Shown piece after piece: positions 1 through 64,000 of a stretch of 64,000 nucleotides of DNA; within the stretch, counting starts at the first letter, position 1; the number at the start of each line of letters is the position of its first letter. Source of the stretch: an uncultured Candidatus Saccharibacteria bacterium. GTDB lineage: Bacteria; Patescibacteriota; Minisyncoccia; 2-02-FULL-40-12. The notes under the pieces were generated by a model. It had not been told where the DNA came from and searched no databases. It worked only from the letters and a program-made list of their open reading frames with translations. Location: the NCBI GenBank assembly GCA_964368135.1, contig CAYIZI010000001.1, forward strand, positions 42,926-106,925, in the 5' to 3' direction. The position numbers and the translations under genes were made by a program.

Positions 1-2
1 TC

Positions 3-125
3 AAGGTTGAAATCTGTTCTGCTTGCCATCCTTTTTACACCGGCAAAGGTAAGATAGTTGATACTAAAGGAAGAGTGGAAAGATTTAAACGTAGATTAGA
101 AAAAACCCGAAAGAGAAAAAAATAA
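3..125 (+). CDS. rpmE: 50S ribosomal protein L31, 3' end (gene runs off the window start)
   Basis: Frame-3 translation ...[40 protein letters not shown]; C-x-x-C/HPFYTG signature of zinc-type L31; TAA stop at 123-125. Confidence 0.8.
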
Positions 126-135
126 CATCCCAATC

Positions 136-169
136 TACAAATTCGTAAATTGGAATTCATTCGTAAATT
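136..169 (+). promoter_or_regulatory. Two direct TTCGTAAATT boxes (142-151, 160-169) immediately upstream of the prfA TTG start; a third copy lies at 942-951
   Basis: Exact 10-mer repeated three times within 1 kb, each upstream of a plus-strand gene; contains a TAAAT -10-like core. Confidence 0.3.
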
Positions 170-906
170 TGAATGATATGGACGAAGTCATTATGGAAAT
201 CCGGGCCGGAACCGGCGGTGAAGAAGCAGCCCTCTTTGCCTCTAATCTATTCAATATGTATAAAAAATACGCCCTTAAGCAGGGATGGAAATTTAACATT
301 CTTGATTATAGCCCCACTACTTTAGGCGGCTTCAGGCAGATTACTTTTGAAATAGCCGGGCCAGAGGTGTTAAAAAAACTTGCTCGGGAAGCCGGAGTCC
401 ACCGGGTTCAGCGGATCCCTAAAACCGAAAAATCGGGGCGGGTTCACACCTCCACGGCCACGGTGGCCGTCCTGCCTAAAGTAAAAGAAACCGATGTTAA
501 AATAAATCCAAACGACTTAGAGGTCTCTTTCTTCCGTTCATCCGGGCCAGGCGGCCAAAATGTCCAAAAAGTTGAAACCGCCGTCCGGATTAGACATAAA
601 CCGACCGGTATTGTAGTATCCTCTCAAGAAGAACGTTCCCAGCAAAGAAACCGGGATAAAGCCCTGGAAATTCTAAGGTCCAAGCTATGGCAGGCCCGGC
701 AGGAAAAGCAAAGCGGCGAGATAACCGAAGAAAGAAGAAAACAGATCGGGCAAGCCCAAAGGGCGGAAAAAATAAGAACCTATAATTTTCCTCAAGACCG
801 AGTGACTGACCACCGAGTTAAAAAGAGCTGGGGCAATTTAGAAGGAATAATGGATGGTGAATTAGACAAGATCGTTGAAGTTCTTTCAAAAAAGAGTAAT
901 AAATAA
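169..906 (+). CDS. prfA: Peptide chain release factor 1, domains 2-4 only (no N-terminal domain 1)
   Basis: EIRAGTGGEEAALFA, decoding tripeptide P-K-T (QRIPKTEKSGRVHTS), GGQ (SGPGGQNVQKV) and RTYNFPQDRVTDHR all align with RF1 residues ~104-360; TTG start 43 nt after the rpmE stop. Confidence 0.8.
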   Translation: MNDMDEVIMEIRAGTGGEEAALFASNLFNMYKKYALKQGWKFNILDYSPTTLGGFRQITFEIAGPEVLKKLAREAGVHRVQRIPKTEKSGRVHTSTATVAVLPKVKETDVKINPNDLEVSFFRSSGPGGQNVQKVETAVRIRHKPTGIVVSSQEERSQQRNRDKALEILRSKLWQARQEKQSGEITEERRKQIGQAQRAEKIRTYNFPQDRVTDHRVKKSWGNLEGIMDGELDKIVEVLSKKSNK

Positions 907-941
907 CACCAAATATACGAATGTATCCCTATCTGCGAATC

Positions 942-951
942 TTCGTAAATT
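942..951 (+). promoter_or_regulatory. Third TTCGTAAATT box, upstream of the 1025 gene
   Basis: Identical 10-mer to 142-151 and 160-169. Confidence 0.25.
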
Positions 952-1024
952 GATCGTCGAAGGTTCCGCCGATTAGCGAAGCTAATCGTAGCGGAATCGC
1001 TGTTGAATACATTTGTAGATTGGA

Positions 1025-1675
1025 ATGAGATATATGGCCGAAGAACAGCAAAACCAAGGAATGAGAGCTTTGATCCCAGAATCAAGACAATCCGAGTTAA
1101 AGCCAGAGCCGCCTCAACAACCCCCCCAATTACCTGGTCCAGTTTTTGAACCAAAGCCGGGTTGGGGAGGAAAATTCTCAAATTGGTGGAAAAAGAATTT
1201 CATCAAAGTGGCTCTGCCGATAATCATAGCGGCGGTTATAGTAGCAGTAACTATCTTTCTTAGAACCAGGCAAGAACCGGAACAAGAATCCAAGACCCAA
1301 GTTCCCGGAGCTACCGACCAAATTAGGACTGAAGAACAAGTAATCGTTGAAGAAATAACCACTGAAGAAGGCCGGGTTGAAAGCATTTACCGGGCTGCCG
1401 CCCAAAAAGGTGAAGGCACCACTCACTTAGCCAGAAAAGCTTTGAAAGAGTATCTAAAAGAAAACTCATCGGCTGGCGAAGGACTAAGGGCCGAGCATAA
1501 AATTTACATTGAGGACTACCTGAAAGACCAGCACGGAGAAAGATTTTTGGAAATAGGCGAAGAACTGGAATTCTCCTCCAACGACATTACTCAAGCGGTT
1601 GAAATGGCGAAAAGTTTATCGGAAAATCAATTATCCAACTTGAGCCAATTTGTTCCGCTGGTCTCGGGGTTATAG
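1025..1675 (+). CDS. Hypothetical membrane protein (Pro-rich N-terminus, one TM helix, C-terminal soluble domain)
   Basis: ORF with PEPPQQPPQLPGP low-complexity, hydrophobic segment VALPIIIAAVIVAVTIFL; no recognisable family. Confidence 0.4.
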   Translation: MRYMAEEQQNQGMRALIPESRQSELKPEPPQQPPQLPGPVFEPKPGWGGKFSNWWKKNFIKVALPIIIAAVIVAVTIFLRTRQEPEQESKTQVPGATDQIRTEEQVIVEEITTEEGRVESIYRAAAQKGEGTTHLARKALKEYLKENSSAGEGLRAEHKIYIEDYLKDQHGERFLEIGEELEFSSNDITQAVEMAKSLSENQLSNLSQFVPLVSGL

Positions 1676-1704
1676 CAAATTGATTTTTTGCTATAACGGG
1701 CATT

Positions 1705-1798
1705 TTAGGCGAGCGTACTGGCTCGCCGTAAAAATGCCCCGGGTTTCGCCCAGAAGGCGAAAATAAACTAAAAATCCGCCTCACCGGCGGATTTTTAG
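1705..1798. terminator. Cluster of three stem-loops between convergent genes; the last is a bidirectional intrinsic terminator
   Basis: ggcgagc-gtact-ggctcgcc (1709-1727); ttcgcc-cagaa-ggcgaa (1744-1760); aaaaatccgcc-tcacc-ggcggattttt (1770-1796) with A-run and T-run flanks. Confidence 0.55.
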
Positions 1799-1799
1799 T

Positions 1800-2498
1800 T
1801 TATTTCTTTTCCTTGCCCTCCGAAGCCTTGGCGGAGGGAGGTTCTTTCCCTTTTTCCGTAGCCGGCGCTTCTGCCTCTGGTTTTTCCTCCTTTTTAATAA
1901 CCTCAACCTCCTCAACTGACGGCGGCGCCGCTTCTTCAATCTCCTCTTTTCTCGGCTCCTGAACAAGGGCAATCACGTCTTCGGGGTTGGCATTAATTTT
2001 CACCTTATCTGACAAAAGAATATTTTTAATTTTCACTTCATCGCCGAAATTATTTAAAACTGAAATATCAATCTGAAGTTCGTGGGGCAAATCCTGGGGC
2101 AGGGCTTCCACTTCAAGTTCATTGACCGTCTTAACCAAAATACCGCCGCTTTTAACCGCTTCTGATTCGCCTATCACGACAACTTGAACATTTGCCTTTA
2201 TTTTTTCCAAAAGATTAACTTTATAAAAATCGGCGTGAGTAATCTGATCGGTGATCGGATCTCTCTGAATATCTTTTATCACTGCCGGCTCAACTTTCGC
2301 CCCTATTTTTAAATTTATCAAAGTTGACTCACCGGCTTTTTTAAAGACTTTTTCAAAATCTGTGTATTTAATCTGAATCGGAACTGTCGCAAAGTCGTGG
2401 CCATAAACAACCGATGGCAAAAACCCCTCTTTTCTCAAAGAATTAAGCGCCTTCCCGACTGATTCGCGTTTCTGGGCCTGGAGTTCAATACGATCCAT
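1800..2498 (-). CDS. rplY: 50S ribosomal protein L25 / general stress protein Ctc with Lys/Glu-rich C-terminal tail
   Basis: MDRIELQAQKRESVGKALNSLRKEGFLPSVVYG... typical L25/Ctc N-terminus; start trimmed to the ATG at 2498 (the 41-aa ORF extension upstream is not L25-like). Confidence 0.8.
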   Translation of the reverse strand: MDRIELQAQKRESVGKALNSLRKEGFLPSVVYGHDFATVPIQIKYTDFEKVFKKAGESTLINLKIGAKVEPAVIKDIQRDPITDQITHADFYKVNLLEKIKANVQVVVIGESEAVKSGGILVKTVNELEVEALPQDLPHELQIDISVLNNFGDEVKIKNILLSDKVKINANPEDVIALVQEPRKEEIEEAAPPSVEEVEVIKKEEKPEAEAPATEKGKEPPSAKASEGKEKK

Positions 2499-2566
2499 AA
2501 CGAAAAAAGTATAGAGTATCTGATAAAAATTATCAAGTATAAAAAGAGGGTCGTTTTTCGCTTTCC

Positions 2567-4033
2567 TTATTCTTCTGGTAATTCTTCTTTCTGAACCTTG
2601 GGCCTCTGTTTCTCCAACCACTCTTTCACCATCATCGTGGCCCGCGCGTCATCTTCATTGTATTTGATGAGCTTATTTAAAAATTCTTTCTTCTGCGTCT
2701 GAAGCCATTGGTCATACCACAAAACCGCTTCTCCCCCGCCCGCGCCTTCATCCTGCCACTTATAACCGGCATAACCAGCCACATCTTTTAAACTATAAAA
2801 ATACAACGGCAGAACTACTGAACCGGTTGTAATGTAATACAAATCTAAACTATTTTCCCTGAATTTCCTCATTAAGTCTGATTGAGGGCCATATCTTTTT
2901 TCCAACCGATTTAAAACATGCTTCTCATAATATCCGTAATGGTAGAGAACAAAATTTTCCTGCTTCTCTAAAAATTTTAAAAAATCTTGCCAGATTTTTT
3001 CCTCGTCTTTTTTGTTTTTAGCCAAATAGTATTCAAAGCTTGGAGTTTTTCGGTCAGCTTTTTTAATTAATAATCCAAAGAGAAAATCTGTCCCCTGGGT
3101 TGGATCGCTTTCAACATCAAAATAAATTTCGGTTTCTGCTTCCGGAAAATTATATTTTTGGATAATTAGGGGTTGGTCTGAAACCAGGACTTGGGCCTGA
3201 TTATGGAGCCGGACCAACTTATCAAAATTCCAGCTCGAGAGACTGTCGCGCAACCAAGACAAATCTGCTTCGGCCATGTCTTTCAATGTTTTTATACCTA
3301 TTTCATAAAGCTCTTTTTGGTCTCTCTGGCTGATTCCGTGAATTAAAGAAACATCATCACAGCCTCTGGAATCTTGCTCGCAAATTGAAAACCAGGGGCT
3401 TCTTTTGCAGCCACCTTTCAAAAAAGGCACTGGTTTTTCACCATTCAGAACTTTTTCTATTTCCTGCAAAGTAAAATTAAATCTATCCAAAAAAGGCTCA
3501 ATTAAAAAAGATCTGGTTTCACCGTCAGCATTTATGATTACTGCTTCGGCCGGCCGGATGCCCTGGATGTTTTCCAGAATCAAACTGGCGAATACCAAAG
3601 GGAATTTATATTCATCCCGAAGCTCTGGGTCGTTTCTGATATCGTAAGCTACATAGTACCAATCACCGAAATTACTCTTGCGGACTTTCTCGCCAAAGTC
3701 TTTAAGTTCGCTAATCGGCCGGGCTTCAATAAAATCAGGCTCGCCGACCCAGTGATGATGCATTAAAACTGGTTTATAAATATTTTTACCCTGTTTCATC
3801 AGTTCAACTGTGGCTAAAAATGCCTCATCAAGATCATTATAAAGTTCTGGCTTTATTTCCACGAATTCTTTTTGAGACAAGACTTTGTGCGGCTCGCGGA
3901 TGCGGCCAGAATAAAGCATCTCCAAAACCGGCGGAATATGTTTATGCTTTTTCTGGTCTTCGTAAATGTCATACCAAATCCAATGAGGGCAAAGGAAAAA
4001 TTTATAGAAGTGTTCGGATTTTATTTTTTGCAT
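2567..4033 (-). CDS. RecB-family nuclease, TM0106-like (Cys-cluster PD-(D/E)XK nuclease domain plus RNase H-like domain)
   Basis: Cys cluster CKRSPWFSICEQDSRGCDD, PD-(D/E)XK-like core, C-terminal IYFDVESDPTQGTDFLFGLL RNase H-like exonuclease segment; ~490 aa as in the TM0106 family. Confidence 0.5.
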   Translation of the reverse strand: MQKIKSEHFYKFFLCPHWIWYDIYEDQKKHKHIPPVLEMLYSGRIREPHKVLSQKEFVEIKPELYNDLDEAFLATVELMKQGKNIYKPVLMHHHWVGEPDFIEARPISELKDFGEKVRKSNFGDWYYVAYDIRNDPELRDEYKFPLVFASLILENIQGIRPAEAVIINADGETRSFLIEPFLDRFNFTLQEIEKVLNGEKPVPFLKGGCKRSPWFSICEQDSRGCDDVSLIHGISQRDQKELYEIGIKTLKDMAEADLSWLRDSLSSWNFDKLVRLHNQAQVLVSDQPLIIQKYNFPEAETEIYFDVESDPTQGTDFLFGLLIKKADRKTPSFEYYLAKNKKDEEKIWQDFLKFLEKQENFVLYHYGYYEKHVLNRLEKRYGPQSDLMRKFRENSLDLYYITTGSVVLPLYFYSLKDVAGYAGYKWQDEGAGGGEAVLWYDQWLQTQKKEFLNKLIKYNEDDARATMMVKEWLEKQRPKVQKEELPEE

Positions 4034-5289
4034 TATCTAAAAATTGCTTTTAAAAAAATTCTGGTCACGTAAACGGCGCTGAAGATGCTGAAAATTGTGC
4101 CGATGGCCAAGGTTAAGGCAAAACCTTTGACCAGTGAGGCGGCAAAAATGTAAAGAATAACTGCGGCAATCAATGTGGTAATCTGCGAGTCGCGGATTGA
4201 AGACCAGGCCCGGTTAAAACCAATATCAATCGCCGCGGCCCTGTTTTTTCCATCTTTTAATTCTTCTTTAATCCTTGAAAAAATCAAAATGTTGCCGTCC
4301 ACGGCCATACCCAAAGACAAAATGAACCCGGCTATGCCAGATAGAGTCAGGGTCACCGGGATAAGTTTAAAAACAGCAAGAACCAAAACAGTATAAAAAG
4401 CCAGAGCAAAAACTGAAACCAGACCAAAACCGCGGTAAAAAATAATCATAAACAAAACCAAGGCCAATAAACCGTAAACTCCGGCCTGCAAACTTTTTTC
4501 CAAATATTCCCTCCCCAGAGTCGGCCCAATTGTCTGCTGGGAAATAAGACCTATCGGTACCGGCAAAGCTCCAGCTGAAAGCCGCTGAGCCAAGTTTCTA
4601 GCCTCATTAATGGTAAACCGCCCGCTAATTACGGCTTGGCCATTAGCTATCTCATCTTGAACTATGGGAGCGCTGATCGGCTGGCCATCAAGAAAAATAG
4701 CCAGGGGTTTGCCTAAATTTCTTTTTGTAATTTCAGAAAGCAATCTTGTTCCCTCGTCATTAAACTCTAAACTTACCAGCGGCAAATTTGTATTTGGGTC
4801 AAAAGCAAGAAAGGCTCGCTTTAATTGCTTACCGGTTAAGCCGGTTGAAACAAAGCCAGATGCCTCGGCCACAACCTCGCCTTCAGCTTCAATTTCCGGC
4901 AGTTCAATATTAACTAATTCTCTAAACTCCAAAAAAGGCGTTTCCCCTATCAGTTTAATCGCTTCGGCAGTATCTTTGACTTGAGGTAATTCAACAATCA
5001 ATCTATTCTCGCCGCTCACCTGAATATTTGGCTCAGCGACGCCAAAAATATTAACCCGCCTTTCGATAACGTCTCTAACCCCTGCCATTGAATCTTCTCT
5101 ATCGCCCGGCGGCACCGCGGTTAAATCAGCCTCATAAACTAAATGGGCCCCGCCAAGCAAATCAAGGCCTAATCGAAACGGTTTTTCCGGAATTTTTATG
5201 TTTAAAGAAACAAGCCACCCACTGGCCAGTTGCGGATAAACAAAAAAAGCCAGGAGAACTAAAACTATTGTTAAAATTAAAACCTTCAT
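4033..5289 (-). CDS. secD: Protein translocase subunit SecD (no SecF adjacent or fused)
   Basis: LGLDLLGGAHLVYEADL motif, 6-TM C-terminal domain GMAVDGNILIFSRIKEE...; 418 aa, so SecD only. Confidence 0.8.
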   Translation of the reverse strand: MKVLILTIVLVLLAFFVYPQLASGWLVSLNIKIPEKPFRLGLDLLGGAHLVYEADLTAVPPGDREDSMAGVRDVIERRVNIFGVAEPNIQVSGENRLIVELPQVKDTAEAIKLIGETPFLEFRELVNIELPEIEAEGEVVAEASGFVSTGLTGKQLKRAFLAFDPNTNLPLVSLEFNDEGTRLLSEITKRNLGKPLAIFLDGQPISAPIVQDEIANGQAVISGRFTINEARNLAQRLSAGALPVPIGLISQQTIGPTLGREYLEKSLQAGVYGLLALVLFMIIFYRGFGLVSVFALAFYTVLVLAVFKLIPVTLTLSGIAGFILSLGMAVDGNILIFSRIKEELKDGKNRAAAIDIGFNRAWSSIRDSQITTLIAAVILYIFAASLVKGFALTLAIGTIFSIFSAVYVTRIFLKAIFR

Positions 5290-6164
5290 AAATTCAGAAA
5301 TACTTTCACTTTTTTTTCTACGACTTCTTGCATTTTTTCAACCGCTTCTTCTAAGAACTTGTAAGGCGTTGTTTCAGCCGGAGCTTCTTTTAACTTCTCG
5401 TCTAATCCTTTACGATAAGCCACTCTGACTTCGGTGTTTATATGAATATTAATGACGCCGTTTTCAATAGCTTTTTTAAAATCTTTATCGTCCAAACCAG
5501 AACCGCCGTGTAAGACAAGAAAAGTTTGGGGCACGGCCTCGTTTATTTTTCTAAGCAAAGAGAAATCTAATTTTTCTTCTTGTTTGGTGACTACGCCGTG
5601 AATATTGCCGAAAACCACGGCTAATCGGTCAACCCCGGTTTTTTCAACGAACTCCTTAGCTTCCTCGGGTTTAGTAAAATCTTCTGATTTTATCGCAATT
5701 GTTTCCTGAAGTTTTGACTCCCCTTTTAAATAACCCAACTCGCCCTCAACGGTAATTCGTCCATTTTTGGATTTGGCATAATCTCTAACCCGGTGTGCCA
5801 CTTTTATATTTTCTTCAAATGGCAAAGATGAGGAATCAATCAGTACGGTGTCATAACCAGCGTCCAGGGCCTCTTTGCAGGATTCAAAGCTTTTATGGTG
5901 GTCAGCGTTTAAAAAAATAGCTAAGTTAGTGTCTGACTTCCAAGCATCAACCAATTTTCTGGCTTCTTTATAGCCCAAAAACTTCGCCTCGCCCTCGCTT
6001 GTACCGACCATTAAAGCATACTGATCGTAGGGTAAATTATAAAAATCCAAGACCTTCTTAAATCCCAAAACAATGGCCTTCAATTGTTCCGCCGACGCAA
6101 AATTAAAATGCGGGACAGCAAAATGTTTTTCCTTGGCAATTTTTAAATAATCATTTAAATTCAT
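5286..6164 (-). CDS. fba: Class II fructose-bisphosphate aldolase
   Basis: Class II aldolase motifs (ADHHKS, LHGGSG, INIHINTE); ~290 aa. Confidence 0.8.
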   Translation of the reverse strand: MNLNDYLKIAKEKHFAVPHFNFASAEQLKAIVLGFKKVLDFYNLPYDQYALMVGTSEGEAKFLGYKEARKLVDAWKSDTNLAIFLNADHHKSFESCKEALDAGYDTVLIDSSSLPFEENIKVAHRVRDYAKSKNGRITVEGELGYLKGESKLQETIAIKSEDFTKPEEAKEFVEKTGVDRLAVVFGNIHGVVTKQEEKLDFSLLRKINEAVPQTFLVLHGGSGLDDKDFKKAIENGVINIHINTEVRVAYRKGLDEKLKEAPAETTPYKFLEEAVEKMQEVVEKKVKVFLNL

Positions 6165-7441
6165 TAAAGTTCAATATATCCCTTTATGATATTGTCTTCA
6201 ATCAGTTCATTCATTTTCTCGCGGCCCAAATACTCAATAAAAATCTTGTTCCAAAGCGCTTCCTCTTGATGGTATAAATATTTAACTTCTTCTTTTTTGA
6301 CCAAAGTCATTACCAAATCAATCAAATCAAAACTAACCAGCTCATCACCGAAAAAGTCGCCGACAAAATCCAGTTCTTTCCATAAAAAACCAGAACCAAG
6401 TTTGCCTAAGCTTTCCTCGGCTTTAAACCAATGCTCTGCCTCCGGATTAACATGCGGTTCAAAAAGCCGGAAATCATTTTCGTCATCCTTAGCTAAATAT
6501 CTTTGAACAATTCGCCAATTTAATTTTCCCTTATCCGACAAAGGCCCTTCTAAAATATCTCCGCGAAGAAGCGATTTTAACCTCCCAACGAAATCTGACC
6601 CTGTTGAAAAACGCCTGAATAATTTTGAGTAAAACGGAACTTCGTTAAGATAATGGAGAAGTAAAGTAAAGATTCTTAAGATTTCGCCGGGCGTATCCAG
6701 TTTAAGAGGAATTATAAAAATTATTCCGAGTTCTTTAAGATGGCTCACATTATGATATTTCTTTTCCAGAAACTTTCCTACCCCGTAGGGTCGCGAAGCG
6801 ACTCCTTCGGGGTCGGCCACGCCCAACCACTTCTCTTCCAAAACCTTTAATTGTATCGGCCGTTCTTCAAAATCTTCGGGCTTTAAATTATCGTAGGCCT
6901 CGTCAAAAAACTTGTGCATCCACTCGGTATTTTGGGTGAATCGCAAAGCCGCAAAAACCGATTCAAGGGATTCTTTGTCTATCAGTTCGCGAACATCTTT
7001 ATAGCCGAAAAAATCCAAAAGATTCTGCGGCGGATATTCCCCCAGGAGTTCAACTGCCTTATCTTTCTTTATAAAAAAGCCGGCTGTGCCCTCCGAAGCT
7101 TTAGCGAAGGAGGGTTCTTTTACTAAATTAACAGCTACTTCACACATCTTGCCGCAAACCATAGAAATTTTACTTAAATCCGGCCTATCTAAAATCTCAA
7201 AAAGCTCTTTATCTAAATGAATGAGTCTTGCCTGCAAAGCATCGCGGACTTTCTTCGCCCCGGCCTCTTTTGATAAACCCAATTCATCCAAAGTCCGATT
7301 AACCAATAAATCATTCTCCTCAACGATTTTCTCAATCACCCCCCTTTTCCCGGTAATTGAAGACATTTTTTGTTCCAAATCCAAAAGCACCTCCGGCCTT
7401 ACTCGTAAAATTTTTGCTAATCGATTAAACGGATCAAGCAT
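6164..7441 (-). CDS. Conserved hypothetical protein (425 aa), translationally coupled to fba
   Basis: Long clean ORF with no family recognised by eye; its stop overlaps the fba start at 6164. Confidence 0.4.
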   Translation of the reverse strand: MLDPFNRLAKILRVRPEVLLDLEQKMSSITGKRGVIEKIVEENDLLVNRTLDELGLSKEAGAKKVRDALQARLIHLDKELFEILDRPDLSKISMVCGKMCEVAVNLVKEPSFAKASEGTAGFFIKKDKAVELLGEYPPQNLLDFFGYKDVRELIDKESLESVFAALRFTQNTEWMHKFFDEAYDNLKPEDFEERPIQLKVLEEKWLGVADPEGVASRPYGVGKFLEKKYHNVSHLKELGIIFIIPLKLDTPGEILRIFTLLLHYLNEVPFYSKLFRRFSTGSDFVGRLKSLLRGDILEGPLSDKGKLNWRIVQRYLAKDDENDFRLFEPHVNPEAEHWFKAEESLGKLGSGFLWKELDFVGDFFGDELVSFDLIDLVMTLVKKEEVKYLYHQEEALWNKIFIEYLGREKMNELIEDNIIKGYIEL

Positions 7442-7483
7442 GAAACCAGTATAAAATATTTGGTATTAAATATAAAGAAAATG

Positions 7484-7511
7484 GCGGGAACTCTGCAAAA
7501 GAATTCCCGCC
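7484..7511 (-). terminator. Intrinsic terminator of the sigma-factor gene
   Basis: ggcgggaa-N12-ttcccgcc stem directly after the TAA stop (7513-7515); U-rich tract follows on the minus strand. Confidence 0.6.
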
Positions 7512-7512
7512 T

Positions 7513-8193
7513 TTAACTATCTAAAAGTTTGATCCGAATCTTGTTGATGGCTTTGGTGTGAAGTTGCCGGACTTTGCTCTCAACGACCCCGAGAACCTGT
7601 CCGATCTGCTTAAAGGTGGCATCTTCGAAGTAATAAAGATGCACCACAATTCTTTCTTGCCGAGACAGCGTTGCAATTACATTCCTGAGACGCTTTTGGG
7701 TTTCTTTTCTTTCATATATTTTTTCTGGCGACTCAGGTTGGGGCGGGACAACTTCATCCGGCAACATCGCCGTTTCACCATTCAAACCGGCTATTGATTC
7801 CATGGCTCTGATCCGCCAAATCGTTCGCCTTATGCCTTTCTTCCAGCCGAGTCGAGCAGCTAACTCGGCATAAGAAGGTCCTTCTCCCAGTTCGGCTCGC
7901 AAGGATTCTTCAGCCTCCAAAAGCCGCCGCCTTTGTTTACGTATGGACCGCGGCCAAGCATCATGACGCATACCGTCCATCATCGCCCCGCGAATCCGTT
8001 TTGCAGCAAAAGTCTTGAGCTTGATGCCGCGGCTTTCATCAAATCGGCTGAGAGCATCAATCAAACCGATTACGCCGTATTGAACAAGGTCGTTCGCCTC
8101 AACGCTGGACGGCAGTCCTTTTGCCATATTCCAGGCAATCTGCTTAATAAGTGGAAGGGTCTCAACAATTTTCGAAGAATGATCTTCTGTCAA
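7513..8193 (-). CDS. RNA polymerase sigma factor, group 3 (FliA/WhiG/SigB-like)
   Basis: Region 2 DLVQYGVIGLIDALSRFD, region 3, region 4 HTH ATFKQIGQVLGVVESKVRQLHTKAINKIR; 226 aa. Confidence 0.7.
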   Translation of the reverse strand: MTEDHSSKIVETLPLIKQIAWNMAKGLPSSVEANDLVQYGVIGLIDALSRFDESRGIKLKTFAAKRIRGAMMDGMRHDAWPRSIRKQRRRLLEAEESLRAELGEGPSYAELAARLGWKKGIRRTIWRIRAMESIAGLNGETAMLPDEVVPPQPESPEKIYERKETQKRLRNVIATLSRQERIVVHLYYFEDATFKQIGQVLGVVESKVRQLHTKAINKIRIKLLDS

Positions 8194-8369
8194 AGTACAT
8201 CACCTCCTAACCGTTAAACCTACTCTATACCTATCAAAAAATTTCAACTTCTACCTGATAGAGATTGATTCCGGAAAAGCTGACTCTGAATTCACCTTGT
8301 ATACTTCACCTCTTTTCCAATCAAAATATATTACTTTTAAAATAAAGCGGCAAGTTAAAATAAAAAAAT

Positions 8370-8386
8370 GGCGAGGAATACTCGCC
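8370..8386 (-). terminator. Intrinsic terminator downstream of the pfkB-like kinase gene
   Basis: ggcgag-gaata-ctcgcc followed on the minus strand by a T7 run (8363-8369). Confidence 0.55.
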
Positions 8387-8413
8387 CCCACACTATTTCA
8401 AAGTTAGTCAAGA

Positions 8414-9463
8414 TTACAAAACTTCAACCTCCACCAGCGGCCACGGACCAAAGTCGCCTTTGTGAAGAATCCCGGCTTTGGGACCGTATTGAGCCACTAC
8501 CGAAGAAGCATTAGCTGTGGCGAATTGGATTGATTTAGTGATATCGCCATTAGATAAAATGTATTGAGCAGTAAAACCTGAAACAAAAGCGTCGCCGGCG
8601 CCGGTGCGTTCAACTTTCGGCGAATCCGGTGTCCCAGCCCGATAAATATTTTTCTTATCTGAAACCAAAACTCCTTTTGGCCCGAGCGTCAAAACCACAA
8701 TCCCCTTCACCAGCTTATCCAATTCTTTTAAAACATCTTCTTTGGTCATTCCTCCATTAGAGTTTGACTGGTCATTGGGATTTGTAATTTGGGATTTTAG
8801 CAAGCTTTTTGCTTCTTCCAAATTGACGCTGAAAATATCAACCTCCGTCAGATAAGGTCTTAAATTCTCTAACCCATTAGCTATCTCTTTTCCGCCAGGA
8901 TTAAAAGCAATTTTAAAATTCCTGGTACTAATATATTCAAATGCTTTTTGTAATAAATCCAAGTTCCCGCCCAGACTGCCTAAAAAAAACCACTTGGCTT
9001 TTAATTTTTTCCATTTAATTTCCTGAAGATTAAGATGTTGACCCTCGCCTTTGTAGCTTAAAATAGTTCGTTCAGCATTTGGATGGACTAAGATAACCGA
9101 GTAAGCGGTGTAATCATCTTTATGAGTCACAAAAAATAGCTTAACTCTTTCTCGTTTTAACTCTTTAATCACCTCTTTTCCGTTAAAATCATTGCCAACC
9201 ATACTGACACAGCCGGTCTTAAGGCCTTGCCTGGCAAAAGTTACGGCTGTATTGGTTGCTCCACCGCCGGTGGTAAAAACAACCTCTCTTATTTCAATCT
9301 TCGCGCCCAAAGGAAAACACTGCTCCACACCGGTCGGCGAATCAGCCCGGCCTTCACTTGCACGCAAGTGAGGGCCGTGCTTGCGGATTTCAAAACCCTC
9401 GCTTTTCAAAAAGACATCGCGGGTAGCCGAACCAATCGTAATAATATCTAATATACTAAACAT
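8414..9463 (-). CDS. PfkB-family carbohydrate kinase (ribokinase-like)
   Basis: N-terminal DIITIGSATRDVF, GG motif, C-terminal GAGDAFVSGF anion-hole motif; internal low-complexity insert NPNDQSNSNGG. Confidence 0.7.
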   Translation of the reverse strand: MFSILDIITIGSATRDVFLKSEGFEIRKHGPHLRASEGRADSPTGVEQCFPLGAKIEIREVVFTTGGGATNTAVTFARQGLKTGCVSMVGNDFNGKEVIKELKRERVKLFFVTHKDDYTAYSVILVHPNAERTILSYKGEGQHLNLQEIKWKKLKAKWFFLGSLGGNLDLLQKAFEYISTRNFKIAFNPGGKEIANGLENLRPYLTEVDIFSVNLEEAKSLLKSQITNPNDQSNSNGGMTKEDVLKELDKLVKGIVVLTLGPKGVLVSDKKNIYRAGTPDSPKVERTGAGDAFVSGFTAQYILSNGDITKSIQFATANASSVVAQYGPKAGILHKGDFGPWPLVEVEVL

Positions 9464-10091
9464 TGCTCGTCGTTAATTCTTTTAATGCCTCTCCAATATT
9501 ATCGCTCTTAAAAATATAGCTTCCGACTGCTGCCCGGCTAACCCCGACAGCTTCAACCAACTTTACTATTTCGGGTTTAATTCCGCCATCAACCTGAATT
9601 ACCTTATTTGGATATTGGCTTTGGAAATTCTTGATTTTCTCCAAAACTTCTGGCAAAAACGGCGAACCGTAAAAACCAGGGTCTACAGTCATGAACTGGA
9701 CTAAATCAATCCGATCTGTATAAGGTTCCGATACTATCCAGTTTGTTTGGGGATTAAAAACAAGGCCAATCTCTTTACCATTGGTGCTTAATTCATTTAT
9801 AACGGCATCAATCTCGGCGGTACTCTCCCAATGAATTAGAAACCTTATGGCTTTTGTTTTTAGCCAGCGGCCGATCTGGCCCTCCGGATTATTAACCATC
9901 AAATGAACTTCAAAGTTAAGTTTTGTGTTTATTTTTTGCAATTCCTCATAGCCGCCGATAGTTTTATTCGGCACAAATGCACCATCGGCAATATCTAAGT
10001 GGACTAAATCAGTATGAGGCTCTACCGCGCGAATCATTGTTTCAAATTCTTCTGGCGTTTTAGCGAGGATGGCAGGAATAATTTTTATCAT
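9456..10091 (-). CDS. rpe: Ribulose-phosphate 3-epimerase
   Basis: HLDIADGAFVPN, HLMV, MTVDPGF motifs. Confidence 0.85.
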   Translation of the reverse strand: MIKIIPAILAKTPEEFETMIRAVEPHTDLVHLDIADGAFVPNKTIGGYEELQKINTKLNFEVHLMVNNPEGQIGRWLKTKAIRFLIHWESTAEIDAVINELSTNGKEIGLVFNPQTNWIVSEPYTDRIDLVQFMTVDPGFYGSPFLPEVLEKIKNFQSQYPNKVIQVDGGIKPEIVKLVEAVGVSRAAVGSYIFKSDNIGEALKELTTSNV

Positions 10092-11053
10092 ATCAAATTC
10101 GGCGGTGTTTTCCCTTCCAGTGCCTCAATTATATTTTTCGCGGTCAGTTCGGCCATCTTATTTCTTGTTTCTTCGGTGGCCGAAGCAATGTGGGGAGTCA
10201 AAATTATGTTGTTTAATCTTAACAGCTCGGGCTCCACTTTAGGCTCGTTTTCAAAAACATCAATCGCCGCTCCGCGAATCCAGCCATCGCTCAAAGCCCT
10301 GGCTAAAGCTTTTTCATCTATCACCGGCCCTCGGGAAGTATTTACTAAATAAGACGTTCTCTTCATTGACTTTAACCGGTTCTCATTGATTAAGTGGCGA
10401 GTTGATTCAAGAAGCGGAACGTGCAAAGAAACATAATCGCATTGGGGCAGTAGATTATCAATATTATTAAAAAAACTGGCCCCAAATTCTTCTTCAAACT
10501 TCTCGTCCTGTTTTACGTCAGTGTATAAAACTTTCATTCCAAAACCTTTGACCGCATGATAAGCAACCCGCGAACCGATTCGGCCAAGCCCAACCACGCC
10601 CAAATTTTTACCAGACAAATCACTGCCGAGCATTAGCATCGGCCCCCAGGCCTGATACAATCCGGCTCGGGTAAATTTATCGGCTTCGGCAATGCGATGG
10701 CTTATTGCCAACATCAAAGCAAAGGTGTGCTCGGCTACGGTATCGGTCAAGACGCCGGGCGTATTAGTAACCATTATGTTTCTTGTTTTGGCCGCTTCTA
10801 AATCAATATTGTCAAAACCAACCGCCATATTGGCGATTATTTTCAGACTCGGCAAGCCGGCATCCATAACTTCTCCATCAATCTGGTCGGTTAAAACAGA
10901 AAGTAAAGCATCAGCCCCTTTAATGCCAACTAAAATTTCCTCTTTGTCTGCCGGTCGATCCCTTGCCTGTTCGTTAACTAAAATCTCATAGCCCTTGCCG
11001 CGCAGCATTTCCACTCCTGCCTCCGGAATTGGTCTGGTAATAAATATTTTCAT
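10088..11053 (-). CDS. D-isomer-specific 2-hydroxyacid dehydrogenase (glycerate/hydroxypyruvate reductase or PGDH-like)
   Basis: NAD-binding GVVGLGRIGSRVA, catalytic region AIDVFENEP...TPHIAS. Confidence 0.75.
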   Translation of the reverse strand: MKIFITRPIPEAGVEMLRGKGYEILVNEQARDRPADKEEILVGIKGADALLSVLTDQIDGEVMDAGLPSLKIIANMAVGFDNIDLEAAKTRNIMVTNTPGVLTDTVAEHTFALMLAISHRIAEADKFTRAGLYQAWGPMLMLGSDLSGKNLGVVGLGRIGSRVAYHAVKGFGMKVLYTDVKQDEKFEEEFGASFFNNIDNLLPQCDYVSLHVPLLESTRHLINENRLKSMKRTSYLVNTSRGPVIDEKALARALSDGWIRGAAIDVFENEPKVEPELLRLNNIILTPHIASATEETRNKMAELTAKNIIEALEGKTPPNLI

Positions 11054-11493
11054 AATTGATCAATCTTATTGATCCTTCTGACGTGTCTCTCTTCGCCGGT
11101 AAATTTGGTCTTGAACCAAATCTCAAGCGCTTTTTTAGCCGCTTCTTCATTTACAAAAAAAGTGCCAAGCGATAATACATTAGCGTTATTATGCTCGCGA
11201 GCCAGCTTAATGATTTCTTCTGAACCTCCCTCATATACGGCAGCCCTTACTCCTCTATACCGATTAGCCACCATTGCCTCGCCCTGGCCGGACATACCCA
11301 AAACTATAGCTTCCGAGTTTTCCGGGTCTTGAGAAACTTTTTGGGCAGCTTTGTGAACAAAATCCGGATAATCATCGTCTTTATCATAAACGAAAGCACC
11401 CATGTCTACATATGGATAACCCCACTCGGTCAACCATTCTTTAATTTTCTCTTTAAGTTTAAAACCGCGATGATCGGTAGCTAGGTATATCAT
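11050..11493 (-). CDS. rpiB: Ribose-5-phosphate isomerase B (RpiB/LacAB family)
   Basis: MIYLATDHRGFKLKEKI..., 147 aa, RpiB fold signature. Confidence 0.85.
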   Translation of the reverse strand: MIYLATDHRGFKLKEKIKEWLTEWGYPYVDMGAFVYDKDDDYPDFVHKAAQKVSQDPENSEAIVLGMSGQGEAMVANRYRGVRAAVYEGGSEEIIKLAREHNNANVLSLGTFFVNEEAAKKALEIWFKTKFTGEERHVRRINKIDQL

Positions 11494-12497
11494 CTTAGTC
11501 TATTAAGATAATTAACCGCTTGGAGCAGGGCGCAAGTACCCTGTCCGGCGGCAATGACAATCTGCTTAAACGGCACATCAGTCACGTCGCCGGCGGCAAA
11601 AAGACCCGGAATATTAGTTTCACAGTTTTTGGAAACCACAATTTCGCCGAAATTATTCTTCTCGACGCCTTCGGACACAAGACCGCTATTTGGCACCATG
11701 CCGATATGAATAAAAATACCGTCAACTTTCAGCTCCGACGTTTCAGTCGGAGCCCCGACTTCCGACGTCGGGGTTCCTTTATTTATTTGATACATTAATC
11801 CCCTAACAAAACCATCGCCAAAAATACTGGTGGTTTTAGCATTATAAATCACCTCCACATTTTTCTTGTTCAATAAATTATCTATCAAAACCTGGTCGCC
11901 CTTGAAAGCCGGGTTTTTGTTTATAACATAAACTTTTGAAGCAATATCAGCCATCATTATGCCAGCTTCCAAAGCCGAGTTGCCGCCGCCGATTACAGCC
12001 ACAGTTTTCCCCGGAAACAGGGGGCCGTCGCAAACCGTACAATAACTCACCCCTTTGTTTCTTAATTCTTTCTCGCCCGGGACATTCAACTCTCGGGGGT
12101 GGACGCCGGTGGTTACTATCACGGTTTTAGCGATATAATCGCATTTTGGGGCGCTATTTCCATCTTCTGATATCTTCTCGGCGGCCATAGTCGTTTCTTT
12201 TCCGGTCTTGGCGGTTATACAAAAAGTGCCGTCTTCCTGTTTTGAAATTTTTTCAACTTCAACTCCGATTTCCGGCTCAACGCCGTAGTCGGACAGATGC
12301 TTTTTGAATTTATCGGCCAATTCAATGCCGTCGGTATCAGGCACACCCGGATAATTATCTACTTCGCCGGAAGTAGCCACCTCCCCGCCAAAATCCTTGG
12401 AAATTATTTTGAAACTCAAGTTCCGCCGCACCGCATAAATGGCGGCAGCCGTTGCGGCCGCCGAACCACCAATAATAATTAAATCGTATTTATTCAT
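11490..12497 (-). CDS. trxB: Thioredoxin-disulfide reductase
   Basis: FAD motif YDLIIIGGSAAATAA, redox-active CTVCDG, NADPH motif VIGGGNSALEAG; start trimmed to the ATG at 12497. Confidence 0.85.
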   Translation of the reverse strand: MNKYDLIIIGGSAAATAAAIYAVRRNLSFKIISKDFGGEVATSGEVDNYPGVPDTDGIELADKFKKHLSDYGVEPEIGVEVEKISKQEDGTFCITAKTGKETTMAAEKISEDGNSAPKCDYIAKTVIVTTGVHPRELNVPGEKELRNKGVSYCTVCDGPLFPGKTVAVIGGGNSALEAGIMMADIASKVYVINKNPAFKGDQVLIDNLLNKKNVEVIYNAKTTSIFGDGFVRGLMYQINKGTPTSEVGAPTETSELKVDGIFIHIGMVPNSGLVSEGVEKNNFGEIVVSKNCETNIPGLFAAGDVTDVPFKQIVIAAGQGTCALLQAVNYLNRLR

Positions 12498-12560
12498 AAA
12501 ATAATCATAACAGATAATCCCGCAAACAAAAAACCCAACTGGGGTTAAAACCAACTGGGT

Positions 12561-12950
12561 TTAAAAACTGATCGCTATCCTCAAATTATGAGTTCCGGCA
12601 ATGGTGTGGGCAACGGTTATGGCAACAGGCAACAGATACCACAGTTTGTGGTCTCTTTTCTTCATTTCATAGCTAGCATAGAACACCCCGGCGTCGACAG
12701 ATCCTTGAACCACATAGAGCCACGGCTTCCCTGCTTCTACAAAAGGTCTCATCAAGGGATTTAGCTCTCGGCCATTCTCATGCCTGCTAAAGGCAAAATA
12801 GGTGCTCTCCACGTCATAAATTGTGGAGCCGATCATAAGGGAATTCACGGTCCAGAATTTACTGTCGGCCACTTTTTCTTGCGTCTGGGCAAATGCCATA
12901 GAGCCGATCAGTAGTAAAAAAATGCTCAAAATCAGTGTTTTCTTCGGCAT
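12561..12950 (-). CDS. Hypothetical small secreted protein (signal peptide)
   Basis: N-terminal signal-like MPKKTLILSIFLLLIGSMAFAQ; no family recognised. Confidence 0.4.
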   Translation of the reverse strand: MPKKTLILSIFLLLIGSMAFAQTQEKVADSKFWTVNSLMIGSTIYDVESTYFAFSRHENGRELNPLMRPFVEAGKPWLYVVQGSVDAGVFYASYEMKKRDHKLWYLLPVAITVAHTIAGTHNLRIAISF

Positions 12951-13006
12951 TTCCTTCCGCCTTTCTTTTTAAACTGCTAATATATATTATACCACTAAAC
13001 GCCAAA

Positions 13007-14404
13007 ATGAAAAGGTACCTGCTGATAATCCTGGCTCTAAGTATTGCGACTCATTTCGCTTTTTTCGGCTATCCGCCAGAAACGGTCTTTGACGAAGTTC
13101 ACTTTGGGAAGTTTGTTTCCGGCTACTTTACCGGCGAATACTATTTTGACATTCATCCGCCGCTGGGAAAACTTATCATTGCCGGCATGGCTAAAATTTC
13201 GGGCTTTGAGCCGGGCTTTTCTTTTGAAACCATCGGCCAGGAATACCAGGATAACTCTTATAAATGGTTAAGATTTTTACCAAAACTTGCCGGTAGCCTA
13301 TTACCGGCAATTGCTTTCTTAATCGCATTGGAGTTAGGCATCAGCCAGAAATTCGCCTTTCTGGCCGGACTGCTGATTGTTTTTGAAAACTCATTACTTG
13401 TTCAGTCGCGTCTTATTCTACTTGACTCTTTTCTGCTTCTTTTTGGATTTTTAGGAATCCTTTTTTATCTTAAATTTAGAAAAACCGACGATCTAAAACC
13501 TAAAACCTATCCGGCTATCTGGCTTTTTCTTGCTGGTTTCTTCGCCGCCTTAGCCGCCTCAATAAAATGGACTGGCCTTGGCTTTCTGGCTTTAATGGGG
13601 ATTTTTTATTTTATCAATTTACTCAAATCCCCAGTAGCAGAACCTCGCAGACTCGGCTCACTACGGGGCACGGCAGAAGAAAAGTTAAAACTGGCACTTA
13701 AGGGCCTGGTGTTTTTAATAGTCATACCGTTTATGATTTACTTTTTAATTTTCGCTGTTCATTTTACCTTCCTTGATAAACCAGGGCCAGGTCTTGCCTT
13801 CCATCCGCCTAATTTTCAGGAAGATAATATTTTTAAAAAATTTGTTGAACTGAATACTGAACTTTATGCAAGCAATGCCCGGCTTACCGCCACTCATCCC
13901 TATTCCAGCCAGTGGTATGAGTGGCCGCTTATGATTCGCTCGGTTTTTTACTGGCAAGGAGACAACGAACGCATCTATCTTTTAGGCAATCCGCTGATTT
14001 ACTGGCTCTCAACAGTTGCCGTGATTTATTTTTTAGTTAACTTTTTCAAAAATAGAAAAAATTTCAGTTATTCGTCCCGATTCGCTTCCAGCGAATCGAG
14101 GATCCTCGATTTTCGTTTACGAAAATCGGGATTATTAGTTATCGGTTATTTGTTAAACTTATTGCCTTTCATCTTCATCGGCCGGGTGATGTTTCTGTAC
14201 CATTACTTCATCTCCCTGATTTTCGCGGTTTTAATTACGGCTTATTCACTGGATAAACTTGATTTTGAGCATAAAAAAACTGCCTTCAATGCAATTTTAG
14301 CTGGTTCAGTAGTTTTGTTTCTATTTTTCTCGCCATTGACTTACGGCTTCTCGATTCCAGAATGGTATTATAAGCTTTTAGTCTGGTTACCTTCTTGGAG
14401 ATAA
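13007..14404 (+). CDS. Dolichyl/polyprenyl-phosphate-mannose-protein mannosyltransferase family (PMT, GT39-like GT-C)
   Basis: DEVHFGKF and YFDIHPPLGKL PMT motifs, ~11 TM helices; start set at ATG 13007 (MKRYLL), preceded by tatatattat. Confidence 0.7.
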   Translation: MKRYLLIILALSIATHFAFFGYPPETVFDEVHFGKFVSGYFTGEYYFDIHPPLGKLIIAGMAKISGFEPGFSFETIGQEYQDNSYKWLRFLPKLAGSLLPAIAFLIALELGISQKFAFLAGLLIVFENSLLVQSRLILLDSFLLLFGFLGILFYLKFRKTDDLKPKTYPAIWLFLAGFFAALAASIKWTGLGFLALMGIFYFINLLKSPVAEPRRLGSLRGTAEEKLKLALKGLVFLIVIPFMIYFLIFAVHFTFLDKPGPGLAFHPPNFQEDNIFKKFVELNTELYASNARLTATHPYSSQWYEWPLMIRSVFYWQGDNERIYLLGNPLIYWLSTVAVIYFLVNFFKNRKNFSYSSRFASSESRILDFRLRKSGLLVIGYLLNLLPFIFIGRVMFLYHYFISLIFAVLITAYSLDKLDFEHKKTAFNAILAGSVVLFLFFSPLTYGFSIPEWYYKLLVWLPSWR

Positions 14405-14411
14405 AAAAAGA

Positions 14412-14441
14412 GCCTCGTTTCTCCTTGCGAAGAAACGGGGC
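14412..14441. terminator. Stem-loop right after the PMT stop; reads as an intrinsic terminator for the minus-strand glutaredoxin gene
   Basis: gcctcgtttct-N8-agaaacggggc (one mismatch); on the minus strand followed by the T-run 14403-14410. Confidence 0.4.
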
Positions 14442-14606
14442 TGGCGAATCACCTGATATAAAGAAGTTCCTTAGTGGAAATAATAGTACTAAACCTCAAT
14501 TTTTCTTAATTTAATGTTGATTTTTACCATTACTGTCCACTAAGCAACCTCCCCTTTTCCCCTGATAATGCCATTATAACACAGCTATATTTGTTGTCAA
14601 GTTTTG

Positions 14607-14849
14607 TTAATTTACCCCGAGTGCTTCATCTATCGCCCCTCGGTCAAATCCAACAATCACCTTGCCGTCAATTAAAATCAGCGGCACAGCCATTTGGCCG
14701 CTTATCTGAACAAGCTCCTGAATTCTGTCAGGATTCTTGCCCAAATCTATTTCTTCATACTCAACTCCTTTTTCTTTAAAGTATTCTTTAGCCCCCTTGC
14801 AGTAAACGCAAGTCGGAGTGGTGTAAATTTTTACGGTTTTTTGTTCCAT
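14607..14849 (-). CDS. Glutaredoxin-like protein (NrdH/Grx family)
   Basis: 80 aa, CVYC redox motif, thioredoxin-fold pattern (KIYTTPTCVYCKGAKEYF). Confidence 0.7.
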   Translation of the reverse strand: MEQKTVKIYTTPTCVYCKGAKEYFKEKGVEYEEIDLGKNPDRIQELVQISGQMAVPLILIDGKVIVGFDRGAIDEALGVN

Positions 14850-14857
14850 TAATTTAA

Positions 14858-14895
14858 TTATAACAAAAGAAAAAATATCATCAAGATGATATAAT
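14858..14895. promoter_or_regulatory. Divergent promoter region with two TATAAT boxes 6-8 nt from the start codons (leaderless-type) and an ATCATC-AA-GATGAT palindrome
   Basis: Plus-strand tataat 14890-14895, ATG at 14902; minus-strand tataat (attata 14858-14863), ATG at 14849; palindrome 14877-14890. Confidence 0.35.
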
Positions 14896-14901
14896 CAAAA
14901 T

Positions 14902-16050
14902 ATGAGAACAGGAATTGCGAATTTTACTTTAGATTACGGAAAAGCCCCCCGGTGGCTGATTGAACGGATGGTAAAACTCGGCCGGATAATCGGCATTGCT
15001 ATTGTTGAAGAATTCGGAACCGAGGAATTCATAAAACGGCTGTCTGATCCGGTCTGGTTTCAGAGTCTTGGCTGTGTCCTTGCTTTTGACTGGAACGCAT
15101 CGGGTCTCACCACAACCACCATGGGCGCCCTAAAAGAGGCCTTTCGCGGACTTGAGCAAGAATTCGGCATTTATATTTGCGGCGGCAAAGGCAAAACCTC
15201 GCGCAAAACGCCTGATGAAATTTTTGATTGGGGATTAAAAATTGGGCTGGACGAAAACAAGGGTAAACGGTTGATTTTTGCTTCCAAAGCCGCGGCCAAA
15301 GTAGATAGTTCTCTGATTCAAGACGGTTTTCAAATCTATCACCATAATTTTATCTTCACTCATAACGGAAAATGGTCAGTAATCCAGCAAGGCATGAATA
15401 CAATTTGGCAAAAAGCCAGGCGCTACCACTGGTTCGGCGATTTAACTTTGTCTGATTTTGTGAACGAGCCTCATAGCGGTATCGCCAGTCAGGCAAAATT
15501 AAAACAGGTATTAAATCTAACCTCTGGCCATAGCGAGAAAAATAGAGTCATATCAACTCAATTGGTGGATGACCGGAAAAATTTAGTCAAAGATATTAAT
15601 CTTATCCAAACATTCTCAAACCCAACAGCTTCCCTTTTTGAAAATGATGGAGTAAAAATCCTCAACCTGACTGACAATGACTTTAGAACTCATCGGGTGG
15701 TAGATGAAAAAATCAATTTTGAATCGCCGCATCTCAAAAAAAGCTTTGATAAAATTTTCACCGAACAGCCAAAAACCTTTCAAGATTTAATGATGATCCG
15801 CGGCGTCGGGCCAAAAACTATTCGCGCCTTGTCTTTGGTCGCCGAAATAATCTATGGCGCCAAGCCCTCATACGAGGACCCGGCCCGCTACTCATTTGCC
15901 CATGGCGGCAAAGACCATATCCCCTACCCGGTTGACCGCCAGACTTATGACAAAACCATTGACATTATGGGGCGAGCCGTCAGAAACGCTAAGAATCTCT
16001 CCTCAAAAGAAAAAGACGGCGTCCAGCGCCGCCTTGCCCAGATAAATTGA
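14902..16050 (+). CDS. DUF763-family protein (archaeal-type uncharacterised protein with C-terminal HhH-like segment)
   Basis: 382 aa; C-terminal RGVGPKTIRALSLVAEIIYGAKPSYEDPARYSFAHGGKDHIPYP; overall resemblance to DUF763; TGA stop at 16048-16050. Confidence 0.5.
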   Translation: MRTGIANFTLDYGKAPRWLIERMVKLGRIIGIAIVEEFGTEEFIKRLSDPVWFQSLGCVLAFDWNASGLTTTTMGALKEAFRGLEQEFGIYICGGKGKTSRKTPDEIFDWGLKIGLDENKGKRLIFASKAAAKVDSSLIQDGFQIYHHNFIFTHNGKWSVIQQGMNTIWQKARRYHWFGDLTLSDFVNEPHSGIASQAKLKQVLNLTSGHSEKNRVISTQLVDDRKNLVKDINLIQTFSNPTASLFENDGVKILNLTDNDFRTHRVVDEKINFESPHLKKSFDKIFTEQPKTFQDLMMIRGVGPKTIRALSLVAEIIYGAKPSYEDPARYSFAHGGKDHIPYPVDRQTYDKTIDIMGRAVRNAKNLSSKEKDGVQRRLAQIN

Positions 16051-16055
16051 GAGTT

Positions 16056-16813
16056 TCAAAGATTAATGAGCTTCTGGGCCAGCTTTCTCACCCCCTCTTT
16101 CCACAGAGCCGGTTCGGTCGTGTCAATGTCAGCCAGAAGATAAGCCGGCGGTTTTTTCAAAATCCACTTGCCGCCGCCTTCTCTGGACCAGCGATAATGG
16201 TGCGGCGTTCTCCGCCACATCTCCTTGAATTTAATCACTGCTCCTTTCTGCTGTCCCTTGCCTTCTTTCCAGGTGCTCTTTGCACCGCCGAAGAAATCTT
16301 CAGACGAATCTTCGTAAGAGGCTGAGAGCATTCGGCCCAACATCACTTCTGGATCAGTATAGGTTCGGATAAAGAAGAGTTCTGCTCCGGCCTTGGCGAC
16401 TTTTGCTTTCAAGCTGGCTCTTTTTTTCTCATCAGCAAAGTCAGCATCAAAAATGACATTGCCGCCCCGTTTCAAGATTTCAAGAGATACATTTTCGGCA
16501 ATCTGCCGGACATAGAGATACTTCTCGCCGACTTTTCGAAGCTGGACCCTGATCGCATCTCCTTCAATTACCACGCCGCCGATCCTCAAGCCAGCTCTTT
16601 GGCCACCGAGCTCTTGCCCGAACCGACAAGTCCCAAAAGAGCAACAACAACCCTGTTTTTGGTCTTGCGTTTGACAGGCCCAATATCAGACTGAACCTTG
16701 TTGATGAAGGCTTCTTGGGCCTTTTTTGCTTTAGCAGAGAGGGTTTCTTTCCTATGAACCATTACCTTCATGATAAAAGGCAGAATGGCCTCGGTCAATC
16801 TTCTAAACATCAC
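16056..16813 (-). pseudogene. AAA_33/zeta-toxin-like P-loop kinase split into two ORFs at a TTGA junction (16586-16589)
   Basis: ORF 16586..16813 ends in Walker A LLGLVGSGKSSVAKELA*; ORF 16056..16589 continues RIGGVVIEGDAIR...NVIFDADFADEKKR; a one-frame shift restores a single ~250-aa kinase. Confidence 0.5.
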
Positions 16814-16936
16814 TCACCTCCGTATACGTATAAAAGTTTAAAACCAACCCAAACGAGCTAATTTAAAAATACCACGAAAAACTAAGAGTGTCAAAAACAA
16901 AAACTGCAAACATGAAACTTTAGCTTAAGGGCCGCA

Positions 16937-17135
16937 GGGTATAGCCAATTTCCGAGAGTTCGGCCGGAGCAGATACAAATAACCGAAGCGAGTAAAAATT
17001 TGCCGGTAACACAAAGTTGGTGGAGGATCCAATTTTGTCGGCAAATTTTAGTGAGTAAATTCTTATTTACGAACAATACTCGCTGAGGATTATTTGTCTG
17101 CGGAGGTTGCTTGAGGAAATTGGCTATACCCGAGA
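16937..17135. repeat. ~200-nt palindromic structured element with perfect 17-bp terminal inverted repeats
   Basis: gggtatagccaatttcc (16937-16953) versus ggaaattggctataccc (17115-17131), each followed by gagag; nested internal stems (cgagta/tactcg; aaaatttgccg/cggcaaatttt; acaaagttgg/ccaattttgt). Confidence 0.6.
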
Positions 17136-17159
17136 GCCCTAATTGGATGTTTGCGGTTT

Positions 17160-19856
17160 TTAGTGCCTCATTTGCTCCTTAATCCTCACCTTGAAATTTT
17201 TATCGTAATCAATCTCAATGGCGCTGCCCCGCTCCGGTTCTTCTTTTAAAAGCAATTCCGAAATTCTATTCTCAATCTGCCGCTGAATCACCCGGCGAAG
17301 TTCCCTGGCCCCAAAATGCGGGTCATAACCCTCTTCAGCTAATTTTTTAATCGCTTGAGACGAAATATTTAGATTATAGCCGAGCATCTTCAGTTTCTCG
17401 GTCAGCTTTTCCAGCTGAAGAACAACAATCTTTTGAATCTGTTCTTTCTCAAGCGATTTAAAGACAATCACTTCGTCAAAACGATTCAAAAACTCAGGCC
17501 GGAAATAGGTCCTTAAATTGTTTACCAAAAGCTCGCGCAAAGATTCATAGCCCATTCGGTCGCTGTCGGACTTATCAAATTCGCGGTGAATTATATCAGA
17601 ACCGACATTAGAAGTGGCGATAATAATGGTGTTTGAAAAATCAACCTTGCGGCCCTGGCCGTCAGTCAAACGGCCGTCTTCCAAAACCTGAAGCAGAATA
17701 TTAAAAACATCGGGGTGGGCTTTTTCAATTTCATCCAGTAAAATTATTGAATGCGGACGGCGGCGGACAATTTCTGTCAGCTGTCCCCCTTCTTCGTAGC
17801 CGACATATCCGGGCGGCGCGCCGATTAAACGGGAAACATTGTGCTTTTCCATATATTCAGACATATCCAGGCGGGCCATTGCATTTTCATCGCCAAAAAG
17901 CACATTAGCCAAAGTCCGAACCATTTCGGTTTTGCCGACACCGGTCGGCCCAAGAAACAAAAACGAAGCAATCGGCCGGTGAACATCGCCCAATCCGGCC
18001 CGGCCCCGCCTGATTGCTTCAGCCACAGCCTTAACCGCCTCTTCCTGGTCAATTAACCGTTCGTGAATCCTATTTTCCAGATTCAGCAGCTTCTCCTTTT
18101 CGGCCTGGGTCAATTGAGTCACCGGAACTCCGGTCAGCTTAGAGACCACTTCCGCCACATTTTCAAAGGTAACTTCTGGGATAATCTTCGCTTTTTTATT
18201 TTCCCAGGTGTCAAGCTTCTCGGCTCTTTCTTTTTCCAATTCAACAAGTTCCTTTTCAATCAGCGACACTTTTTTGCTTTTAGAATGCTTGGCCGCATCA
18301 AGCTCTTTTTTCAGGCCGCGAATTTTTTCTTCAATTCTTTTCAGCTCATCCGGCTCGGTAGTGAACTTAATCCTGACTCGCGAGGCGGCCTGGTCAATTA
18401 AATCAATAGCTTTGTCCGGCAAGAAGCGGCCGGTGATGTAGCGATGCGAAAGTTCGGCCGCGCCGACAATGGCTTCATCAGAAATCTTAACCCGGTGATG
18501 CGACTCATAGCGGTCGCGTAAACCATGCAATATCTCCACGGTTTCGCCAACTGTCGGCTCACTGACATAAATCGGTTGGAAGCGACGCTCCAGAGCCGCA
18601 TCTTTCTCAATGTGCTTTTGGTACTCTTTCAAAGTGGTGGCGCCGACAATATGAAGCTCGCCCCGAGCCAAAGCCGGCTTAAACATATTAGCCGCGTCCA
18701 TTGCCCCGCCTTCAGCCCGGCCAGCACCGACAAGTAAATGCAATTCATCAATAAAAACAATCAACTTGTTGGAATTGGCAACTATTTCTTCCAAAACTGA
18801 CTTTAGCCGCTCTTCAAACTGGCCGCGAAACTGGGTGCCGGCTAAGATGCCGGACAAATCTAATTCAACCACTCTTTTACCTTGCAAGGGCTCGGGCACA
18901 TTTCCAGAAACGATTCTTTGGGCGAGCCCTTCAATAATGGCTGTTTTACCGACTCCGGGCTCGCCGATTAAAACCGGGTTGTTCTTGGTTCGGCGGGCCA
19001 AAACTTCAATTGCCGTTTCAATCTCTTTGTGCCGGCCAATAACCGGGTCTAACTTCCCTATTCTGGCAAGTTGGGTAAGGTCGCGGGAAAACTGATCCAA
19101 AGCAGGGGTCTGCATCATCGGAATAAAACCTTCTTTGGCTCCCCGGCCCACCGCCTTAACCACCGCGTTCCTTAGTTTCTCGTAATCAAGCTTTTGTTTC
19201 TTTAAAACACGAGCACCCAAACCCTCACCCTCCTGCATCAAAGCCAAAAGCAGATGTTCTGGACCGACATAGTTGTGGTGTAAATTTTGGGCTTCAGGCA
19301 AAGCAATATCCAGAATTCTTTTCATTCGCGGTGAAAACTCTAACTCGTCTTCAGCAGTCCCGCCCTTTTGAATACTTTTTTCAAGATTAGACCTGACTTC
19401 TGTTTCCGAAATTCTTAAATTATTCAAAATCTTTTTGATGACCTGGTCATTTATCAAAGCCAAAAGCAGGTGCTCGGTGTCAACTTCCGAACTGCCGAAA
19501 GCTTGAGCCTGACCGCCGGCCTCTCCTAAAATGTGCTTGGCTGATTCGGAAAGGTAATCCTGGACGTCAACTCTTTCCTGAACTCTTGGCTCGGCCTGAA
19601 ATATGTCGCCGAAAAAATCGCCGAAAATATCGTCGCCAAAAATACTGCCAAACCCAAACGGATCGCGCGGATCGCGGCCGCGACCGCTTGGTTTTTTAGG
19701 GCTATCTCCTTGCCCTGAACCTGCTGAACCGCCAAAACTAAAACTCACTCCTTTGGCAGAGCACTGGTCACAAACATTGGTCACCGACTGGACCCCATTA
19801 ACTATCTTAACCACTCGCCGTGTAGCAGAATTTTTCTTGCAAATATCACAGAGCAT
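17160..19856 (-). CDS. clpC: Clp ATPase of the ClpC/ClpE type (N-terminal zinc ribbon, Gly/Phe-rich linker, Clp-N, two AAA+ modules)
   Basis: C-x2-C...C-x2-C N-terminus, Walker A GEPGVGKTAI (D1) and GPTGVGKTEM (D2), coiled-coil M domain, tripeptide MGY at the ClpP-docking (LGF/IGF) loop position. Confidence 0.8.
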   Translation of the reverse strand: MLCDICKKNSATRRVVKIVNGVQSVTNVCDQCSAKGVSFSFGGSAGSGQGDSPKKPSGRGRDPRDPFGFGSIFGDDIFGDFFGDIFQAEPRVQERVDVQDYLSESAKHILGEAGGQAQAFGSSEVDTEHLLLALINDQVIKKILNNLRISETEVRSNLEKSIQKGGTAEDELEFSPRMKRILDIALPEAQNLHHNYVGPEHLLLALMQEGEGLGARVLKKQKLDYEKLRNAVVKAVGRGAKEGFIPMMQTPALDQFSRDLTQLARIGKLDPVIGRHKEIETAIEVLARRTKNNPVLIGEPGVGKTAIIEGLAQRIVSGNVPEPLQGKRVVELDLSGILAGTQFRGQFEERLKSVLEEIVANSNKLIVFIDELHLLVGAGRAEGGAMDAANMFKPALARGELHIVGATTLKEYQKHIEKDAALERRFQPIYVSEPTVGETVEILHGLRDRYESHHRVKISDEAIVGAAELSHRYITGRFLPDKAIDLIDQAASRVRIKFTTEPDELKRIEEKIRGLKKELDAAKHSKSKKVSLIEKELVELEKERAEKLDTWENKKAKIIPEVTFENVAEVVSKLTGVPVTQLTQAEKEKLLNLENRIHERLIDQEEAVKAVAEAIRRGRAGLGDVHRPIASFLFLGPTGVGKTEMVRTLANVLFGDENAMARLDMSEYMEKHNVSRLIGAPPGYVGYEEGGQLTEIVRRRPHSIILLDEIEKAHPDVFNILLQVLEDGRLTDGQGRKVDFSNTIIIATSNVGSDIIHREFDKSDSDRMGYESLRELLVNNLRTYFRPEFLNRFDEVIVFKSLEKEQIQKIVVLQLEKLTEKLKMLGYNLNISSQAIKKLAEEGYDPHFGARELRRVIQRQIENRISELLLKEEPERGSAIEIDYDKNFKVRIKEQMRH

Positions 19857-19918
19857 AAATATAAAAAACTAACCATTATATTTTATGATTTTTTAAAAAG
19901 AGAGTCAATAGAAGACCG

Positions 19919-20263
19919 CTACTTCATCGCAAATCCGCCGCCGATCAGTGCACCGACCATATTCATTTCAAGGGCAAAAACAGCCAAAGGCCAAACATCG
20001 TTAACGCCCATTGCCTTAACTACTCCCCATCCTAAAACTATTAATATTGCCCAAACCACACCAATCACAACTCCGCTCGAGAATGCTTTGCCCCAGCCCT
20101 GGCCTCCGTTTTGATAACCAACCCAAAGACCAAAAGCCAAAGCAATCAATGCCCAAGTGTCTACCGACATCATTGATTCCACTCCTTCAACATAGCTTAA
20201 AATAACCGCTACAACAGCAACTAAGACGGCTGCGGTAACAGGCACTCTCATCATTCCTCCCAT
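19919..20263 (-). CDS. Hypothetical small integral membrane protein
   Basis: Four hydrophobic helices; ORF track starts at TTG 20275, first ATG is at 20263. Confidence 0.4.
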   Translation of the reverse strand: MGGMMRVPVTAAVLVAVVAVILSYVEGVESMMSVDTWALIALAFGLWVGYQNGGQGWGKAFSSGVVIGVVWAILIVLGWGVVKAMGVNDVWPLAVFALEMNMVGALIGGGFAMK

Positions 20264-20277
20264 ATTTAGTTCCAATT

Positions 20278-20294
20278 ACTTAAGCTGCTTAAGT
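20278..20294. promoter_or_regulatory. Perfect 17-bp palindrome acttaagc-t-gcttaagt just upstream of the membrane-protein gene
   Basis: Read directly from the sequence; candidate operator. Confidence 0.3.
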
Positions 20295-20410
20295 TTAAGT
20301 AACCAGATAAATTATTAAAGTTCCCGAAACACTTATTTTATAAGTGTACGGATAAACAGCTGCTCGACTCGCCTGCTTTTCGCAGACCTTATATCAGCCG
20401 ATTATATCGT

Positions 20411-20438
20411 GAATATATGGATTTGAATCCATATATTC
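20411..20438. promoter_or_regulatory. 28-bp palindrome with 13-bp perfect arms gaatatatggatt-tg-aatccatatattc
   Basis: Read directly; lies between the Cas4-like gene stop (20466) and the membrane-protein gene; candidate operator or AT-rich hairpin. Confidence 0.35.
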
Positions 20439-20465
20439 ATTTCGCTCGGTCGAAATAAATGACAA

Positions 20466-21143
20466 TCATTCATTTCTTCCTCGCTCGTGAATATCATCTA
20501 CCCAGCGGCAGTAATCGCATTTTTCATGCTTGTCCGGTATTGGACCAGCCAGTAAACTGATTGCCTTGTAAAATAACTCTTTGGCGTTTTCTTTTGATGT
20601 CTCTATCCTCTTTGGTATTATATCAAATTCTATCAAATTGTTGCTGTGGATTTTTAAGGGCGCGAAAAAGACCAGGTAGCCGATATCTTTGGTCGGATAG
20701 CCGTTTTCGTCCAAAAGCCAGGTGTAAATATTAAGCTGATTTTGATGAAAGATATGGGAATCATCCCTGATTTCACCTTTTGATTTGTAATCCAAGGGTA
20801 AAAAGCGGTTGTCTTCAGAAACAAGGCAATCGTCCAAAGCACTAACTAACTTTGTATCGGCTTTTTTGTCAATAAAACTTAAACCGGTCCGCCAATTCCG
20901 CCATTTTTTCAAAAGCTCCTGGTTATCCATCAACCGATCTTCAACCAAGTTCTCAAGCTGGGGCGGCAATTTACCTTTGGCTCGGAAACCGTCAAAATAA
21001 CTTTTAATCAAAAGATCCATCTTGGTGTAAAGCGGCATCGGGATGCCCTGGGGCCGCCTGACTCTTTCTTTTACTTGTAAATAAAAACAGCGCGGACACT
21101 CGTTGAACAAAGCTAAACTTGAAGCGGATAAAATAGTCATCAA
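20466..21143 (-). CDS. Cas4/DUF83-like PD-(D/E)XK nuclease with four-Cys Fe-S cluster, standalone
   Basis: N-terminal Cys (FNECPRCFYLQ) plus C-terminal C-x2-C (CDYCRW), LDYKSKG (D...K) and QNQLNIYTW (QhxxY) motifs; 225 aa; no CRISPR array in the window. Confidence 0.55.
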   Translation of the reverse strand: MMTILSASSLALFNECPRCFYLQVKERVRRPQGIPMPLYTKMDLLIKSYFDGFRAKGKLPPQLENLVEDRLMDNQELLKKWRNWRTGLSFIDKKADTKLVSALDDCLVSEDNRFLPLDYKSKGEIRDDSHIFHQNQLNIYTWLLDENGYPTKDIGYLVFFAPLKIHSNNLIEFDIIPKRIETSKENAKELFYKAISLLAGPIPDKHEKCDYCRWVDDIHERGRNE

Positions 21144-21914
21144 TTATTTTTTCCCGAATAAACTCAATAAAAATATGCCGACGCCAATTAAAATAATAAT
21201 CGGGCCAGGCGGCAAGCCATATGTTCTGGCGATCATTAAACCGGACGGTGCGGTCAATAAACCAAAAATAGTACTCAAAGAAGCATATCTTCCAATACTG
21301 CGGCTTAAATTTTTAGCGGCCGTGGCTGAAACTATTATTAAAGCACCCATTAGTAGTGTGCCGACAACCTTTACTCCCAAAGCCACCACGGCCGAGACCA
21401 AAACCAAAAACAATAAGTTAATTTTCCTCAACTTCACGCCATTGGCAATGGCCAAATCCTCGGAAATAGTTCCCAAAACCAGGCCTCTGTAAATTTTAGC
21501 CCCGATAGTAAACACGGCAGCTGAAAGTAAAATCGCCAGCGCGGTATCAAAAAAATCAATTTCGGAAATATCGCCGAAAAGCGCCTCACCAAGCTCTTCC
21601 AAATCAGGAATAAGCATTACGCCAATGGCCAGCGAAGCGACAAAGAAAATACCGATTAAGGCCTCGGTTGGAATTCTGGTCCTGCCTTCAAGCAGCCAAA
21701 TCAGCCACGAGGCGGCAAAGAGAAACACAAAAGCCAGCAAAAACGGATTAAGATTAAAAAGCAAGGCAAGGCCGATACCGGGCAAAGCGACATGGCTTAA
21801 AACATCGCCGGCCAAAGCCAGCCGCCTCAAAACCATTATTGAGCCAAGATATCCGGCGGCCGCGCCGACCACTCCGGCGGTGATTAGCGAAAAAAGTAAA
21901 TTTTGGTCAATCAT
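21144..21914 (-). CDS. ABC-3 family metal (Zn/Mn) transporter permease
   Basis: ZnuB/MntB-like polytopic protein; start trimmed to the ATG at 21914, overlapping the ATPase stop (ATGA). Confidence 0.75.
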   Translation of the reverse strand: MIDQNLLFSLITAGVVGAAAGYLGSIMVLRRLALAGDVLSHVALPGIGLALLFNLNPFLLAFVFLFAASWLIWLLEGRTRIPTEALIGIFFVASLAIGVMLIPDLEELGEALFGDISEIDFFDTALAILLSAAVFTIGAKIYRGLVLGTISEDLAIANGVKLRKINLLFLVLVSAVVALGVKVVGTLLMGALIIVSATAAKNLSRSIGRYASLSTIFGLLTAPSGLMIARTYGLPPGPIIILIGVGIFLLSLFGKK

Positions 21915-22669
21915 ATACGTTTGTGAGTATGCGGATAAATTCCAACTTCTGTTCCATAAAGTTTTTTTAACTCCTCCCTGCTTAACGCCTCCTGGGGAGG
22001 ACCAAAACAAACTTTTTCCTTGTTGATGCACAAAACGCTGGAGGCCTGTTCATAAACAACATGAATGTCATGGGAAATAAAAATTATAGTCAAATCATGC
22101 TCGTCTCTTAACTTACGAAGGAGATTGTAAATCGTTTCTTCACCGCCGATATCTACTCCGGTGGTTGGCTCATCAAAAAGCAAAACTTTTGGATTACCCA
22201 AAAGAGCAAAAGCAATTAAAACCTTCTGAAGCTCACCGCCAGACAGCACCCCAAGTGGCTGGTTTAAAATGTGATGGACTAAGTGGTGCTCATCATGGGT
22301 ACCTGCCCCGTAGCTCGCCGCAGGCGATGGTTCGGGGTGAAAACCGACCCATTTTAAAACCTCGGCTACTTTACTCTTGCCGGCTTTTTTATAGTTCAAA
22401 AACTCTTTGACACTCAAAGGCAGATCGCGTTCAACAATGAAACGCTGGGGCACGTAGCCGACTTTAATATTTTTATACCAAAGGAACTTTCCTGAATAAG
22501 GCACCAGGCCCAGCAAAGTCCGGAATAAAACCGTCTTCCCGGCGCCGTTTGGTCCGACCACGGCCATGATGTCGCCTTTCTTGACTTCAAAACTCAAATC
22601 GCTGATAACTTTATCGCCGTTAAACTGAACATTCAGGTTCTCCACTTTGAGGATTAAATCGTTGGGCAT
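21911..22669 (-). CDS. ABC transporter ATP-binding protein (ZnuC/MntA-like) with a His-rich insert
   Basis: Walker A GPNGAGKT, signature LSGGELQKV, Walker B LLFDEPTTGVD; insert GTHDEHHLVHH. Confidence 0.8.
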   Translation of the reverse strand: MPNDLILKVENLNVQFNGDKVISDLSFEVKKGDIMAVVGPNGAGKTVLFRTLLGLVPYSGKFLWYKNIKVGYVPQRFIVERDLPLSVKEFLNYKKAGKSKVAEVLKWVGFHPEPSPAASYGAGTHDEHHLVHHILNQPLGVLSGGELQKVLIAFALLGNPKVLLFDEPTTGVDIGGEETIYNLLRKLRDEHDLTIIFISHDIHVVYEQASSVLCINKEKVCFGPPQEALSREELKKLYGTEVGIYPHTHKRI

Positions 22670-22691
22670 CGGTTTTAATGATAACAGATTG

Positions 22692-22751
22692 CTCGGGTAT
22701 AGCCAATTTCTTTTCTGACTTTTTTAGACAAATAATCCTCAGAGAGTATCC
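22692..22751 (+). repeat. Partial second copy of the bipartite conserved motif found in the 16937-17135 element
   Basis: ctcgggtatagccaatttc (22692-22710) and agacaaataatcctcag (22726-22742) match the reverse complement of 17116-17134 and 17083-17099 with the same ~15-16-nt spacer. Confidence 0.55.
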
Positions 22752-22831
22752 GGTTTTCGTTTTTTAAAAATTTTATTGACAAATACCTTAAATTATTTTA
22801 CTCTTTCCAAAGCTCAAAAGGAGGTGTAGTA

Positions 22832-23437
22832 ATGGAACCAAAGGAAGAAATAGCCAAAAAGTTGCTGGAAAGACGGATTTTAGTGATGACCGGCGAAATA
22901 ACCAAAGAGAAAGTTGATGAAGTGAGGAGTGGCCTGATATGGCTGAATGCCCTCTCCAATGACGAAATCAAACTGATCATTGACACAAAAGGAGGTGAAT
23001 GTGAGCCTGGGTTTTGGTTGGTAGATTTCGTCCAGATGCTTAGTGCTCCTGTTATAGGTATAGTGAACGGGGAATGTTACTCAATAGGCATCGCCATTCT
23101 CCAAGGATGCCGCAAGAGGCTGGCGACGCCCCATAGCTGGTTCCAAGTTCATTTCACCGGTGGCACCTTCAGGTACGCTCCCCGCGACGAGAAAAGAGAA
23201 AAGAAGTTTGAAATCAGATTGACACAGAGCCAAAAAGTCCAGGAACAGATGCTCCAACTTCTTTCCTCCAGAACCGGCAAAACTCCGAAGGAAATAATCG
23301 CTCTCTGTGAAAAAGGAGAGAAGTACGATTGGAGGTTTTCGGCCTCCGAAGCAAAGGAGCTGGGATTCGTTGACAAGGTAGTGGAAAAGTTCGAGTTATT
23401 TCCTGCTCCACCTTTGACAACACCGCCAACGCCTTAG
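22832..23437 (+). CDS. ClpP-family serine protease, divergent (no N-terminal axial-loop segment)
   Basis: Ser-His-Asp candidates in GECYSIGIA, WFQVHFTGG, LGFVDKV; ClpP core pattern LLERRILVMTGEI...; SD aaaggagg upstream. Confidence 0.6.
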   Translation: MEPKEEIAKKLLERRILVMTGEITKEKVDEVRSGLIWLNALSNDEIKLIIDTKGGECEPGFWLVDFVQMLSAPVIGIVNGECYSIGIAILQGCRKRLATPHSWFQVHFTGGTFRYAPRDEKREKKFEIRLTQSQKVQEQMLQLLSSRTGKTPKEIIALCEKGEKYDWRFSASEAKELGFVDKVVEKFELFPAPPLTTPPTP

Positions 23438-23459
23438 GGCCGCGGCGGTTTTTCGTTTT

Positions 23460-23717
23460 TTATTTATACAAATTCGGGTGAGTATCTAAAGCAATAAAGT
23501 ATGCAGTATTATCATCAACTAACTCATAAACCGCTCGATAATTTCCGGTAATATTAATACTGCGACAGCCTTTATACTTTCCAGTGAGTCCGTGATTATT
23601 CAAAATTGGATCAAACGGGTCTTTCGAAAATAAAACAAGTCGTTCATCGACTTTTTTCTGAATAGCTCGTAGTTTCTTAAACTTCTTCTTAAAATTTTGG
23701 TGAAAAAGAATTTTCAC
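23460..23717 (-). CDS. Type II toxin, RelE/YafQ-family mRNA interferase
   Basis: 85 aa; LTGKYKGCRSINITGNYRAVYELVDDNTAYFIALDTH is a typical YafQ/RelE C-terminal pattern. Confidence 0.7.
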   Translation of the reverse strand: MKILFHQNFKKKFKKLRAIQKKVDERLVLFSKDPFDPILNNHGLTGKYKGCRSINITGNYRAVYELVDDNTAYFIALDTHPNLYK

Positions 23718-24017
23718 TTACGAATGCAGGTAATCAAAGGCTTCTTCAATAGAATCAAAAACAGGAGAAATATTCTTCTTGGCTTTATAATCTTTTCTGG
23801 CCTGACCAATAAGCTTTTCTAATTCCGGAGTCATTTTAGGCATAACTGAAAAGTAAAGTCTTCGGCTTCTAATAAACTGTTTAAGGTTTGCATTTATAAT
23901 TGTACTTAAATTAAGACCTAATTCTTTGGCTAATTTTTGAGCATTCTCTTTAACTTCCTTATCTGCTTTTATATTGATCATCGTCTTCATCCCGTTAGAA
24001 ATTTTACAGACCGTCAA
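23718..24017 (-). CDS. Type II antitoxin, DinJ/RelB family
   Basis: MINIKADKEVKENAQKLAKELGLNLSTIINANLKQ RHH-type antitoxin; abuts the toxin gene; the true start may be an internal Met (MKTMINIK). Confidence 0.65.
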   Translation of the reverse strand: MTVCKISNGMKTMINIKADKEVKENAQKLAKELGLNLSTIINANLKQFIRSRRLYFSVMPKMTPELEKLIGQARKDYKAKKNISPVFDSIEEAFDYLHS

Positions 24018-24075
24018 CCACTCTAAGCTGGTAGCTAAACTTATAAAACTTCATATCACTTAATTTGTGTTTATT

Positions 24076-24100
24076 CCCGTTAGGGCTAACTTCTAACGGG
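24076..24100. promoter_or_regulatory. Hairpin cccgttag-N9-ctaacggg in the upstream region of the toxin-antitoxin pair (candidate autoregulatory operator) or topA 3' stem-loop
   Basis: 8-bp perfect inverted repeat; a further cccgttag copy at 23992-23999. Confidence 0.3.
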
Positions 24101-24136
24101 ATTCATATCTAAAGTATATACAACGGATATTTAATG

Positions 24137-25960
24137 TCAAGGGTTAATATTTTTTAATTCCAAGTTTTTCGTATTCTTGCATTTCGGGAAATTCGAGCAG
24201 GCCAGGAATTTGCCGAAGCGGCCCATCCGAATGACCATCTTGCCGCCGCATTTCTCGCAGATTTCATCGGTCTCCTCCACTTCCTTTCCGCCGACTTCTT
24301 TGTACTTCTTTTCAAGGTTAGCCGAAAACGGTCCGTAAAATTCTCTAATCAAACTAACCCACTTTTCTTTACCTTCAGCCACATCATCCAATTCGTTTTC
24401 CATATTGCTGGTAAATTTTATATCAACCACGTCCGGGAAGTGCTCAACAAGAAGGTCGTTGACCATTTTGCCAATTTCGGTCGGGTGAAAATAACGAGAA
24501 CGGTCTTTTTGAACATAGTTCCTTAGCTGAATGGTGGAAATTATCGGCGCGTAAGTTGAGGGTCGGCCGATTCCGTATTTTTCCAAAATTTTAACCAATG
24601 AGGCTTCGTTATAACGGGCCGGCGGTTTGGTAAAATGCTGTTCCGGCTTTAATTCCAAAAGTCTTAATTTTTCTTTTTCCTCAAGCGGCGGTAACTCGGT
24701 TTCTTCGTATTTAATCGGATAGACTTTTAAAAAGCCGTCAAATTTCAAAGTCTGGCCATTGGAGCTGAAAGTATAATTCTTGGCCAAAATTTCCACGCTC
24801 ATCGTGTCAAACACCGCCTCTTTCATCTGAGTGGCCATAAAGCGCCGCCAGATTAAATCATAGAGTTTGAACTGCTGGGGGGTTAAACCGCTTTTGATGC
24901 TTTCCGGTGTTCGCGAAGGCTCGGTCGGCCGGATAGCTTCGTGAGCTTCTTGGGCCAAACGAGACTTGGTTTTATATTTTCTCGGAAATCCGGCATAGTA
25001 TCTTTGGCCAAACAGATTTATAATCGCCTCTTTAGCCGCAAAAAGTGATTGTTCCGAAAGATTAGTGGAGTCGGTCCTCATATAGGTAATATAGCCGTTT
25101 TCGTAAAGCTGCTGAGCTATCATCATTGTCTGCTTTGAGGAGAATCTTAATTTTTTAAACCCTTCCTGCTGGAGGGTGCTGGTGGTAAATGCCGCCGCCG
25201 GAATTCTTTTCATCTCTTTTCGCTCAATTTTTGAAACGGCATAATCCGCGCCTTCCAAATCTTTCAAAATCTTATCGGCTTCGGCTTTGTTTTTTATCCC
25301 TAATTTTTCTATTGCTTCACCGTTCAATTTTGAAAGCAAAGCTGTAAGTTTGCCTTGTTTTGCTTTCAATAACGCCTCAATACTCCAATATTCCTGGGGT
25401 TTAAAATTCTCAATTTCTCTTTCCCGCTCAACCACCAGCCGCACCGCCACTGACTGAACCCGGCCGGCTGAAAGGCCGCGGGCAACTTTCTTCCATAAAA
25501 ACGGCGAGAGCTTATAACCAACCAAACGGTCAAGTACTCTGCGGGCCTGCTGGGCATCAACCAAATTCATATCAATATCGCGCGGATTTTTGAGAGCTTC
25601 TTCAATTGCCCGCTTGGTGACTTCGTGAAAAACAATTCTTTCAACTGCTTTTTTACCGCCCTTATCCAAACCTAAGGCCTTAACCAAATGCCAGGAAATT
25701 GCCTCCCCTTCTCGGTCTTCATCAGTGGCCATTATCACTTTTTCCGCCTTTGGCAGAAATTTCTTCAAAATAGTAATGGTTTTTCTGGCTTTTGGCGGAA
25801 TCACATACTTTGGCTGAAAATCATTTTCAACATCCACGCCCAAATCGGTCTTGGGCAAATCCCGCACATGGCCAAACGAAGACTGAACCGAATAATCCCG
25901 GCCTAAAAACTGACTTATTGTCCGCGCTTTGATCGGACTCTCAACCACAATCAACTTCAT
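24137..25960 (-). CDS. topA: DNA topoisomerase I (compact, single C-terminal zinc ribbon)
   Basis: TOPRIM N-terminus LIVVESPIKARTISQFLG...DEDREGEAISWHL, active-site GYITYMRTDS, C-terminal CEKCGGKM...CSNFPKC. Confidence 0.85.
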   Translation of the reverse strand: MKLIVVESPIKARTISQFLGRDYSVQSSFGHVRDLPKTDLGVDVENDFQPKYVIPPKARKTITILKKFLPKAEKVIMATDEDREGEAISWHLVKALGLDKGGKKAVERIVFHEVTKRAIEEALKNPRDIDMNLVDAQQARRVLDRLVGYKLSPFLWKKVARGLSAGRVQSVAVRLVVEREREIENFKPQEYWSIEALLKAKQGKLTALLSKLNGEAIEKLGIKNKAEADKILKDLEGADYAVSKIERKEMKRIPAAAFTTSTLQQEGFKKLRFSSKQTMMIAQQLYENGYITYMRTDSTNLSEQSLFAAKEAIINLFGQRYYAGFPRKYKTKSRLAQEAHEAIRPTEPSRTPESIKSGLTPQQFKLYDLIWRRFMATQMKEAVFDTMSVEILAKNYTFSSNGQTLKFDGFLKVYPIKYEETELPPLEEKEKLRLLELKPEQHFTKPPARYNEASLVKILEKYGIGRPSTYAPIISTIQLRNYVQKDRSRYFHPTEIGKMVNDLLVEHFPDVVDIKFTSNMENELDDVAEGKEKWVSLIREFYGPFSANLEKKYKEVGGKEVEETDEICEKCGGKMVIRMGRFGKFLACSNFPKCKNTKNLELKNINP

Positions 25961-25966
25961 AACTTA

Positions 25967-27103
25967 TTATGCTTCTTCATCTTCAACTTCGGTTAAATAT
26001 TTTTCTTCCAAGACATACTGCCCATTGCCTAAGTTCTTGATTATTCCCTTAACTTCCATTGCTGTCAATGCAGAATTAACTTTTTGAACAGTAAAATCCG
26101 AGTTTCTTGCAATTTCGTCAATATTTTTCGGCTCGCCGGTTTTGTTTAAAATGTCAAAAATCCTCTCTTCAATCTGGTTGTCGGGTTTAAATTCTTTTTT
26201 CAAAACAGATCCAAGGTTAAATTTCAAATTCAGCTCCTGAAAAATGTCTTCGGCTCGGGTAACTAAGGCTGCCCCTTGTTTGATGAGCAGATTGGTTCCA
26301 TAAGACATTCTTGAAGAAATATTTCCCGGAATAGCAAAAACCTCGCGGTTTTGCTCAAGGGCATGCCGGGCCGTAATCAAAGCGCCTGACCGCAAAGGTG
26401 CTTCAACAATTAAAACGCCGCGCGATAAACCGCTGATGATTCGGTTTCTGGCAACAAATTTCTCTCTGTCGGCATTCATTCCAAGGGCATGTTCGGAAAT
26501 TAAAGCACCCCGTTCAATAATTTTTCTGGATAGCCCCGCATTTTCCTGCGGAAACAAACTCTTTTCATCCAAACCAGAAGCAACCACGGCGATAGTTCGG
26601 CCTTTGGCGGCTAAAGCCCCTTTATGAGCCTCGGTATCAATCCCTACGGCCATTCCGCTGACAATAGTCAAGCCGGTTTGAGCGAGCTTAAAACCAATCG
26701 TGTAAGCGGTTTCTTTGCCATAACCCGTAGCCAGTCTCGTCCCGACTATCCCGAATGAAAAATCATCTTCTTTCTTTAGCTCTCCTTTGACATAAAAAAA
26801 GAGCGGCGCCGCTGGTATCTGTTTTAAAAGTTTAGGGAACTCCGCCTCATCAGAAACAATCATCTTAACTCTCTCTTTTTCAAGCTTGCGCCACTCTTTT
26901 TCAGGATTTATTTTACTTCGGCCATTCAAAACCGCGGCTAACTCGGTATTTTCTACCGCCCCAGCCCTAAGTTGACTCTCGGATGCTTCAAAACCAGCTT
27001 CAAAATCACCGCCAAAAAAAATTTCAATCTTTTTCAGCGTCTCATAGCCAACACCGGGAACACAATTTAGAGCATTTAAAAATATTTTTTGACTTTGAAT
27101 CAT
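25967..27103 (-). CDS. dprA: DNA processing protein DprA (Smf)
   Basis: Rossmann-like core GIVGTRLATGYG...IVSGMAVGIDTEAHKGALAA; C-terminal winged-helix extension; the dprA-topA linkage is conserved in many bacteria. Confidence 0.8.
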   Translation of the reverse strand: MIQSQKIFLNALNCVPGVGYETLKKIEIFFGGDFEAGFEASESQLRAGAVENTELAAVLNGRSKINPEKEWRKLEKERVKMIVSDEAEFPKLLKQIPAAPLFFYVKGELKKEDDFSFGIVGTRLATGYGKETAYTIGFKLAQTGLTIVSGMAVGIDTEAHKGALAAKGRTIAVVASGLDEKSLFPQENAGLSRKIIERGALISEHALGMNADREKFVARNRIISGLSRGVLIVEAPLRSGALITARHALEQNREVFAIPGNISSRMSYGTNLLIKQGAALVTRAEDIFQELNLKFNLGSVLKKEFKPDNQIEERIFDILNKTGEPKNIDEIARNSDFTVQKVNSALTAMEVKGIIKNLGNGQYVLEEKYLTEVEDEEA

Positions 27104-27666
27104 AAAATAGAAATAATTTTCTGGGCCGTTTCTTTTACTACTTTACTTACTTTTGTTTTTTCGCTCGCGCCGAAAGGGCTAATCACGAATTTGTTCATTT
27201 CACTCAACCTTTTCCTTTTATCTTTGATTTTTCTTATTTTAGCAAGCTGATTATTAAAAGTGCCGATTCTGATTCGGTAGAATTTATCGGTTTTCAAAGC
27301 CCTGATTATTGATTCAACTCCTTTGTGGCCGGCGGAACCACGAGCAAAAGACATTTTTACCTTGCCGAAAGGAATATCCAGATCGTCATGAACGATGACT
27401 AAATTTTCAATTTTAAATTTTAAATTTTCAATTAACTTCTTAATGGCTTGGCCGGAGTTATTCATAAAAATCTGGGGCTTGGCTAATAATATTTTTTTAC
27501 CGTTGACCTTAATTTCCGAAACTTCTGAATCTGATTTTTTATCAAAAGTGAAACTGCGGCCGTACTCTTTATTTAAATAACCGACCACTCTAAACCCAAG
27601 ATTATGACGAGTATTTTCGTATTCTTCACCGGGATTGCCAAGACCAACAATTAATTTCACTTTCAT
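27100..27666 (-). CDS. pth: Peptidyl-tRNA hydrolase
   Basis: MKVKLIVGLGNPGEEYENTRHNLGF...; start trimmed to the ATG at 27666. Confidence 0.85.
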   Translation of the reverse strand: MKVKLIVGLGNPGEEYENTRHNLGFRVVGYLNKEYGRSFTFDKKSDSEVSEIKVNGKKILLAKPQIFMNNSGQAIKKLIENLKFKIENLVIVHDDLDIPFGKVKMSFARGSAGHKGVESIIRALKTDKFYRIRIGTFNNQLAKIRKIKDKRKRLSEMNKFVISPFGASEKTKVSKVVKETAQKIISIL

Positions 27667-27698
27667 TTTTCTGAATTTTATTTTATATTTACAAATGA

Positions 27699-27762
27699 GA
27701 TAGAAATGAATGAAATTCATTTCTATCGAATGAAATAAATATATAGATACTTATCTATATAT
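27699..27762. promoter_or_regulatory. Two perfect palindromes in the pth/lepB divergent intergenic region
   Basis: gatagaaatgaat-gaa-attcatttctatc (27699-27727, 13-bp arms) and aatatagata-ct-tatctatatt (27739-27762, 11-bp arms), the latter ending 6 nt before the lepB ATG. Confidence 0.4.
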
Positions 27763-27767
27763 CATCT

Positions 27768-28370
27768 ATGTTAATGGACGGAGAGATACAAAGTCAAAAG
27801 GAAGAAAGGGGTGGAGGCTTTTTTTTATTTGTCTGGGAAATAGTCAAAATCACTATTCTGGCTTTGGTGATAATCGTGCCGATCCGTTACTTTATCGCCC
27901 AGCCGTTTTTCGTCAAAGGCGCTTCAATGGAGCCGAGTTTTGAGAACGGCGACTATCTAATAATTGACGAAATAAGCTACCGATTCGCAAAGCCCTTGCG
28001 GGGCGATGTGGTTGTTTTCCGTTTCCCCGAAGACCCGAAGCAGTTTTTTATAAAAAGAATTGTCGCTCTGCCCGAGGAAACAATCCAGATAAAAAACGGG
28101 GAAATTATGATTTTCAACGAGTCAAATCCGCTGGGCTTTGTTTTGGACGAATCCGGCTATCTTAGCCCGAATGAAACCACTACCGGCGATTTAAGAATGA
28201 AGCTCGACGATAATGAATACTTTGTTATAGGCGACAATCGCTCCCAAAGCTCTGATTCAAGAAGATGGGGCGCTTTAAACAGACATTTTATTATCGGGAA
28301 AACTTTTATCAGGGCTTGGCCAATAGATAGAGCTAAATATTTCAGGCCAGTCCCCTATCCGGCGAATTAA
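27768..28370 (+). CDS. lepB: Signal peptidase I
   Basis: Catalytic Ser box GASMEPSF, Lys box, GDNRSQSSDSRRWG. Confidence 0.8.
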   Translation: MLMDGEIQSQKEERGGGFFLFVWEIVKITILALVIIVPIRYFIAQPFFVKGASMEPSFENGDYLIIDEISYRFAKPLRGDVVVFRFPEDPKQFFIKRIVALPEETIQIKNGEIMIFNESNPLGFVLDESGYLSPNETTTGDLRMKLDDNEYFVIGDNRSQSSDSRRWGALNRHFIIGKTFIRAWPIDRAKYFRPVPYPAN

Positions 28371-28417
28371 GTTTTTGGAGTAATAAGAGTTGTTCTTTGG
28401 TGAAATTAGACCAAATT

Positions 28418-29212
28418 TTATCTAATCTCGTAAGTAAGAGTAACGTTAATAATTACTTCCTGGGAACCGGGCTCAATTGATGGACCGGCGCCGCCTGCAT
28501 CTTTTGCTATTGTTTCTAATCTAAAAGGAATCGGTCCGCCAAATCCTTCCTGAATTGAAATGAGTTTTCCCAGTCTAAACTTTCCTGCCTTCGACATCAG
28601 TACCGCTTTCTCTCTGGCTTCTTTGATTGCTTTTTCTCGAGCTTCATTTTGAAGTCCAACCGGGTCGTCAATTGTGAAATTAGGACCATAAATCGCATTC
28701 GCCCCGCGCTCAACCGTTCCGGCTAAAATATCCCCGGCTTTATTTAAATCTCTTACCTTAACCGAAAGGCTCTGGCTGATGCTATAACCGATAATTTCCG
28801 GGACATCTGTTGGACAAGGCCGAACTATTTCCGGGAAAGTTTGTAAAATGACCGGCGGACAGTAAACATTGCTGTATCTTGGCGAAATATTATAATACTC
28901 GGTTTTAATATCTTCCTTTTTTATCCCCTGCTCTTTTAAATAATCAATGACTCTATTTATTTTTTCGGTGTTTTGTTTTTGCAAATCAGTCAGATTTTTG
29001 CCGCCTTCAGTCAAGACGCCGATAGAAAGCTGGGCGATATCAGGCACGGCCACCACTTTTCCTTCGCCCGAAACAGTGAAGCTGCGTTCGGGCACCACCG
29101 AACGCGAATAAGCGCTGACGTACCAAAAAACGGCAATTATAAAAAGAAAAAGTAAAACAACTTTTGTTTCTCTAAACCAAAAACCGTGGTAATTTTTAAT
29201 TTCTTTATCCAT
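28418..29212 (-). CDS. SIMPL-domain protein (DUF541, periplasmic immunogenic-protein family)
   Basis: N-terminal TM anchor then SIMPL-type repeats (VSGEGKVVAVPDIAQLSIGV ... SQEVIINVTLTYEI). Confidence 0.65.
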   Translation of the reverse strand: MDKEIKNYHGFWFRETKVVLLFLFIIAVFWYVSAYSRSVVPERSFTVSGEGKVVAVPDIAQLSIGVLTEGGKNLTDLQKQNTEKINRVIDYLKEQGIKKEDIKTEYYNISPRYSNVYCPPVILQTFPEIVRPCPTDVPEIIGYSISQSLSVKVRDLNKAGDILAGTVERGANAIYGPNFTIDDPVGLQNEAREKAIKEAREKAVLMSKAGKFRLGKLISIQEGFGGPIPFRLETIAKDAGGAGPSIEPGSQEVIINVTLTYEIR

Positions 29213-29226
29213 ATTTTAAGTATAGA

Positions 29227-29370
29227 CTATTTCTGCAATTTTTTCCAGAGCCAGCCAATTGCCAAAATCCCGACGATCAGCCAGACAATAGAGTTTAAAC
29301 CAAGAATGAACCCCCAAAAGCCCAGCCATCCGGAGTCCATCATACCGTACCCCCAAAAATTCCCCATCAT
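29227..29370 (-). CDS. Candidate 47-aa Trp-rich small membrane peptide (not in the ORF track)
   Basis: Minus-strand ORF MMGNFWGYGMMDSGWLGFWGFILGLNSIVWLIVGILAIGWLWKKLQK*, packed between the DoxX-like and SIMPL genes. Confidence 0.3.
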   Translation of the reverse strand: MMGNFWGYGMMDSGWLGFWGFILGLNSIVWLIVGILAIGWLWKKLQK

Positions 29371-29376
29371 AAACTT

Positions 29377-29748
29377 TTATATCTTATTTTTAATTCTTCG
29401 ACCTGATAGAAAATAAAGCGCTAACGGCGCTCCCCAATTAGCCCAACGTTCAACAAAATCCCAGACTGGCTGGCCGACAAGCGGCCGGATAAGCGCCGTC
29501 CAAAATCCCCAAAACGCCATCCATAATAAAACGGGGCGAATTGGTTTAACTAACACTAAAATTGCCAAAGCGACATCTATAATGCCGATAAAAACTAAAA
29601 GTTGGGTTGCTAACCCAGTATCATAAACACCAAAATTTAAAAACCAGTTAATCCAATCTTTTTTACCCTGTAAAGCAAGCACGCCATGGCCCAAAAACTC
29701 ACCAAAAACCGCAACCCGTAAAATCCATTCAATAAGTTTTGTATTCAT
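29377..29748 (-). CDS. Small polytopic membrane protein (DoxX-like)
   Basis: 123 aa with four predicted TM helices; stop overlaps the copper-ATPase gene. Confidence 0.4.
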   Translation of the reverse strand: MNTKLIEWILRVAVFGEFLGHGVLALQGKKDWINWFLNFGVYDTGLATQLLVFIGIIDVALAILVLVKPIRPVLLWMAFWGFWTALIRPLVGQPVWDFVERWANWGAPLALYFLSGRRIKNKI

Positions 29749-31781
29749 AAAACTTTCTTTTTTAATAATAGCGCGTTTACCGCCACAATTACAGTTGATA
29801 AAGACATAAACAAAGCGGCTAAAGCCGGTTCAAGTATAATTCCTTTTGAGTACATCGCGCCGGCCGCCAAAGGCAAAGCCACCACATTGTAGCCGGTTGC
29901 CCAGAAAAGATTCTGCATCATTTTGGCATAAGTCAGGTGAGAAAGCTTAATAATCTTAACGATGTCTCTTGGGTCATTTTTAGCTAAAATTATCCCGGCC
30001 GACTCAATCGCCACATTAGTGCCGGCGCCAATGGCAATGCCTAAATCTGCCTGAACCAAGGCCGGAGCATCATTAATCCCATCCCCCACCATTGCCACTT
30101 TAACTCCCTTTGCTTGTAAAGCTCTGATTTTTTCCGACTTCTCATGAGGAAGAACTTTTGAAAAATATTCCTCGATGACAAGCTCTTTTGCCACCCAAGA
30201 AGCAACATCTTCCGAATCGCCGGTAATCATCGAAACTTTTACACCCATTTTCTTCAAATCTTTTATTGCTTCCTTTGATTCGTCTCTGATTAAATCGGCT
30301 AAAGCTAAAACTCCGGCCAACTCTTTTTCTTGAATGACGTAGATAATCGTCTCTCCTTTCCCGCTCTCAGCGTCAACTTCTTTTTTGATTTCCGGCGGAA
30401 CTGAAACTCCGGAATCAATTAAAATAACATAACCGCCCACCATAACTTCCCTGCCGTTCAAAATTCCCTTAACCCCTTTGCCGGGAATCCTGACAAAATC
30501 TTTTACTTCCGAAGTCACTACTCCTACTTCCTTTGCCTTTTTCACAATAGCCCTTGAAATATAATGCTCGGAATGAAAACCTATTGAAGCCGCCAATCGC
30601 AAAACTTCTTTCTCATCTTGGACCTTAAGGGACCAGATTTTGGTTATACCAAACTCACCCTTAGTCAAAGTTCCTGTTTTATCAAAGATAACCAGGTTAA
30701 CTTTTCGAGCAAGCTCTAAAGCAAGGCGTTGTTTCACTAAAAAACCCTGCCTGGCAGCAAGAGTGGTTGAAATCGACGCCACCAAAGGAACAGCCAAACC
30801 CAAAGCATGAGGACAAGCAATGACTAAAACCGCCACTAATCGTTCAAGAGCAAACCCGAACCCAGCTTGTGCCAGAATCCATAATACAAATGTAAGAGCT
30901 CCGCCACCGATGGCGATTATGGTAAGGTAAAAAGCGGCTCGGTCAGAAAGAATCTGAAGCCGCGATTTTGAGGCCTGGGCTTCTTTGACCAGCCGCATCA
31001 CTCCGGCTAAAAACGTCTTCTCGCCTACTTTGATTACTTTGACTTTTAACGAACCGTCACCGTTAATGGTACCGGCAATAACTTCTTTACTGATATCTTT
31101 TTCAACTGGTTTTGATTCTCCAGTAATCGCCGCTTCATTGACATGCGACTTTCCTTCTATAACCCTTCCGTCAGCCGGAATTCTGGCTCCAGGCCTGATG
31201 AAAACAATGTCGCCTTCTTTCAACTCCGCCAACTGAATTGTTTCCAGCTTTCCGTCCCTTTCAATTTCGGCTGTATCCGGCAAAAGTTTTGAAAGTTCTT
31301 TTAATGCCCCTTGAGCCGAACTGACAGCCCGCATTTCCATATAGTGACCAAGGAGCATAACCGTAATTAAAGTGGTCAATTCCCAGAAAAGCGTTTCCCT
31401 CTGACCTAAAATAACGGCTCCAACGCTGTAAAAATAAGCTGTTGAAATGGCCAGACCGATTAAAGTCATCATCCCGGGCAGTCGGGCTTTTAATTCGCGG
31501 GCTGCCCCCTCAAGGAAAATCCAGCCGCCATAGAAAAAAACAATTGAGCCAAAAATAAGCGGAAAAAATACAGGGAATTCCTTAAAAACAAAATTGTAAA
31601 GAACCACTGGAACGGTCAAAACCAAACTGACCCAAAATTTTTTGAGAAACATCTCAGTAGTGTGACCGGCGTGTTTTTTATATTCTTCTTCTCTGGCCGG
31701 CAAAAGATTCATTCCGCACTCACTGCAAATGCCCGGAGTCTCACTCCTTATATTTGGATGCATCGGACAAGTATAAATCAT
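29745..31781 (-). CDS. Copper-translocating P1B-type ATPase (CPH-motif, CopB-like) with N-terminal CPMHP metal-binding domain
   Basis: YTCPMHPNIRSETPGICSECGM N-terminal domain, TM6 CPH (IACPHALGLAV), DKTGTLT, GDGINDAPAL. Confidence 0.85.
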   Translation of the reverse strand: MIYTCPMHPNIRSETPGICSECGMNLLPAREEEYKKHAGHTTEMFLKKFWVSLVLTVPVVLYNFVFKEFPVFFPLIFGSIVFFYGGWIFLEGAARELKARLPGMMTLIGLAISTAYFYSVGAVILGQRETLFWELTTLITVMLLGHYMEMRAVSSAQGALKELSKLLPDTAEIERDGKLETIQLAELKEGDIVFIRPGARIPADGRVIEGKSHVNEAAITGESKPVEKDISKEVIAGTINGDGSLKVKVIKVGEKTFLAGVMRLVKEAQASKSRLQILSDRAAFYLTIIAIGGGALTFVLWILAQAGFGFALERLVAVLVIACPHALGLAVPLVASISTTLAARQGFLVKQRLALELARKVNLVIFDKTGTLTKGEFGITKIWSLKVQDEKEVLRLAASIGFHSEHYISRAIVKKAKEVGVVTSEVKDFVRIPGKGVKGILNGREVMVGGYVILIDSGVSVPPEIKKEVDAESGKGETIIYVIQEKELAGVLALADLIRDESKEAIKDLKKMGVKVSMITGDSEDVASWVAKELVIEEYFSKVLPHEKSEKIRALQAKGVKVAMVGDGINDAPALVQADLGIAIGAGTNVAIESAGIILAKNDPRDIVKIIKLSHLTYAKMMQNLFWATGYNVVALPLAAGAMYSKGIILEPALAALFMSLSTVIVAVNALLLKKKVL

Positions 31782-31790
31782 ATAAAGAAA

Positions 31791-32249
31791 CTACTTAAAC
31801 CAAATTGGTATTTCCAGGGCGTCATCATATTCCGGTAGACCGGAGGGATTGCTTTTTTGTAAAATCAAGTACCCGCGCCGACTAAAATGGTTTTCATCTG
31901 CCCCGGGGAAGGCCGGACTTTCAAATTCCAGCACCGCCTTAAACGGCACATACTCTTCGGTCATCCATTCGTCTTGGGCCTGGGCATAATGCTGGGCGAT
32001 TATCAGACCGTCCCAGTTTGTGAGCACCACCGGAAAAGTGGCTTCAAAAAACCAATAACCCCGCGCCTCGCCTTCTATTATAAGAGGGCTTGAGATGGCT
32101 TGGTTTGGCCTGGGCGTAAAAACTCTGATTAAACCGGGTTTTTCAGCAATGGGTTCTACTTTTTCACCTTCTTTAGAAAAAAAGGAAAACCACGAAGCCA
32201 AGGCAGCCGCAGCGATAATTATTAAAATAACAGGTAATCTCTTAGACAT
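31791..32249 (-). CDS. Secreted Gmad2 immunoglobulin-like domain protein
   Basis: Signal/TM anchor then GEARGYWFFEATFPVVLTNWDG...EYVPFKAVLEF, typical Gmad2 pattern. Confidence 0.5.
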   Translation of the reverse strand: MSKRLPVILIIIAAAALASWFSFFSKEGEKVEPIAEKPGLIRVFTPRPNQAISSPLIIEGEARGYWFFEATFPVVLTNWDGLIIAQHYAQAQDEWMTEEYVPFKAVLEFESPAFPGADENHFSRRGYLILQKSNPSGLPEYDDALEIPIWFK

Positions 32250-32261
32250 TATTTGAAAATA

Positions 32262-33482
32262 CTATAATGCTTCTTCGGTGTAAATATTGGCCGGGTTCCA
32301 GAGCATAAAGCCGCGGTACTGTTCGGCATCTTCTCCGCCAAAAGCATCAATCACCGCCTGAATCTGGGCCTGGACTTTTTCAACGTCATAATCAGCGCCA
32401 AGGTCAAAATCCTGAAGCCAAGGCCGCAAAGAAACACTGGCCTTGCTATTATTTAATCTAACCAAAGCCGCATCCATTGACTTGCGAACCACTTCATAAG
32501 GATATTCGGCCGGTTTTCTCTGTCCTTCGGAGGCGATTCCCGTGCCTTCGGCACGTGAACCTTCGCCTGAACCTGGCGGGTCAAGAAACGACAGCGGGAA
32601 ATGGGACGGATAAAGCATCGGTGAAACAAAATCAAAATAATCATAGGCATCTTCAATCATCTGGCCGACTCCAAAATCATAAAAAGTGTCGGCGGCCAAA
32701 CCGAAAAGGTCTACTGAAAGCGTCGCGTCAGGCATTTGGCGCCGAATCTCTTTGTAAAAATCTTTTATCACTAAACTCATCAGCCGTTTGCCGTCCCAAA
32801 CCGGAAACTTTCGGTCGTCCAAATCGCCATCGGTCGGAAAACGGATGTAGTCAAAATTTATCTCGTCAAAGCCGCGGTCCCAGGTATCGCGGGCAATTTT
32901 AATATTGTAATCCCATGAGACGCTGGCCGCCGGGTCAATCCAAGCCAAACCTTTGTAATCGCGCCAAATATCGTCGGAGGCAGTAGCACTTTCGCTCAAC
33001 TTTATGCTTTTAACCGCCAGCTCTGGCCGAGCCGCAGCTAAAACTGGATCCTGAAACACCGCGAGCCGGGCAATGACATAAATATTTTCATCATGAAGCC
33101 GCTTGATTAAAGCATTGGGTCTCGGGAAAAGATACGTTTTACCGGAAAAATCTTTTATGTCTATGACCACCGCGTTTATTTTCCCGGCCCGGGCCAAATT
33201 TATCACCTCCTGAATCTTGGCTTCTTTGCCGCCTGACCAGCCGGTCAAATAAATTGCTCTCACCACCTTTGGCGGGTCTTCAATTTGCTTTTGCGCTTCA
33301 ATATCCGGAAGAAAAGCGGTTCTTAAAACTGTTGGTAAAGGAGTAGCCGGAGTTGGAGAAACTAAAGATTCGGCCTCGGATAATGAATTTTCCACCTCAA
33401 TCATTCTACCGGGCAGATAAAAGAAAAAAAATCCGACTGCGGCCAGAGCCAAAATTATTAAGATCAGAATCAGAAACTTCAC
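32262..33482 (-). CDS. Putative glycoside hydrolase-like protein (GHL10/DUF4015 family), membrane-anchored
   Basis: N-terminal TM, VRAIYLTGWSG...INAVVIDIKDFSGK TIM-barrel GH-like pattern. Confidence 0.5.
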   Translation of the reverse strand: MKFLILILIILALAAVGFFFFYLPGRMIEVENSLSEAESLVSPTPATPLPTVLRTAFLPDIEAQKQIEDPPKVVRAIYLTGWSGGKEAKIQEVINLARAGKINAVVIDIKDFSGKTYLFPRPNALIKRLHDENIYVIARLAVFQDPVLAAARPELAVKSIKLSESATASDDIWRDYKGLAWIDPAASVSWDYNIKIARDTWDRGFDEINFDYIRFPTDGDLDDRKFPVWDGKRLMSLVIKDFYKEIRRQMPDATLSVDLFGLAADTFYDFGVGQMIEDAYDYFDFVSPMLYPSHFPLSFLDPPGSGEGSRAEGTGIASEGQRKPAEYPYEVVRKSMDAALVRLNNSKASVSLRPWLQDFDLGADYDVEKVQAQIQAVIDAFGGEDAEQYRGFMLWNPANIYTEEAL

Positions 33483-33523
33483 TCTTTAATTATTATATAG
33501 AGTATTGAAAAAAACCGCCAAAC

Positions 33524-34279
33524 TCATAGAGTATGACCAAAATCAAGCGGATATATTCCGCCCGAAGAACGGACAAAACAAAACCGTATGACGGTATCAA
33601 CAAATTCCTGAACCCCTTCTTTATCACTTATCGGGTATTTGATAATTGAGCCGGCTCGAATCTCCTGCCACTCTTTATCAGTAATATCATCTGGCTTTAG
33701 AACCGGCCCGGGGGCAATTGAATTTATGAAAATACCTCTCGGCCCGAGTTCAACCGCCAAAGCCCGGGTCATGGCCGCGACTGCCGATTTAGTAACCACA
33801 TAGGGCAGATGATCCGCATAGATTTTTCCGATTGAAGTCCGGTCAGCCACGGTAATAATGTGTGAACCGGCTGGCATCAAAGGCAAACTCAACTGAACCG
33901 GCCAGAAAGTGCCTTTAATGTGGGCCGCGAAATTTCCATCCCAGTCCTTGTCTAAAATTTCTTCCAGCTTCACCGGCTTAAACATAGATGCCAGTAAAAT
34001 CAGGATATCCAATTTGCCAAACTTGTTTTTGATTTGCTTAACGGCTGTGACAACACTTTCCCGATCACTTACATCAACCTGAATCAATAAAACTTTTCTT
34101 TTAAATTTTTTGACTTTTTTGGCAGTCTGGTCAGCTTCTTCTTTTGATGACCGATAGCTGATCGCTAAATCCGCACCCAGCTCGGCCAAAGCCGCAGCAA
34201 TTTCCTGGCCAATCCGTTTTCCGCCGGTAATCCAGACAGTCTTGCCTCTTAGAGAGTGTCGTTTTAAAAATTCAGTCAT
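33524..34279 (-). CDS. SDR-family oxidoreductase
   Basis: GKTVWITGGKRIGQEIA Rossmann motif; 251 aa. Confidence 0.75.
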   Translation of the reverse strand: MTEFLKRHSLRGKTVWITGGKRIGQEIAAALAELGADLAISYRSSKEEADQTAKKVKKFKRKVLLIQVDVSDRESVVTAVKQIKNKFGKLDILILLASMFKPVKLEEILDKDWDGNFAAHIKGTFWPVQLSLPLMPAGSHIITVADRTSIGKIYADHLPYVVTKSAVAAMTRALAVELGPRGIFINSIAPGPVLKPDDITDKEWQEIRAGSIIKYPISDKEGVQEFVDTVIRFCFVRSSGGIYPLDFGHTL

Positions 34280-34328
34280 AACTATATCCTACCAGATTTT
34301 TGAACTAAAATATGCAGGCTAAAAACGA

Positions 34329-35579
34329 TTAGTGTCTAAAACTGAAAATCATCTTAATAAATGAAAGTAAGTAATAGACAAAATTTCCCCCTTGTTTAAC
34401 AAGAGTTATCTCAACTTGCTGGTTTTGAGTCGCTACGTTTAAAACCTCGTCCAAGTAGCCTTCAGCAGAAACGTTTAACTGAAGGAGGCTGTCATTTTTC
34501 AGATAAGGAAGCTCAAAATAACCGTTGCTTCTGGTTGTCGCGGACCTGTAATTATTTTTAACAATGGCTCCGGCAATGGGCCTATCCAGCCTATCTTTAA
34601 CAAAACCGGAAATAAGTAAAGGTTTATAAAAAGACTTTATGACTTCAACTGCCGGGGCAGGCATTCCTTTTTCATTCCACAACTGGGTTGAACCTCCGAT
34701 ATTAGTCCAATAGTTTATGCCTTTTAATTCTTCAATTTTTACTAACTCTTCCAGGGCGCTTTCTATCCAAGCCGCCTGGCCAGCTTTAGAAAGCCGGCCG
34801 TGGATATCCGGAATCGGAGCCCCGAACTCGCCCAAAACAACTTCTCCTCCGCTTATCTTGGCAAAATTTTTGATATCGCTGACGAGTTTCTCCACGGTTC
34901 TTACATAGTGGTCAATAGTAACTGCGCCGCCAAGGTTTTCAGTCGTGCTTTTATTCATAACCAACCTGGCAACATCTCCGTTCATTGAAAAATAGCTGGC
35001 TTTGACATCCTTATCTATTTTTTCAAAGGCGGCTTGGACTTTGTTGTACTCGTTGATCAAAAACTGCCTGTGGCCTGAAACATCGCCGTTATGCCTTGGG
35101 TCGCCCGGCCCGCCGTTCTCGCATTCAGGACAAGCGGTAAATATGTCGCCGTCTTCAAATAAGTTTTCGTTGTTCAATATAAACTTTTCGGTCAAAGCAA
35201 TATGGTTAGCCCTTGATATAATAGGATAATCAAACCAACCTTCCCAGCCTGACCAGTTACCCCTGAACCAAACATTAAGGTTATATTTTCTCGCCGCCGC
35301 CACCCACCGCCTAAGCATCGGCAGAAACTCCGCGTCATAAGGCGTGCCGACGGCCACATGGGTGGCGCCGGTGCCAGCGATAGCTTTTATTTGTTGGTCT
35401 ATTACCGCGTCAAAAGAACGGACATTAAGTTTTTCTCTGGCCAAATCTCTTGAATACTTCATTGTGTCTATGGATTGGACTTCCCAGAAAGTTGTCCTGC
35501 TCTCTTCCTGCGCATTTGAAATAGAAAAAACCGTAAATAGATAGATGATAAAAACAAAAATAAACGATTTGATTTTCAT
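34329..35579 (-). CDS. Secreted glycoside-hydrolase-like protein with C-terminal CarboxypepD_reg-like domain
   Basis: Signal peptide, TIM-barrel-like core with conserved Glu/Trp/Asn residues, C-terminal ISGFVKDRLDRPIAGAIVKNNYRSATTRSNGYFELPYL. Confidence 0.45.
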   Translation of the reverse strand: MKIKSFIFVFIIYLFTVFSISNAQEESRTTFWEVQSIDTMKYSRDLAREKLNVRSFDAVIDQQIKAIAGTGATHVAVGTPYDAEFLPMLRRWVAAARKYNLNVWFRGNWSGWEGWFDYPIISRANHIALTEKFILNNENLFEDGDIFTACPECENGGPGDPRHNGDVSGHRQFLINEYNKVQAAFEKIDKDVKASYFSMNGDVARLVMNKSTTENLGGAVTIDHYVRTVEKLVSDIKNFAKISGGEVVLGEFGAPIPDIHGRLSKAGQAAWIESALEELVKIEELKGINYWTNIGGSTQLWNEKGMPAPAVEVIKSFYKPLLISGFVKDRLDRPIAGAIVKNNYRSATTRSNGYFELPYLKNDSLLQLNVSAEGYLDEVLNVATQNQQVEITLVKQGGNFVYYLLSFIKMIFSFRH

Positions 35580-35580
35580 A

Positions 35581-37206
35581 TTAATCTTGGTTTTCCAAAA
35601 TTGGCTCGGTATTCAAAATATCCAAATACTCATCCCTTAATTGGTAAATATCGGCAAACGGATAAGAATCAACTAAATCGTATCTTTCAAATCCGGGCGT
35701 TCTTGAAACAAAACTCCATACCGAATCATTATCATCATGAGTCCGCATCACTATCCATCTTGCCCAATGGTCAGGCAGAGTTGTCGCCTCTTTCCAATAA
35801 TCGCCTGTTCCTTCATGGATGAATTTTTTCATCGGCATGCCGGACGAGAATATGATGGCGTCATGCGAAGCGGCGGATATTAATACAAATCCATCTTTAC
35901 CAGCGGCGTTTTGAGCCAGCCAGCCGCTTACTTCGGCGACGTTCTTCTGGCTTGAACCGACTCTGGCATCATCTATAGTAACCGCATCACCGCTTGAAAA
36001 CTGGAAAAAGAGAACAAAAAGAATCAATCCGATGATGACCGGCCTTAATTTTGAAACATAATGAATAAGATATCCGACAAATATCGCGATTGTCGGCATC
36101 AGCATTACTCCGTATCGGGCGTTAAACCAGGTGTCTCCTGATAAACCCTGAATAAATAATACCGAATGGCCAAGATAAAGAGCTAATATATTGAAGAAAA
36201 GGGGGGCCAACAAAACAAAAGTGGCAAAACGCACGCCTCGTCTTATATTCCCTGAAAACCAAAGAGCGACCGCCCCAACAAGACCCATAAGCGCTAAAAA
36301 CGCATTGGAATTATATGCCAAAGCGTAGAAATAGACTTTTAATGAAAAAAACCAATCCCCTTTTGTTGAAAGAACTCCGGCCGCTTCAAGCTGGGTCTGC
36401 TGGGTTCTGGCCGAATAAGGCCCGAAGGCAAAGTAAAGAGGATCGCCGAATATCAAAAGATTCCATAAAAACCACAATACTATGCCAAGCCCGGCCAGAG
36501 TAATGAATAAAATAAGCTTGCCCTCGGCCTGCTTATAGCCGTTTTTCTTCCATACGTAAAAAACAATCATCATTGAGGCTAAAACTAAAAGGAGCCAGCC
36601 GTCATACCTGACCAAGGTTGAAAGCATTATCCAAAAAGCTGACTTGACCAAGTCTACAACCTTGTCATCTTTGAACCACAGCATCAGATAATACGCACCC
36701 GCGGTCATAGCGGCGACAAGCGTTAATTCAGTCATGGCCGTTGACTGAAGATAAAGAACATTCAAATTTGAAGCAAATATCCCCACCCCGATTAATCTGC
36801 CGGTCATTTTAACTCCTATTTTTTCTAAGAACTTATAGATTATCAACCCGGTCAAAACAAAACCAAACATTGACCAGATCGTGCCGGCTAAGCCGGAATG
36901 CCACATAAAATCATTCCAGATTGTCAGGACCATAAGAAGGTGGGTAAGCGGCAGCCAGACGCTTCCCAACTGGGCAAACCCCGGCTTTAATCCCTCAACG
37001 ACCCGGCGGCCAATATCCAAGTGAGAACGGGCATCGTTATAAGCCAAGCTAAGCCCGTTCTGGAAATAAAACATGAAACTTAACACCGAGATAACTGATA
37101 GTATCGCCGCCACAATGGCAAAACCGTTTCTTTCAAAGAAAACTCCGACTCTATTTAGAGCATCGCTGCTTATATTGATTTTAATTACGCCCTTACTTTT
37201 GTTCAT
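35581..37206 (-). CDS. GT-C fold membrane glycosyltransferase (ArnT/PMT/YfhO-like), putative
   Basis: 541 aa, ~12 TM helices, first periplasmic loop with YNDARSHLDIGRR acidic motif. Confidence 0.45.
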   Translation of the reverse strand: MNKSKGVIKINISSDALNRVGVFFERNGFAIVAAILSVISVLSFMFYFQNGLSLAYNDARSHLDIGRRVVEGLKPGFAQLGSVWLPLTHLLMVLTIWNDFMWHSGLAGTIWSMFGFVLTGLIIYKFLEKIGVKMTGRLIGVGIFASNLNVLYLQSTAMTELTLVAAMTAGAYYLMLWFKDDKVVDLVKSAFWIMLSTLVRYDGWLLLVLASMMIVFYVWKKNGYKQAEGKLILFITLAGLGIVLWFLWNLLIFGDPLYFAFGPYSARTQQTQLEAAGVLSTKGDWFFSLKVYFYALAYNSNAFLALMGLVGAVALWFSGNIRRGVRFATFVLLAPLFFNILALYLGHSVLFIQGLSGDTWFNARYGVMLMPTIAIFVGYLIHYVSKLRPVIIGLILFVLFFQFSSGDAVTIDDARVGSSQKNVAEVSGWLAQNAAGKDGFVLISAASHDAIIFSSGMPMKKFIHEGTGDYWKEATTLPDHWARWIVMRTHDDNDSVWSFVSRTPGFERYDLVDSYPFADIYQLRDEYLDILNTEPILENQD

Positions 37207-38764
37207 TTTTTAAGAAAAATAAACTAACCATTAATGATAAAGTCACGGCTATTACTAAAGCTGTCATCATCTGATGATACTCTTGAGCGGTTAGGTATTG
37301 GCTGGCATATCTTTGGAATATAAACGACTTGGATTTATTCTTTTTCAATAAATCAAAATTTCTCTCATAAGTGAACTTTTCTTCTTTTCCTGACACCTCT
37401 TCAAGAGAAAGGACCTGCGCTTGCGGAGGATTAGTATCAGAAGTTATTGCTCCAAGAACATTAACCCAAACTGAATAGCTTACTAAAACAATAAATATTA
37501 TGCCGAATAAATAATTTTTCCTGAATTTAGTAAGAGCGAGTGAAAGGCCTATCCCTCCCAAGGCATAAGACGGAATCAGATATCTTGAACCAAATGCCCA
37601 CCCACCCCAAGGATCTCCCCAAAGAGAATAAAGAATTATATTAAATCCAATAGTTGCCAAAATTAAATTAGCGGCGGATCTATTTAACTTATACAAATAA
37701 GCAAAGCCCAAAATGCTTAAAAGAATAACCGGCGTGAACCAGACAATTCCCCTATCCGGACTTATGAAGTGGATATAAAATCCGTTAAGTAAATTCCTGG
37801 TTTTGAAAAATCCGACTGCTGTTTTCTCTTTATGGTAAGTTTTCTGTAGATTTAATAACTTGCTTATTTCTGATTGGGTTGGTAAACCTTTTTCATCTAT
37901 GGCCTCGACTGATTGAAGCGTACCGGGCAACTGGAATGGGTTGCCGGTAGAAGCCTGGTTAAACCATAGAAATAAAACGATGGGGGGGATAACGGCAAGT
38001 AGGGTTAAAAACCCGAGTATGTTGAAATTAATCTTTAATTTGAATTTTTCTTTTTCAATCCAGATTATTCTGGCCAAGGCAAAAACTCCAAGCGGAATCA
38101 TAAAAAATATGTTCGGGTTGTCCACCACGACCGAAAAGGCGATTAAAAACCATATCAAAGCCACTGACCAAAGATTATTCCAGCGGATAAGCGCATAAAT
38201 ACCCAATAGAATCAAAAAAGTTGATATATGATGCTGGTATAAAGTGGCGGCATAAGCAAAAGCCGGCGAAGCAAAAGCAAAAACAAGAGCCCCGATACTG
38301 GCCGCCAAAGGATTAGACCCTAACCTTATCGCTATCAACCTCACAAAGATTATATTCAAAAGAGCGAATAAAGCTGCGGTTGAAAATGCTCCCACTTGTG
38401 ATAATCCAAACTCTCTTCCTATCACGTAACCAGGTATAGCCAAAAAAGAAACACCCGGATTAAAAAGAGAAACATAACCGCCATTAACATAAGCAACATC
38501 TGGGGTAGTGAATTTGGCTAATGGCACTGAAAACTGAAAAGACTTATCCTCAACTAAAGAATAAGTCAAAGCAAATCTGCCCCTTTCCGGAGATAATTCA
38601 AAAGGCGCGCTTTCTGTAGGTTCATTAGGCTTCCACTGAGAAGTATTTAAGGCATCTTTGTTTGGATTTCCGGGAATGCCGCGCAAACCAAGAATTAAGA
38701 TAGCGGCGCAAAATAGTATAAACAATATGGCCGGAATTAATTGTAATATTTTAATTTTATCCAT
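37193..38764 (-). CDS. GT-C fold membrane glycosyltransferase (ArnT/PMT-like), putative
   Basis: 523 aa polytopic; loop-1 motif SPERGRFALTYSLVEDKSF. Confidence 0.45.
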   Translation of the reverse strand: MDKIKILQLIPAILFILFCAAILILGLRGIPGNPNKDALNTSQWKPNEPTESAPFELSPERGRFALTYSLVEDKSFQFSVPLAKFTTPDVAYVNGGYVSLFNPGVSFLAIPGYVIGREFGLSQVGAFSTAALFALLNIIFVRLIAIRLGSNPLAASIGALVFAFASPAFAYAATLYQHHISTFLILLGIYALIRWNNLWSVALIWFLIAFSVVVDNPNIFFMIPLGVFALARIIWIEKEKFKLKINFNILGFLTLLAVIPPIVLFLWFNQASTGNPFQLPGTLQSVEAIDEKGLPTQSEISKLLNLQKTYHKEKTAVGFFKTRNLLNGFYIHFISPDRGIVWFTPVILLSILGFAYLYKLNRSAANLILATIGFNIILYSLWGDPWGGWAFGSRYLIPSYALGGIGLSLALTKFRKNYLFGIIFIVLVSYSVWVNVLGAITSDTNPPQAQVLSLEEVSGKEEKFTYERNFDLLKKNKSKSFIFQRYASQYLTAQEYHQMMTALVIAVTLSLMVSLFFLKNEQK

Positions 38765-40010
38765 TATATTGGTGATTTATCCTGCTATACGACTGAATAC
38801 CTATATCCTTTGAACTATTAGGGTTTTTGACTATCTGTTTATATAAACTATTCATACTATCGGCAACTTCCCTCCAAGAATTTCCAAGACTAAAGTTCAC
38901 GCAGTTTTTTTGCATATCTTTTATAAATTTGGAGCCATTATTTTTAAGGACAAAATCTATTTTCTTAGCTAAGGCTTTGTGATCACGAATCCCGATGCAG
39001 TATCCGTTTATTCCATTCTTAATCAAATATGTCAGGGCTTCATTATTAGAAACAATACATATTAAACCTTGACTTAAACCTTCATTTATAACATTTGGAT
39101 AAGCTTCTTTAATAGACATCAGAATCATCATCCCGGCCTTTTTAATTATATAGTACTTATCTATGCCTTTTATCAGCCCAGTAAATACCACTCTGTCTTG
39201 TAAACCTAATTTTTCTATAAGCTCCTGGAGGTATTTTTTATAAGAATTATCATCTTCTGGCCCTACAATCACAAACTTAAGATTTTTAGGCAGTATGGCC
39301 AGGGCTTTAATAGCGGTTTCGTAATTTTTAATTGGGTGGATCCTGCCTACCTGAATTATGTAATTACCTAATCCCTCAACTATTTTCTTTATTTCGGGAC
39401 TGGCCTTAGTTTCAACATCTTCAAAGGCCTCGCTTTCAATCCCGTTCTCAATAACCACAACAAGTTCTGGTTTTACTCCTTTTTCAATTATTTCAGATTT
39501 TTCTAATTCAGAAACAGCCCTGACCGCATCAACAACAAGATTTATAAAAAGTATTCCCGCTGTATAATGGTAGACTATTTTTATTATCTTCTGGATGGGA
39601 TTGAATATGGACCAGTCTGGAGTAAAGCCGCCGTGAGGAGTTAAAACCAAAGCAAAATTCTTTTTGCCTAAGATTTTTAGGAACAAAGCTTTAAACAAAA
39701 TGTGGAAGTGCGGAAAGATATTAAAATTGTGAAGGCAAACAAGGTTTGTATTTTTCCAGTTTATACTTGGCAAATAGCCATACCATTTAAAAGGATATCT
39801 TCTAATCTTGATGCTTCTAACTTCGTCTGTGTTAGGCAGATAATTTTTATTCGTAAACGTGTCTTTAGAAGTGTGGATAGTAACATCCCATCCTTTTTCG
39901 GCAAGAACGCTGTAAGTCTCCAAAATATTTGTCTCGGCGCCGGCTACAACCGGATAGAAGTACTTTTGTACTATATCAATATGACCAAGTTTTTCTGATT
40001 TTATATTCAT
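38757..40010 (-). CDS. Glycosyltransferase family 4 (GT-B)
   Basis: E-x7-E region ...EAYPNVINEGLSQGLICIVS...; GT4 C-terminal domain pattern. Confidence 0.7.
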   Translation of the reverse strand: MNIKSEKLGHIDIVQKYFYPVVAGAETNILETYSVLAEKGWDVTIHTSKDTFTNKNYLPNTDEVRSIKIRRYPFKWYGYLPSINWKNTNLVCLHNFNIFPHFHILFKALFLKILGKKNFALVLTPHGGFTPDWSIFNPIQKIIKIVYHYTAGILFINLVVDAVRAVSELEKSEIIEKGVKPELVVVIENGIESEAFEDVETKASPEIKKIVEGLGNYIIQVGRIHPIKNYETAIKALAILPKNLKFVIVGPEDDNSYKKYLQELIEKLGLQDRVVFTGLIKGIDKYYIIKKAGMMILMSIKEAYPNVINEGLSQGLICIVSNNEALTYLIKNGINGYCIGIRDHKALAKKIDFVLKNNGSKFIKDMQKNCVNFSLGNSWREVADSMNSLYKQIVKNPNSSKDIGIQSYSRINHQYNG

Positions 40011-40019
40011 GATAATTTT

Positions 40020-40961
40020 TTATTCAGTTTGTTTATAAATTAATGTTTTGGATGACCTGTGAGGCATAAATAGAGGATCAAATTTTGAAACTTTTAATGT
40101 CGTAATCCTATTGATACATACCTCCAATAAATACAAGACGATCAAAACAGGATTCCTGAAAAAGCTTGATAAAACAGACTTAACGACCAACCCGAACGGC
40201 GGGCTATATTCCTTTTTAATCCAGGCTGGTTCAAAATACTTACAAAATGATCTTCGGCCGCTTATGAATTTAGTGCACTGCTTTTTCCTATCTTTGAAAT
40301 TGGTAACATTCCTAAAATAAAATCTTGCGCGATGTTGTTTAACCATTTTTAAATTCAACTGTTTTAACCTGAAATAAGTGTAAACGTCTTCTGGAAGGTC
40401 TAATGGCCATGTGAGATTTTGGGTAAAGTTCCTTGATAAAATTTTGGCTGAATTGCAACAATAAATATTATCGCCTCCTCGCCACTCACTGAACATCTTA
40501 CTTTTCATACGACTACCTTGAGTCATTACCTTTTCAAATAAACCAACGGGTTTAACCGGCTCTGCATTGCCGACTGCAATGCCCAGATTTTTAATACTTG
40601 ATTTCTTAAATGGATGCACCAACTCATCAATAACTCCTGTGTCGGCGGGCAAGGCGTCGCCTTCCACTATCATTAATAAGTCGCCGGAATATTTTTTAAG
40701 CATCAAGTTCTGCATAGCTTGCTGGCCTGATCTTTTTTTAAAGATAAACATTTTAATTATCTTAAATCTATTTGCCAAAGATTTAACAATATCTACAGAA
40801 TTATCTGTGGTGCCATCAAAGAAAACCATAATTTCTTTAAGCATATAATTATCCTGTTCCTGTTTAACCAGCCTCAAAATAAGCTCTTTAATATTGGCTT
40901 CCTCGTTGTAAACCGGAATGCCTATAGAAACCGTCAATTTTCTTGTTTTTTTCTGGTTCAT
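40020..40961 (-). CDS. Glycosyltransferase family 2
   Basis: VSIGIPVYNEEANIKELI N-terminus, D-x-D region, GT-A fold. Confidence 0.7.
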   Translation of the reverse strand: MNQKKTRKLTVSIGIPVYNEEANIKELILRLVKQEQDNYMLKEIMVFFDGTTDNSVDIVKSLANRFKIIKMFIFKKRSGQQAMQNLMLKKYSGDLLMIVEGDALPADTGVIDELVHPFKKSSIKNLGIAVGNAEPVKPVGLFEKVMTQGSRMKSKMFSEWRGGDNIYCCNSAKILSRNFTQNLTWPLDLPEDVYTYFRLKQLNLKMVKQHRARFYFRNVTNFKDRKKQCTKFISGRRSFCKYFEPAWIKKEYSPPFGLVVKSVLSSFFRNPVLIVLYLLEVCINRITTLKVSKFDPLFMPHRSSKTLIYKQTE

Positions 40962-40962
40962 T

Positions 40963-41871
40963 TTATTTATTTATTTGCTTAGTCGACGCATCAACATCCC
41001 AAACAGGATCAATAACTTTCTTTTCCGGTTGTTTATTTAATCTGGTATAAATAAACACACCCATATAAGAAACCAAAGATATAGGATGCCTAATAAATTC
41101 CTCTAAAAAGCTTAAAACTAATGCCTTGATTGGGATTTTATATTCGGCTGCTACTTGCTGACCAAAATAAGACACCATTTCTTTTAGAGCATATTGGTAG
41201 CGGCTGCTTGGACCCACCTGGTCGCTAATTTTTTGGGGACAGCGGATTTTAACAATAGCTTTGTCTGCTAAGGCAAACCTTCCGCCTAATCTCCTGTTTT
41301 CCAAGTACATATACATATCGCCGGTTACAATATTTTCGCGAAGATTAAACCTTTTAAAATGCTCGGTTCTAAATGCAAGACAACGACCGCTGGCCAATAG
41401 ATGGTTGCTCTTGCCTTTTAATTTTAAGACCATGTGGTCAATAACCCTGACCATACTTGCCATTGCCGACTCAAAAAAAGTTTCAGGCGGCAAAGGCAAA
41501 ACTCTTGCCCCAACCATGGTTGCTTCTGGATTACTCTGAAAAACAGACAGTATTTCTTTTAAAGTCCCGGGTTCAAAGGTTATATCGTCTTGAGTGGAAA
41601 CATAAATATCGCTATTGCATACATCAACCGTCTGCTTAATTTTTTTAAGCTGGCTCCCCTCTTTTTCATTCCAAATCAATTCAACTCCCAATTTGGAAAG
41701 CTCGGATTTAATTTCAGGCGATATCGGCGTGCGGTCAGCGCAAATTATAAATCTGAAGTTGCCCACTCCTTTTGAATTTCTAAGACCTTTGGCGGTGTCC
41801 GAAAGAGATTCGCCTCCGTAGCAAGTGGGTATAGCGACGGTTAATGTCAATTGTTTTTCTTTGTTATCCAT
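40963..41871 (-). CDS. Glycosyltransferase family 2-like
   Basis: LTVAIPTCYGGESL N-terminus, QDD acidic motif. Confidence 0.6.
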   Translation of the reverse strand: MDNKEKQLTLTVAIPTCYGGESLSDTAKGLRNSKGVGNFRFIICADRTPISPEIKSELSKLGVELIWNEKEGSQLKKIKQTVDVCNSDIYVSTQDDITFEPGTLKEILSVFQSNPEATMVGARVLPLPPETFFESAMASMVRVIDHMVLKLKGKSNHLLASGRCLAFRTEHFKRFNLRENIVTGDMYMYLENRRLGGRFALADKAIVKIRCPQKISDQVGPSSRYQYALKEMVSYFGQQVAAEYKIPIKALVLSFLEEFIRHPISLVSYMGVFIYTRLNKQPEKKVIDPVWDVDASTKQINK

Positions 41872-43150
41872 TTTTGAAATGTTTGGTTTGTTCTTCTCTT
41901 AACTTATCTGATAAACGACCGTCCGGCCGCTCAACATCGGCATATGTAATTACTTCATCTTGTTTTATATCTCTCTTTAAAACACAGCCGTCCGTTAAAC
42001 CCATCGACAAGAGATTTTCTTTCAAACTGACATCATAATTTTCAATAACTCCATAACAGGTGAATCCGCCGATTCCGTCCAAAACTTCTCCTTTCTTAAG
42101 ATCTTTTTTGGCTAAAGTAATGACATCACAAAATGGCCTGCCGACTGGAGCCAAGGTGGCGTCTTTCATTAATACGGCTCTGGCCACACTGGCTGGTGTC
42201 TCAATAGGACTTAAATGATATGGCCTGTAAAATGTATATACTGGGCCATTGCCCATCTTATAGACCTTCATATACCTCTGTTTTATCGGGTGCTCGCTAT
42301 AAGCCAAGACAAAAACTCCAAAACTTGGTTCGGCTCCCAAGATATAATCCACTATCGGCCTGTCTTTTATTTCTTCAAACGGAAATAAATTAACGGCTTG
42401 CTCCACTCTCTCACAGCGATGGCCGAACATTCCTCTTTTTCCGACTCCAAACCCGACGGCATTGCCGATTGTGGCCATTTCCATGGCTATCTTTGTGCCA
42501 TCGGCAAAAGAAGTAATCATTTTCGGCCTCTGGAAATGGGCTTCGGCAAACGCCTTCTGGGTCTCCGGAGTTCTCCTCGCATCAATCAAGCTTTTTATAT
42601 TGCCCGCTAATATGGGTTTAAACCCCCACATTTTTACTTCCCTAATCAAATTCATTAAAACCGCAGGCTGGTCTCCGTCTCCTTGGGTATAGATAACTCC
42701 GGCAGCGTCAGCGTACTTTTTTAATATCGGCCCCAAAGTTGCATCAAGCTCGGCATTTATCAAAACGATGTGCTTTTTATTTTTTATCGCCTCCATCGCC
42801 ACTTTTGCCCCAAATTCAACTTCTCCGGTAGCATCAACAATTGCATCAATATAGGAAGAATTGCATAACAGCATTGGATTATCGGTGATAACATATTCTC
42901 CTGACTTAATAGCCGAATCTAAATCATTTTGATTATCCGCGCGCCTAATCGGACTGGCATTAAGTTCTTTCAGCGCCTCCTCCGCCGTATCTATAGTCCT
43001 ATTGGAAACTGCGCTCAACTTCATCCCCGGAGTTGAAGTAATAAGCTGAAGCATAAAACCCTTAGCCGCAAAGCCGGCGCCAACAAGGCCTACTCTTATG
43101 AGTTGGCTGTTGTTCTTTAATTCCTCTAATTTTTTATCAATGATAATCAT
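41864..43150 (-). CDS. NAD(P)-binding oxidoreductase with C-terminal SAF domain (COG4091-like)
   Basis: Rossmann motif VGLVGAGFAAKG, SAF-like C-terminal domain; sits inside a sugar-modification cluster. Confidence 0.5.
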   Translation of the reverse strand: MIIIDKKLEELKNNSQLIRVGLVGAGFAAKGFMLQLITSTPGMKLSAVSNRTIDTAEEALKELNASPIRRADNQNDLDSAIKSGEYVITDNPMLLCNSSYIDAIVDATGEVEFGAKVAMEAIKNKKHIVLINAELDATLGPILKKYADAAGVIYTQGDGDQPAVLMNLIREVKMWGFKPILAGNIKSLIDARRTPETQKAFAEAHFQRPKMITSFADGTKIAMEMATIGNAVGFGVGKRGMFGHRCERVEQAVNLFPFEEIKDRPIVDYILGAEPSFGVFVLAYSEHPIKQRYMKVYKMGNGPVYTFYRPYHLSPIETPASVARAVLMKDATLAPVGRPFCDVITLAKKDLKKGEVLDGIGGFTCYGVIENYDVSLKENLLSMGLTDGCVLKRDIKQDEVITYADVERPDGRLSDKLREEQTKHFKNG

Positions 43151-43159
43151 ATTTATTTA

Positions 43160-43690
43160 TTAGCTTTTAAAATCCGGCCAAGATGAATCTTTTTCAGAAA
43201 CATGCTCTACCGCTACCGGCCAATCAAAATTAAATTTCTTATCATTAAATCTAATTCCTTTTTCACATTCGGCCGTAAACGGCGCCGTATATAAATTTAT
43301 AAATTCAACATCGTCTCCCAGGGTTAAAAATCCGTGGGCAACGCCTTTAGGAACATACAGTGATTTCATATCTGAATCGCTAAGCTTAAAACCCTGCCAC
43401 TTCAGGTATGTCGGAGAGTTAGGTCTTACATCAACAATAACTTCATAGATAGAACCCCTGGTAACTCTGGTCAACTGGGCCATCTCTTGAGGTTTAATCT
43501 GATAATGGATTCCTCTGATTGTGCCTTTATTTTTTGTAAAAGAAATATAGCCCTGAACAATTTCATTGCTTATATTTACTTTTTTAAACTCATCCTTGCC
43601 GAATATGCGGGTTAAATTGCCTCGGTCATCCTCTCGCTTGGCAAGTTGAATTAAATACGAACCTTCAATGTTTGTTTTTATAAATTCCAT
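43160..43690 (-). CDS. dTDP/CDP-4-dehydro-6-deoxy-sugar 3,5-epimerase (RmlC-like cupin)
   Basis: RmlC cupin pattern ...RGIHYQ...YVPKGVAHGF... Confidence 0.75.
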   Translation of the reverse strand: MEFIKTNIEGSYLIQLAKREDDRGNLTRIFGKDEFKKVNISNEIVQGYISFTKNKGTIRGIHYQIKPQEMAQLTRVTRGSIYEVIVDVRPNSPTYLKWQGFKLSDSDMKSLYVPKGVAHGFLTLGDDVEFINLYTAPFTAECEKGIRFNDKKFNFDWPVAVEHVSEKDSSWPDFKS

Positions 43691-43691
43691 A

Positions 43692-44723
43692 TTATTTTTT
43701 AACTTTCCAATTAAGCATATTGTCCAACTGGCCAGTTTCCATCAGGTATTTTATTTCTTTTAATCTGGTGAATGGATTCGACTCAAATACCTCCTTGGTC
43801 ATGGAAATTTTTTCAAATATTTGTTTTAACTGCTCGGCCCCGTCTTTAATGCTCCACTGGCATTTAAATCCGGGCAGTTTAGAATATATTTTGTCAAAAT
43901 TTACTCTGTAACTTCTGTTGTCGCTGCCGGCCTGGTCCATTGTAATTTTGCAATTGGGGAATACGTCAGATATTACTTTGGCAATATCTCTGACCTGATA
44001 ATTCCCTTTGTTGCTCCCAACATTGAATACTTGATTATGGACGACTTCTTTAGGCGCTTTAGCGGCGCAAATCATTGCCTGGCAAATATCAAGAATATGA
44101 ACCAATGGCCTCCAGGGAGTACCGTCGCTATTTAGTTTTATCTCTTTATCAACCCAGGCCAAGCCACTAAGGTTATTCAATACGATATCAAATCTCATTC
44201 TTGGAGAGGGTCCGTAAGCCGTGGCATTTCTTAAAAATACGGGCGAAAAATTATCATCGGCCAGTTTAAATAATTCTTTTTCCACCAATATTTTGCATTT
44301 AGCATAAGCTGTCTGGGGATTGACGGCAGACTCTTCAGTCACCAAATCATCTTTGGCAATGCCGTAAACGCTGCACGAAGACGAATATATAAACCTTTTG
44401 ACACCGGCTTTCTTGCATTTTTCAGCCAGTGAAACCGAGCCATGATAGTTTATGGAATAGGTTAAATCAGGGTTAATTTCGCCGAGAGGATCATTAGACA
44501 GCTCGGCCAGATGAATAACAACGTCAAATCCTCTTAAATCATCTTCGGTCACATCACGGGTATCTTTGCGCAGAATTTCCGGCTGTTTGCCAAAACCGTT
44601 ATAAAGCTGGCCGGACTTATAAAATCCGGCATCTAAACCAACCACCTCATATCCTTTTTCGATCATTTTAGGAGCTAAGACAGAACCGATATATCCGTCT
44701 GCTCCGGTTATTAATATTTTCAT
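43692..44723 (-). CDS. NAD-dependent nucleotide-sugar epimerase/dehydratase (GalE-like extended SDR)
   Basis: MKILITGADGYIGS, SSSCSVYG and YAKCK (YxxxK) motifs; start trimmed to the ATG at 44723. Confidence 0.75.
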   Translation of the reverse strand: MKILITGADGYIGSVLAPKMIEKGYEVVGLDAGFYKSGQLYNGFGKQPEILRKDTRDVTEDDLRGFDVVIHLAELSNDPLGEINPDLTYSINYHGSVSLAEKCKKAGVKRFIYSSSCSVYGIAKDDLVTEESAVNPQTAYAKCKILVEKELFKLADDNFSPVFLRNATAYGPSPRMRFDIVLNNLSGLAWVDKEIKLNSDGTPWRPLVHILDICQAMICAAKAPKEVVHNQVFNVGSNKGNYQVRDIAKVISDVFPNCKITMDQAGSDNRSYRVNFDKIYSKLPGFKCQWSIKDGAEQLKQIFEKISMTKEVFESNPFTRLKEIKYLMETGQLDNMLNWKVKK

Positions 44724-44725
44724 AA

Positions 44726-45439
44726 TTACCAAACCTTCCAAAGGGCCTGGCCTTTTTGCCAAAGCTCCTCCAGAATATTTTTATCTCTTAGCGTATCCAG
44801 ACACATCCAAAATCCTTTGTGGCGATACGCGGCTAATTTACCGTCTTCGACCAACTGCTTCATTGGTTCTTGTTCAAAAACAGTTTCATCTCCTTGGATG
44901 TAATCAATTACTTTCGGGTCAAGAATAAAAAATCCGCCGTTTATCCACGAACCCCCATTTTTTGGTTTTTCCCTGAAACTTGATACCAATCCATTCTTGC
45001 CCTCAATTTTTAAAATACCGAACCTCCCTTCCGGCTGAACTGCTGTTACGGTGGCTGGTAAATTATGGCCATTATGGAATTCTAAAAGTTTTTTTAAATC
45101 AACATCGGCAACACCGTCGCCATAAGTAAGGAAAAACTGGCCATTACCAAGATAATCTTTTATTCTCTTTATCCTGCCGCCGGTCATGGTTTCCTGTCCG
45201 GTATCAACAATGGTTATATTCCAATTTTCATTATCAATCCCTTTGCTAAAATACTCCTTTATCATGTCGCCTTTGTAGCCGGCACAAATGATAAAGTCGT
45301 TAAAACCCTGGGTTGAAAATATTTTCATAACATGCCAAAGCATCGGTTTGCCGCCGATTTCAACCATTGGCTTAGGCCTGACCGAAGTTTCCTCGGCTAT
45401 CCTGGTGCCATAACCGCCTGCTAAAATTACCACTTTCAT
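44726..45439 (-). CDS. rfbF: Glucose-1-phosphate cytidylyltransferase
   Basis: MKVVILAGGYGTRIAEETSVRPKPMVEIGGKPMLWHVMKIF... Confidence 0.8.
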   Translation of the reverse strand: MKVVILAGGYGTRIAEETSVRPKPMVEIGGKPMLWHVMKIFSTQGFNDFIICAGYKGDMIKEYFSKGIDNENWNITIVDTGQETMTGGRIKRIKDYLGNGQFFLTYGDGVADVDLKKLLEFHNGHNLPATVTAVQPEGRFGILKIEGKNGLVSSFREKPKNGGSWINGGFFILDPKVIDYIQGDETVFEQEPMKQLVEDGKLAAYRHKGFWMCLDTLRDKNILEELWQKGQALWKVW

Positions 45440-45452
45440 ATCATTCATATAG

Positions 45453-46364
45453 TTAATTATTCTTACAAAAATCTTTGACGTAATTTATGTCTTCCTGGGA
45501 CAGCTTCGGCCAATACGAACTCACCAGCCACTTGCCGCCTAACATCACTGAATTACTGTTAAAAGCTTCCTGCGTCTTCAGATTGGACAGACCAATGGCG
45601 TGACCAAAACCGTGAATCATTTCTCTTATCAAGGCGGATTCTATTAATTTCCCTTCATCTGCTAAACTGCCTAAATAAACATTACTGTTGGCTGCATAGT
45701 CAAATAAGGCCGTAAAAATATTCAGCATAAAATGATCCACGGTTCCATTGCTATATATCTTTTGATACGAAACATCAGTATAATCATAATCTTCCCCATT
45801 CTTAAATTTAAAGGCCGGGTCAAGAATAAAGTTAACCGTATTTACGGTTCCTTGGTAATTATTGAATAAATCAATACCCAAAGCATCTTCCCACTGTTTT
45901 TCGGCATAACCGAGAAGCTCGTTAAGCCGCTGGCGGCTATAACCCAGTTCAAATAATCTCACATCAACATTCCCTAATTTGTAGGTTAGTTGAATTGAAC
46001 AATGAGCCGGAGGCGGCAGAGGCGTAGGCGTGGGAGTTGGAGTTGGGGTCGGAGTTGGAGTTGGGGTCGGTTTCGGAACTGGTTTTGGTTTTTGCGTAGA
46101 ACTTGGAGTAGAAACCGGCCCAATCGGCGATTCAGACGGTTCTGACGTAGCCGATGGACTTAAAATAGGAGTCGGCGTCGGAGTTGATTCTTCAAATAAT
46201 TGGGCAATGAGGGCCGCCGGGTTATTATCAGTATTCATTATCTTACTTAAACCAAAAGTAAATCCGACTGAAATAATCAATGCAAAAGCAGGAACTAATA
46301 CAGACAGTGGGATGAAACCTGACTTTATGCTTATTATTTTTTTGTTTTTGTTGGTTTTATTCAT
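45453..46364 (-). CDS. Membrane-anchored secreted protein with a Pro/Thr-repeat linker and a degenerate zincin-like domain
   Basis: N-terminal TM, KPKPVPKPTPTPTPTPTPTPTPTPLPPP linker, C-terminal REMIHGFGHAIGL resembling a metzincin motif without its first His. Confidence 0.5.
   Translation of the reverse strand: MNKTNKNKKIISIKSGFIPLSVLVPAFALIISVGFTFGLSKIMNTDNNPAALIAQLFEESTPTPTPILSPSATSEPSESPIGPVSTPSSTQKPKPVPKPTPTPTPTPTPTPTPTPLPPPAHCSIQLTYKLGNVDVRLFELGYSRQRLNELLGYAEKQWEDALGIDLFNNYQGTVNTVNFILDPAFKFKNGEDYDYTDVSYQKIYSNGTVDHFMLNIFTALFDYAANSNVYLGSLADEGKLIESALIREMIHGFGHAIGLSNLKTQEAFNSNSVMLGGKWLVSSYWPKLSQEDINYVKDFCKNN
46033..46068. repeat. Perfect 18-nt tandem duplication built from GGAGTT/GGGGTC hexamers; encodes the (TP)n linker
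   Basis: ggagttggagttggggtc x2, read directly; coding, not a CRISPR array. Confidence 0.7.
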
Positions 46365-46370
46365 ATTTTT

Positions 46371-49300
46371 TTACTTACTGATTATTGATAAAAACGCCTT
46401 GCTTGTTTTACTCCAGTCAAAATTACTGGCCCATTTTACTGCTTCCTGGCTCATCCGGTCGCGGAGATCCTTGTCTCGAATTATCGTTAAGATACTCTCC
46501 GCGAATGCATCGCTATTGCCGTAAGAAACAAGGCGGCCAGTTTCCATATTTTTCACAGAATCCCTTAAGCCCGGTACGTCAGAAGCCACTATCGGGGTGC
46601 CGCAAGCATTGGCTTCAATCGTGGTAATGCCCCACCCTTCCATAAACGAAGGATTTACAAATACCCAGGCTTTTTGAAAAAGTTCTATTTTCTCTTTTTC
46701 AGAAACCTTTCCTCTAAATACTACTTTGCCGTTAAGATTAAGTTCAGAGGCTAATCTTTTTAACGAATTTTCTTCTTCGCCGCTGCCGACAATGACCAAC
46801 CGGGCATCATCAACTTGTCTTATAACCTTTTCAAAAGCTCTTACTAAAACATCAACCGACTTATAGGCTTTAAGCCTTCCCAAATAAAGAATAGTCGGTT
46901 CCGGACTCTTTCTCCCAAGAGTTAAATTTTTAGAATTGACTCCGGGATGGACTATTTCAATTCCTTTCTTAGTTCCAAGGCCAAAACTCTGAATATCTTT
47001 TTTGCTTGATTCCGAAACCGTAATAAACTTTACATTCCGGTAGACTATGGGCATCAAATCCTTCTCTAAAAATATTGCCAGCTTTGCTAAGGGTTTAGGC
47101 AAAGAATGCCTGAAGACTTCCTGATGGATATGATGGATAAGACAATAAATCGGCTTCCTTGAATAGATGGGCGTAAAAAAAGGAATGCCGTTATGACAAT
47201 CAACTATGATGTCATATTTGCCTCTGAATTGGGTCAGGTAGTAAATAAAAGCCCAGAGGTAAACAAAGTAAAACCCGCCTCTTCTTATGATTTCAACCCC
47301 ATCTATAATTTCTCTTCTCTTTGAATAACTGTCATTGCCGCAAAAAACAGTGACCTGGTGTCCATCCTTGACCCACTGTTTGGCGATTTCGTGGACATAA
47401 AGTTCTGCTCCGCCACCATATATATGCCTTGTGTCTCTCCAGTTAAATATAAGAATCCTCTTGCCGAGCTTCGCCATCGGAGCCTCGGTTTCAATAGGTC
47501 TAAACGCATCTTTCAAATCAATAATGCCCCTCCAGACAAACTTAAGCCTGCCCTCAAGTACGTGGAATAAATAAACCAGGCCCAACCCAAAGATGCTGGC
47601 CCATAAAATAACATTGACTATCTCTTCGACGCTGCCGTGATTTAGGATTATGCCGATAGACATAAACAATGAAGCAGTCATTGAAATAATCGGGAATATA
47701 AATTGCCTTTTAGCCAAATGATAGACGACTATAGAATTTGAAATCGTGAAAACAGTAAGCGCGAGAGTGTAAATATTAAGATAAGGCAGAATGGCCAGCG
47801 TCTTGGAGCCAAAAAGTATCGGCACGGTTAAATTGCCCAGAGGGCCCAAAAAAATAAACCCGGCTAATGACAAAAGGACGGTTGAACCAACCAGCAGCTC
47901 AAATGTCTTTTTAGTATTTCTCTTTAATCCCTCGTCTCGGCCAATCAAAGTAATCATAAATATATTGGGCAGAGAGCCGAGAAAATATATCATCTTGCCG
48001 ACAAGCGATATTAGAGTGTACTCGCCGGCCAAACGCGGCGATAAAAAGTGTTTGACTAAAATAATGTCAATGCTTAAAAATATCGTCGCCGACATTAAAG
48101 TAAGTATTGAGGCGTAGAAAAACCTGCCCGGAAACTTATGGTTTTTAGTCTGAATAAAATCTTCAGAATGCCTTGAAACAGCCAAAACAGAAGCCATTGA
48201 AGCAACCGCTATGGATATCGGAATTGAAAGATAAACTAAATGATTTAACCCATACCAGGCGAAAAGAGCCGCCGCAATAAACTTACTTACTGATTCAAAA
48301 AGAATAACGAAAGCAACACTGGTAAAGTAAAGATTGCCATTAAGAAACCCCCTGTTTGCCGACGCAATCACTCCCAAAGTCAGAACCGGAGTGAACATAA
48401 AAAGGATGGACTGGCTGCTTATGTTAAAGAAATTAGAAAGGAATGAAACTGAAACTATCCACATTACCGATATGCCTAAGGCAATAGGAATTGCTTTGTT
48501 CAAAGTTGATTTGAGAAACGCAAGCGCCGACCCCTCACCCTTTTCAACGGCCAGATGAGCAGTCTTATGGTTTACCGTTGAGGAAACCGCGCCCATAAAT
48601 ATCGCCGCTACTGACCATAAAGTATTAACCAGTATCACTAGACTAAGTTCTTCAAAAGACAAAACCCTTCCCAGGAAAGCGTTAAAAAGAAAATTAAGGA
48701 AATTGGCGAACATCATCGCCGCAATCATAAGCGCCGCTCCCGAAAGAGCATTTTCGGTCAGCGATAACGGCAAAAATTTATTAGTGGTTTTTTTCAGCCA
48801 AGAATCTTTCTTTATAAAATTAAGAGTCAATTCAGGTTTCGGGGCCGGTCCCGATTTTATCGTCCCTAAAACAGGTAAGGGTTTTAATTTCTTTAAATGC
48901 AGGCCGTGCTTGGTCTTTTCCCAGAAATGCGGCTTAATGAAAAGCTGGTAAGTTGCCATTACCGCGGCAATACTCATAAAGAACCAATAGAAAGGTATTA
49001 AAAAGACATATTTTATTATTGGCCAGTGGCCCCTTTTGGCACAGCCGATCATGTAATAGTAAAAATAGAGAAAATTCCCGAAGACCAGAGAAAAAACGGC
49101 GATATAAAAGACCGGGGTCGGATATATTGATTCTATGGTCGGACCGACAACGGAACGCAGGGCGAAATAAGAGATCGTCATAAACCACAAAATTGGATTT
49201 ATAAGCATAAAGACAATTTTGCCGCCGATGTTAAGCTGGAAAAGAAAAGTATGGATGCCGCTTTTTTTCAAAAATTCCATCGGCTTTCTCATATGAACCA

Positions 49301-51047
49301 GATATGTCTGCATATAGCCCTTAATCCACCTTGACCTCTGCCTTATCCAGTTCCAAACCTGACTATTTGCTTCTTCAAGAGTTATTGAATCAATAATCGC
49401 CGTGTTGAAACCCTGTTTAAATAACCGCACCCCCAAGTCGGCGTCTTCGGTAACGTTGAAGGGATCCCAACCCTTAAGATTCCTTAAGTCGGCGGTCCGG
49501 AAATGGTTGCTGGTGCCGCCAAGAGGAATTGAAGTATTAATTGACTGAAGACCCGGCAGAATGATTTCAAACCACAACGAGTACTCGGCCGTAAAAAGCC
49601 GGGTCAAAAGATTTTGATTGGTGTTATAATAATTGAGTTTTGCCTGAAGACATTTAACTTTTTCTGGCACTCTTTGAAAAGCCAAATAAGCTTTCTTAAG
49701 CTGCTGGGGTTCGGGCATATCTTCGGCGTCGTAAACGACAAGATACTCACCCTTGGCTGAATTAAGACCATAATTGCAGGCCTTGGGCTTGGTCTTAGGC
49801 AAAGAGTGAGGAACGATTACTATCCTTACGTAGCTTGGCAAATCTATTGACCTGGCAGTATCTATTGTCTCTAAGTCGTTTTCTTCTAAAAGCAGCTGGA
49901 CATCCAATTTATCCTTAGGCCACTCCAATTTGCTTATTGAATTTAAAAATTTTGGAAGAACCGCTGATTCCCGATAAAGCGGGCAGAGAATCGCATAAAC
50001 CGGCAGAGAACTTTCGTCTATCCGGGAAAGTTCCTCATCAGTAAAACTAAGTTCCGGAGGATTATGCAGACTTTTTGTGATAAGGAATAAATTAAACAAA
50101 ACGTCAAAAAAGTATAGAGAGCTTAAAACAGCCATTAAAGCTATGGCCGTATAGAGCGGGAAAAATAAAAATCCGGCAACAGCCAAAATAACGGATAGAA
50201 ATATTAAAAATTTCTGGCTGGCGGTAAATGTGATTAGGGCCGAGGTTTCACTGTCAAGATTAGAATGAGTAATGAACCTTCTGCCTTTATGGGCCATTCC
50301 GGCGCCGATCATACTTGATTCGTCTTGCGGCGGTATTTGAATCGGCTTTTTCTTTTTTAACTTGTTGGCCAACGCGTTAGTGCCTATTTCCCAACTGGCT
50401 TTTATGACATTGATTTTTGATTCACCGGAATGCCTCTTTTCAAAATCTATATTAACGGTGGCTATTTCATGGCCGGCGTATCTGGCGTTAACCAAGAATT
50501 CCAGATCAAAGGTCCACTGGGACGGATTAACTGCTATTTCCTTGGTTATCTGTTTTTTAAAAACTTTTAACCCTGACTGGACATCGCACTTAAGCCCGTG
50601 AAGAATCCGGCCAAAAACAAAATTAAAACCTTTGCTGGCCAGCTTTCTTAAGGGGCTTATGCCTTTATAACGTCTATTGGCCACAACTACGCCGGCGCCA
50701 TCTCTAATTTTTCTCACCATTTCCGGTATCGCTTCCGGCGGGTACTGCAGGTCAGCGTCAATCATCCCGACAGTGTCATACTTGGCATAATCAAAACCCT
50801 CAAGAATAGAAAAGGCCTTACCCTTTTTGCCTTTCTTCAAATGACAACTAATTGGATATTCGTCGGCCAGATTATTGGCAATCTTAACCGTATTATCGGT
50901 TGAGTGGTCATCTATTGTGACTATTTCATACTCAATACCGCCTTTTTTTAAAGCATTATCAATCCTCTTGACTAACTTCTGGATATTTCCTTCTTCATTA
51001 AAAGTAGGAATAATTATTGATACTTTTTCAGTGTTTTTGGCCTCCAT
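46371..51047 (-). CDS. 1558-aa multi-domain glycan-assembly fusion: GT2 (DPM1-like) + processive QxxRW GT2 + Wzx/MOP-like flippase domain + GT4
   Basis: aa 8-230 GT2 (IIIPTFNEE, DDHSTDN, DADLQYPP); aa ~345-715 cellulose-synthase-like GT2 (DAEDMP, QRSRWIKG, C-terminal TMs); aa ~755-1175 12-14 TM MOP-like; aa ~1195-1558 GT4 (E-x7-E: FMEGWGITTIEANACGTPIV). Confidence 0.75.
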   Translation of the reverse strand: MEAKNTEKVSIIIPTFNEEGNIQKLVKRIDNALKKGGIEYEIVTIDDHSTDNTVKIANNLADEYPISCHLKKGKKGKAFSILEGFDYAKYDTVGMIDADLQYPPEAIPEMVRKIRDGAGVVVANRRYKGISPLRKLASKGFNFVFGRILHGLKCDVQSGLKVFKKQITKEIAVNPSQWTFDLEFLVNARYAGHEIATVNIDFEKRHSGESKINVIKASWEIGTNALANKLKKKKPIQIPPQDESSMIGAGMAHKGRRFITHSNLDSETSALITFTASQKFLIFLSVILAVAGFLFFPLYTAIALMAVLSSLYFFDVLFNLFLITKSLHNPPELSFTDEELSRIDESSLPVYAILCPLYRESAVLPKFLNSISKLEWPKDKLDVQLLLEENDLETIDTARSIDLPSYVRIVIVPHSLPKTKPKACNYGLNSAKGEYLVVYDAEDMPEPQQLKKAYLAFQRVPEKVKCLQAKLNYYNTNQNLLTRLFTAEYSLWFEIILPGLQSINTSIPLGGTSNHFRTADLRNLKGWDPFNVTEDADLGVRLFKQGFNTAIIDSITLEEANSQVWNWIRQRSRWIKGYMQTYLVHMRKPMEFLKKSGIHTFLFQLNIGGKIVFMLINPILWFMTISYFALRSVVGPTIESIYPTPVFYIAVFSLVFGNFLYFYYYMIGCAKRGHWPIIKYVFLIPFYWFFMSIAAVMATYQLFIKPHFWEKTKHGLHLKKLKPLPVLGTIKSGPAPKPELTLNFIKKDSWLKKTTNKFLPLSLTENALSGAALMIAAMMFANFLNFLFNAFLGRVLSFEELSLVILVNTLWSVAAIFMGAVSSTVNHKTAHLAVEKGEGSALAFLKSTLNKAIPIALGISVMWIVSVSFLSNFFNISSQSILFMFTPVLTLGVIASANRGFLNGNLYFTSVAFVILFESVSKFIAAALFAWYGLNHLVYLSIPISIAVASMASVLAVSRHSEDFIQTKNHKFPGRFFYASILTLMSATIFLSIDIILVKHFLSPRLAGEYTLISLVGKMIYFLGSLPNIFMITLIGRDEGLKRNTKKTFELLVGSTVLLSLAGFIFLGPLGNLTVPILFGSKTLAILPYLNIYTLALTVFTISNSIVVYHLAKRQFIFPIISMTASLFMSIGIILNHGSVEEIVNVILWASIFGLGLVYLFHVLEGRLKFVWRGIIDLKDAFRPIETEAPMAKLGKRILIFNWRDTRHIYGGGAELYVHEIAKQWVKDGHQVTVFCGNDSYSKRREIIDGVEIIRRGGFYFVYLWAFIYYLTQFRGKYDIIVDCHNGIPFFTPIYSRKPIYCLIHHIHQEVFRHSLPKPLAKLAIFLEKDLMPIVYRNVKFITVSESSKKDIQSFGLGTKKGIEIVHPGVNSKNLTLGRKSPEPTILYLGRLKAYKSVDVLVRAFEKVIRQVDDARLVIVGSGEEENSLKRLASELNLNGKVVFRGKVSEKEKIELFQKAWVFVNPSFMEGWGITTIEANACGTPIVASDVPGLRDSVKNMETGRLVSYGNSDAFAESILTIIRDKDLRDRMSQEAVKWASNFDWSKTSKAFLSIISK

Positions 51048-51070
51048 TTCTCAAATTTAACCAAATAAAA

Positions 51071-51088
51071 ATCCCATATTATGGGATA
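51071..51088. promoter_or_regulatory. Palindrome ATCCCATA-TT-ATGGGAT 24 nt upstream of the fusion-protein start
   Basis: 8-bp perfect arms read directly; candidate operator or GNAT-gene 3' hairpin. Confidence 0.3.
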
Positions 51089-51146
51089 TTAGGTATCTAT
51101 CTAACCTATCGCCCTACTTTACATCATCTTAATGAAAACAGTCAAG

Positions 51147-51614
51147 TTAGAGGTTTGGCCTGAATTCAAGACGATGAAACTTATGGCCATTATACTGGCC
51201 TGGCTCATCCAGCAGTTGAAAGCCATTTTTTATGTAAAAATCTTTCACGCCGTACTCGTAAAAAGAAGTTGTCCGTAAAATTTTAAAGCCATTTTCCCGA
51301 GCAAATTGTTTGGCAAACTCAATTAGCCTTGAACCGACTCCCTTGGCCTGCCCCCCACTTGCGGGCAAGCGGGGGGCCTGAATATCTTTGGCCACAGCCA
51401 ATGTTTCAATATAAAGCATCTTGTTTCTTTCTCTTAAACTCATTACTCCGGTTGTTTTACCATTCTCTTCGCTTAAATAATACTCCCCTTTCTCAATTTG
51501 CTTCCTAATAAATTTTTCGGTCGTCCACACAAAATCAGGTATCTCTAAATAAAGAACTTGGGCTATTTCAACGACTCTTTCTACATCTTCAGAAACTGCT
51601 TTTCTTATACTCAT
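51147..51614 (-). CDS. GNAT-family N-acetyltransferase
   Basis: Acetyl-CoA motif QAKGVGSRLIEFAKQFA. Confidence 0.7.
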   Translation of the reverse strand: MSIRKAVSEDVERVVEIAQVLYLEIPDFVWTTEKFIRKQIEKGEYYLSEENGKTTGVMSLRERNKMLYIETLAVAKDIQAPRLPASGGQAKGVGSRLIEFAKQFARENGFKILRTTSFYEYGVKDFYIKNGFQLLDEPGQYNGHKFHRLEFRPNL

Positions 51615-52159
51615 TTCTTTAATCTATCCTTGAACTTTTTTCTGAATTTTTCCAGCTTCGGATTAATCACTGCCTGGCAATAAGGCGCCTCTGGATTATG
51701 GGAATAATAATCCTGATGATATTGTTCGGCCGGGTAAAATTTATCAAGCGGCACAATTTCGGTAACGATTGGTTTTTCAAATTCACCCGAATCACCCAAC
51801 CGCTTCTTTGACTCCTCGGCCAACCTCTTTTGTTCATCATCATAGTAAAAAATCATTGACCGATACTGATGACCCACATCCGGCCCCTGGCGGTTTACTT
51901 GGGTCGGATCATGAGTCGCCCAGAAAACTTCCAGTAAATCTGCATAAGAAATCTTTTCCGGGTCATAAGTTATCTGAATGGCTTCGGCATGGCCGGTTCG
52001 GCCGCCGGAAACTTTTTCGTAAGTTGGTTTTTCTTTACCGCCGCCAGCATAACCGTTCTCAACTAAAACTACGCCTTCAAGTTCCTCAAATATTGCCTCT
52101 CCGCACCAAAAACAGCCGGAGGCAAAAGTCGCTTTTTCAAAATTTTTATTTTCACTCAT
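51611..52159 (-). CDS. msrA: Peptide methionine sulfoxide reductase MsrA
   Basis: Active-site ATFASGCFWCGEA. Confidence 0.85.
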   Translation of the reverse strand: MSENKNFEKATFASGCFWCGEAIFEELEGVVLVENGYAGGGKEKPTYEKVSGGRTGHAEAIQITYDPEKISYADLLEVFWATHDPTQVNRQGPDVGHQYRSMIFYYDDEQKRLAEESKKRLGDSGEFEKPIVTEIVPLDKFYPAEQYHQDYYSHNPEAPYCQAVINPKLEKFRKKFKDRLKK

Positions 52160-52587
52160 TGTAAAAATTCTATCATGCCACCAATTCTAATTCCGTTCTT
52201 TTCGGTAAAACCGGCGTTGACTTCCAGAATATATAGGGCCGGCGCTCGCGGTTCAAATACTTCCGGAAACGAATCTGACTGAACATCAGAAGCAATGTCT
52301 ACCACCCGGTAATTTCCGTCCAGCCAAATCACATCAATCGGAAACTTCATATCTTTCATCCAGATGCCGTAGATGCCAGGTTTATCGTGGATAAAAAGAA
52401 GACCGGTGCTCTTATCTAAACTCTCACGGCCGGAAAGGCCTTTAGCTCTTTCGTCAGGCGTATCAGCTATTTCAATAGTGATATCAATATCCCTGACCCC
52501 TGCCATTTCACCTTTATTCTCGTTTCGGCTGAAAACATAAAATCCAAGCCCAATGATAATTACTATTATTAATAATAAAATCTTCAT
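52156..52587 (-). CDS. DUF192-domain protein (COG1430)
   Basis: Signal/TM then LLFIHDKPGIYGIWMKDMKFPIDVIWLDGNYRVV pattern; start trimmed to MKILLL at 52587. Confidence 0.55.
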   Translation of the reverse strand: MKILLLIIVIIIGLGFYVFSRNENKGEMAGVRDIDITIEIADTPDERAKGLSGRESLDKSTGLLFIHDKPGIYGIWMKDMKFPIDVIWLDGNYRVVDIASDVQSDSFPEVFEPRAPALYILEVNAGFTEKNGIRIGGMIEFLQ

Positions 52588-52630
52588 ATATCTTAGATTA
52601 TACCTATGAAATGGGATACTGAAAATTAGA

Positions 52631-52694
52631 ATCATAAAACCGCCTCTTGGGTGGTTTTATGATTTAGTTTACCCACTCATATATGAGTGAGGGG
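52631..52694 (-). terminator. Twin stem-loops downstream of the major pilin gene
   Basis: atcataaaaccgcc-tcttg-ggtggttttatgat (52631-52663, 14-bp stem with one G-U) then U-rich on the minus strand; second hairpin cactcat-at-atgagtg (52673-52688). Confidence 0.6.
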
Positions 52695-52702
52695 TTGCTC
52701 TC

Positions 52703-53179
52703 TTAACGAGTGACTTCGATTATTTGTCCAAGCTCAGCTGAAGGCGCACTAATTGTAACCCTTCCAGCTGAATCAACTTCTAAATCATAGCCAGTATCGT
52801 CTCCTACTGCTGATGTTGGATCTGTAGGAAATGACGGAACGTATGTTGGTGTAAGGCAAGAAAGATCAATATCTCCTGCCACGGCACCAGAAGTAACAAT
52901 ATCGACTGCCGAACCGGCAGCTGGAAGCGATGGACATGTATATGTAGTGCCGCCGATTGTGAATGAACCGCTGAAAATTCCTTTATTATCAGCAATCCTT
53001 TGGCCAACTGAGTTCAAAATAGTGTTAGCATTACTGGTTCTCTGGGTATTTCTGCCTTGGGCAAACTGTCTGGCTGGGTTTATGGCGATCAAGACAATAG
53101 TTGCTAAAATAGCAATAATCCCGATAACTACCAGAATTTCAATAAGGGTAAAGCCCCTATTTTTTCTTTGATTTTTCAT
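52703..53179 (-). CDS. Type IV major pilin (prepilin with class III signal peptide)
   Basis: MKNQRKNRG|FTLIEILVVIGIIAILATIVLIAI canonical prepilin leader and N-methylation domain. Confidence 0.8.
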   Translation of the reverse strand: MKNQRKNRGFTLIEILVVIGIIAILATIVLIAINPARQFAQGRNTQRTSNANTILNSVGQRIADNKGIFSGSFTIGGTTYTCPSLPAAGSAVDIVTSGAVAGDIDLSCLTPTYVPSFPTDPTSAVGDDTGYDLEVDSAGRVTISAPSAELGQIIEVTR

Positions 53180-53239
53180 AATCTCCTGATTTTTTAAACT
53201 ATATCAATTTATCGACCTGATTTTTAAAGATAAAGAGAG

Positions 53240-53266
53240 GTTATAATGGGATATGGGTCTTGTCAA
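53240..53266 (-). promoter_or_regulatory. Candidate sigma-70-type promoter of the major pilin gene
   Basis: Minus strand TTGACA (53266-53261) - 15 nt - TATAAC (53245-53240), then aggag SD before the ATG at 53179. Confidence 0.4.
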
Positions 53267-53269
53267 TAT

Positions 53270-53719
53270 TTATGGAAAATTTCCTATCTCTTCCCAAGAT
53301 TCAACTTCTATTTTGCCAAATGGTTTTGAAACAATTATTTCAAGATTAGTATAGGAACTTTTATTGCCGTCTTGAGGGTATTTGCCTTGAACTTGGATTG
53401 TCTTAGTCCCAGAGCCGGATATTGAATAAATAATACATGAATCATCACCAACCGGAATAGTTTCGCCAGGCGGCGAAAGCGAGTAATCATTAAATTCGTC
53501 ATCATTTAGCGCCTGTAATTTTAAAATCGCGGTGTCGGCGCAGGCCTCGGCCAAGCCAATGCTTTTTTCCTTAAACTCTGAATCAAGAACATTTATCCTG
53601 GCGAAAAAACTGCGAAAGCCCAAAGCAAAAGTAATAGTCATCAAAATAATGGCAATAATGACCGTAGAAATCAAAGCAATATAGCCGTTTTTATTTCCGG
53701 ATAAATTTGGTGGTCTCAT
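53270..53719 (-). CDS. Pilin-like protein with non-canonical N-terminal hydrophobic segment
   Basis: NKNGYIALISTVIIAIILMTITFALG hydrophobic N-terminus without Glu+5; lies in the pilin gene row. Confidence 0.4.
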   Translation of the reverse strand: MRPPNLSGNKNGYIALISTVIIAIILMTITFALGFRSFFARINVLDSEFKEKSIGLAEACADTAILKLQALNDDEFNDYSLSPPGETIPVGDDSCIIYSISGSGTKTIQVQGKYPQDGNKSSYTNLEIIVSKPFGKIEVESWEEIGNFP

Positions 53720-54176
53720 AATAAAAATCATTTAAGTAAAAGTTGGTCTTGACTGCTGGGGGCTGGCCAGTGGCTGAAGGAGGAATATACTCAAAGCTCA
53801 AAGTGGCGGCTTTTACGCTATCGCTGTCTAAGGCCAAAAAAACTCCTATCCCTGGATCAATCTCAATATTTTCGTTAACCAATCTAAATTTGACTCGTTG
53901 GGATAAACCATATTTATCAACTGACAGTTCATCCCCTTCTGGCGGGATAATTATTGGAGTTGGGTTTGATAAATCTATTCCAGTCAACGCCCAATTTATT
54001 TTCCGCAAAACAAAGTTGGCCTCGTCGCTGATTAAAACCTTAATGTTGGAACGGTCGGTTGCTTCAATAACTGAATAAACCGAAACAATCACTCCGGCCA
54101 TTAATAGAGAAAAAAGAGCTATATATATTAGCACTTCAATAATGGTAAATCCATTTTCGTGACTAAATTTAGACAT
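53691..54176 (-). CDS. Type IV minor pilin (prepilin-type N-terminal cleavage/methylation domain)
   Basis: ENG|FTIIEVLIYIALFSLLMAGV; start trimmed to MSKF at 54176. Confidence 0.65.
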   Translation of the reverse strand: MSKFSHENGFTIIEVLIYIALFSLLMAGVIVSVYSVIEATDRSNIKVLISDEANFVLRKINWALTGIDLSNPTPIIIPPEGDELSVDKYGLSQRVKFRLVNENIEIDPGIGVFLALDSDSVKAATLSFEYIPPSATGQPPAVKTNFYLNDFYYETTKFIRK

Positions 54177-54183
54177 CAGAAAA

Positions 54184-55785
54184 TCAATTGCAAACTGGTG
54201 ATGGTTCAATAATCCGCAGTTTGCTTTGTTGGTTAGTTACTGTGTAGATAACGTCGTTCTCATAAGCAAAGTTTTGCGGGTCTACTGAAAAGTTATAGGG
54301 ACAGGTATCCCATCTCTCAATATTGGCCGGATCACTTACATCTAAAACAAGAAAGGGGTCGTTGGGATCTCTTGTTGTAACAAAAGCTAACTGTCCTGAA
54401 ACTTTAATGCCGGTAATGCCCGCACCCTGGTTATAATTAAAAAAATCATTAAAGTTTACTGACCCAGGAGCAGAAGATAAGTCGTTAGTATCAACAACGT
54501 AAAAATCTCGGTCATTCCCTGGATTTGAACGTCCTATTCCAAGATAAATTTTATTTCCAATAACATATAAATCTCTCCCGTCTTTTGAACTTGCCGAACC
54601 GTCGGCTCTTTCCGCATCAAAGGTACCGGCAATAGTTATATTTAAAGGATTGGCTATATTAAGAACGATAATTTCCTCGTTATTAGAAGAAGTGGCAAGA
54701 TAGGCCCTATCCTCTCTTACTTCAATATCATTGATATTATGATCTACTTGGGTAGAGCCTGTATTCCCAAGGTGAACGGGGTTTGTTGGATCAGTTACAT
54801 CAAAAATGTGAAACTCCGAACCGCCAACTCTATGGGTACCTATATAAATGCGGTTATTGTAATAAGCAATGCTTCGTCCGCCGGGACAAGTAAAATTACA
54901 AGTTCCACTTACTCCGGGTAAAGACACAGAAGCAATTTGAATAGGCGCCGCGGGGTCAGTCACATCAATTACCTGGAGTTGGCCGCTGGCTTTTTCATTG
55001 CCGCTGCCACTGCCGTCATCCGGATCGTAAAAATCTCCGTGGATACTGGCCGCAAAAATATAACGTTTATTTAACGATTGAAAATCAACGGCCACTAAAT
55101 CAACAATCCCGTTTAGTTTTTTACCTGGTCCCCAATCCACCCCGATACTCCCTAAAAAAACTGGGTTTGAAGTATTAGCCGCATCATAAATAAATAGGTC
55201 ATCTAAATTTTCATTAGAATCATAGACCCCTAAGTAAACAATCTTATTCAGGACGGCAATACTTTCACCGTTAACAGTATTTATAATAATATTGTCGTGA
55301 TTGGTTACGGGATTCCTCCAATTATCATTTGACGGAGATATTATGGAACAATTACTGCCAGCATCAATAAAAGCTTTTAGACTGCCGATAATACTAGAAA
55401 TACTTATTGATTGAGGCCTGTTTTCCACATCCCAATCAATAGTACTTTTAATTTCTTTGACACAGGGAGAGATATCTAATACTTCTAAAGTTTTAGTGTA
55501 AATGTCAGTCGTAGTCGGAGTTGTAGAAATAATGGAGTTAAATTCTCCGACTGTACCACGAGATTGAGCTCGAGTATTCTCAAGTTCCTCTTGAGCAAAA
55601 TACAAAGCTTCCTGATTTGTCTCGGTGTCTATTTCGGTTGACTGACCGCCAAACAAAACCATTATCACCGCGGAAATCGTCAAAACGAAAATAAACATCG
55701 CAATCATAATTTCCATTGTGGTCAGACCGCTTTCTAACCCGCTCTGGCGCTTAAGTTTCTTAGTAATTGATCCGGCCTTGTTCAT
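54184..55785 (-). CDS. Large pilin-like protein: prepilin N-terminus fused to an LVIVD-repeat beta-propeller-like domain (candidate pilus tip adhesin)
   Basis: SG|LTTMEIMIAMFIFVLTI prepilin signal with Glu+5; repeated (D/N)(I/V)xV.... segments (AYLATSSNNEEIIVLNIANP, LAFVTTRDPNDPFLVLDVSDP) typical of LVIVD propellers; 533 aa. Confidence 0.6.
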   Translation of the reverse strand: MNKAGSITKKLKRQSGLESGLTTMEIMIAMFIFVLTISAVIMVLFGGQSTEIDTETNQEALYFAQEELENTRAQSRGTVGEFNSIISTTPTTTDIYTKTLEVLDISPCVKEIKSTIDWDVENRPQSISISSIIGSLKAFIDAGSNCSIISPSNDNWRNPVTNHDNIIINTVNGESIAVLNKIVYLGVYDSNENLDDLFIYDAANTSNPVFLGSIGVDWGPGKKLNGIVDLVAVDFQSLNKRYIFAASIHGDFYDPDDGSGSGNEKASGQLQVIDVTDPAAPIQIASVSLPGVSGTCNFTCPGGRSIAYYNNRIYIGTHRVGGSEFHIFDVTDPTNPVHLGNTGSTQVDHNINDIEVREDRAYLATSSNNEEIIVLNIANPLNITIAGTFDAERADGSASSKDGRDLYVIGNKIYLGIGRSNPGNDRDFYVVDTNDLSSAPGSVNFNDFFNYNQGAGITGIKVSGQLAFVTTRDPNDPFLVLDVSDPANIERWDTCPYNFSVDPQNFAYENDVIYTVTNQQSKLRIIEPSPVCN

Positions 55786-56233
55786 TGATGGTTATGGTTA
55801 AGGGAGGTTTACCCACGCTAATCAGAGTAATCTCAAGCGGCGCCGCCGCTACATTCCCAGTCAGCTGCTCAAAATTTATAATCCCGGACCAGGCTATCCC
55901 TAATCTTTCTATCGGGATACTTTCATTGCTTGGATCATTTGGAACGTAAACTGAACCTTCAAAAATTACAAGCTCTTTTTTAGCGTCATCATAATAAACG
56001 CTGTAAGACGACTGATTAATATTGCTGACGGCCTGATTCCTGGCTTTCTGCAAAATACTTATCACTATATCTTTGTCGTAATTAAAAGAATAGGTTCGGT
56101 AAAAATCCATACTCAAAAAAAGGCCGATGCCCATTAGCAGAACCAAAATACCGATGGCAACCAGAATTTCAATAATAGAGAATCCGTTACTACGCCGGCC
56201 GGCTAAATTAAGGCGAGAGGTTCCTGGTAATTT
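55760..56233 (-). CDS. Type IV minor pilin
   Basis: SNG|FSIIEILVAIGILVLLMGIGL; start trimmed to MKLPG at 56233. Confidence 0.65.
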   Translation of the reverse strand, partial: KLPGTSRLNLAGRRSNGFSIIEILVAIGILVLLMGIGLFLSMDFYRTYSFNYDKDIVISILQKARNQAVSNINQSSYSVYYDDAKKELVIFEGSVYVPNDPSNESIPIERLGIAWSGIINFEQLTGNVAAAPLEITLISVGKPPLTITINEQGRINY

Positions 56234-57278
56234 CATAAATCGGGGTAATGATTGAAACAGCAATAAAGCCGACAATCAAACCCATAAACACCATCAAAGC
56301 CGGCTCAAGGATCGTAGATAAATTCTTAGTCAGTTCGTCCATCTCGGCCTCATACATTTCGGCCAGATAAAGTAAAGTTTCATCCAAGCGGCCGGTTGAT
56401 TCGCCGATTTCAATCAAATGAGTCAAAATATGCGGGAAAAGGTCTGGCCTTCTTTCCATCTGACTGACTATTTTTTCGCCCTTAACCACGCACTTTGAAA
56501 TCTTCACAAGTTCGTTTCGGTAGACCAGATTAGTGGTCGTCTGCGAGGCAATTAAAAAAGCATTAATCACTCTGATGTCGCTTTTGATCAAAATTCCAAG
56601 GGTCCGGCAAATATTGGCCAAGTGATAATTCTTGAATATCGGACCAATCAAAGGCATTTTAAAGCTGGCCAGGTGCAGAAGATAGCGAAACTTATCCGAA
56701 GTCCTAAAAAAAACAATTAAACCAACCGCCAAAACAATAATCCCGGCAACTAAAAACAACCCATAGGCCTTCAAAAAATCAACGCTGGCAATCAGGGCCC
56801 GGGTAGTAAGGGGCAGGTTCACATTCAAACTGGCGAAAATCGGCAAAATCTTCGGGAAAATATAAAGAGTTAAAAGGCCGGCCAAACCTAAAGTAGCAAT
56901 AATTATAAAAATCGGATAAACCAGCGCGCCCATCACTTTACGCTGCAGGGCCTGCTTTTTCTTCATCTCATCGGCCAAATAGTTCAGGTTCTCGTCCAGA
57001 GTACCGCTCTCTTCGCCGACCCGAATCAAATTAATGGCCAGCTGGTCAAAGTTATGCCGAAACTTAGCCAAACTGCTTGAAAGATACTGACCGTTGGAAA
57101 CGTCTTTAATCACCTGGTCAAGAACCAATGACTTGGCGCCCGATGGACTTTGTTTTCTTAAAATATTTAAACTCTGGAGCAAGGGCACGCCGGCCTTAAC
57201 CAAAAAAGACAGCCGCTTGGCAAAAAGGGTTTTCTCTTTTACGGAAATTCTGGTAAATAACTCTCTTAATCTACTCAT
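56208..57278 (-). CDS. pilC: Type IV pilus assembly platform protein PilC (GspF family)
   Basis: Two T2SSF repeats, three TM helices; 356 aa. Confidence 0.8.
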   Translation of the reverse strand: MSRLRELFTRISVKEKTLFAKRLSFLVKAGVPLLQSLNILRKQSPSGAKSLVLDQVIKDVSNGQYLSSSLAKFRHNFDQLAINLIRVGEESGTLDENLNYLADEMKKKQALQRKVMGALVYPIFIIIATLGLAGLLTLYIFPKILPIFASLNVNLPLTTRALIASVDFLKAYGLFLVAGIIVLAVGLIVFFRTSDKFRYLLHLASFKMPLIGPIFKNYHLANICRTLGILIKSDIRVINAFLIASQTTTNLVYRNELVKISKCVVKGEKIVSQMERRPDLFPHILTHLIEIGESTGRLDETLLYLAEMYEAEMDELTKNLSTILEPALMVFMGLIVGFIAVSIITPIYEITRNLSP

Positions 57279-58503
57279 TGATCACTCTCAAAACTTCCTC
57301 CAGAGTGGTAATGCCTTCTTTGGCTTTCCTGATGCCGTCCTCAACTATAGTGGTCATCCCATTGCCGGAAGCGATTAACTTAATCTCATTGGCCGAAGCC
57401 CTCCTTAAAAAAGCTTCTCTGACCATATTGTCTACAACCATCACTTCAAATATGCCGACTCGGCCCTGAAAACCGGTCTCGCCGCATTTCTCACAGCCCC
57501 TGCCGTAATAAAACTGCCAGTTGGAATCTGAACCCAAAACCGAATTCTGGAAAAAATTTTCCAAGCTCTTCTTTTCGGCGTCGGTCAGCTTTCTTAAAGT
57601 TTTGCATTTGGGGCAAATTTTCCTGACCAATCTCTGGGCAATGGCCAAGTTGACCGTTGAAGCAACCAGGTACGGCTCAACTTTCATATCTAATAATCTG
57701 GGCAAAGTGGTGGCCGCGTCATTGGTATGCAAAGTGGACAAAAGCAGGTGGCCGGTTAAAGCGGTGTTGACAGCTAAGGCCGCGGTCTCAACATCTCTGA
57801 TTTCGCCAACCATTATTATATCGGGGTCCTGCCGTAAAATTGACCTTAGTCCGTTGGCAAAGTTTAAGCCGACCCGGGAATTAACCTGAATCTGTTCAAT
57901 TCCTTCAACCGCGTATTCAATCGGGTCCTCCACCGTGACAATTGAAACATCTTTGTTGTTTAAAAATTTTAAAACGGTGTAAAGAGTGGTGGTTTTGCCA
58001 GATCCGGTCGGTCCGGTGGCTAAAATCATGCCGTGACTTTTTTTGGCGGCCCTCAAAACCTTTTCCTTGTCTGACGGACTAAAGCCAAGTTTATCCAAAG
58101 TGTATTCTTCTTCCTTATCTGATAAAAGACGCAAAACCGCGTTCTCGCCGTAATAGGTTGGAGCTACGGAAACGCGAATATCAATCGGCGCCTGCCCGTC
58201 AAAAGCAATACTGAACCGGCCGTCTTGAGCAGTCTGGTGTTCGTCAGTCCTTAAGTTTGATAAAATTTTAATTCTGGAAACCACCTCTGATTTGATTTCT
58301 CTTGGAAAAGTAAAAAAATCCTGCAAAACGCCGTCAATTCTAAACCTGATTCTGACTCCCTTTGTGCCCGGGTCAATATGAATATCCGAAGCCCGCGAGT
58401 TGTGGGCGTATTCTATTAAGTTGTCCACCAGGCTGATTAAGGAAATCTGTTCAGAGTTTTGCTCAATTTCCCGCTCAATTTTATTTCTTAGTTCTGTTGA
58501 CAT
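57271..58503 (-). CDS. pilB: Type IV pilus assembly ATPase PilB/GspE (no N1 domain)
   Basis: Walker A GPTGSGKTTTL, Asp/His boxes, tetracysteine CPKC...CEKC zinc motif characteristic of PilB/GspE rather than PilT; 410 aa. Confidence 0.8.
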   Translation of the reverse strand: MSTELRNKIEREIEQNSEQISLISLVDNLIEYAHNSRASDIHIDPGTKGVRIRFRIDGVLQDFFTFPREIKSEVVSRIKILSNLRTDEHQTAQDGRFSIAFDGQAPIDIRVSVAPTYYGENAVLRLLSDKEEEYTLDKLGFSPSDKEKVLRAAKKSHGMILATGPTGSGKTTTLYTVLKFLNNKDVSIVTVEDPIEYAVEGIEQIQVNSRVGLNFANGLRSILRQDPDIIMVGEIRDVETAALAVNTALTGHLLLSTLHTNDAATTLPRLLDMKVEPYLVASTVNLAIAQRLVRKICPKCKTLRKLTDAEKKSLENFFQNSVLGSDSNWQFYYGRGCEKCGETGFQGRVGIFEVMVVDNMVREAFLRRASANEIKLIASGNGMTTIVEDGIRKAKEGITTLEEVLRVINE

Positions 58504-58583
58504 TAGAGAAAAATTAATCTTAATCGTATAATCTTATATCTTTCCTTTGAATATAGTCAACAAAAAAAGCCCAAAGAGCCATG

Positions 58584-58614
58584 GAACATAATAAATTCAG
58601 AAAAGGTGCGGGGT
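58584..58614 (+). repeat. 31-nt repeat copy A (gaacataataaattcagaaaaggtgcggggt), overlapping the 3' end of the DedA-like gene
   Basis: Identical to 59430-59460. Confidence 0.7.
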
Positions 58615-59181
58615 GTATAGGCCAATAAACGCAGCCAGGGTGTTAAAAACGATATTGCCTAAAGTCATCGGAATCATCAGCCGCCAGTAAGGATAGTGAA
58701 TAAAACCAAGGGGCATGACCACCAAATCATCAGGCAGAGGGATAAAAGCGCCGTAGCTGAAAATGGCCAGACTGGCCAGCCACTTGGGATGAGACAAAGA
58801 CCATTCATAAGCCCGGTCAATGGTTTTTTGAATTCTTGAAGGGATAATTTCCCGGCCATGATATGCAATAACATAAGAAGTTGAATCACCCAAGAAAAGG
58901 CCGATGCCGGCCACAAAACCCAAAAGAAATGGGTTTAACCCGCCGGCGGCAAAAGTCATCACAAAGAGATAATAAGGAATCGGAACAAAGGTTGAGATGC
59001 CGCCCAAGAAAGCCAAAACAAAGGTAATCAAATAGCCGTTTCGGACGCCCAGAATCTCAATAATGTCAGCCGGCGGAATCCGGTAAATAAAAACTGTCCA
59101 GGCGACAAAAAGAGCAATCAGGATTAAAAAAGGAAATTGGGCTTTACTAACTATCCCCCGCACCTTTTCTGAATAGGTCAA
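58597..59181 (-). CDS. DedA/VTT-domain family membrane protein (YqaA-like)
   Basis: GLFLGDSTSYVIAYHG DedA-type motif, 5-6 TM; both its TTG start region and its last codons are encoded by copies of the 31-nt repeat. Confidence 0.55.
   Translation of the reverse strand: MTYSEKVRGIVSKAQFPFLILIALFVAWTVFIYRIPPADIIEILGVRNGYLITFVLAFLGGISTFVPIPYYLFVMTFAAGGLNPFLLGFVAGIGLFLGDSTSYVIAYHGREIIPSRIQKTIDRAYEWSLSHPKWLASLAIFSYGAFIPLPDDLVVMPLGFIHYPYWRLMIPMTLGNIVFNTLAAFIGLYTPHLF
59155..59174 (-). repeat. Inverted partial copy B of the 31-nt repeat (ccccgcaccttttctgaat), at the GIY-YIG stop / DedA start
   Basis: Reverse complement matches attcagaaaaggtgcgggg of copies A and C (19-20 nt). Confidence 0.6.
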
Positions 59182-59435
59182 GACGACAAACTGCCGAGTA
59201 TTCTTCTCTTAAGCTGAGAATATACTTTACCGAACTGTTTCAGTTTTTTCTCACGGTTTCTGACGTCTTGACCGTTTAGATAACCTTCACAATAAACTAA
59301 CTTCCAAGGAATGAAAGCTTTAGTCGACCGATTATATCCTAAATTATGTTCTCTTATCCTTTTTAAAATATTAGTTGTTATGCCAATATATAATTTCTTG
59401 TTTTTATCGCTTTTCAATAAATAGACATAGAACAT
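59178..59435 (-). CDS. Small GIY-YIG nuclease-family protein (COG2827/YhbQ-like)
   Basis: MFYVYLLKSDKNKKLYIGITTNILKRIREHNLGYNRSTKAFIPWKLVYCE; 85 aa; the N-terminal 110 codons of the tracked ORF overlap the upstream gene out of frame and were trimmed. Confidence 0.7.
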   Translation of the reverse strand: MFYVYLLKSDKNKKLYIGITTNILKRIREHNLGYNRSTKAFIPWKLVYCEGYLNGQDVRNREKKLKQFGKVYSQLKRRILGSLSS

Positions 59436-59460
59436 AATAAATTCAGAAAAGGTGCGGGGT
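59430..59460 (+). repeat. 31-nt repeat copy C, between the membrane-protein stop (59464) and the GIY-YIG start (59435)
   Basis: Identical to 58584-58614. Confidence 0.7.
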
Positions 59461-59463
59461 TCA

Positions 59464-60501
59464 CTATTTGTTTTGATTCTTGAAAGACGGATAGCGGTCT
59501 GGGTCAATGGTTCGGCTGAAGCAAGTTCTTTCAGCGTCATGGAGCCAGCTTTCTTCAGTAATGCCAGGGTAAGGATAATAAAGCTCGCGGGGGGCCAAAG
59601 GCACTGGTTTTGCTCCGCTCTTTTCCGGCTCCTGCTTGTTTGAGGTCTTAAAAGTGGCGCAAAGCTCAAACTGCAAAGTACCGCGAACTCGGTATTCATA
59701 CGAGTCCCCTGTTTCCGGGTCAGCCGGCGGGATGAAGCCACGGATATCGTCGCGAAGCTGATCAAGATTTTGAGGCAATGTTTCTTTGGCCTGCCAAAAG
59801 TTTATAATTTCATTCTGAATCGCCTGTAGATCCGAAATTCTCCGCTCATCAAATCTCTTCAAGCGCTGGGCAATTGGCGAACCGGCCGTAACAAAGCCGA
59901 TGACGATGAAAAAAATGCCAGCCAGGGAAACCAACCAAACGAACCATCTCATTTTCGGGTCTTTAGCGGCCGGAACTTTCCGCCGGATATTCCACAAGTA
60001 ATAGGTAAACACCGCTAAAGCAATAACCAGAACGGTCAAAATCTTAAGCACAAATTGAGTGGTTAAATCTCCATTAAGATAGCGATAAATAAGAGCGATT
60101 AAATCAGCGACAATAATGATGGCGGCAACAAAAAGCGTAAAATGCAAAAGCCATTTCCTGACTTTTAATTCTTTTTTCTCGGGATTCCGTTCAAGGTCTT
60201 TCTGAAGATAGGAGTTATACCAAAGATACAAAGGGAAAACCACGATCAGGGTAGCCAAAGGCCATCTGATGGCCTGGCGGTTATAAAAATCGTAGCTTAA
60301 AACATCGGGGAAATATATATCAATCAAACCGAAAATTAAAACACCAAAAGAAATTACCAGGACATAAAGGCCGATAATGACCAAGAGTTGGCCAAACACG
60401 TCTTTGCTCGTCGAAGGTTCCGCCCCCGACGTAAGTCGGGGTTGCGGAATCGCTGTCGGCCCGGTTTTTGCAGAATCAGTCATTGTTTTAAATTCTACCA
60501 A
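59464..60501 (-). CDS. Hypothetical polytopic membrane protein
   Basis: 345 aa with ~6 TM helices and a C-terminal soluble domain; no family recognised. Confidence 0.45.
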   Translation of the reverse strand: MVEFKTMTDSAKTGPTAIPQPRLTSGAEPSTSKDVFGQLLVIIGLYVLVISFGVLIFGLIDIYFPDVLSYDFYNRQAIRWPLATLIVVFPLYLWYNSYLQKDLERNPEKKELKVRKWLLHFTLFVAAIIIVADLIALIYRYLNGDLTTQFVLKILTVLVIALAVFTYYLWNIRRKVPAAKDPKMRWFVWLVSLAGIFFIVIGFVTAGSPIAQRLKRFDERRISDLQAIQNEIINFWQAKETLPQNLDQLRDDIRGFIPPADPETGDSYEYRVRGTLQFELCATFKTSNKQEPEKSGAKPVPLAPRELYYPYPGITEESWLHDAERTCFSRTIDPDRYPSFKNQNK

Positions 60502-60522
60502 ACTTATCTAATTTTTACAAAT

Positions 60523-61005
60523 TTATTTCTTTAACTTATCATAATTTTTCCTAAACTCTTCCAGTACTTCTTGGGCGTGGATTTCCGGCTTCACCTTTTC
60601 GTAAATTTTGGCGATTTTGCCTTTAGGGTCAATTAAAAAAGAAGTGCGCAAGGTTCCGTAATACTCGCGGCCCATCATTTTTTTCTTAGCCCAAACACCG
60701 TATTTTTTAAGTACTTCTTCCCCTTCGTCAGCTAAAATCGTGAAGGGCAAGCTGTATTTTTCGGAAAATTTTTTGTGGCTTTTAACCGAATCCGCGCTCA
60801 GGCCTAAAACCTTGACCTTTATTTTTTTGAAATCCGGAAAGTTGTCGCGGATGGCGCAGGCCTCTTTGGTGCAGCCAGGCGTATCGTCTTTAGGATAAAA
60901 ATACAAAAGCACCCACTGACCCCGATAATCGGAAAGTTTGTGAATTTTACTATCTTGGTCCGGCAAATTGAAATCCGGCGCAACTTGCCCTATTTTCAGC
61001 TTCAT
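60523..61005 (-). CDS. bcp: Peroxiredoxin, Bcp/PrxQ type
   Basis: [21 protein letters not shown] peroxidatic Cys motif. Confidence 0.8.
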
Positions 61006-61029
61006 ATAAAAATTCTATCATAATATCAT

Positions 61030-61647
61030 ATGAATCCAAAAACTATTAGATACTTTATAATAGGATTTGCCTATCTGGCGGTGGCTTATCCTTTATGGGT
61101 GAGATTTAGAAGTTTAACCTGGGTTTTTGATTTTGATTTGCTGCTGTCCAATCTCTTTCCGATGTTCGGGCTGGCCGCTTTTGCAATTTTATGGCTTCAT
61201 GTTGTAAGCGGCGTGTTTGAACCGTGGCTAAGAGAAAATTTTGACTTTGACCGCTTCGTCAACAACACCTCGTTTCTGCTTTTTATTTTTATAATCCTCC
61301 ACCCGCTTTTACTGCTGATCAGTTTGAATTTCAGTTTCAGCAATTTGTTTCTGGCTTACGGCGTTCGCTCCGTTTGGCTTGGCATTATCGCCTGGCTTTT
61401 GCTTATCACCTATGACATTGGCAAGGCCTTTAAAAAACGGGGCTTCTTTAGCTCAAATTGGAATAATATTTTAATCATAAGCACAGTTGGAATTATATTG
61501 ATATTTTTCCACTCTTTAGATTTAGGAAGCGATTTGCAGTCAGGACACTTGAGAGTTATTTGGCTTTTTTACGGCCTGACCGCCATCATTGCCGCGATTT
61601 ATGTTTATGGAATAAAAAGATTTTTGATCTCCTCTCATAAAATTTGA
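61030..61647 (+). CDS. Hypothetical polytopic membrane protein
   Basis: 205 aa, ~6 hydrophobic helices; no family recognised. Confidence 0.4.
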   Translation: MNPKTIRYFIIGFAYLAVAYPLWVRFRSLTWVFDFDLLLSNLFPMFGLAAFAILWLHVVSGVFEPWLRENFDFDRFVNNTSFLLFIFIILHPLLLLISLNFSFSNLFLAYGVRSVWLGIIAWLLLITYDIGKAFKKRGFFSSNWNNILIISTVGIILIFFHSLDLGSDLQSGHLRVIWLFYGLTAIIAAIYVYGIKRFLISSHKI

Positions 61648-61712
61648 TTTCCCATTTTTACTCAACAATCCGGAAAATCTCTGGATTTAGAGTATTAACA
61701 ACAAGGACTCAT

Positions 61713-61868
61713 TTATATCCCAAGAAATCTCAGCAACTCGTAAACAAGAAAAGCTGGCCAGAGAATCGCTTTTAGCAGACCTAAAACTATCGCCCCAAAG
61801 CCATCAGCTTGGGACAAATAGTATATCGCCGCGCCAATGAAGCCTAATCCGTAGACAGGACTTTTCAT
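61713..61868 (-). CDS. Candidate 51-aa small membrane protein (not in the ORF track)
   Basis: Minus-strand ORF MKSPVYGLGFIGAAIYYLSQADGFGAIVLGLLKAILWPAFLVYELLRFLGI*. Confidence 0.25.
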   Translation of the reverse strand: MKSPVYGLGFIGAAIYYLSQADGFGAIVLGLLKAILWPAFLVYELLRFLGI

Positions 61869-61875
61869 AGCTGCA

Positions 61876-62100
61876 CTATCTTTGTGAAAAAAGCCAATCC
61901 ATCAACCGCTTGCGGTGCTTCTCAATTGACCAATCTTCAGATTTTTTGAAAAGCGAAGAGTGGGTAATCTGAAATTCTTTCAAGGCTTTGCTTGTTGCTT
62001 GCGGAAAATCTTCGGGAATACTCTTATTATAATTTTCAATAAAAACACCTAAAGATGTAGTAATTTGATTTTGCTCAAATTCGTTGCTCTTAGATCTCAT
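61876..62100 (-). CDS. Hypothetical 74-aa protein
   Basis: ORF only; no family recognised. Confidence 0.3.
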   Translation of the reverse strand: MRSKSNEFEQNQITTSLGVFIENYNKSIPEDFPQATSKALKEFQITHSSLFKKSEDWSIEKHRKRLMDWLFSQR

Positions 62101-62170
62101 CAGTTTAAGATAGCATAAATCACTCGAAAATGAAAGAGATAACTTACTTATTAGATAAGGCGCGAGCTTC

Positions 62171-62198
62171 TTGAAAAAAAATGCAAAAAGACTATAGT
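62171..62198 (+). promoter_or_regulatory. Candidate sigma-70-type promoter for the DUF1059 gene
   Basis: TTGAAA (62171-62176) - 16 nt - TATAGT (62193-62198). Confidence 0.4.
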
Positions 62199-62245
62199 AT
62201 TTTCAATTAGGTCGATTCAGGTTTATTAAAGAAAACCCAACAAAT

Positions 62246-62449
62246 ATGAGCAAATTCTCAATGACCTGTTCCTGCGGCCACACAATGGCGGTTGAAGCAG
62301 CCAGCCAGGCCGAAGCAGTCAAAAAGCTTAAAGGCATGATGAATAAAGCAGCGGTTAAAGCTCACCTGGCTGAAAAACACGCTGGCCAGCCAATGATGAC
62401 CGTGGCAGACGTTCACGCCGCAATTGAAAAGACCACTGTTCTCGTCTAA
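62246..62449 (+). CDS. DUF1059-family small protein
   Basis: MSKFSMTCSCGHTMAVEAASQAEA...AHLAEKHAGQP pattern typical of DUF1059. Confidence 0.55.
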   Translation: MSKFSMTCSCGHTMAVEAASQAEAVKKLKGMMNKAAVKAHLAEKHAGQPMMTVADVHAAIEKTTVLV

Positions 62450-62460
62450 GTTTTTATCAG

Positions 62461-62503
62461 CATAAATAAAACCGCTTAAAAATTAAAAGCGGTTTTATTT
62501 ATG
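62461..62503. terminator. Bidirectional intrinsic terminator (17-bp perfect stem)
   Basis: cataaataaaaccgctt-aaaaattaa-aagcggttttatttatg with T-rich tails on both strands; lies between convergent genes. Confidence 0.7.
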
Positions 62504-62573
62504 CTCCGACTGTTGGATGCGTTTAGAATGGAGTTATGGACTAGGAGTCGGGGTTGGACTGGGGCTTCCTATT

Positions 62574-63062
62574 TTATGGTTTCACCTCGCCTGGTTCGGT
62601 TGCATCCTTGGTCACTATAAAAATCGTCATCACCGATTCGCCGCTGATAGAATCCTTTGCGGGGTAGTCTTCCCCGGCCTCAAATACTTTGTCTCCGTCA
62701 TCGAGATGAATCATGGCGTAGAGCGTCTCACCATCCACGGTCATCCGGGAAAAAACGACCAAGACATCTTTTGTTTCGCCTTTAGAGAGTAAAGCGCTGG
62801 CGCCCAAAATTTTGCCGGGCCTGCCGTTTATATCTTCATGAATAACCACAAAACCAGGTCTCTCAAATTGGACAACCGCCACTGACACATTTTTGGCCGG
62901 TACCTGCTCCGCAACATAGATCGCATTTTTCGCGATAATAAGACCGGTGGAGTCTCCATTAAGGCGGCCGGGCTCGGGAGTTTCTCTAAGGAATAAAAAT
63001 GTTGCGCCGAGGCCAATAGCAATAAGAATAACAAGAATAAAGAAGGTTTTTGTATTCATCAT
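62574..63062 (-). CDS. Hypothetical exported protein with N-terminal TM anchor
   Basis: MMNTKTFFILVILIAIGLGATFLFL anchor then a soluble domain; no family recognised. Confidence 0.4.
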   Translation of the reverse strand: MMNTKTFFILVILIAIGLGATFLFLRETPEPGRLNGDSTGLIIAKNAIYVAEQVPAKNVSVAVVQFERPGFVVIHEDINGRPGKILGASALLSKGETKDVLVVFSRMTVDGETLYAMIHLDDGDKVFEAGEDYPAKDSISGESVMTIFIVTKDATEPGEVKP

Positions 63063-63137
63063 ATTAAGAATATATAATCTACAAAAATAAACAACCCCTT
63101 GCAAGGGATTGTTTATTTTTATTCTCTCAAAGCAATT

Positions 63138-63917
63138 TTAGTCAGCCCAGATAATAAAGGTGAATACCTTCTCGTTATTTCCGAGCTCATGGACATAAAG
63201 CGAAGTCCTGCCTTTTGAATCTTTTCGAAGCTCTTTACCCCATTCAGCCGCCTCTGCCCCATTACCATTTCCGAAGCGGTTAGAAACCGTCTGATTAATC
63301 GTGGTTATGGAATCAACATGGCTGTAAATTGCCTCAAGCTGTTCATAGTCGTGCGAATTGGGATGCTCGTTTGAAGGCGGACCATCTGGATCGCTGGTGT
63401 AGTCCATGCAGGTGCCGAGATTCGGATTCGAAAAGTTTTCATCTTGGTGATCAAGACCAAACTCATGACCAACTTCCTGGCACATTACCAGACGCCTCCA
63501 AGCTGGAGTATTATAGGCAGAAGTATCGAAGTAGTTATCATTCATCTTCACGGTACCTTGGACAATGTGGCTGCCGCTTACCCAAATTGAAGCAACCCCA
63601 AGCCAACCGTTAAAACCATATCTGTAGTTACAAACCTCAACGCGGCCATTCGTCGCTCGACACCTTCGAGGGGTCGTGCCGCCTCCAACAACTGTAGTAT
63701 TCAAGACACTTGATTTACTCCAGTCACTCGAGGCCTCGGCCAGATAGGCATCCCAGGCCGTGGAAACATTATCACCCAATTTCAGAGTAAAGGGATTGGC
63801 TGTCCGCGCCCAGTGGTAAGAACCCCATGAATGAAACGCATATGCCGCCGTCCCTGCTGTCAGAACCGCGATAAGAACCAAAAGTCCGACTGTTTTCCCG
63901 CGATAATTTGAAAACAT
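63138..63917 (-). CDS. Secreted putative zinc metalloprotease with an atypical zincin-like motif
   Basis: Signal peptide, Cys-rich core, MCQEVGHEFGLDHQDE motif (snapalysin-like HExGHxLGLxDH pattern with the third position shifted). Confidence 0.45.
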   Translation of the reverse strand: MFSNYRGKTVGLLVLIAVLTAGTAAYAFHSWGSYHWARTANPFTLKLGDNVSTAWDAYLAEASSDWSKSSVLNTTVVGGGTTPRRCRATNGRVEVCNYRYGFNGWLGVASIWVSGSHIVQGTVKMNDNYFDTSAYNTPAWRRLVMCQEVGHEFGLDHQDENFSNPNLGTCMDYTSDPDGPPSNEHPNSHDYEQLEAIYSHVDSITTINQTVSNRFGNGNGAEAAEWGKELRKDSKGRTSLYVHELGNNEKVFTFIIWAD

Positions 63918-64000
63918 AAATTATAAAGTTATGAAATAAAATTTAATTAATTTTCGACCCTGGTTTTATATTAGTGTCAATTATAGCAAATCTATAAATC

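Follow-up and report, generated by a model that had tools for sequence, protein, structure and literature searches.

The window, by which we mean the whole 64,000-nt stretch of patescibacterial DNA that was analysed, opens inside rpmE, the gene for ribosomal protein L31, and this gene is followed on the same strand by prfA, encoding the class-I peptide chain release factor RF1 (Table 1). At the corresponding place, a public contig carries a complete rpmE for a 72-aa L31 with the Pfam domain PF01197. The original prediction had described a reading frame of 245 aa at 169-906 (+), beginning 43 nt past the rpmE stop; this frame is present as described, runs from TTG 169 to TAA 904-906 and is the longest one after rpmE. 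The further claim that the stretch upstream holds nothing like domain 1 proved correct, as rpmE ends 43-52 nt upstream and no such coding lies between. Two details have been revised. First, the frame had been thought to be open upstream to position 58. TAG codons lie in this frame at 55-57 and 97-99, the latter being the nearest in-frame stop, and the at most 23 codons that are open contain no start codon; no in-frame start codon was found between 100 and 168. Second, the gene had been thought to begin at the TTG. Every fully truncated orthologue begins at an ATG 5-6 codons ahead of (I/L)(M/L)EIRAG, and the counterpart of this conserved start in the window is ATG 178, giving MDEVIMEIRAG and a product of 242 aa. 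Judged by this conservation, ATG 178 is most probably the better start candidate, whereas public gene calls place the start at ATG 193 (237 aa). In two related species (L003 and L004, positions ~2980-3000), rpmE and the truncated prfA share an ATGA, in which the stop of the former overlaps the start of the latter. This arrangement leaves no space for domain 1 and suggests that L31 and RF1 are translationally coupled in these species.

Table 1. Positions of prfA, its conserved segments and other features of the window
Feature	Position	Strand	Basis or remark
rpmE (L31), 3' end	1..125	+	cut by the window start; frame 3; stop TAA 123-125
rpmE-prfA spacer	126..177	.	too short to encode a domain 1
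ATTYGTARATTKGAAT copies upstream of prfA	127..142, 141..156, 159..174	.	first copy inverted, the other two direct
prfA, RF1 domains 2, 3 and 4 only	178..906	+	profile matches, PDB alignment, conserved start
RAGTGGEEA, first strand and helix of domain 2	202..228	+	equals T. thermophilus RF1 112-120
Decoding loop QRIPKTEKSGRVHT	409..450	+	PxT tripeptide; equivalents of T. thermophilus Q181, H193 and T194
PxT tripeptide (PKT)	418..426	+	residues 84-86
GGQ catalytic motif, domain 3	550..558	+	sequence; G120, G121 and Q122 invariant (alignment A1)
VVxCQ cysteine position, domain 3	622..624	+	residue 152 of the 245-aa frame
RTYNFPQDRVTDHR, C-terminal segment (domain 4), conserved among class-I release factors	775..816	+	sequence and alignment
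Spacer 3' of prfA	907..1024	.	ATTYGTARATTKGAAT copies at 910-940 (inverted, weaker), 942-951 (partial) and 1011-1026 (direct)
Gene for a 216-aa membrane protein	1025..1675	+	
Hairpin	1766..1800		15 bp, GC-containing, T-runs on both sides
Glycosyltransferase fusion	46371..51047	-	single frame of 1,558 aa

Several other features were observed around prfA and elsewhere in the window. The 16-nt motif ATTYGTARATTKGAAT has six matches with at most 3 mismatches in the window (1.8 expected), and four of the six flank prfA. The last copy of the 3' spacer abuts the start of the next gene, as the copy at 159-174 does for prfA, and the start regions that follow are similar (GAATGA-TATGG before prfA, GAATGAGATATATGG before the next gene). 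Duplication of a promoter or of a short-leader cassette could account for these repeats; the motif is absent from the nearest relative (L005). The next gene encodes a protein that is rich in Pro and Gln at its N-terminus and has a single predicted membrane helix, and for which only a sub-threshold DUF7442 match and no family assignment were obtained. This protein was rejected as an RF1 partner, being conserved only in L005, the closest relative (49% identity). The hairpin between this gene and the convergent rplY (L25) is probably a bidirectional terminator, and an Rfam scan of positions 1-2000 revealed nothing near prfA and sub-threshold matches only, located at the hairpin. Far downstream, the 1,558-aa frame fuses several glycosyltransferase domains (GT2, GT2-like, GT4/GT1) and heads a long run of sugar-nucleotide and glycosyltransferase genes on the same strand (38.7-51 kb); a type IV pilus-like cluster comes next (51.6-58.5 kb).

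The window uses the standard code. Among 60 long reading frames covering 91% of the window, 36 end in TAA, 16 in TGA and 8 in TAG; UAG is therefore a stop codon, and RF1 activity is needed by the organism.

Domain architecture and family assignment

The original prediction had described the product as RF1 domains 2-4 without the ~100-residue domain 1, and Pfam, NCBIfam and PDB alignments agree with this description. In Pfam, only profile positions 97-194 of the 194 of PCRF were matched, and the RF-1 domain was matched in full (136 bits). The NCBIfam RF1 equivalog model gave 372.8 bits over profile positions 101-343 of 347, and the score lies under the cut-off of 400 because ~100 positions, a quarter of the model, are absent; another RF1 model gave 366.9 bits against a cut-off of 423.25. 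The protein aligned without gaps to residues 105-341 of 354 in T. thermophilus RF1, 109-344 of 360 in E. coli RF1 and 86-320 in T. maritima RF1, with 52-57% identity to solved RF1 over domains 2-4. Several ribosome-bound RF1 chains in the PDB comprise 242-259 residues and begin where the window protein begins. An AlphaFold model of moderate confidence (pLDDT 67.5) had RF1 chains as its top PDB matches, which adds little to the sequence identity. Domain 1 (~105 residues) is wholly absent, and all else is present.

The decoding and catalytic residues are canonical, including PKT, Q81, H93, T94, G16/E19 and GGQ, and the P-K-T tripeptide, GGQ and C-terminal segment named in the original prediction were located at the positions given in Table 1. 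Among 43 truncated homologues, RAGTGGEEA is invariant, as are Q73, P76, K77, T78, H85 and T86 (alignment A1 numbering). The corresponding segment of T. thermophilus RF1 contains G116 and E119, which we take to be the readers of the stop-codon base U1 in the 2008 termination-complex structure.

In the profile comparison proposed earlier, RF1 was the best model (372.8 bits), followed by RF2 (242.8 bits) and PrfH (TIGR03072; 85.8 bits against a cut-off of 166.65, with a match over 8-206). An identity as RF2 (PrfB) was rejected on the score and on the presence of PKT instead of SPF; SPF is the tripeptide of RF2, and SxY that of PrfH (PMC1586002). ArfB was also rejected, as its model gave 54.4 bits against a cut-off of 100, the match was confined to the GGQ region, and domains 2 and 4 are present in the window protein.

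Searches for other release factors and for a separate domain 1

No second RF1 copy was found when the window and 82 loci were searched with RF1 by tblastn. Likewise, Pfam and NCBIfam scans of 40 window reading frames and of the called genes 10 kb on either side revealed no prfB, prfC, rtcB or prmC, so that the search for further prfA, prfB, prfC and rtcB genes suggested earlier has yielded none in the ~84 kb covered. A methyltransferase gene upstream, considered as PrmC, encodes PIMT instead. In a wider survey, the degenerate pattern GVHRLVRxSPFD was applied to metagenome contigs and 120 RF2 loci were obtained, none of which could be assigned to Patescibacteria; no truncated RF2 was found among them, and all complete frames have at least 170 residues before the motif.

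Domain 1 might also have become a separate small protein, encoded elsewhere and joining the core in trans. The helices of domain 1 form a flexible module with a loose attachment (PMC1586002), and the sequence examined amounts to 84 kb of the genome, both of which leave some room for a split gene. However, tblastn with 42 Patescibacteria domain 1 sequences gave nothing better than E = 0.35, chance level, in the 84 kb, and the progressively shorter N-terminal remnants of the intermediates described below point to decay rather than fission. We thus regard a split gene as very unlikely.

Integrity, orthology and graded truncation of prfA

An identical protein is encoded on a 126,877-bp ENA contig from Hainich groundwater, on a 164-kb NCBI contig (equal to ENA Hain_H51_01um_R3_30) and in a Logan assembly. 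When homologues were clustered at 90% identity, the 57 nearest clusters (72-86% identity) had lengths of 232-269 aa, all but one of them falling within 232-247 aa. When the window gene was aligned by codons with five species-level orthologues, dN/dS values of 0.04-0.11 were obtained (0.106 and 0.053 in the two pairs with unsaturated dS), and the window prfA is thus under purifying selection. The score under the equivalog cut-off and the occurrence of broken RF1 genes in metagenome assemblies, e.g. the internally duplicated P0126 and P0127, might raise the suspicion that prfA is a pseudogene here, or that a normal gene was truncated by an assembly error or a frameshift. Such an origin has practically no chance of being correct: the independent assemblies (contigs of 127 kb and 164 kb) are identical, no domain-1-like coding separates rpmE from prfA, the dN/dS values are low, and dozens of species share the architecture and the conserved start, some of them with the ATGA overlap. 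As far as sequence can show, it is refuted. In the RF1 proteins encoded by the two duplicated genes (477 and 481 aa), a stretch of ~120-130 residues from the decoding loop to domain 3 is exactly repeated; they probably reflect errors of assembly and not genuine tandem factors.

One genome per GTDB species was scanned for the locus, giving 80 loci. Whether it encodes a full-length or a shortened RF1, prfA has rpmE as its immediate, co-oriented upstream neighbour at nearly all Patescibacteria loci, and the interval between the conserved L31 segment and the RF1 core decreases from ~430-460 nt to 60-80 nt in the clade of the window. The window gene is the positional orthologue of full-length prfA. 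The length of the N-terminal extension was recorded at 54 usable standard-code Patescibacteria loci: it is full-length, about 104-154 aa (mostly 105-119), at 31 loci, 57-75 aa at 3, 20-41 aa at 8 and 5-13 aa at 12. Summarised as steps, the series runs from about 105-119 aa through 57-75 and 20-45 aa to 5-8 aa. Alignment showed that in forms of ~300 aa, domain 1 is reduced to its first two helices, with the ~50 residues after them missing, that a 261-aa form keeps only a dozen residues of domain 1, and that the clade of the window keeps none. This graded shortening suggests the stepwise erosion of one gene, not a paralogue. In the Chloroflexota outgroup, RF1 is uniformly full-length. A set of 50%-identity representatives contained fragments and fusions and was too noisy for a length census.

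Two further kinds of RF1 were encountered. At seven loci (L037, L050, L053, L054, L057, L059 and L075), with 27-35% GC, RF1 contains in-frame TGA codons and would have ~364-368 aa if TGA is sense, with domain 1 kept; they presumably belong to lineages with genetic code 25 (Gracilibacteria/Absconditabacteria), where RF1 is the sole class-I factor. The domain-1-less RF1 of P0131 (232 aa) is also shorter by ~10-12 residues in the part of domain 2 that connects the first helix to the strand preceding GVHRVQR, and may represent a further reduction step.

These results bear on the remaining possibility that the gene encodes a specialised paralogue, PrfH-like or a rescue factor, beside a full-length RF1 located elsewhere. 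Domain 1 is absent as in PrfH, whose model does give a match, NCBI uses names such as "PCRF domain-containing" or "release factor-like", and our view of the genome is limited to the window plus 10 kb per side. Nevertheless, the gap between the RF1 and PrfH scores, the retention of PKT and of every RF1 decoding residue, the absence of RtcB upstream or within 10 kb on either side, the occupation of the rpmE-prfA slot that holds full-length prfA in relatives, and the graded series connecting to full-length orthologues all argue against a paralogue, which we consider highly improbable. The "PrfH-like paralogue" put forward in the original prediction is therefore rejected. Its other suggestion, a lineage-wide minimal termination factor, is borne out as regards the lineage-wide truncation, the integrity of the gene and its selection; with three assemblies, the conserved start and the dN/dS values, the comparison of orthologues it called for has shown a lineage-wide truncation and not an assembly or frameshift defect.

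Recurrence of the loss

In neighbour-joining (NJ) trees of the core, truncated RF1 occurs in a Parcubacteria clade, which includes the window, and in a separate clade with a WWE3 genome. In 57 of 60 bootstrap trees, 10 or more full-length sequences from Patescibacteria lay between the two. Domain 1 has thus been lost at least twice. The WWE3-like clade was clean in 60/60 replicates; the broad Parcubacteria group was free of full-length members in only 31 of the 60, and there may therefore have been more than two losses. Only four positions distinguish the truncated from the full-length Patescibacteria cores, and no compensatory substitution common to both truncated clades was found among them. 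The VVxCQ cysteine is replaced by serine in 10/10 truncated Parcubacteria sequences; it is kept in the WWE3-like truncated clade and invariant in full-length RF1 of Patescibacteria and Chloroflexota.

Discussion

The gene at this locus is very probably the ordinary housekeeping prfA, not a paralogue, in which the whole of domain 1 has been lost by progressive 5' erosion and the functional core has remained complete. With this core, the product most likely acts as a minimal RF1. We propose that the superdomain formed by domains 2 and 4 would read UAA and UAG in the 30S decoding centre through PxT, Q, H and T, and that the GGQ of domain 3 would then act in the peptidyl-transferase centre, resulting in hydrolysis of the peptidyl-tRNA. 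The lost helical domain 1 is the part that reaches the L11/L7-L12 stalk region and provides the coupling to RF3 in canonical factors. Since domain 1 is lost, binding and release of the factor would have to rest on the core alone, and dissociation might be spontaneous, or might occur by ribosome rotation with RRF and EF-G, rather than being catalysed by RF3. Work by Mora et al. (2003), as summarised in PMC1586002, indicates that E. coli RF1 without domain 1 keeps stop recognition and codon specificity, peptide release in vitro and function in vivo, and that it no longer stimulates nucleotide exchange on RF3. The same article describes RF3 as dispensable and missing from small genomes. By analogy with this precedent, termination by the window RF1 would be independent of RF3. 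Together with the PDB chains of 242-259 residues, the E. coli deletion also leads us to read the window protein as a self-sufficient module for decoding and catalysis.

A functional RF1 could also have lost domain 1 through a change in its ribosomal partner, i.e. the N-terminal domain of L11 or the stalk rRNA, and not through the absence of RF3. Many bacteria without RF3, e.g. Bacillus subtilis, retain domain 1, as RF3-less bacteria generally do, and the absence of RF3 alone thus does not explain the loss. Genes for L10 and L7/L12 lie near the locus, and L11 is not among the genes seen there. The ribosomes of Patescibacteria are without some proteins, and their rRNA is altered (PMC11665869). 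In E. coli, ribosomes without L11 are reportedly inactive with RF1 (reviewer comment, PMC1586002), which suggests that the contact between domain 1 and L11 matters in some systems. On the other hand, a common partner change finds no echo in the core, where the two independently truncated clades have no substitution in common. We regard the change of partner as a possible but less favoured reason for the loss; a change of L11 or the stalk in reduced ribosomes is nonetheless a live alternative or additional cause.

A broader proposal can be put forward tentatively: in the Parcubacteria and WWE3-like clades, the whole of termination may proceed without domain 1 and RF3, with RF2 likewise truncated or stalk-free and with these features tracking a change in L11 or the stalk. 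We would sooner doubt than accept this proposal at present. If it is true, these clades would possess a natural minimal bacterial termination system, and the layer formed by domain 1, the stalk and RF3 would be an accessory addition to a self-sufficient two-module factor.

To our knowledge, domain 1 occurs in essentially every described bacterial RF1 and RF2, and its necessity has been probed only by engineered deletions in E. coli. The roles ascribed to it are contact with the stalk and L11, and RF3-driven recycling. Searches of the full-text literature and of the supplement of the Hainich groundwater CPR paper turned up neither a housekeeping RF1 that naturally lacks domain 1 nor a census of RF3 in Patescibacteria. 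The gene reported herein, from a groundwater patescibacterium, is a natural and clade-wide counterpart of a deletion so far made only in the laboratory. Wild lineages without domain 1, numerous and diverse, with intermediates and at least two independent origins, represent a natural experiment on the purpose of this domain, and the minimal RF1 sequences are ready for in vitro translation and structural work. Truncated RF1 might also mark Patescibacteria in which the ribosome and its factors are reduced. Because these proteins miss the NCBI equivalog cut-off, they are publicly labelled "PCRF domain-containing protein", "peptide chain release factor-like protein" or "hypothetical protein", and automated surveys would wrongly score prfA/RF1 as absent.

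The window protein can be compared with four known systems. First, it resembles canonical RF1 in that the PxT loop, the G/E pair reading U1, the Q/H/T residues, GGQ and RTYNFPQ..TDHR are identical to those of T. thermophilus and E. coli, and its rpmE-linked housekeeping position is that of full-length prfA in related Patescibacteria. The RF1 profile match, PxT with the accompanying residues, GGQ and the rpmE-prfA context are all found, whereas the four-domain architecture is not: the first 104-108 residues are lacking, and the protein thus falls under the equivalog cut-off. Second, ArfB and ICT1 are reduced relatives of class-I release factors that also operate without domain 1. These factors have no codon-reading domains 2 and 4, and a C-terminal tail, basic in ArfB, probes the empty mRNA channel; in contrast, the window protein retains the full decoding superdomain. 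Third, PrfH (RFH) shares the absence of domain 1 and the presence of GGQ. In PMC1586002, PrfH is described as having altered decoding surfaces and an SxY-type motif, as invariably following rtcB, and as occurring alongside RF1 and RF2. The window protein differs in having PKT and rpmE upstream, and in scoring 86 bits with the PrfH model against 373 for RF1; of four PrfH features compared, only the absence of domain 1 was observed, and a score above the TIGR03072 cut-off, a co-oriented rtcB-family gene just upstream and SxY were not. Fourth, the E. coli RF1 with an engineered deletion of domain 1 (Mora, Zavialov, Ehrenberg and Buckingham 2003, as summarised in PMC1586002) has the same architecture. 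That deletion was made in the laboratory, in a host that has RF3, whereas the form in the window is natural, selected and lineage-wide, was reached via intermediates and has at least two origins.

What the first reader, a model, noticed from the sequence alone, without database searches (positions are those of the whole stretch)
16937..17135. ~200-nt highly structured palindromic element with 17-bp perfect terminal inverted repeats; partial copy near the clpP-like gene
GGGTATAGCCAATTTCC at 16937-16953 pairs perfectly with 17115-17131, and each arm is followed by GAGAG. Nested perfect or near-perfect stems lie inside (cgagta/tactcg, aaaatttgccg/cggcaaatttt, acaaagttgg/ccaattttgt with a G-U pair, guaaau/auuuac), giving an elongated rod-like RNA or DNA structure. 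Its right-hand ~52 nt form a bipartite motif (box 1 CTCGGGTATAGCCAATTTC, 15-16-nt variable spacer, box 2 AGACAAATAATCCTCAG). That motif recurs at 22692-22742, ~90 nt upstream of the ClpP-like gene. Copy 1 lies immediately downstream of the clpC-like gene and ~300 nt upstream of the split kinase. Candidates are a MITE-like mobile repeat, a 6S-like or other structured ncRNA, or a regulatory element shared by Clp-associated loci. A 61-aa ORF across it is probably spurious.
Basis: seen in the sequence. Interest (0 to 1): 0.6.

Follow-up and report, generated by a model that had tools for sequence, protein, structure and literature searches.

The report
Palindromic repeat element in groundwater Patescibacteria
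The 200-nt hairpin after the clpC gene is one copy of an undescribed family of non-coding, hairpin-forming repeats scattered between genes in a group of tiny groundwater bacteria; it is selfish-DNA-like and is neither a Clp regulator nor a 6S RNA.

Summary
Window 16937-17131 has 17-bp perfect terminal inverted repeats and folds into a branched rod (RNA MFE -107 kcal/mol, z = -13). It matches no Rfam family.

It is not unique. A 99%-identical copy lies in unrelated DNA of another Hainich groundwater MAG. nhmmer finds 24 copies or fragments in 192 kb of related Patescibacteria loci and none in 906 kb of unrelated control DNA.

The family has at least four or five different cores wrapped in one shared terminal module. 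Copies nest inside each other, leave truncated relics, and are present or absent at orthologous sites. Stems are kept by compensatory changes. All 21 copies fold better on the same strand (G·T 97 vs A·C 42). All are intergenic, and the same end usually lies within 65 nt of a neighbouring gene.

The "partial copy near clpP" is a 5'-truncated relic. It faces the ABC-transporter operon on the other strand and abuts that operon's ancestral extended -10 promoter.

Best reading: a new REPIN/MITE-like repeat family. The window copy sits inside a terminator-like stem after clpC. I found no target-site duplication and no mobilising enzyme, so the way it moves is unknown. A strand-specific RNA role is not excluded.

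The parts
16937..17131 (+). Full-length A-type element, bounded by its terminal inverted repeats. The + strand is the family's better-folding 'sense' strand, 5'-GGGUAUAGCC...GGCUAUACCC-3'.
   Evidence: The same unit is 99% identical (199 nt) to L015 1473-1671, which lies in unrelated flanking DNA.
16937..16953 (+). Left terminal inverted repeat, the 5' arm of stem P1 (GGGTATAGCCAATTTCC).
   Evidence: P1 pairing is kept by compensatory changes across copies.
17115..17131 (+). Right terminal inverted repeat, the 3' arm of stem P1 (GGAAATTGGCTATACCC).
16928..16936 (+). 5' half of outer stem P0 (AGGGCC) plus the conserved internal-loop bases GCA. In most other copies P0 is AAAGCC.
17132..17140 (+). 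Conserved internal-loop bases GAGA plus the 3' half of outer stem P0 (GCCCT).
17011..17038 (+). Apical hairpin: stem ACAAAGTTGG/CCAATTTTGT with loop TGGAGGAT. The GGAGG-containing loop is kept in most A and B cores (one B copy differs) while the stem covaries.
   Evidence: A 35-nt apical module is shared by the A and B copies in L135.
17055..17070 (+). Side hairpin GTAAAT-TCTT-ATTTAC on the 3' arm only. It makes the rod Y-shaped.
   Evidence: Compensatory changes occur in other A copies (pairs 140/153 and 143/150).
16899..16913 (.). Distal arm of the outermost stem that encloses the element. On the - strand (the clpC mRNA sense) it reads ATGTTTGCAGTTTTT and is followed by GTTTTTG, which looks like an intrinsic terminator.
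   Evidence: (I2). That it acts as a terminator is inferred, not shown.
17147..17161 (.). Proximal arm of the outermost stem. It overlaps the clpC stop codon (17160-17162). Its start, AAACCGCAAACA, is also found right after clpC in L137.
22688..22765 (-). 5'-truncated relic of an A-type element; only about the last 75 nt of the sense strand remain. It contains box 1 (22692-22710) and box 2 (22726-22742). Its 3' end faces the ABC operon.
   Evidence: The same relic is at the orthologous site in L120. L137 and L140 have a full C-type copy at that site instead.
22678..22706 (-). Promoter-like site: TTGGCT (-35, inside the relic), a 17-nt spacer, then TG-n-TATCAT (-10, in the flank). The ATG at 22669 follows 8 nt later, which suggests a leaderless-type start.
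   Evidence: The motif AATCTGY-TATCAT/TATTAT-7/8 nt-ATG is conserved in most of the genomes compared (degenerate in L142), with or without an element. The -10 is therefore ancestral, and the relic contributes only the -35-like hexamer.

Best explanation
Window 16937-17131, together with its outer stems out to 16899-17161, is a full-length member of an undescribed family of non-coding, nested-palindrome repeat elements. The elements are about 150-290 bp long and populate the intergenic regions of a clade of groundwater Patescibacteria (Parcubacteria-like CPR bacteria).

All members share a terminal module. It consists of an outer stem P0, a purine-rich internal loop (CGCA/GAGA or GCGA/GAGC), and a stem P1 that is 16-17 bp long in the A-type copies and forms the terminal inverted repeats. 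This module wraps interchangeable cores, of which I saw at least A, B, C, D and E.

I read the family as selfish, non-autonomous DNA of the REPIN/MITE kind. It spreads or is copied between intergenic sites, nests into itself, decays into relics, and is kept as a hairpin.

Shown here: the multi-copy dispersed distribution, presence or absence at orthologous sites, nesting, compensatory maintenance of stems, a consistent strand asymmetry, and a consistent polarity toward neighbouring genes.

Inferred: in the window the element lies in the loop of a terminator-like stem directly after clpC (an A-tract, then stem ...CCGCAAACAT / ATGTTTGCAG..., then a T-tract). It probably acts as part of a bidirectional transcription terminator or 3'-end stabiliser, between clpC and the promoter of the next gene at 16894-16866.

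The second copy (22688-22765) is a truncated relic. It abuts the ancestral extended -10 promoter of the ABC-transporter operon and places a TTGGCT hexamer at -35 spacing.

The enzyme or process that moves the elements is unknown.
For: Distribution
- A 99%-identical copy lies in unrelated flanks (L015 1473-1671, another MAG of the CAYH series, the same series as a MAG whose contig matches a Hainich assembly contig).
- nhmmer with 10 family queries gives 24 hits in 192 kb of related CPR loci and 0 in 906 kb of unrelated loci.
- Copies occur in several independent metagenomes and MAGs: Hainich replicates, Ga0213870, ERZ27245926, GCA_007376425 and GCA_016204105.

Family architecture
- Several cores share one set of termini, and copies nest. 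One copy carries a 50-nt foreign palindrome, and two have an outer P1 wrapped around another element.

Presence or absence at orthologous sites
- clpC abuts grx directly in L134, L139 and L140, and abuts DUF763 in L141 and L142.
- Only the window, L133 (a different core) and L137 (a decayed copy) have an element there.
- The site upstream of the ABC operon holds an A-type relic (window, L120), a C-type copy (L137, L140) or nothing (L134, L142).

Structure is maintained
- Pairs changed on both sides: 13 of 68 (A), 17 of 78 (B) and 8 of 40 (C).
- Controls for B: 17 observed against 7.7 in shuffles (0/500) and 1-5 when the partners are slid. For C: 8 against 3.0 (0/500) and 0-2.

Not a known RNA and not coding
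- There is no Rfam hit for any core, while RNase P was found in L129 as a positive control.
- The 61-aa ORF has no homologue, and indels between copies break its frame.

Position and polarity
- All 21 copies are intergenic. In 18 of 21 the sense 3' end lies within 65 nt of a neighbouring ORF boundary. Five back-to-back pairs have their 5' ends facing each other.

Terminator-like setting
- The window's outer stem has A and T tracts. In at least 7 copies P0 reads AAAGCC...GGCTTT followed by T-rich sequence.
Against: - No target-site duplication. The flanks are inverted complements (P0), not direct repeats. The apparent 7-nt repeat around L015a is explained by the conserved terminal bases GCGA/GAGC.
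- No transposase, RAYT or any multi-copy protein was found in the 192 kb I could inspect. Mobility is therefore inferred from distribution alone.
- The G·U strand asymmetry (21 of 21 copies; 97 vs 42) and the conserved loops are not predicted by a purely selfish-DNA model. They hint at an RNA-level or single-strand role.
- The better-folding strand is the complement of the mRNA of the adjacent upstream gene. That fits poorly with a simple role as a 3'-UTR hairpin for that gene.
- The terminator role is untested. An automated tally of flanking A and T tracts was noisy and inconclusive.
- The window genome itself carries only 1.3 copies in 64 kb.
Confidence: 0.62

Rival explanations
1. The elements are genes, or transcribed modules, for a family of structured RNAs made from the 'sense' strand (the + strand in the window). 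The RNA rod is the functional product, for example a scaffold or decoy, or a terminator/insulator that stops transcription running toward the adjacent gene. The repeat-like spread would then be secondary.
For: - All 21 copies fold better on the same strand, by 7-27 kcal/mol.
- An unbiased count gives G·T 97 vs A·C 42, in the same direction in all five cores.
- The asymmetry is large with RNA parameters (-107 vs -86) and small with DNA parameters (-59 vs -53).
- Some G·U pairs are kept in all copies, and compensatory changes are strong.
- Unpaired motifs are conserved: the GGAGG apical loop (in most A and B copies) and the CGCA/GAGA loop.
- Core C is branched rather than a plain palindrome.
- A few copies are preceded by -10-like boxes on the sense strand: L129 TGTCATAAT, L131 TGTATAAT and L135 TATAAT.
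Against: - No promoter-like site lies upstream on the + strand in the window.
- Promoter-scan counts around other copies are at the level expected from shuffles.
- Truncated relics, nesting, interchangeable cores and presence/absence at orthologous sites are typical of repeats, not of RNA genes.
- There is no Rfam family.
- Copies share ancestry within each core, so the 21 of 21 count is not 21 independent events.
Confidence: 0.2
2. The hairpins act as folded single-stranded DNA sites for a strand-specific recombinase or transposase. Analogues are REP/REPIN with a RAYT, the ends of IS200/IS605, or the bottom strand of an integron attC. This would explain the missing target-site duplication, the fixed polarity and the strand asymmetry.
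For: - No target-site duplication.
- Conserved termini and a conserved internal loop with possible non-Watson-Crick bases.
- Fixed polarity relative to neighbouring genes.
- Repeated occupation of the same sites by different cores: after clpC and upstream of the ABC operon.
- The clpC-grx junction is a variable gene islet.
Against: - No Y1 or tyrosine recombinase gene was seen in the inspected loci.
- The islet genes are not each followed by a hairpin, so there is no cassette array.
- The termini do not resemble attC R sites, and no REP-like GTAG signature is evident; both are judged by eye against consensus sequences from my own knowledge.
- With DNA energy parameters the strand asymmetry is only about 6 kcal/mol.
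Confidence: 0.12
3. It is a regulatory operator or RNA shared by Clp-protease loci, or the organism's 6S RNA.
For: Two copies in the window lie near clpC and clpP. The rod-like fold is about 200 nt long.
Against: - Other copies flank unrelated genes.
- The second copy faces the ABC operon.
- Syntenic relatives have clpC without the element, and one relative lacks clpP at that site.
- There is no CtsR-like operator.
- There is no 6S hit in Rfam even at E<=10, no central bubble, and the element is multi-copy.
Confidence: 0.02

Closest known systems
REPINs (REP doublets forming hairpins, mobilised by RAYT transposases). Described from my own knowledge of Bertels & Rainey 2011.
   Same: Non-coding extragenic hairpin-forming repeats with no target-site duplication. 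They are multi-copy with subfamilies, often lie next to gene ends, and keep their stem pairing.
   Different: - These elements are 150-290 bp, against roughly 100 bp for REPINs.
- They have branched or nested cores.
- No REP-like 5' GTAG signature is evident by eye.
- No RAYT gene was found.
- No sequence relationship to REPINs is known.
Bacterial MITEs such as the Neisseria Correia element (CREE/NEMIS). Features taken from the review PMC10969869.
   Same: About 100-300 bp with terminal inverted repeats and no ORF. They are intergenic, their transcripts fold into stable stem-loops, and they carry outward promoter-like hexamers. They may act in termination or RNA processing.
   Different: - No direct-repeat target duplication here.
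- No cognate IS element found.
- The terminal inverted repeats are part of a longer covarying rod.
- Orientation is strongly polar and the fold is strand-asymmetric.
- The host phylum differs: the review never mentions Patescibacteria (0 occurrences).
Pneumococcal BOX, RUP and SPRITE repeats (PMC3049150; summarised in PMC10969869).
   Same: Modular elements with conserved end modules and variable middles. They cluster and insert into one another, and SPRITE is terminator-like.
   Different: There is no sequence similarity, the hosts are different, and the modules here are nested palindromes rather than a linear A-B-C order.
Integron attC sites (from my own knowledge).
   Same: Imperfect palindromes directly after a gene, with conserved ends and a variable centre. 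Structure is conserved rather than sequence, one strand folds better, and they sit in a variable gene region.
   Different: There are no RYYYAAC/GTTRRRY core sites, no integrase, no hairpin after each islet gene, and the elements are about twice as long.
6S RNA (Rfam RF00013 and related models).
   Same: About 200 nt with an overall rod-like fold.
   Different: There is no central bubble, no Rfam hit at E<=10, many copies per genome, and interchangeable cores.

Membership tests
MITE | Small (about 50-500 bp), non-coding, with no transposase gene | tested here: met
   The unit is 195 bp. The only ORF (61 aa) has no homologue, and indels between copies break its frame.
MITE | Terminal inverted repeats | tested here: met
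   17-bp perfect terminal inverted repeats in the window copy. The same termini occur in other copies.
MITE | Flanking direct repeats (target-site duplication), at least in young copies | tested here: not met
   The flanks of 9 canonical copies are inverted complements, not direct repeats. The youngest pair (window and L015a, 99% identical) shows no convincing duplication.
MITE | Multiple dispersed copies, mostly intergenic | tested here: met
   24 copies or fragments in 192 kb of related loci, all intergenic, and 0 in 906 kb of controls.
MITE | A cognate autonomous IS element with matching terminal repeats that can mobilise it | tested here: inconclusive
   None was found in the loci held: no multi-copy protein and no transposase domains in the annotated flanks. 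Whole genomes could not be searched.
REP / REPIN | Extragenic palindromic repeat whose hairpin is maintained, without target duplication | tested here: met
REP / REPIN | Conserved 5' GTAG tetranucleotide and a short (20-40 nt) REP unit | tested here: not met
   The termini read (C)GCA/GCGA-GGGTATAGCC. The units are 150-290 nt. The GTAG criterion is from my own knowledge.
REP / REPIN | A RAYT (Y1 transposase) gene in the genome, usually flanked by its REPs | not testable with these tools
   Only fragments of the genomes are held. No such gene was seen in them.
6S RNA | Match to the 6S covariance models | tested here: not met
   No Rfam match at gathering score or at E<=10.
6S RNA | A large central bubble that mimics an open promoter, in a single-copy gene | tested here: not met
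   The fold is almost continuously paired with one side branch. The element is multi-copy.
Integron attC | One site after each cassette gene, with an integrase nearby | tested here: not met
   No further hairpins occur in the clpC-grx islets of L133, L137 or the window. No integrase appears among the annotated neighbours.
Intrinsic (bidirectional) terminator | A stem-loop closed next to a T-tract on the transcribed strand, with an A-tract upstream | tested here: inconclusive
   The window copy is enclosed by AAAAACCGCAAACAT...ATGTTTGCAGTTTTT-GTTTTTG on the clpC-sense strand. P0 reads AAAGCC...GGCTTT plus T-rich sequence in several copies. An automated tally was noisy, and the consensus scanner cannot score such long hairpins.
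Clp/CtsR regulon operator | A CtsR heptad direct repeat, or exclusive association with clp genes | tested here: not met
   No significant CtsR-like site was found. Copies lie next to many unrelated genes.

The most novel reading that the evidence does not exclude
The family is not just selfish DNA. It may be a strand-specific structured-RNA module, or a single-strand hairpin site, that CPR bacteria use systematically at gene boundaries. The sense-strand rod has a conserved purine-rich internal loop and, in most A and B copies, a GGAGG apical loop. It would be the functional form, for example a portable insulator or terminator that protects the adjacent gene from incoming transcription, or the binding scaffold of an unknown protein. 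This reading would account for the 21 of 21 strand asymmetry and for the rule that the 3' end faces the neighbouring gene.
Probability: 0.15. Interest if true: 0.6.

Novelty: new member of a known kind. Interest (0 to 1): 0.36.

Why it matters
CPR/Patescibacteria genomes are small and streamlined, and they are usually described as poor in repeats. My literature searches found no description of MITE-, REP- or BOX-like families in them.

A nested, modular hairpin family that makes up to about 10% of some contigs, such as L131, would have practical consequences:
- It can break assemblies and binning.
- It can create spurious ORFs or "structured RNA" candidates in scans like this one.
- It marks hotspots of gene-content change, here the clpC-grx junction and the junction upstream of the ABC operon.

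The family's consistent strand asymmetry and polarity toward genes are unusual for plain selfish DNA. They can be tested directly with the metatranscriptomes that exist for such aquifers.

Tried and rejected
- The genome-contig scan with a 16-mer was too short. About 115 of 118 loci were chance hits, and only L015 and L087 were real. I reused the chance loci as a negative control.
- The metagenome hits L122, L124 and L127 are coding coincidences: the peptide EIGYTR in MetK and FlgG.
- The viral contig L132 matches 20 nt of the terminus, but the match lies inside a packed phage ORF. It is a chance hit and not an autonomous partner.
- Searching the spurious 61-aa ORF as a protein, to find more copies, returned nothing.
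- The cluster lookup meant to learn whether the window and L015 belong to one MAG returned no accession.
- Target-site duplication: the apparent GAGCGAA repeat around L015a is just the conserved terminal bases.
- The idea of nested insertion at the TA of an empty GGGTACCC hairpin was dropped, because no such empty hairpins exist in the loci.
- The idea of an integron-like cassette array was dropped, because the islet genes are not each followed by a hairpin.
- The idea that the relic creates the ABC promoter was weakened. The extended -10 and its spacing to the ATG are ancestral and are also present in L134, which has no element there.
- Hammerhead ribozyme: the CUGAGGA in box 2 resembles CUGANGA, but no ribozyme family matched at E<=10.
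- Sense-strand promoters: the scans were at chance level.
- The automated tally of terminator tracts was too noisy to use.
- The grx-PMT spacer comparison did not give a clean pair of empty and filled sites.

Full report
OBSERVATION

GGGTATAGCCAATTTCC (16937-16953) pairs perfectly with 17115-17131, and both arms are followed by GAGAG. The listed inner stems were recovered independently.

As RNA, 16925-17145 folds into an almost continuously paired, Y-shaped rod. The energy is -107.2 kcal/mol on the + strand (z = -13.0; 0 of 200 shuffles as good) and -85.8 kcal/mol on the - strand (z = -10.8). Pairing extends outward through AGGGCC/GCCCT and then through a 15-nt stem, 16899-16913 / 17147-17161.

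Box 1 and box 2 recur exactly at 22692-22710 and 22726-22742.

No Rfam family matches. This holds for the whole window at gathering score and for 16700-17400 at E<=10.

CONTEXT

The window comes from a 127-kb contig of a 0.1-um-filtered Hainich groundwater metagenome. The closest ClpC proteins, at 80-84% identity, are from MAGs labelled Parcubacteria or Patescibacteria.

The element lies between the stop codon of a clpC-like gene (17160-19856, - strand; Pfam Clp_N, AAA and AAA_2) and a promoter-like site, TTGACA-17-TATTTT, at 16894-16866 on the - strand. That promoter-like site precedes two ORFs (16056-16813). They weakly match the two halves of an AAA_33 P-loop kinase.

IT IS A REPEAT FAMILY

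- A public-genome scan found an almost identical copy at L015 1473-1671 (198 of 199 nt). It lies upstream of a 1074-aa dnaE-like ORF, in a different MAG of the CAYH series, the same series as a MAG whose contig matches a Hainich assembly contig. Nothing else in that 8-kb locus resembles the window.
- The same locus, and a second contig of that MAG (L087), hold diverged relatives with the same termini but different interiors.
- A 19-mer scan of metagenomes returned 12 loci. Nine are real: five from Hainich replicate R1 and four from JGI sample Ga0213870. Three are coding coincidences.
- BLAST and nhmmer with ten family queries detect 24 copies or fragments in 192 kb of these CPR loci and none in 906 kb of unrelated loci. 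The unrelated loci serve as a negative control.
- Within the 64-kb window there is only the full copy and the partial one.

ANATOMY

In the better-folding ("sense") orientation every member reads as follows:
- 5'-(A-rich)-P0 (usually AAAGCC)
- internal-loop bases CGCA or GCGA
- P1 (GGGTATAGCCAATTTC in the A-type copies; shorter or variant forms elsewhere)
- the core
- P1'
- internal-loop bases GAGA or GAGC
- P0'-(T-rich)-3'

At least five cores occur:
- A, about 200 nt. This is the window type.
- B, about 245 nt.
- C, about 165 nt, with two internal hairpins rather than a plain palindrome.
- D, about 265-290 nt.
- E, seen in L133.

A and B share an apical hairpin. Its loop UGGAGG(A/G) is kept in most copies (one B copy differs) while the stem changes, for example CAAAGTTGG/CCAATTTTG against CATAGGG/CCCTATTTG.

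Elements nest inside one another. One C copy carries a 50-nt foreign palindrome. In L128 and L125 an extra P1-like layer wraps another element.

Truncated "solo" 3' ends are common.

STRUCTURE IS MAINTAINED

RNAalifold finds pairs changed on both sides in 13 of 68 (A), 17 of 78 (B) and 8 of 40 (C) pairs.

With controls, core B shows 17 such pairs, against 7.7 in column shuffles (0/500) and 1-5 when the partners are slid. Core C shows 8, against 3.0 (0/500) and 0-2.

The same alignments show 1-2-nt indels between A copies. Those indels rule out a conserved reading frame. The 61-aa ORF has no homologue among 5.8 billion proteins.

STRAND ASYMMETRY AND POLARITY

All 21 measurable copies fold better on the same strand, by 7-27 kcal/mol.

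For an unbiased test I aligned each copy to its own reverse complement using DNA scores only. That gives 97 G·T-type mismatches against 42 A·C-type, in the same direction in all five cores (A 28:12, B 22:5, C 34:17, D 8:4, E 5:4). Copies within a core share ancestry, so these are not 139 independent events.

With DNA energy parameters the difference for the window copy shrinks to about 6 kcal/mol. The asymmetry therefore matters mainly for RNA.

All copies are intergenic. In 18 of 21 the sense 3' end lies within 65 nt of a neighbouring ORF boundary:
- In 13 it is convergent with that gene's stop codon, as in the window.
- In 5 it lies just upstream of a co-directional start codon.

The 5' ends are 60-630 nt from the next ORF, or they face the 5' end of another copy; there are five such back-to-back pairs (the ORFs are mechanical calls). 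As a result, the mRNA of the adjacent upstream gene would contain the less stable strand.

I found no consistent sigma-70-like promoter for the sense strand. A few copies do have -10-like boxes just upstream.

PRESENCE AND ABSENCE

Ten syntenic clpC loci show the following states:
- clpC followed within 5-7 nt by glutaredoxin: L134, L139 and L140.
- clpC followed by a convergent DUF763 gene: L141 and L142.
- clpC followed by an element plus extra genes including AAA_33: the window (A core), L133 (E core, same orientation, 3 nt after the stop) and L137 (a decayed remnant that shares the window's AAACCGCAAACA start).

The window copy is 99% identical to a copy elsewhere, while its neighbours at this site have diverged. 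Either the site has been re-occupied, or cores are exchanged between resident terminal modules.

The site upstream of the ABC operon behaves the same way. It holds an A-type relic in the window and L120, a full C copy in L137 and L140, and nothing in L134 and L142.

THE "PARTIAL COPY NEAR clpP"

It is the last approximately 75 nt (sense strand) of an A-type element, and it is closest to the L128 variant. Its 3' end points to the ABC-transporter ATPase gene (21911-22669, - strand).

The only promoter-like site in the region is TTGGCT-17 nt-TG-n-TATCAT on the - strand, 8 nt before the ATG.

Aligning six genomes shows that AATCTGY-TATCAT/TATTAT-7/8 nt-ATG is conserved in most of them, including L134, which has no element (it is degenerate in L142). 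The extended -10, leaderless-type promoter is therefore ancestral. The relic ends exactly 7 nt upstream of it and contributes only a -35-like hexamer. It has no specific link to clpP.

In L134, clpP and the adjacent RelE/RelB-like pair are absent from this junction.

WHAT IT MOST LIKELY IS

The distribution, nesting, relics and site polymorphism point to a non-autonomous repeat family of the REPIN/MITE kind. The defining MITE features I used for comparison come from PMC10969869.

Two classic features are missing. There is no target-site duplication: the flanks are inverted complements, that is P0. No mobilising gene was found in the DNA available. I therefore do not file the family as a MITE in the strict sense.

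In the window the element sits in the loop of a stem with an A-tract before it and a T-tract after it, immediately after clpC. That arrangement looks like a bidirectional intrinsic terminator. I infer, but have not shown, that the element takes part in termination or 3'-end protection.

The strand asymmetry and the polarity toward genes remain unexplained by this model. They keep alive an RNA-level or single-strand-DNA role.

RIVALS

- 6S RNA and a Clp-specific operator are effectively excluded.
- An integron-like cassette system is not supported.
- A sense-strand ncRNA family remains possible, at roughly 0.2.
- A single-strand recombination site remains possible, at roughly 0.1.

NOVELTY AND INTEREST

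No description of such repeats in Patescibacteria or CPR bacteria turned up, and no Rfam family covers them.

This is a new family of a well-known kind of element, with some unusual regularities. Interest is moderate, at 0.36.

Noticed in passing
window 59156-59459: 19-bp perfect inverted repeats (CCCCGCACCTTTTCTGAAT / ATTCAGAAAAGGTGCGGGG) flank an 85-aa GIY-YIG nuclease ORF on the - strand (Pfam PF01541, E = 8.8e-15). The unit is wedged between two membrane-protein-like ORFs (58597-59181 and 59464-60501). It looks like a tiny GIY-YIG selfish element bounded by terminal inverted repeats.
   Followed up: partly
window ~14400-14603 (- strand); also L134 7906-8060, L139 3430-3590, L140 5930-6100: A consensus promoter (TTGACA-17-TATAAT) is followed by a conserved ~95-nt hairpin (GGGGAGGUUGCUUAGUGGACAGUAAUGGUA...UACUAUUAUUUCCACUAAGGAAC) and an intrinsic terminator, between the glutaredoxin and PMT genes. 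The hairpin is conserved in four genomes (the promoter was checked in the window and L134 only) and matches no Rfam family. It is a candidate unannotated small RNA gene.
   Followed up: partly
L133 1055-4884; L135 387-3773: A solo Cas1 gene (PF01867) and a 505/530-aa protein with no Pfam hit lie directly upstream of clpC. In L133 this two-gene module is flanked by inverted repeats of about 340-400 bp. It may be a casposon-like, Cas1-solo mobile module in Patescibacteria.
   Followed up: no
window 23460-24017 (- strand) and 22832-23437: A YafQ/RelE-like toxin (85 aa) and a RelB-like antitoxin (99 aa) sit beside the clpP-like gene. In syntenic L134, topA abuts the ABC operon directly, so the clpP-TA block is absent there and looks like an insertion.
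   Followed up: partly
window 16056-16813 (- strand): The 75-aa and 177-aa ORFs weakly match the N- and C-terminal parts of an AAA_33 P-loop kinase. L133 and L137 have intact AAA_33 genes at the same place, so this is probably a frameshifted or split gene.
   Followed up: partly
L120 ~2300-2345, L125 ~6416-6467, L128 ~2584-2629, L129 10122-10188, L131 ~2411-2453: A further conserved motif lies 5' of several family copies: GGRCTTCGCC, in three of the five loci a small covarying hairpin with loop TTCTGA, then GGAATCTTYTAA. It is often preceded by a terminator and T-run, and in L129 by TGTCATAAT. It is absent from the window, and its role is unknown.
   Followed up: partly
L087 ~870-960; L131 within 2156-2369: A second, unrelated small palindromic repeat (GGTCCCGAT...ATCGAGGATCCTCGAT...ATCGGGACC) occurs alone and also nested inside a C-type element. 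These genomes therefore carry more than one hairpin-repeat family.
   Followed up: no
window 22669-22683 and orthologous sites in L120, L134, L137, L140, L142: The ABC-transporter ATPase gene has a -10 box (preceded by TG in all but L142) only 7-8 nt upstream of its ATG and no Shine-Dalgarno sequence. This suggests a leaderless mRNA conserved across these Patescibacteria.
   Followed up: partly

Follow-up and report, generated by a model that had tools for sequence, protein, structure and literature searches.

A four-module protein of Patescibacteria joining two GT2 glycosyltransferases, a MOP-like membrane domain and a GT4, and its putative membrane glycosyltransferase neighbours

The fusion gene and its surroundings

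The window (the whole stretch of 64,000 nucleotides analysed here, from an uncultured Candidatus Saccharibacteria bacterium) carries on its minus strand a cluster of glycosyltransferase genes, including one in which two GT2 modules, a MOP-like membrane region and a GT4 form a single chain (Table 1). ORF translation gave an ATG start and 1558 codons with 0 internal stops; by our own estimate, the chance of a frame of 1558 codons staying open in DNA of 41% GC is about 0.95^1558, roughly 1e-35. The tRNA and Rfam scans of the window returned no matches.

Table 1. Features of the fusion gene and of the surrounding window
Feature	Coordinates	Strand	Residues	Description
Four-module ORF	46371..51047	-	1558 aa	GT2-A, GT2-B, MOP and GT4 in a single chain; stop codon 46371-46373
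Module 1, GT2-A	50358..51047	-	1-230	Soluble GT-A; polyprenyl-phosphate hexose synthase-like (DPM1/GtrB/ArnC)
Juxtamembrane linker	50211..50357	-	231-279	Conserved motif SMxGAGxAH..RFITH..SAL
Module 2, GT2-B	48900..50210	-	280-716	Membrane-integrated processive-type GT2 synthase (predicted)
Variable linker	48753..48899	-	717-765	18% mean identity among orthologues; low pLDDT
Module 3, MOP	47505..48752	-	766-1181	12-TM Wzx/PST-like domain with C-terminal amphipathic helix (predicted)
Module 4, GT4	46374..47456	-	1198-1558	Retaining GT-B glycosyltransferase; EX7E at E1470...E1478
GT2 gene	40963-41871	-		Cytoplasmic glycosyltransferase of the cluster (Pfam)
GT2 gene	40020-40961	-		Cytoplasmic glycosyltransferase of the cluster (Pfam)
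GT4 gene	38757-40010	-		Cytoplasmic glycosyltransferase of the cluster (Pfam)
Nucleotide-sugar genes	41864..45448	-		DRL-type oxidoreductase, RmlC-like epimerase, NAD epimerase/dehydratase, nucleotidyltransferase (Pfam)
m523	37193..38764	-		Multi-TM, probably GT-C; paralogous to m541; found with the GT4/MOP modules
m541	35581..37206	-		Predicted GT-C (PMT/ArnT-like) membrane glycosyltransferase; found with GT2-B and GT2-A across phyla
Pmt	12935-14404			Bona fide Pmt; needs polyprenyl-P-mannose

The first-pass annotation had read the frame as one polypeptide, and database searches confirmed this. The same 1558-aa protein, 100% identical, was recovered on three contigs of 50-200 kb, one of them from a Hainich groundwater metagenome, together with more than 120 full-length orthologues at 50-86% identity. 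The best 120 matches measured 1533-1730 aa, except for one partial record of 1389 aa, and most were 50-86% identical across 98-100% of the query. At least 17 species-representative genomes carry the four modules in one reading frame. An artefact of assembly or of a frameshift, by which ordinary separate genes were merged, might be suggested by five related loci with the modules in different frames or genes (L014, L016, L037, L040, and L047), but the identical protein on three contigs and the orthologues, which extend down to 50% identity, exclude a frameshift merge, and the genomes with four modules in frame also speak against an artefact; we consider it extremely improbable.

The fusion is kept in records of Parcubacteria, Microgenomates, Dojkabacteria, Doudnabacteria, and Saccharibacteria, and the family is abundant in public databases under the generic label “glycosyltransferase.” CPR-type fusions were also encountered under the MAG titles “uncultured Gammaproteobacteria,” “Bdellovibrionales,” and “Verrucomicrobiia,” which look like mislabelled bins; these three titles were left out as evidence of spread beyond Patescibacteria. 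Judged from its sequence, the four-module protein is a genuine, predicted multi-enzyme inner-membrane protein characteristic of the Patescibacteria (CPR), ultra-small groundwater bacteria. Neither the fusion architecture nor the pathway was found described in a literature search that had most subscription journals outside its reach, in agreement with the earlier claim of novelty. The component parts are all of known kinds, and architecture and pathway appear undescribed in searchable papers.

Two membrane protein genes, m541 and m523, lie downstream of the fusion ORF and are conserved neighbours of it. Genes resembling m541 were present in 56 of the 80 related loci; its orthologues matched the Pfam families PMT_2 (10 of 26, best 1e-8) and PMT (3 of 26), and D58 in the first loop was invariant. 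The m523-like genes were found in 38 of the 80 loci: PMT_2 matched 2 of 23 orthologues, the NCBIfam model LA_3751/LA_3752 putative glycosyltransferase was hit at 2e-10, and hhalign related m523 to the m541 family (96.4%, E 1e-9). The window copies of both had no Pfam match, and their profiles gave nothing usable against PDB sequences. From these comparisons m541 can be classified as a putative GT-C and m523 is probably another. An m523-like gene occurred in 34 of 38 loci with the GT4 and in 2 of 22 without it (Fisher p = 5e-10, the loci not being phylogenetically independent). Homologues of the three further glycosyltransferases of the cluster were present in 17-35 of the 80 loci. The nucleotide-sugar genes, by comparison, had counterparts in only 2-5 of the 80 and are therefore lineage-specific. 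Pfam scans of the window ORFs between 29.7 and 58.5 kb detected no initiating phosphoglycosyltransferase, Wzy, or Wzz, Wzy being hard to detect by sequence.

The four modules

All four domain assignments of the first-pass annotation (DPM1-like GT2, processive-type GT2, Wzx/MOP-like region, and GT4) were upheld, and its module boundaries were accurate (residues ~8-230 for GT2-A and 755-1175 for the membrane region), except that the range given for GT2-B left out two N-terminal TM helices.

GT2-A matched Glycos_transf_2 (PF00535) at residues 10-168. Its best PDB match was the DPMS of P. furiosus (5mlz, E 1e-33), followed by ArnC (4e-22) and GtrB (7e-21). The DAD motif (D97/D99) is present, and D46, D47, D97, D99, and Q101 were invariant in 36 orthologues. 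NCBIfam matches to ArnC, PgfS, AglJ, and Dol-P-hexose transferase were sub-threshold, the module remaining below the curated equivalog level of ArnC, PgfS, and AglJ (78-91 bits vs cut-offs of 325-529). GT2-A lacks a C-terminal TM or GtrA-like domain of its own, the next TM helices being those of GT2-B; a GtrA_DPMS_TM tail was found on Firmicutes and Chloroflexota homologues and on 0 of the CPR ones. By these similarities, GT2-A belongs to the polyprenyl-monophosphate-sugar synthase group, putative makers of donors for external GT-C enzymes. It is thus not placed among the initiating phosphoglycosyltransferases, and the “priming” function first suggested for the protein is not supported. The juxtamembrane linker that follows was modelled by AF2 as short low-confidence strands and contains seven invariant residues (G248, A249, G250, F258, H261, S269, and A270); stand-alone GT2-B homologues begin to align at about residues 257-267. 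Overall, the linkers between modules are poorly conserved (18-29% identity).

GT2-B is the most conserved module (68-71% mean identity among orthologues). In it, a pair of N-terminal TM helices precedes the GT-A catalytic domain, which is followed by a C-terminal bundle of TM and interface helices, with hydrophobic segments at residues 280-323 and 605-704. Pfam recognised Glyco_tranf_2_3 / Glyco_trans_2_3 (PF13641/PF13632) at residues 351-639. The motifs DAED (440-443), TED (533-535), and QRSRW (570-574) are invariant in CPR and non-CPR homologues and align to those of BcsA, which the module profile matched in the PDB (E 6e-23) with the TED and QRxRW motifs in register; the acceptor-site motif reads IPLGGTSNH, vs FFCGS in BcsA. 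The AF2 model (pLDDT 77.7) retrieved BcsA (2e-15, TM 0.61), CvHAS (0.57), XlHAS1, and chitin synthases with Foldseek, over 430-530 aligned columns. Sequence and model together indicate that GT2-B is a processive-type membrane synthase resembling BcsA and hyaluronan synthase, its predicted GT-A domain packed on a TM bundle. The four-module protein has no PilZ or MshEN domain in Pfam. BcsB had no Pfam match among the cluster ORFs (29.7-58.5 kb), and tblastn with Firmicutes BcsB-like proteins found nothing in the window or the CPR loci. Firmicutes, Chloroflexota, and Actinomycetota also have members of the BcsA-like GT2-B family, conserved at roughly 50% identity.

The MOP region, with 12 predicted TM helices between about residues 770 and 1163, had no Pfam match in the window copy, neither within the full chain nor alone at E<=10. 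The models searched were Polysacc_synt (PF01943), PF13440, PF14667, MatE (PF01554), and MurJ. A mismatch with MOP/Wzx models is what the first-pass annotation had named as refuting its reading, and for the window copy taken by itself this is, strictly, the result. Among 22 orthologues of the region, MatE matched 6 (4e-7), Polysacc_synt 5 (1e-9), and Polysacc_synt_3 1 (2e-8). Structure prediction yielded 12 long helices (pLDDT 83.9, pTM 0.82), and Foldseek aligned the model to MurJ (3.6e-7), WzxE (4e-6; TM-scores 0.65-0.74), and MATE in the PDB; all of the best 50 of 56 matches (E<=0.001) were members of the MOP superfamily. The earlier Wzx/MOP assignment thus stands because of the orthologues' Pfam matches and the fold, and not because of the window copy's own sequence, and the region is, on the model, a predicted MOP fold. 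A search of the PDB with the sequence profile of the region returned only orexin receptors (~1e-3), which were dismissed as hydrophobic-helix noise since the fold search gave MOP proteins exclusively. This is the least conserved module (44% mean identity), and a set of polar and charged residues (N785, E918, K922, D994, H1000, K1018, and H1137) was invariant in 36 orthologues.

The C-terminal module gave above-threshold Pfam matches to Glyco_transf_4 (PF13439, residues 1212-1372, 65 bits) and Glycos_transf_1 (PF00534, residues 1379-1539, 155 bits). Its EX7E motif is intact, both glutamates being invariant in orthologues, and the closest PDB entries were MshA (3e-21), PimA (4.5e-19), and PimB' (1e-15). 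This sequence evidence identifies it as a member of family GT4 with a predicted GT-B architecture of two Rossmann domains.

Split, reordered, and reduced arrangements

The modules were recovered in many other combinations (GT2A-GT2B, GT2B-MOP-GT4, GT2A-GT2B-GT4, MOP-GT4, MOP-GT4-GT2, lone MOP, and lone GT2-B). Where the protein is split, one gene encodes GT2A-GT2B and another MOP-GT4. MOP-GT4 was the commonest sub-fusion: about 40 of the best 150 representatives of the MOP family had a MOP-GT4-like length (720-840 aa) with the MOP at the N-terminus, a call resting on length and domain position, domain content having been confirmed for just L040 and L043. The four-module length was reached by only about 8 of these 150. 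The subfamily is also abundant in free-standing form, as proteins about 420 aa long.

The MOP domain is variably retained. Otherwise intact fusions carry half-MOP remnants (L031 and L026) or have lost the domain completely (L028, L032, L046, and L052). At L031 an intact MOP gene adjoins the fusion bearing the remnant, and some lineages with an absent or eroded MOP have no MOP gene within 8 kb, so that flipping in cis is not essential. The existence of GT2A-GT2B-GT4 fusions lacking the MOP suggests that GT2-B ends on the side of the membrane where GT4 lies, a topology that the insertion of a 12-TM cassette between them would preserve. Hydropathy gave three hydrophobic segments C-terminal to the GT2-B catalytic domain; the proposed topology would need an even number of membrane crossings there.

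Outside the CPR, GT2-A, GT2-B, and an m541-like gene occur together in loci of Ktedonobacterales, Dormibacterota, Chloroflexi (Chloroflexota), and Firmicutes. Separate genes encode GT2-A and GT2-B in the Firmicutes and Dormibacterota loci, where the DPMS bears a GtrA-like TM domain of its own; in Clostridium drakei and Desulforamulus this domain is a GtrA_DPMS_TM tail. The operon of these two also encodes a BcsB-like protein and a GDP-mannose pyrophosphorylase, whereas a phosphomannomutase-family gene (PGM_PMM) was found in Desulforamulus only. In C. drakei, GT2-B carries a weak match resembling MshEN, whose E-value of 3e-4 does not pass the cutoff of Pfam.

A proposed pathway, its alternatives, and known counterparts

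The fusion and the two neighbouring membrane transferases probably build a cell-surface glycan. The first-pass annotation had proposed a self-contained factory for priming, elongation, and translocation; the four domains it counted on are present, but they are also split, reordered, or missing elsewhere, and “self-contained” is not supported, given the two conserved putative GT-C partners downstream and a MOP that is optional in related lineages. We tentatively favour an assembly line with two tracks that yields a single glycopolymer of the cell surface, with the fusion as its cytoplasmic and membrane half and the GT-Cs as its extracytoplasmic half. In the first track, the core also found in other phyla, GT2-B would use a nucleotide sugar to polymerise a beta-glycan backbone, which it would extrude through its own TM bundle, like BcsA and hyaluronan synthase, while GT2-A would load a hexose, most likely mannose, onto polyprenyl phosphate; once flipped, this lipid-linked sugar might be used outside by m541 to decorate or link the exported polymer. 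In the second, an accessory track expanded in the CPR, GT4 and the neighbouring GT2/GT4 genes would make a lipid-linked glycan or glycolipid on the cytoplasmic side, the 12-TM MOP domain next to GT4 would flip it, and m523 would transfer or extend it outside. This role of m523 is speculative because PMT/ArnT-type GT-Cs normally transfer single sugars. Fusion would keep the activities stoichiometric and co-localised. Besides the domain identities and the conserved fusion, the model has in its favour the GT-C partners, the triad outside the CPR, the link between MOP and GT4, the SEML1_0793 fusion described below, and a Pmt in the window that depends on polyprenyl-P-mannose; a weakly conserved, sometimes missing MOP and CPR loci with no BcsB-like partner count against it. 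Domain identities, intact catalytic motifs, the predicted MOP fold, and the conservation of both the fusion and its GT-C partners are observations. The sugars, the acceptor, the lipid-linked species flipped by the MOP, and the convergence of both tracks on one product are what we infer. A common product does not follow from fusion alone where the genome is streamlined. We also considered the MOP as a substitute for a GtrA-like flippase and did not retain this as the main model: in CPR loci without the MOP, no GtrA-like gene and no MOP gene lies within 8 kb, so that the complementarity is not strict.

Closer to the original factory is a lipid-primed synthase line, in which GT2-A would add the first sugar to polyprenyl phosphate and GT4 an adaptor sugar, GT2-B would processively elongate and extrude this polyprenyl-linked primer, a GT-C would ligate the finished chain to its acceptor, and the MOP would assist primer translocation or recycle the carrier. 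The synthase-dependent O-antigen of Salmonella O:54 (WbbE/WbbF) is its model. The covalent GT2A-GT2B pair, the most widespread sub-architecture in CPR loci, would suit primer hand-over, and the conservation of the GT2A/GT2B/GT-C triad across phyla and a cluster (29.7-58.5 kb) without a separate initiating transferase are compatible with it. However, the known BcsA- and HAS-type enzymes prime themselves or start from primers other than polyprenyl-linked ones, the closest relatives of GT2-A (DPMS, ArnC, and GtrB) all make donors and not primers, PMT/ArnT-like GT-Cs transfer monosaccharides, and the two GT2s are separate in Firmicutes and Dormibacterota, the DPMS there having a GtrA-like TM domain. 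We regard such a line as improbable, and give about the same low credence to the idea that the modules serve different products and were fused for economy of co-expression in streamlined genomes, GT2-A for instance feeding O-mannosylation by Pmt, GT2-B making a separate exopolysaccharide, and MOP-GT4 a third, lipid-linked glycan.

The occurrence of the modules in almost every combination and order, the divergent linkers, and the Pmt encoded elsewhere in the window would agree with such independence; yet the gene set keeps its synteny in fused and split forms alike, in many lineages the GT-C partners go with it, and the fusion of different subsets of the same modules in different lineages is the usual sign of functional coupling. 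Slightly less probable still is that the MOP is no longer a flippase and serves as a membrane scaffold or spacer placing GT4 beside the synthase, flipping being left to other proteins. Its low conservation, the failure of the window copy to match Pfam, and its truncations and losses with no nearby replacement point that way. Against this stand a confident and complete 12-TM fold whose best matches are flippases of lipid-linked sugars, the invariant polar and charged set, the abundance of the same subfamily as stand-alone and MOP-GT4 proteins, and the intact MOP gene beside the remnant-bearing fusion of L031.

In a bolder reading, possible if rather unlikely, the fusion and its two GT-Cs would form a hybrid pathway not described before, in which an exported backbone, a flippase-delivered lipid-linked glycan, and polyprenyl-P-sugar side chains are joined outside the membrane. 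The product would then be the main envelope glycopolymer of many Patescibacteria, a functional analogue of lipoteichoic acid or lipomannan, and the GT2A/GT2B/GT-C core would be an unrecognised pathway shared with Firmicutes, Chloroflexota, and Dormibacterota. Much of bacterial diversity belongs to the Patescibacteria, which live attached to other cells and whose envelope glycans have hardly been characterised; one widely conserved polypeptide offers a tractable handle on this chemistry. One gene could reveal a physical coupling of the synthase-dependent and lipid-carrier-dependent routes. As a Rosetta stone, the fusion ties a BcsA-like family to polyprenyl-P-sugar synthases and GT-C enzymes, a link that predicts an uncharacterised class of decorated, synthase-made polysaccharides.

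Among known systems, GT2-B shares the D, DxD, TED, and QxxRW motifs and the flanking TM bundle with BcsA, class I hyaluronan synthase, chitin synthase, PgaC, and NfrB, from which it differs by having only two N-terminal TM helices and three fused extra modules. NfrB of E. coli is a glycosyltransferase with an MshEN domain (PMC8669472, PMC10118264). Compared with the Bcs cellulose synthase, the fusion lacks PilZ/MshEN, and the window and CPR loci lack a BcsB-like partner, although Firmicutes GT2-B orthologues do adjoin such a gene. With Wzx/Wzy systems the fusion has in common the predicted 12-TM MOP fold of WzxE and MurJ, with 5 of 22 orthologues matching Polysacc_synt; in contrast, its cluster (29.7-58.5 kb) is without Wzy, Wzz, or an initiating phosphoglycosyltransferase, and its MOP sits within a multi-enzyme protein, where some lineages dispense with it in cis. 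In the saccharibacterium Southlakia epibionticum, SEML1_0793 is a DPMS-like GT2 directly fused to a GT-C domain (PMC10633639 supplement), which provides independent fusion evidence tying DPMS-like GT2s to GT-C activity. It is also a CPR fusion linking a polyprenyl-P-sugar synthase to its GT-C consumer, compared here by domain content, and its architecture differs in having no synthase, MOP, or GT4. The essential EPS genes SEML1_0081-0083 of the same organism were rejected as homologues, being a classical Wzx/Wzy cluster.

Actinobacterial lipomannan/LAM is assembled by the GT4 enzymes PimA/PimB', Ppm1, and the GT-Cs MptA/MptB, and the ER N-glycan precursor by the GT4 enzymes Alg2/Alg11, the MOP protein Rft1, Dpm1, and the GT-Cs Alg3/9/12. 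The predicted toolkit of cytoplasmic GT4, MOP, DPM1-like synthase, and external GT-Cs is the same here (for a related paper on such two-phase lipid-linked assembly, see PMC4973528), and PimA and PimB' rank high among the solved structures that the GT4 module matched. The fusion differs in that it unites three of these functions in one chain and adds a processive synthase, absent from both pathways; no initiating enzyme of the Alg7/WecA type turned up in its neighbourhood. Three-component extracytoplasmic glycosylation is exemplified by GtrB/GtrA with a Gtr-type GT-C, CsbB/GtcA/YfhO, ArnC/ArnT, and mycobacterial PpgS/Rv3779. Here too, a DPM1/GtrB/ArnC-like GT2 is genomically tied to putative PMT/ArnT-like GT-Cs, and together they would decorate a polymer that a different enzyme makes. 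Unlike those systems, the CPR loci have a MOP domain instead of a GtrA-type small flippase or a GtrA_DPMS_TM tail, and the donor synthase is fused to the very enzyme that would make the acceptor polymer.

Continuity and surroundings of the fusion gene

The fusion gene is one ORF with an ATG start, 1558 codons and no internal stops, in a window of 41% GC; by our own estimate, an ORF of 1558 codons would occur at random with a probability of about 1e-35. The identical protein was present on three contigs of 50–200 kb each, one of them from a Hainich groundwater metagenome (well H51, 0.1 um filter). The best 120 database matches were 1533–1730 aa long, except for one partial 1389-aa record, and most showed 50–86% identity across 98–100% of the query; named records among them bore the labels Parcubacteria, Niyogibacteria, Moranbacteria or "Patescibacteria group". 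When one genome per species was scanned, at least 17 loci had all four modules in a single frame. Given the identical copy on three contigs, the full-length orthologues and these one-frame loci, the ORF is genuine and not a frameshift merge, and an assembly artefact is extremely improbable. The first-pass annotation, which had described a single polypeptide and proposed looking for the same fusion in related genomes, was thus borne out. Two opposite-strand ORFs within or overlapping the gene are most likely spurious; the public assembly has a gene call for the 164-aa one.

The gene sits within a long co-directional array. Upstream are GNAT, MsrA, DUF192 and type IV pilus genes, the pilus set including a 533-aa LVIVD/beta-propeller protein and lying directly upstream of the glycan-cluster region. 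The hairpin preceding the fusion gene is followed by TTTTATTTGG, with a T-run reaching 51061, and a weak promoter-like match lies upstream of it; the counts showed no excess over shuffled expectation. The hairpin may terminate the GNAT gene or act as a leader element.

Downstream follow, in order, a Pro/Thr-rich anchored protein, four nucleotide-sugar genes, two GT2 and a GT4, the paralogous multi-TM genes m523 and m541, and genes for a secreted protein, an SDR and a DUF4015 protein. The anchored protein has its TM anchor at the N-terminus, a long linker rich in Pro and Thr, and HGFGHAIGL in its C-terminal domain; it matched no Pfam family and had homologues in none of the 80 related loci. Trimming or remodelling of the polymer may fall to the DUF4015 putative glycosyl hydrolase (E 1e-74), the SDR and the secreted protein, which has 416 aa and a CarboxypepD_reg domain. 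Elsewhere in the window lies a gene for a bona fide protein O-mannosyltransferase; the organism therefore needs or makes polyprenyl-P-mannose, with GT2-A of the fusion protein as a candidate source.

Features of the fusion protein, the window and related loci (nt unless marked aa; L labels denote related loci)
Feature	Position	Strand	Remarks
Fusion gene	46371-51047	-	1558 aa
GT2-A module	aa 1-230
Glycos_transf_2	aa 10-168		Pfam
GT2-B module	aa 280-716
Glyco_tranf_2_3 and Glyco_trans_2_3	aa 351-639		Pfam
Membrane (MOP) region	aa 766-1181
GT4 module	aa 1198-1558
Glyco_transf_4	aa 1212-1372		Pfam
Glycos_transf_1	aa 1379-1539		Pfam
Opposite-strand ORF	46030-46524	+	164 aa
Opposite-strand ORF	47791-48117	+	108 aa
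Terminator-like hairpin	51071-51087	-	7-bp stem, 3 G-C pairs; 24 nt before fusion-gene ATG
Weak promoter-like match	51145-51116
Type IV pilus set	52703-58503	-	several N_methyl pilins, PilC-like T2SSF, PilB-like T2SSE
Pro/Thr-rich membrane-anchored protein	45453-46364	-	303 aa; 6 nt 3' of fusion gene
m523	37193-38764	-
m541	35581-37206	-
3' end of glycan cluster	32262-35579	-	DUF4015, SDR, secreted protein
Protein O-mannosyltransferase	12935-14404	+	Pfam PMT 1e-53, PMT_4TMC 1e-43
MOP-GT4-GT2 variant	L040:10261-13641	+	1127 aa; adjoins 740-aa GT2A-GT2B
Half-MOP fusion	L031:3352-7500	-	C-lobe, HMM positions 241-448, E 6e-32
Half-MOP fusion	L026:8004-12089	+	part of N-lobe, HMM positions 99-221, E 1e-11
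Firmicutes GT2-B / BcsB-like loci	L076:9153-11390 and L076:11456-13672; L079:9462-11717	+

Modules of the fusion protein

The module boundaries computed from Pfam and hydropathy matched those of the first-pass annotation, whose four domain assignments proved correct, by Pfam and PDB similarity for GT2-A, GT2-B and GT4, and by orthologues and fold for the flippase-like (MOP) domain. Hydropathy placed two helices at aa 280–323, three hydrophobic segments at aa 605–704 and about 12 between aa 770 and 1161.

The solved structures nearest to GT2-A were Pyrococcus furiosus dolichyl-phosphate-mannose synthase (DPMS; E 1e-33), ArnC (4e-22) and GtrB (7e-21). Because of these similarities, the sub-threshold NCBIfam matches (ArnC, PgfS, AglJ, Dol-P-hexose transferase) and a DAD motif (D97, D99) invariant among orthologues, GT2-A is predicted to be an enzyme of the polyprenyl-monophosphate-sugar synthase type, with mannose as our best guess for its sugar. 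GT2-B was the most conserved module (mean identity 68–71%). Its profile of 24 homologues matched BcsA of E. coli (6e-23) and Rhodobacter (1e-16) with DxD, TED and QRxRW aligned, and the best folds for its AlphaFold model (pLDDT 77.7) were BcsA (E 2e-15, TM 0.61), Chlorella-virus and Xenopus hyaluronan synthases and chitin synthases. The GT4 module scored over the Pfam thresholds, has an invariant EX7E motif and resembles MshA, PimA and PimB'.

The HMM search proposed in the first-pass annotation thus recovered the GT2 and GT4 domains, but the membrane region of the window copy had no Pfam match, even when searched alone at E<=10. Among 22 orthologous segments, matches were obtained to MatE (6), Polysacc_synt (5) and Polysacc_synt_3 (1). 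The region was modelled as 12 long helices (pLDDT 83.9, pTM 0.82), and its best 50 PDB matches all belonged to the MOP superfamily, with MurJ at the top (3.6e-7) and WzxE at TM 0.65–0.74. From the orthologue matches and this predicted fold, we regard the region, which shows a mean identity of 44% among orthologues, as a bona fide, fast-evolving Wzx-like domain.

Fusion variants and GT-C-like partners in related loci

Besides the complete GT2A-GT2B-MOP-GT4 chain, we found GT2A-GT2B-GT4 without MOP (about 1150–1185 aa; L028, L032, L046, L052), GT2B-MOP-GT4, GT2A-GT2B only, a two-gene arrangement of GT2A-GT2B and MOP-GT4 (L043), reordered modules (L031) and, in Chloroflexota, Actinomycetota and other phyla, GT2-B by itself at about 50% identity. 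L040 carries five modules in two genes, MOP-GT4-GT2 beside GT2A-GT2B, so fusion can extend to another GT2 of the cluster as well. Across these arrangements, the modules act as one gene set that is fused to a varying extent. When 1.84 billion representatives were searched with the MOP domain, 135 relatives were obtained at E<=1e-30, and many of these were stand-alone proteins of about 420 aa. Of the best 150, about 40 had a length (720–840 aa) and a domain position as expected for MOP-GT4, and about 8 a four-module length.

One MAG (JBBTVD01; L028, L038) has three or more paralogous systems. The first is a GT2A-GT2B-GT4 fusion accompanied by m523 and m541 (L028); beside this fusion lies a divergently oriented 700-aa GT2A-GT2B, and a different contig carries GT2A-GT2B with an m541-like gene. 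Many four-module loci of Patescibacteria (CPR) type (L001-L003, L007, L010, L013, L022-L026 and others) derive from MAGs with the titles "uncultured Gammaproteobacteria", "Bdellovibrionales", "Pseudomonadales" or "Verrucomicrobiia"; these titles are probably wrong taxonomy and no evidence that the fusion spread to the named phyla.

The best-conserved neighbours among the 80 loci were m541-like (56) and m523-like (38) genes, encoding membrane proteins of about 530 aa whose window copies lack Pfam matches. Both are most likely GT-C enzymes, since m541 orthologues matched PMT_2 (10 of 26, best 1e-8) and PMT (3 of 26), the Asp of the first loop is invariant in the m541 family, m523 is homologous to m541 (hhalign 96.4%, E 1e-9) and m523 matched an NCBIfam "putative glycosyltransferase" model. 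GT-C enzymes consume polyprenyl-phosphate sugars on the outer side of the membrane, and GT2-A would supply exactly this type of donor. In the 60 loci with sufficient flanking sequence, m523 was present in 34/38 with a GT4 module versus 2/22 without (Fisher p = 5e-10, uncorrected for phylogeny); m541 was present alongside GT2-B with and without the GT4 module (35/38 and 14/22).

Outside CPR, a GT2-B orthologue (49% identity) is found in an operon in Clostridium drakei and Desulforamulus aeronauticus, followed 3' by a BcsB-like protein (E 7e-39 and 7e-45). Both operons encode a DPMS-like GT2 with its own GtrA_DPMS_TM tail, GDP-mannose pyrophosphorylase (ManC) and an m541-like protein (with a weak PMT_2 match for the C. 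drakei copy); a phosphomannomutase-family gene (PGM_PMM domains) is present in Desulforamulus only. These operons appear to encode a synthase system of Firmicutes that is so far uncharacterised, with DPMS, GT-C and ManC, and their content points to a synthase-dependent polysaccharide modified by a GT-C enzyme with a polyprenyl-P-hexose, the hexose probably being mannose. The C. drakei GT2-B has about 270 extra N-terminal residues. There, an MshEN-like match fell short of the Pfam cutoff (E 3e-4) and DUF4388 matched weakly; the extension may be a c-di-GMP receptor. GT2-A, GT2-B and m541-like genes also occur together in Ktedonobacterales, Dormibacterota and Chloroflexi loci.

Proposed mechanism and comparison with known systems

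We tentatively prefer a two-track assembly line. On one track, GT2-B would polymerise and extrude a backbone, and m541 would decorate or link the polymer outside the membrane using polyprenyl-P-hexose made by GT2-A. On the other, a glycolipid or lipid-linked glycan would be built at the cytoplasmic face by GT4 together with the neighbouring GT2 and GT4 genes, flipped by the MOP domain that adjoins GT4, and acted on outside by m523. Our results show which domains are present, that their motifs are intact, the fold, the conservation and the partners; which sugars and acceptors are used, what the MOP domain flips and that both tracks end in one product are inferred. BcsA and HAS have one equivalent helix after the catalytic domain that is an interface helix; hydropathy alone gives three hydrophobic segments there in GT2-B. 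Since MOP-less GT2A-GT2B-GT4 chains exist, we infer that GT2-B ends on the cytoplasmic side, where GT4 lies, and that the inserted 12-TM cassette keeps this orientation, a topology that fits the two-track model.

A synthase line that starts from a lipid primer, as with O:54 WbbE/WbbF, is unlikely, and we find it just as doubtful that the modules are fused merely for co-expression. Rather improbable is a MOP domain degenerated to a scaffold. Half-MOP remnants do sit between GT2-B and GT4 in L031 and L026 and look like domain erosion within an otherwise conserved chain; an intact stand-alone MOP gene adjoins the L031 fusion. In loci lacking MOP, no MOP-family gene was present within 8 kb. The "self-contained factory" first proposed for the fusion is borne out in part: its domain reading holds, but self-containment is not supported, given the conserved GT-C neighbours and the variably fused or MOP-less chains.

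Scans of the window ORFs between 29.7 and 58.5 kb found no initiating phosphoglycosyltransferase, Wzy, Wzz or BcsB. The fusion system is thus not a Wzx/Wzy system, as initiating transferase and Wzy were not found in these scans, nor a Bcs system, as it has neither BcsB nor PilZ. Its logic, together with the GT-C partners, is similar to that of GtrA/GtrB/GT-C-type decoration systems. GT4, MOP, DPM1 and GT-C also make up the toolkit of actinobacterial lipomannan and ER N-glycan precursor synthesis, and this shared toolkit has been discussed elsewhere (PMC4973528). In the cultivated Saccharibacterium Southlakia, SEML1_0793 joins a DPMS-like GT2 with a GT-C domain (PMC10633639), an observation that, like the O-mannosyltransferase of the window, is relevant to the lipid-sugar track. 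Saccharibacteria can be naturally transformed (PMC10633639). No description of the four-module architecture was found in the literature searched, and the database entries of the fusion protein are named just "glycosyltransferase". Every module is of a known kind; the architecture and the proposed pathway appear new. The fusion holds clear interest for work on the cell envelope of Patescibacteria and can serve as a Rosetta stone for a pathway of synthase, DPMS and GT-C that is so far uncharacterised.
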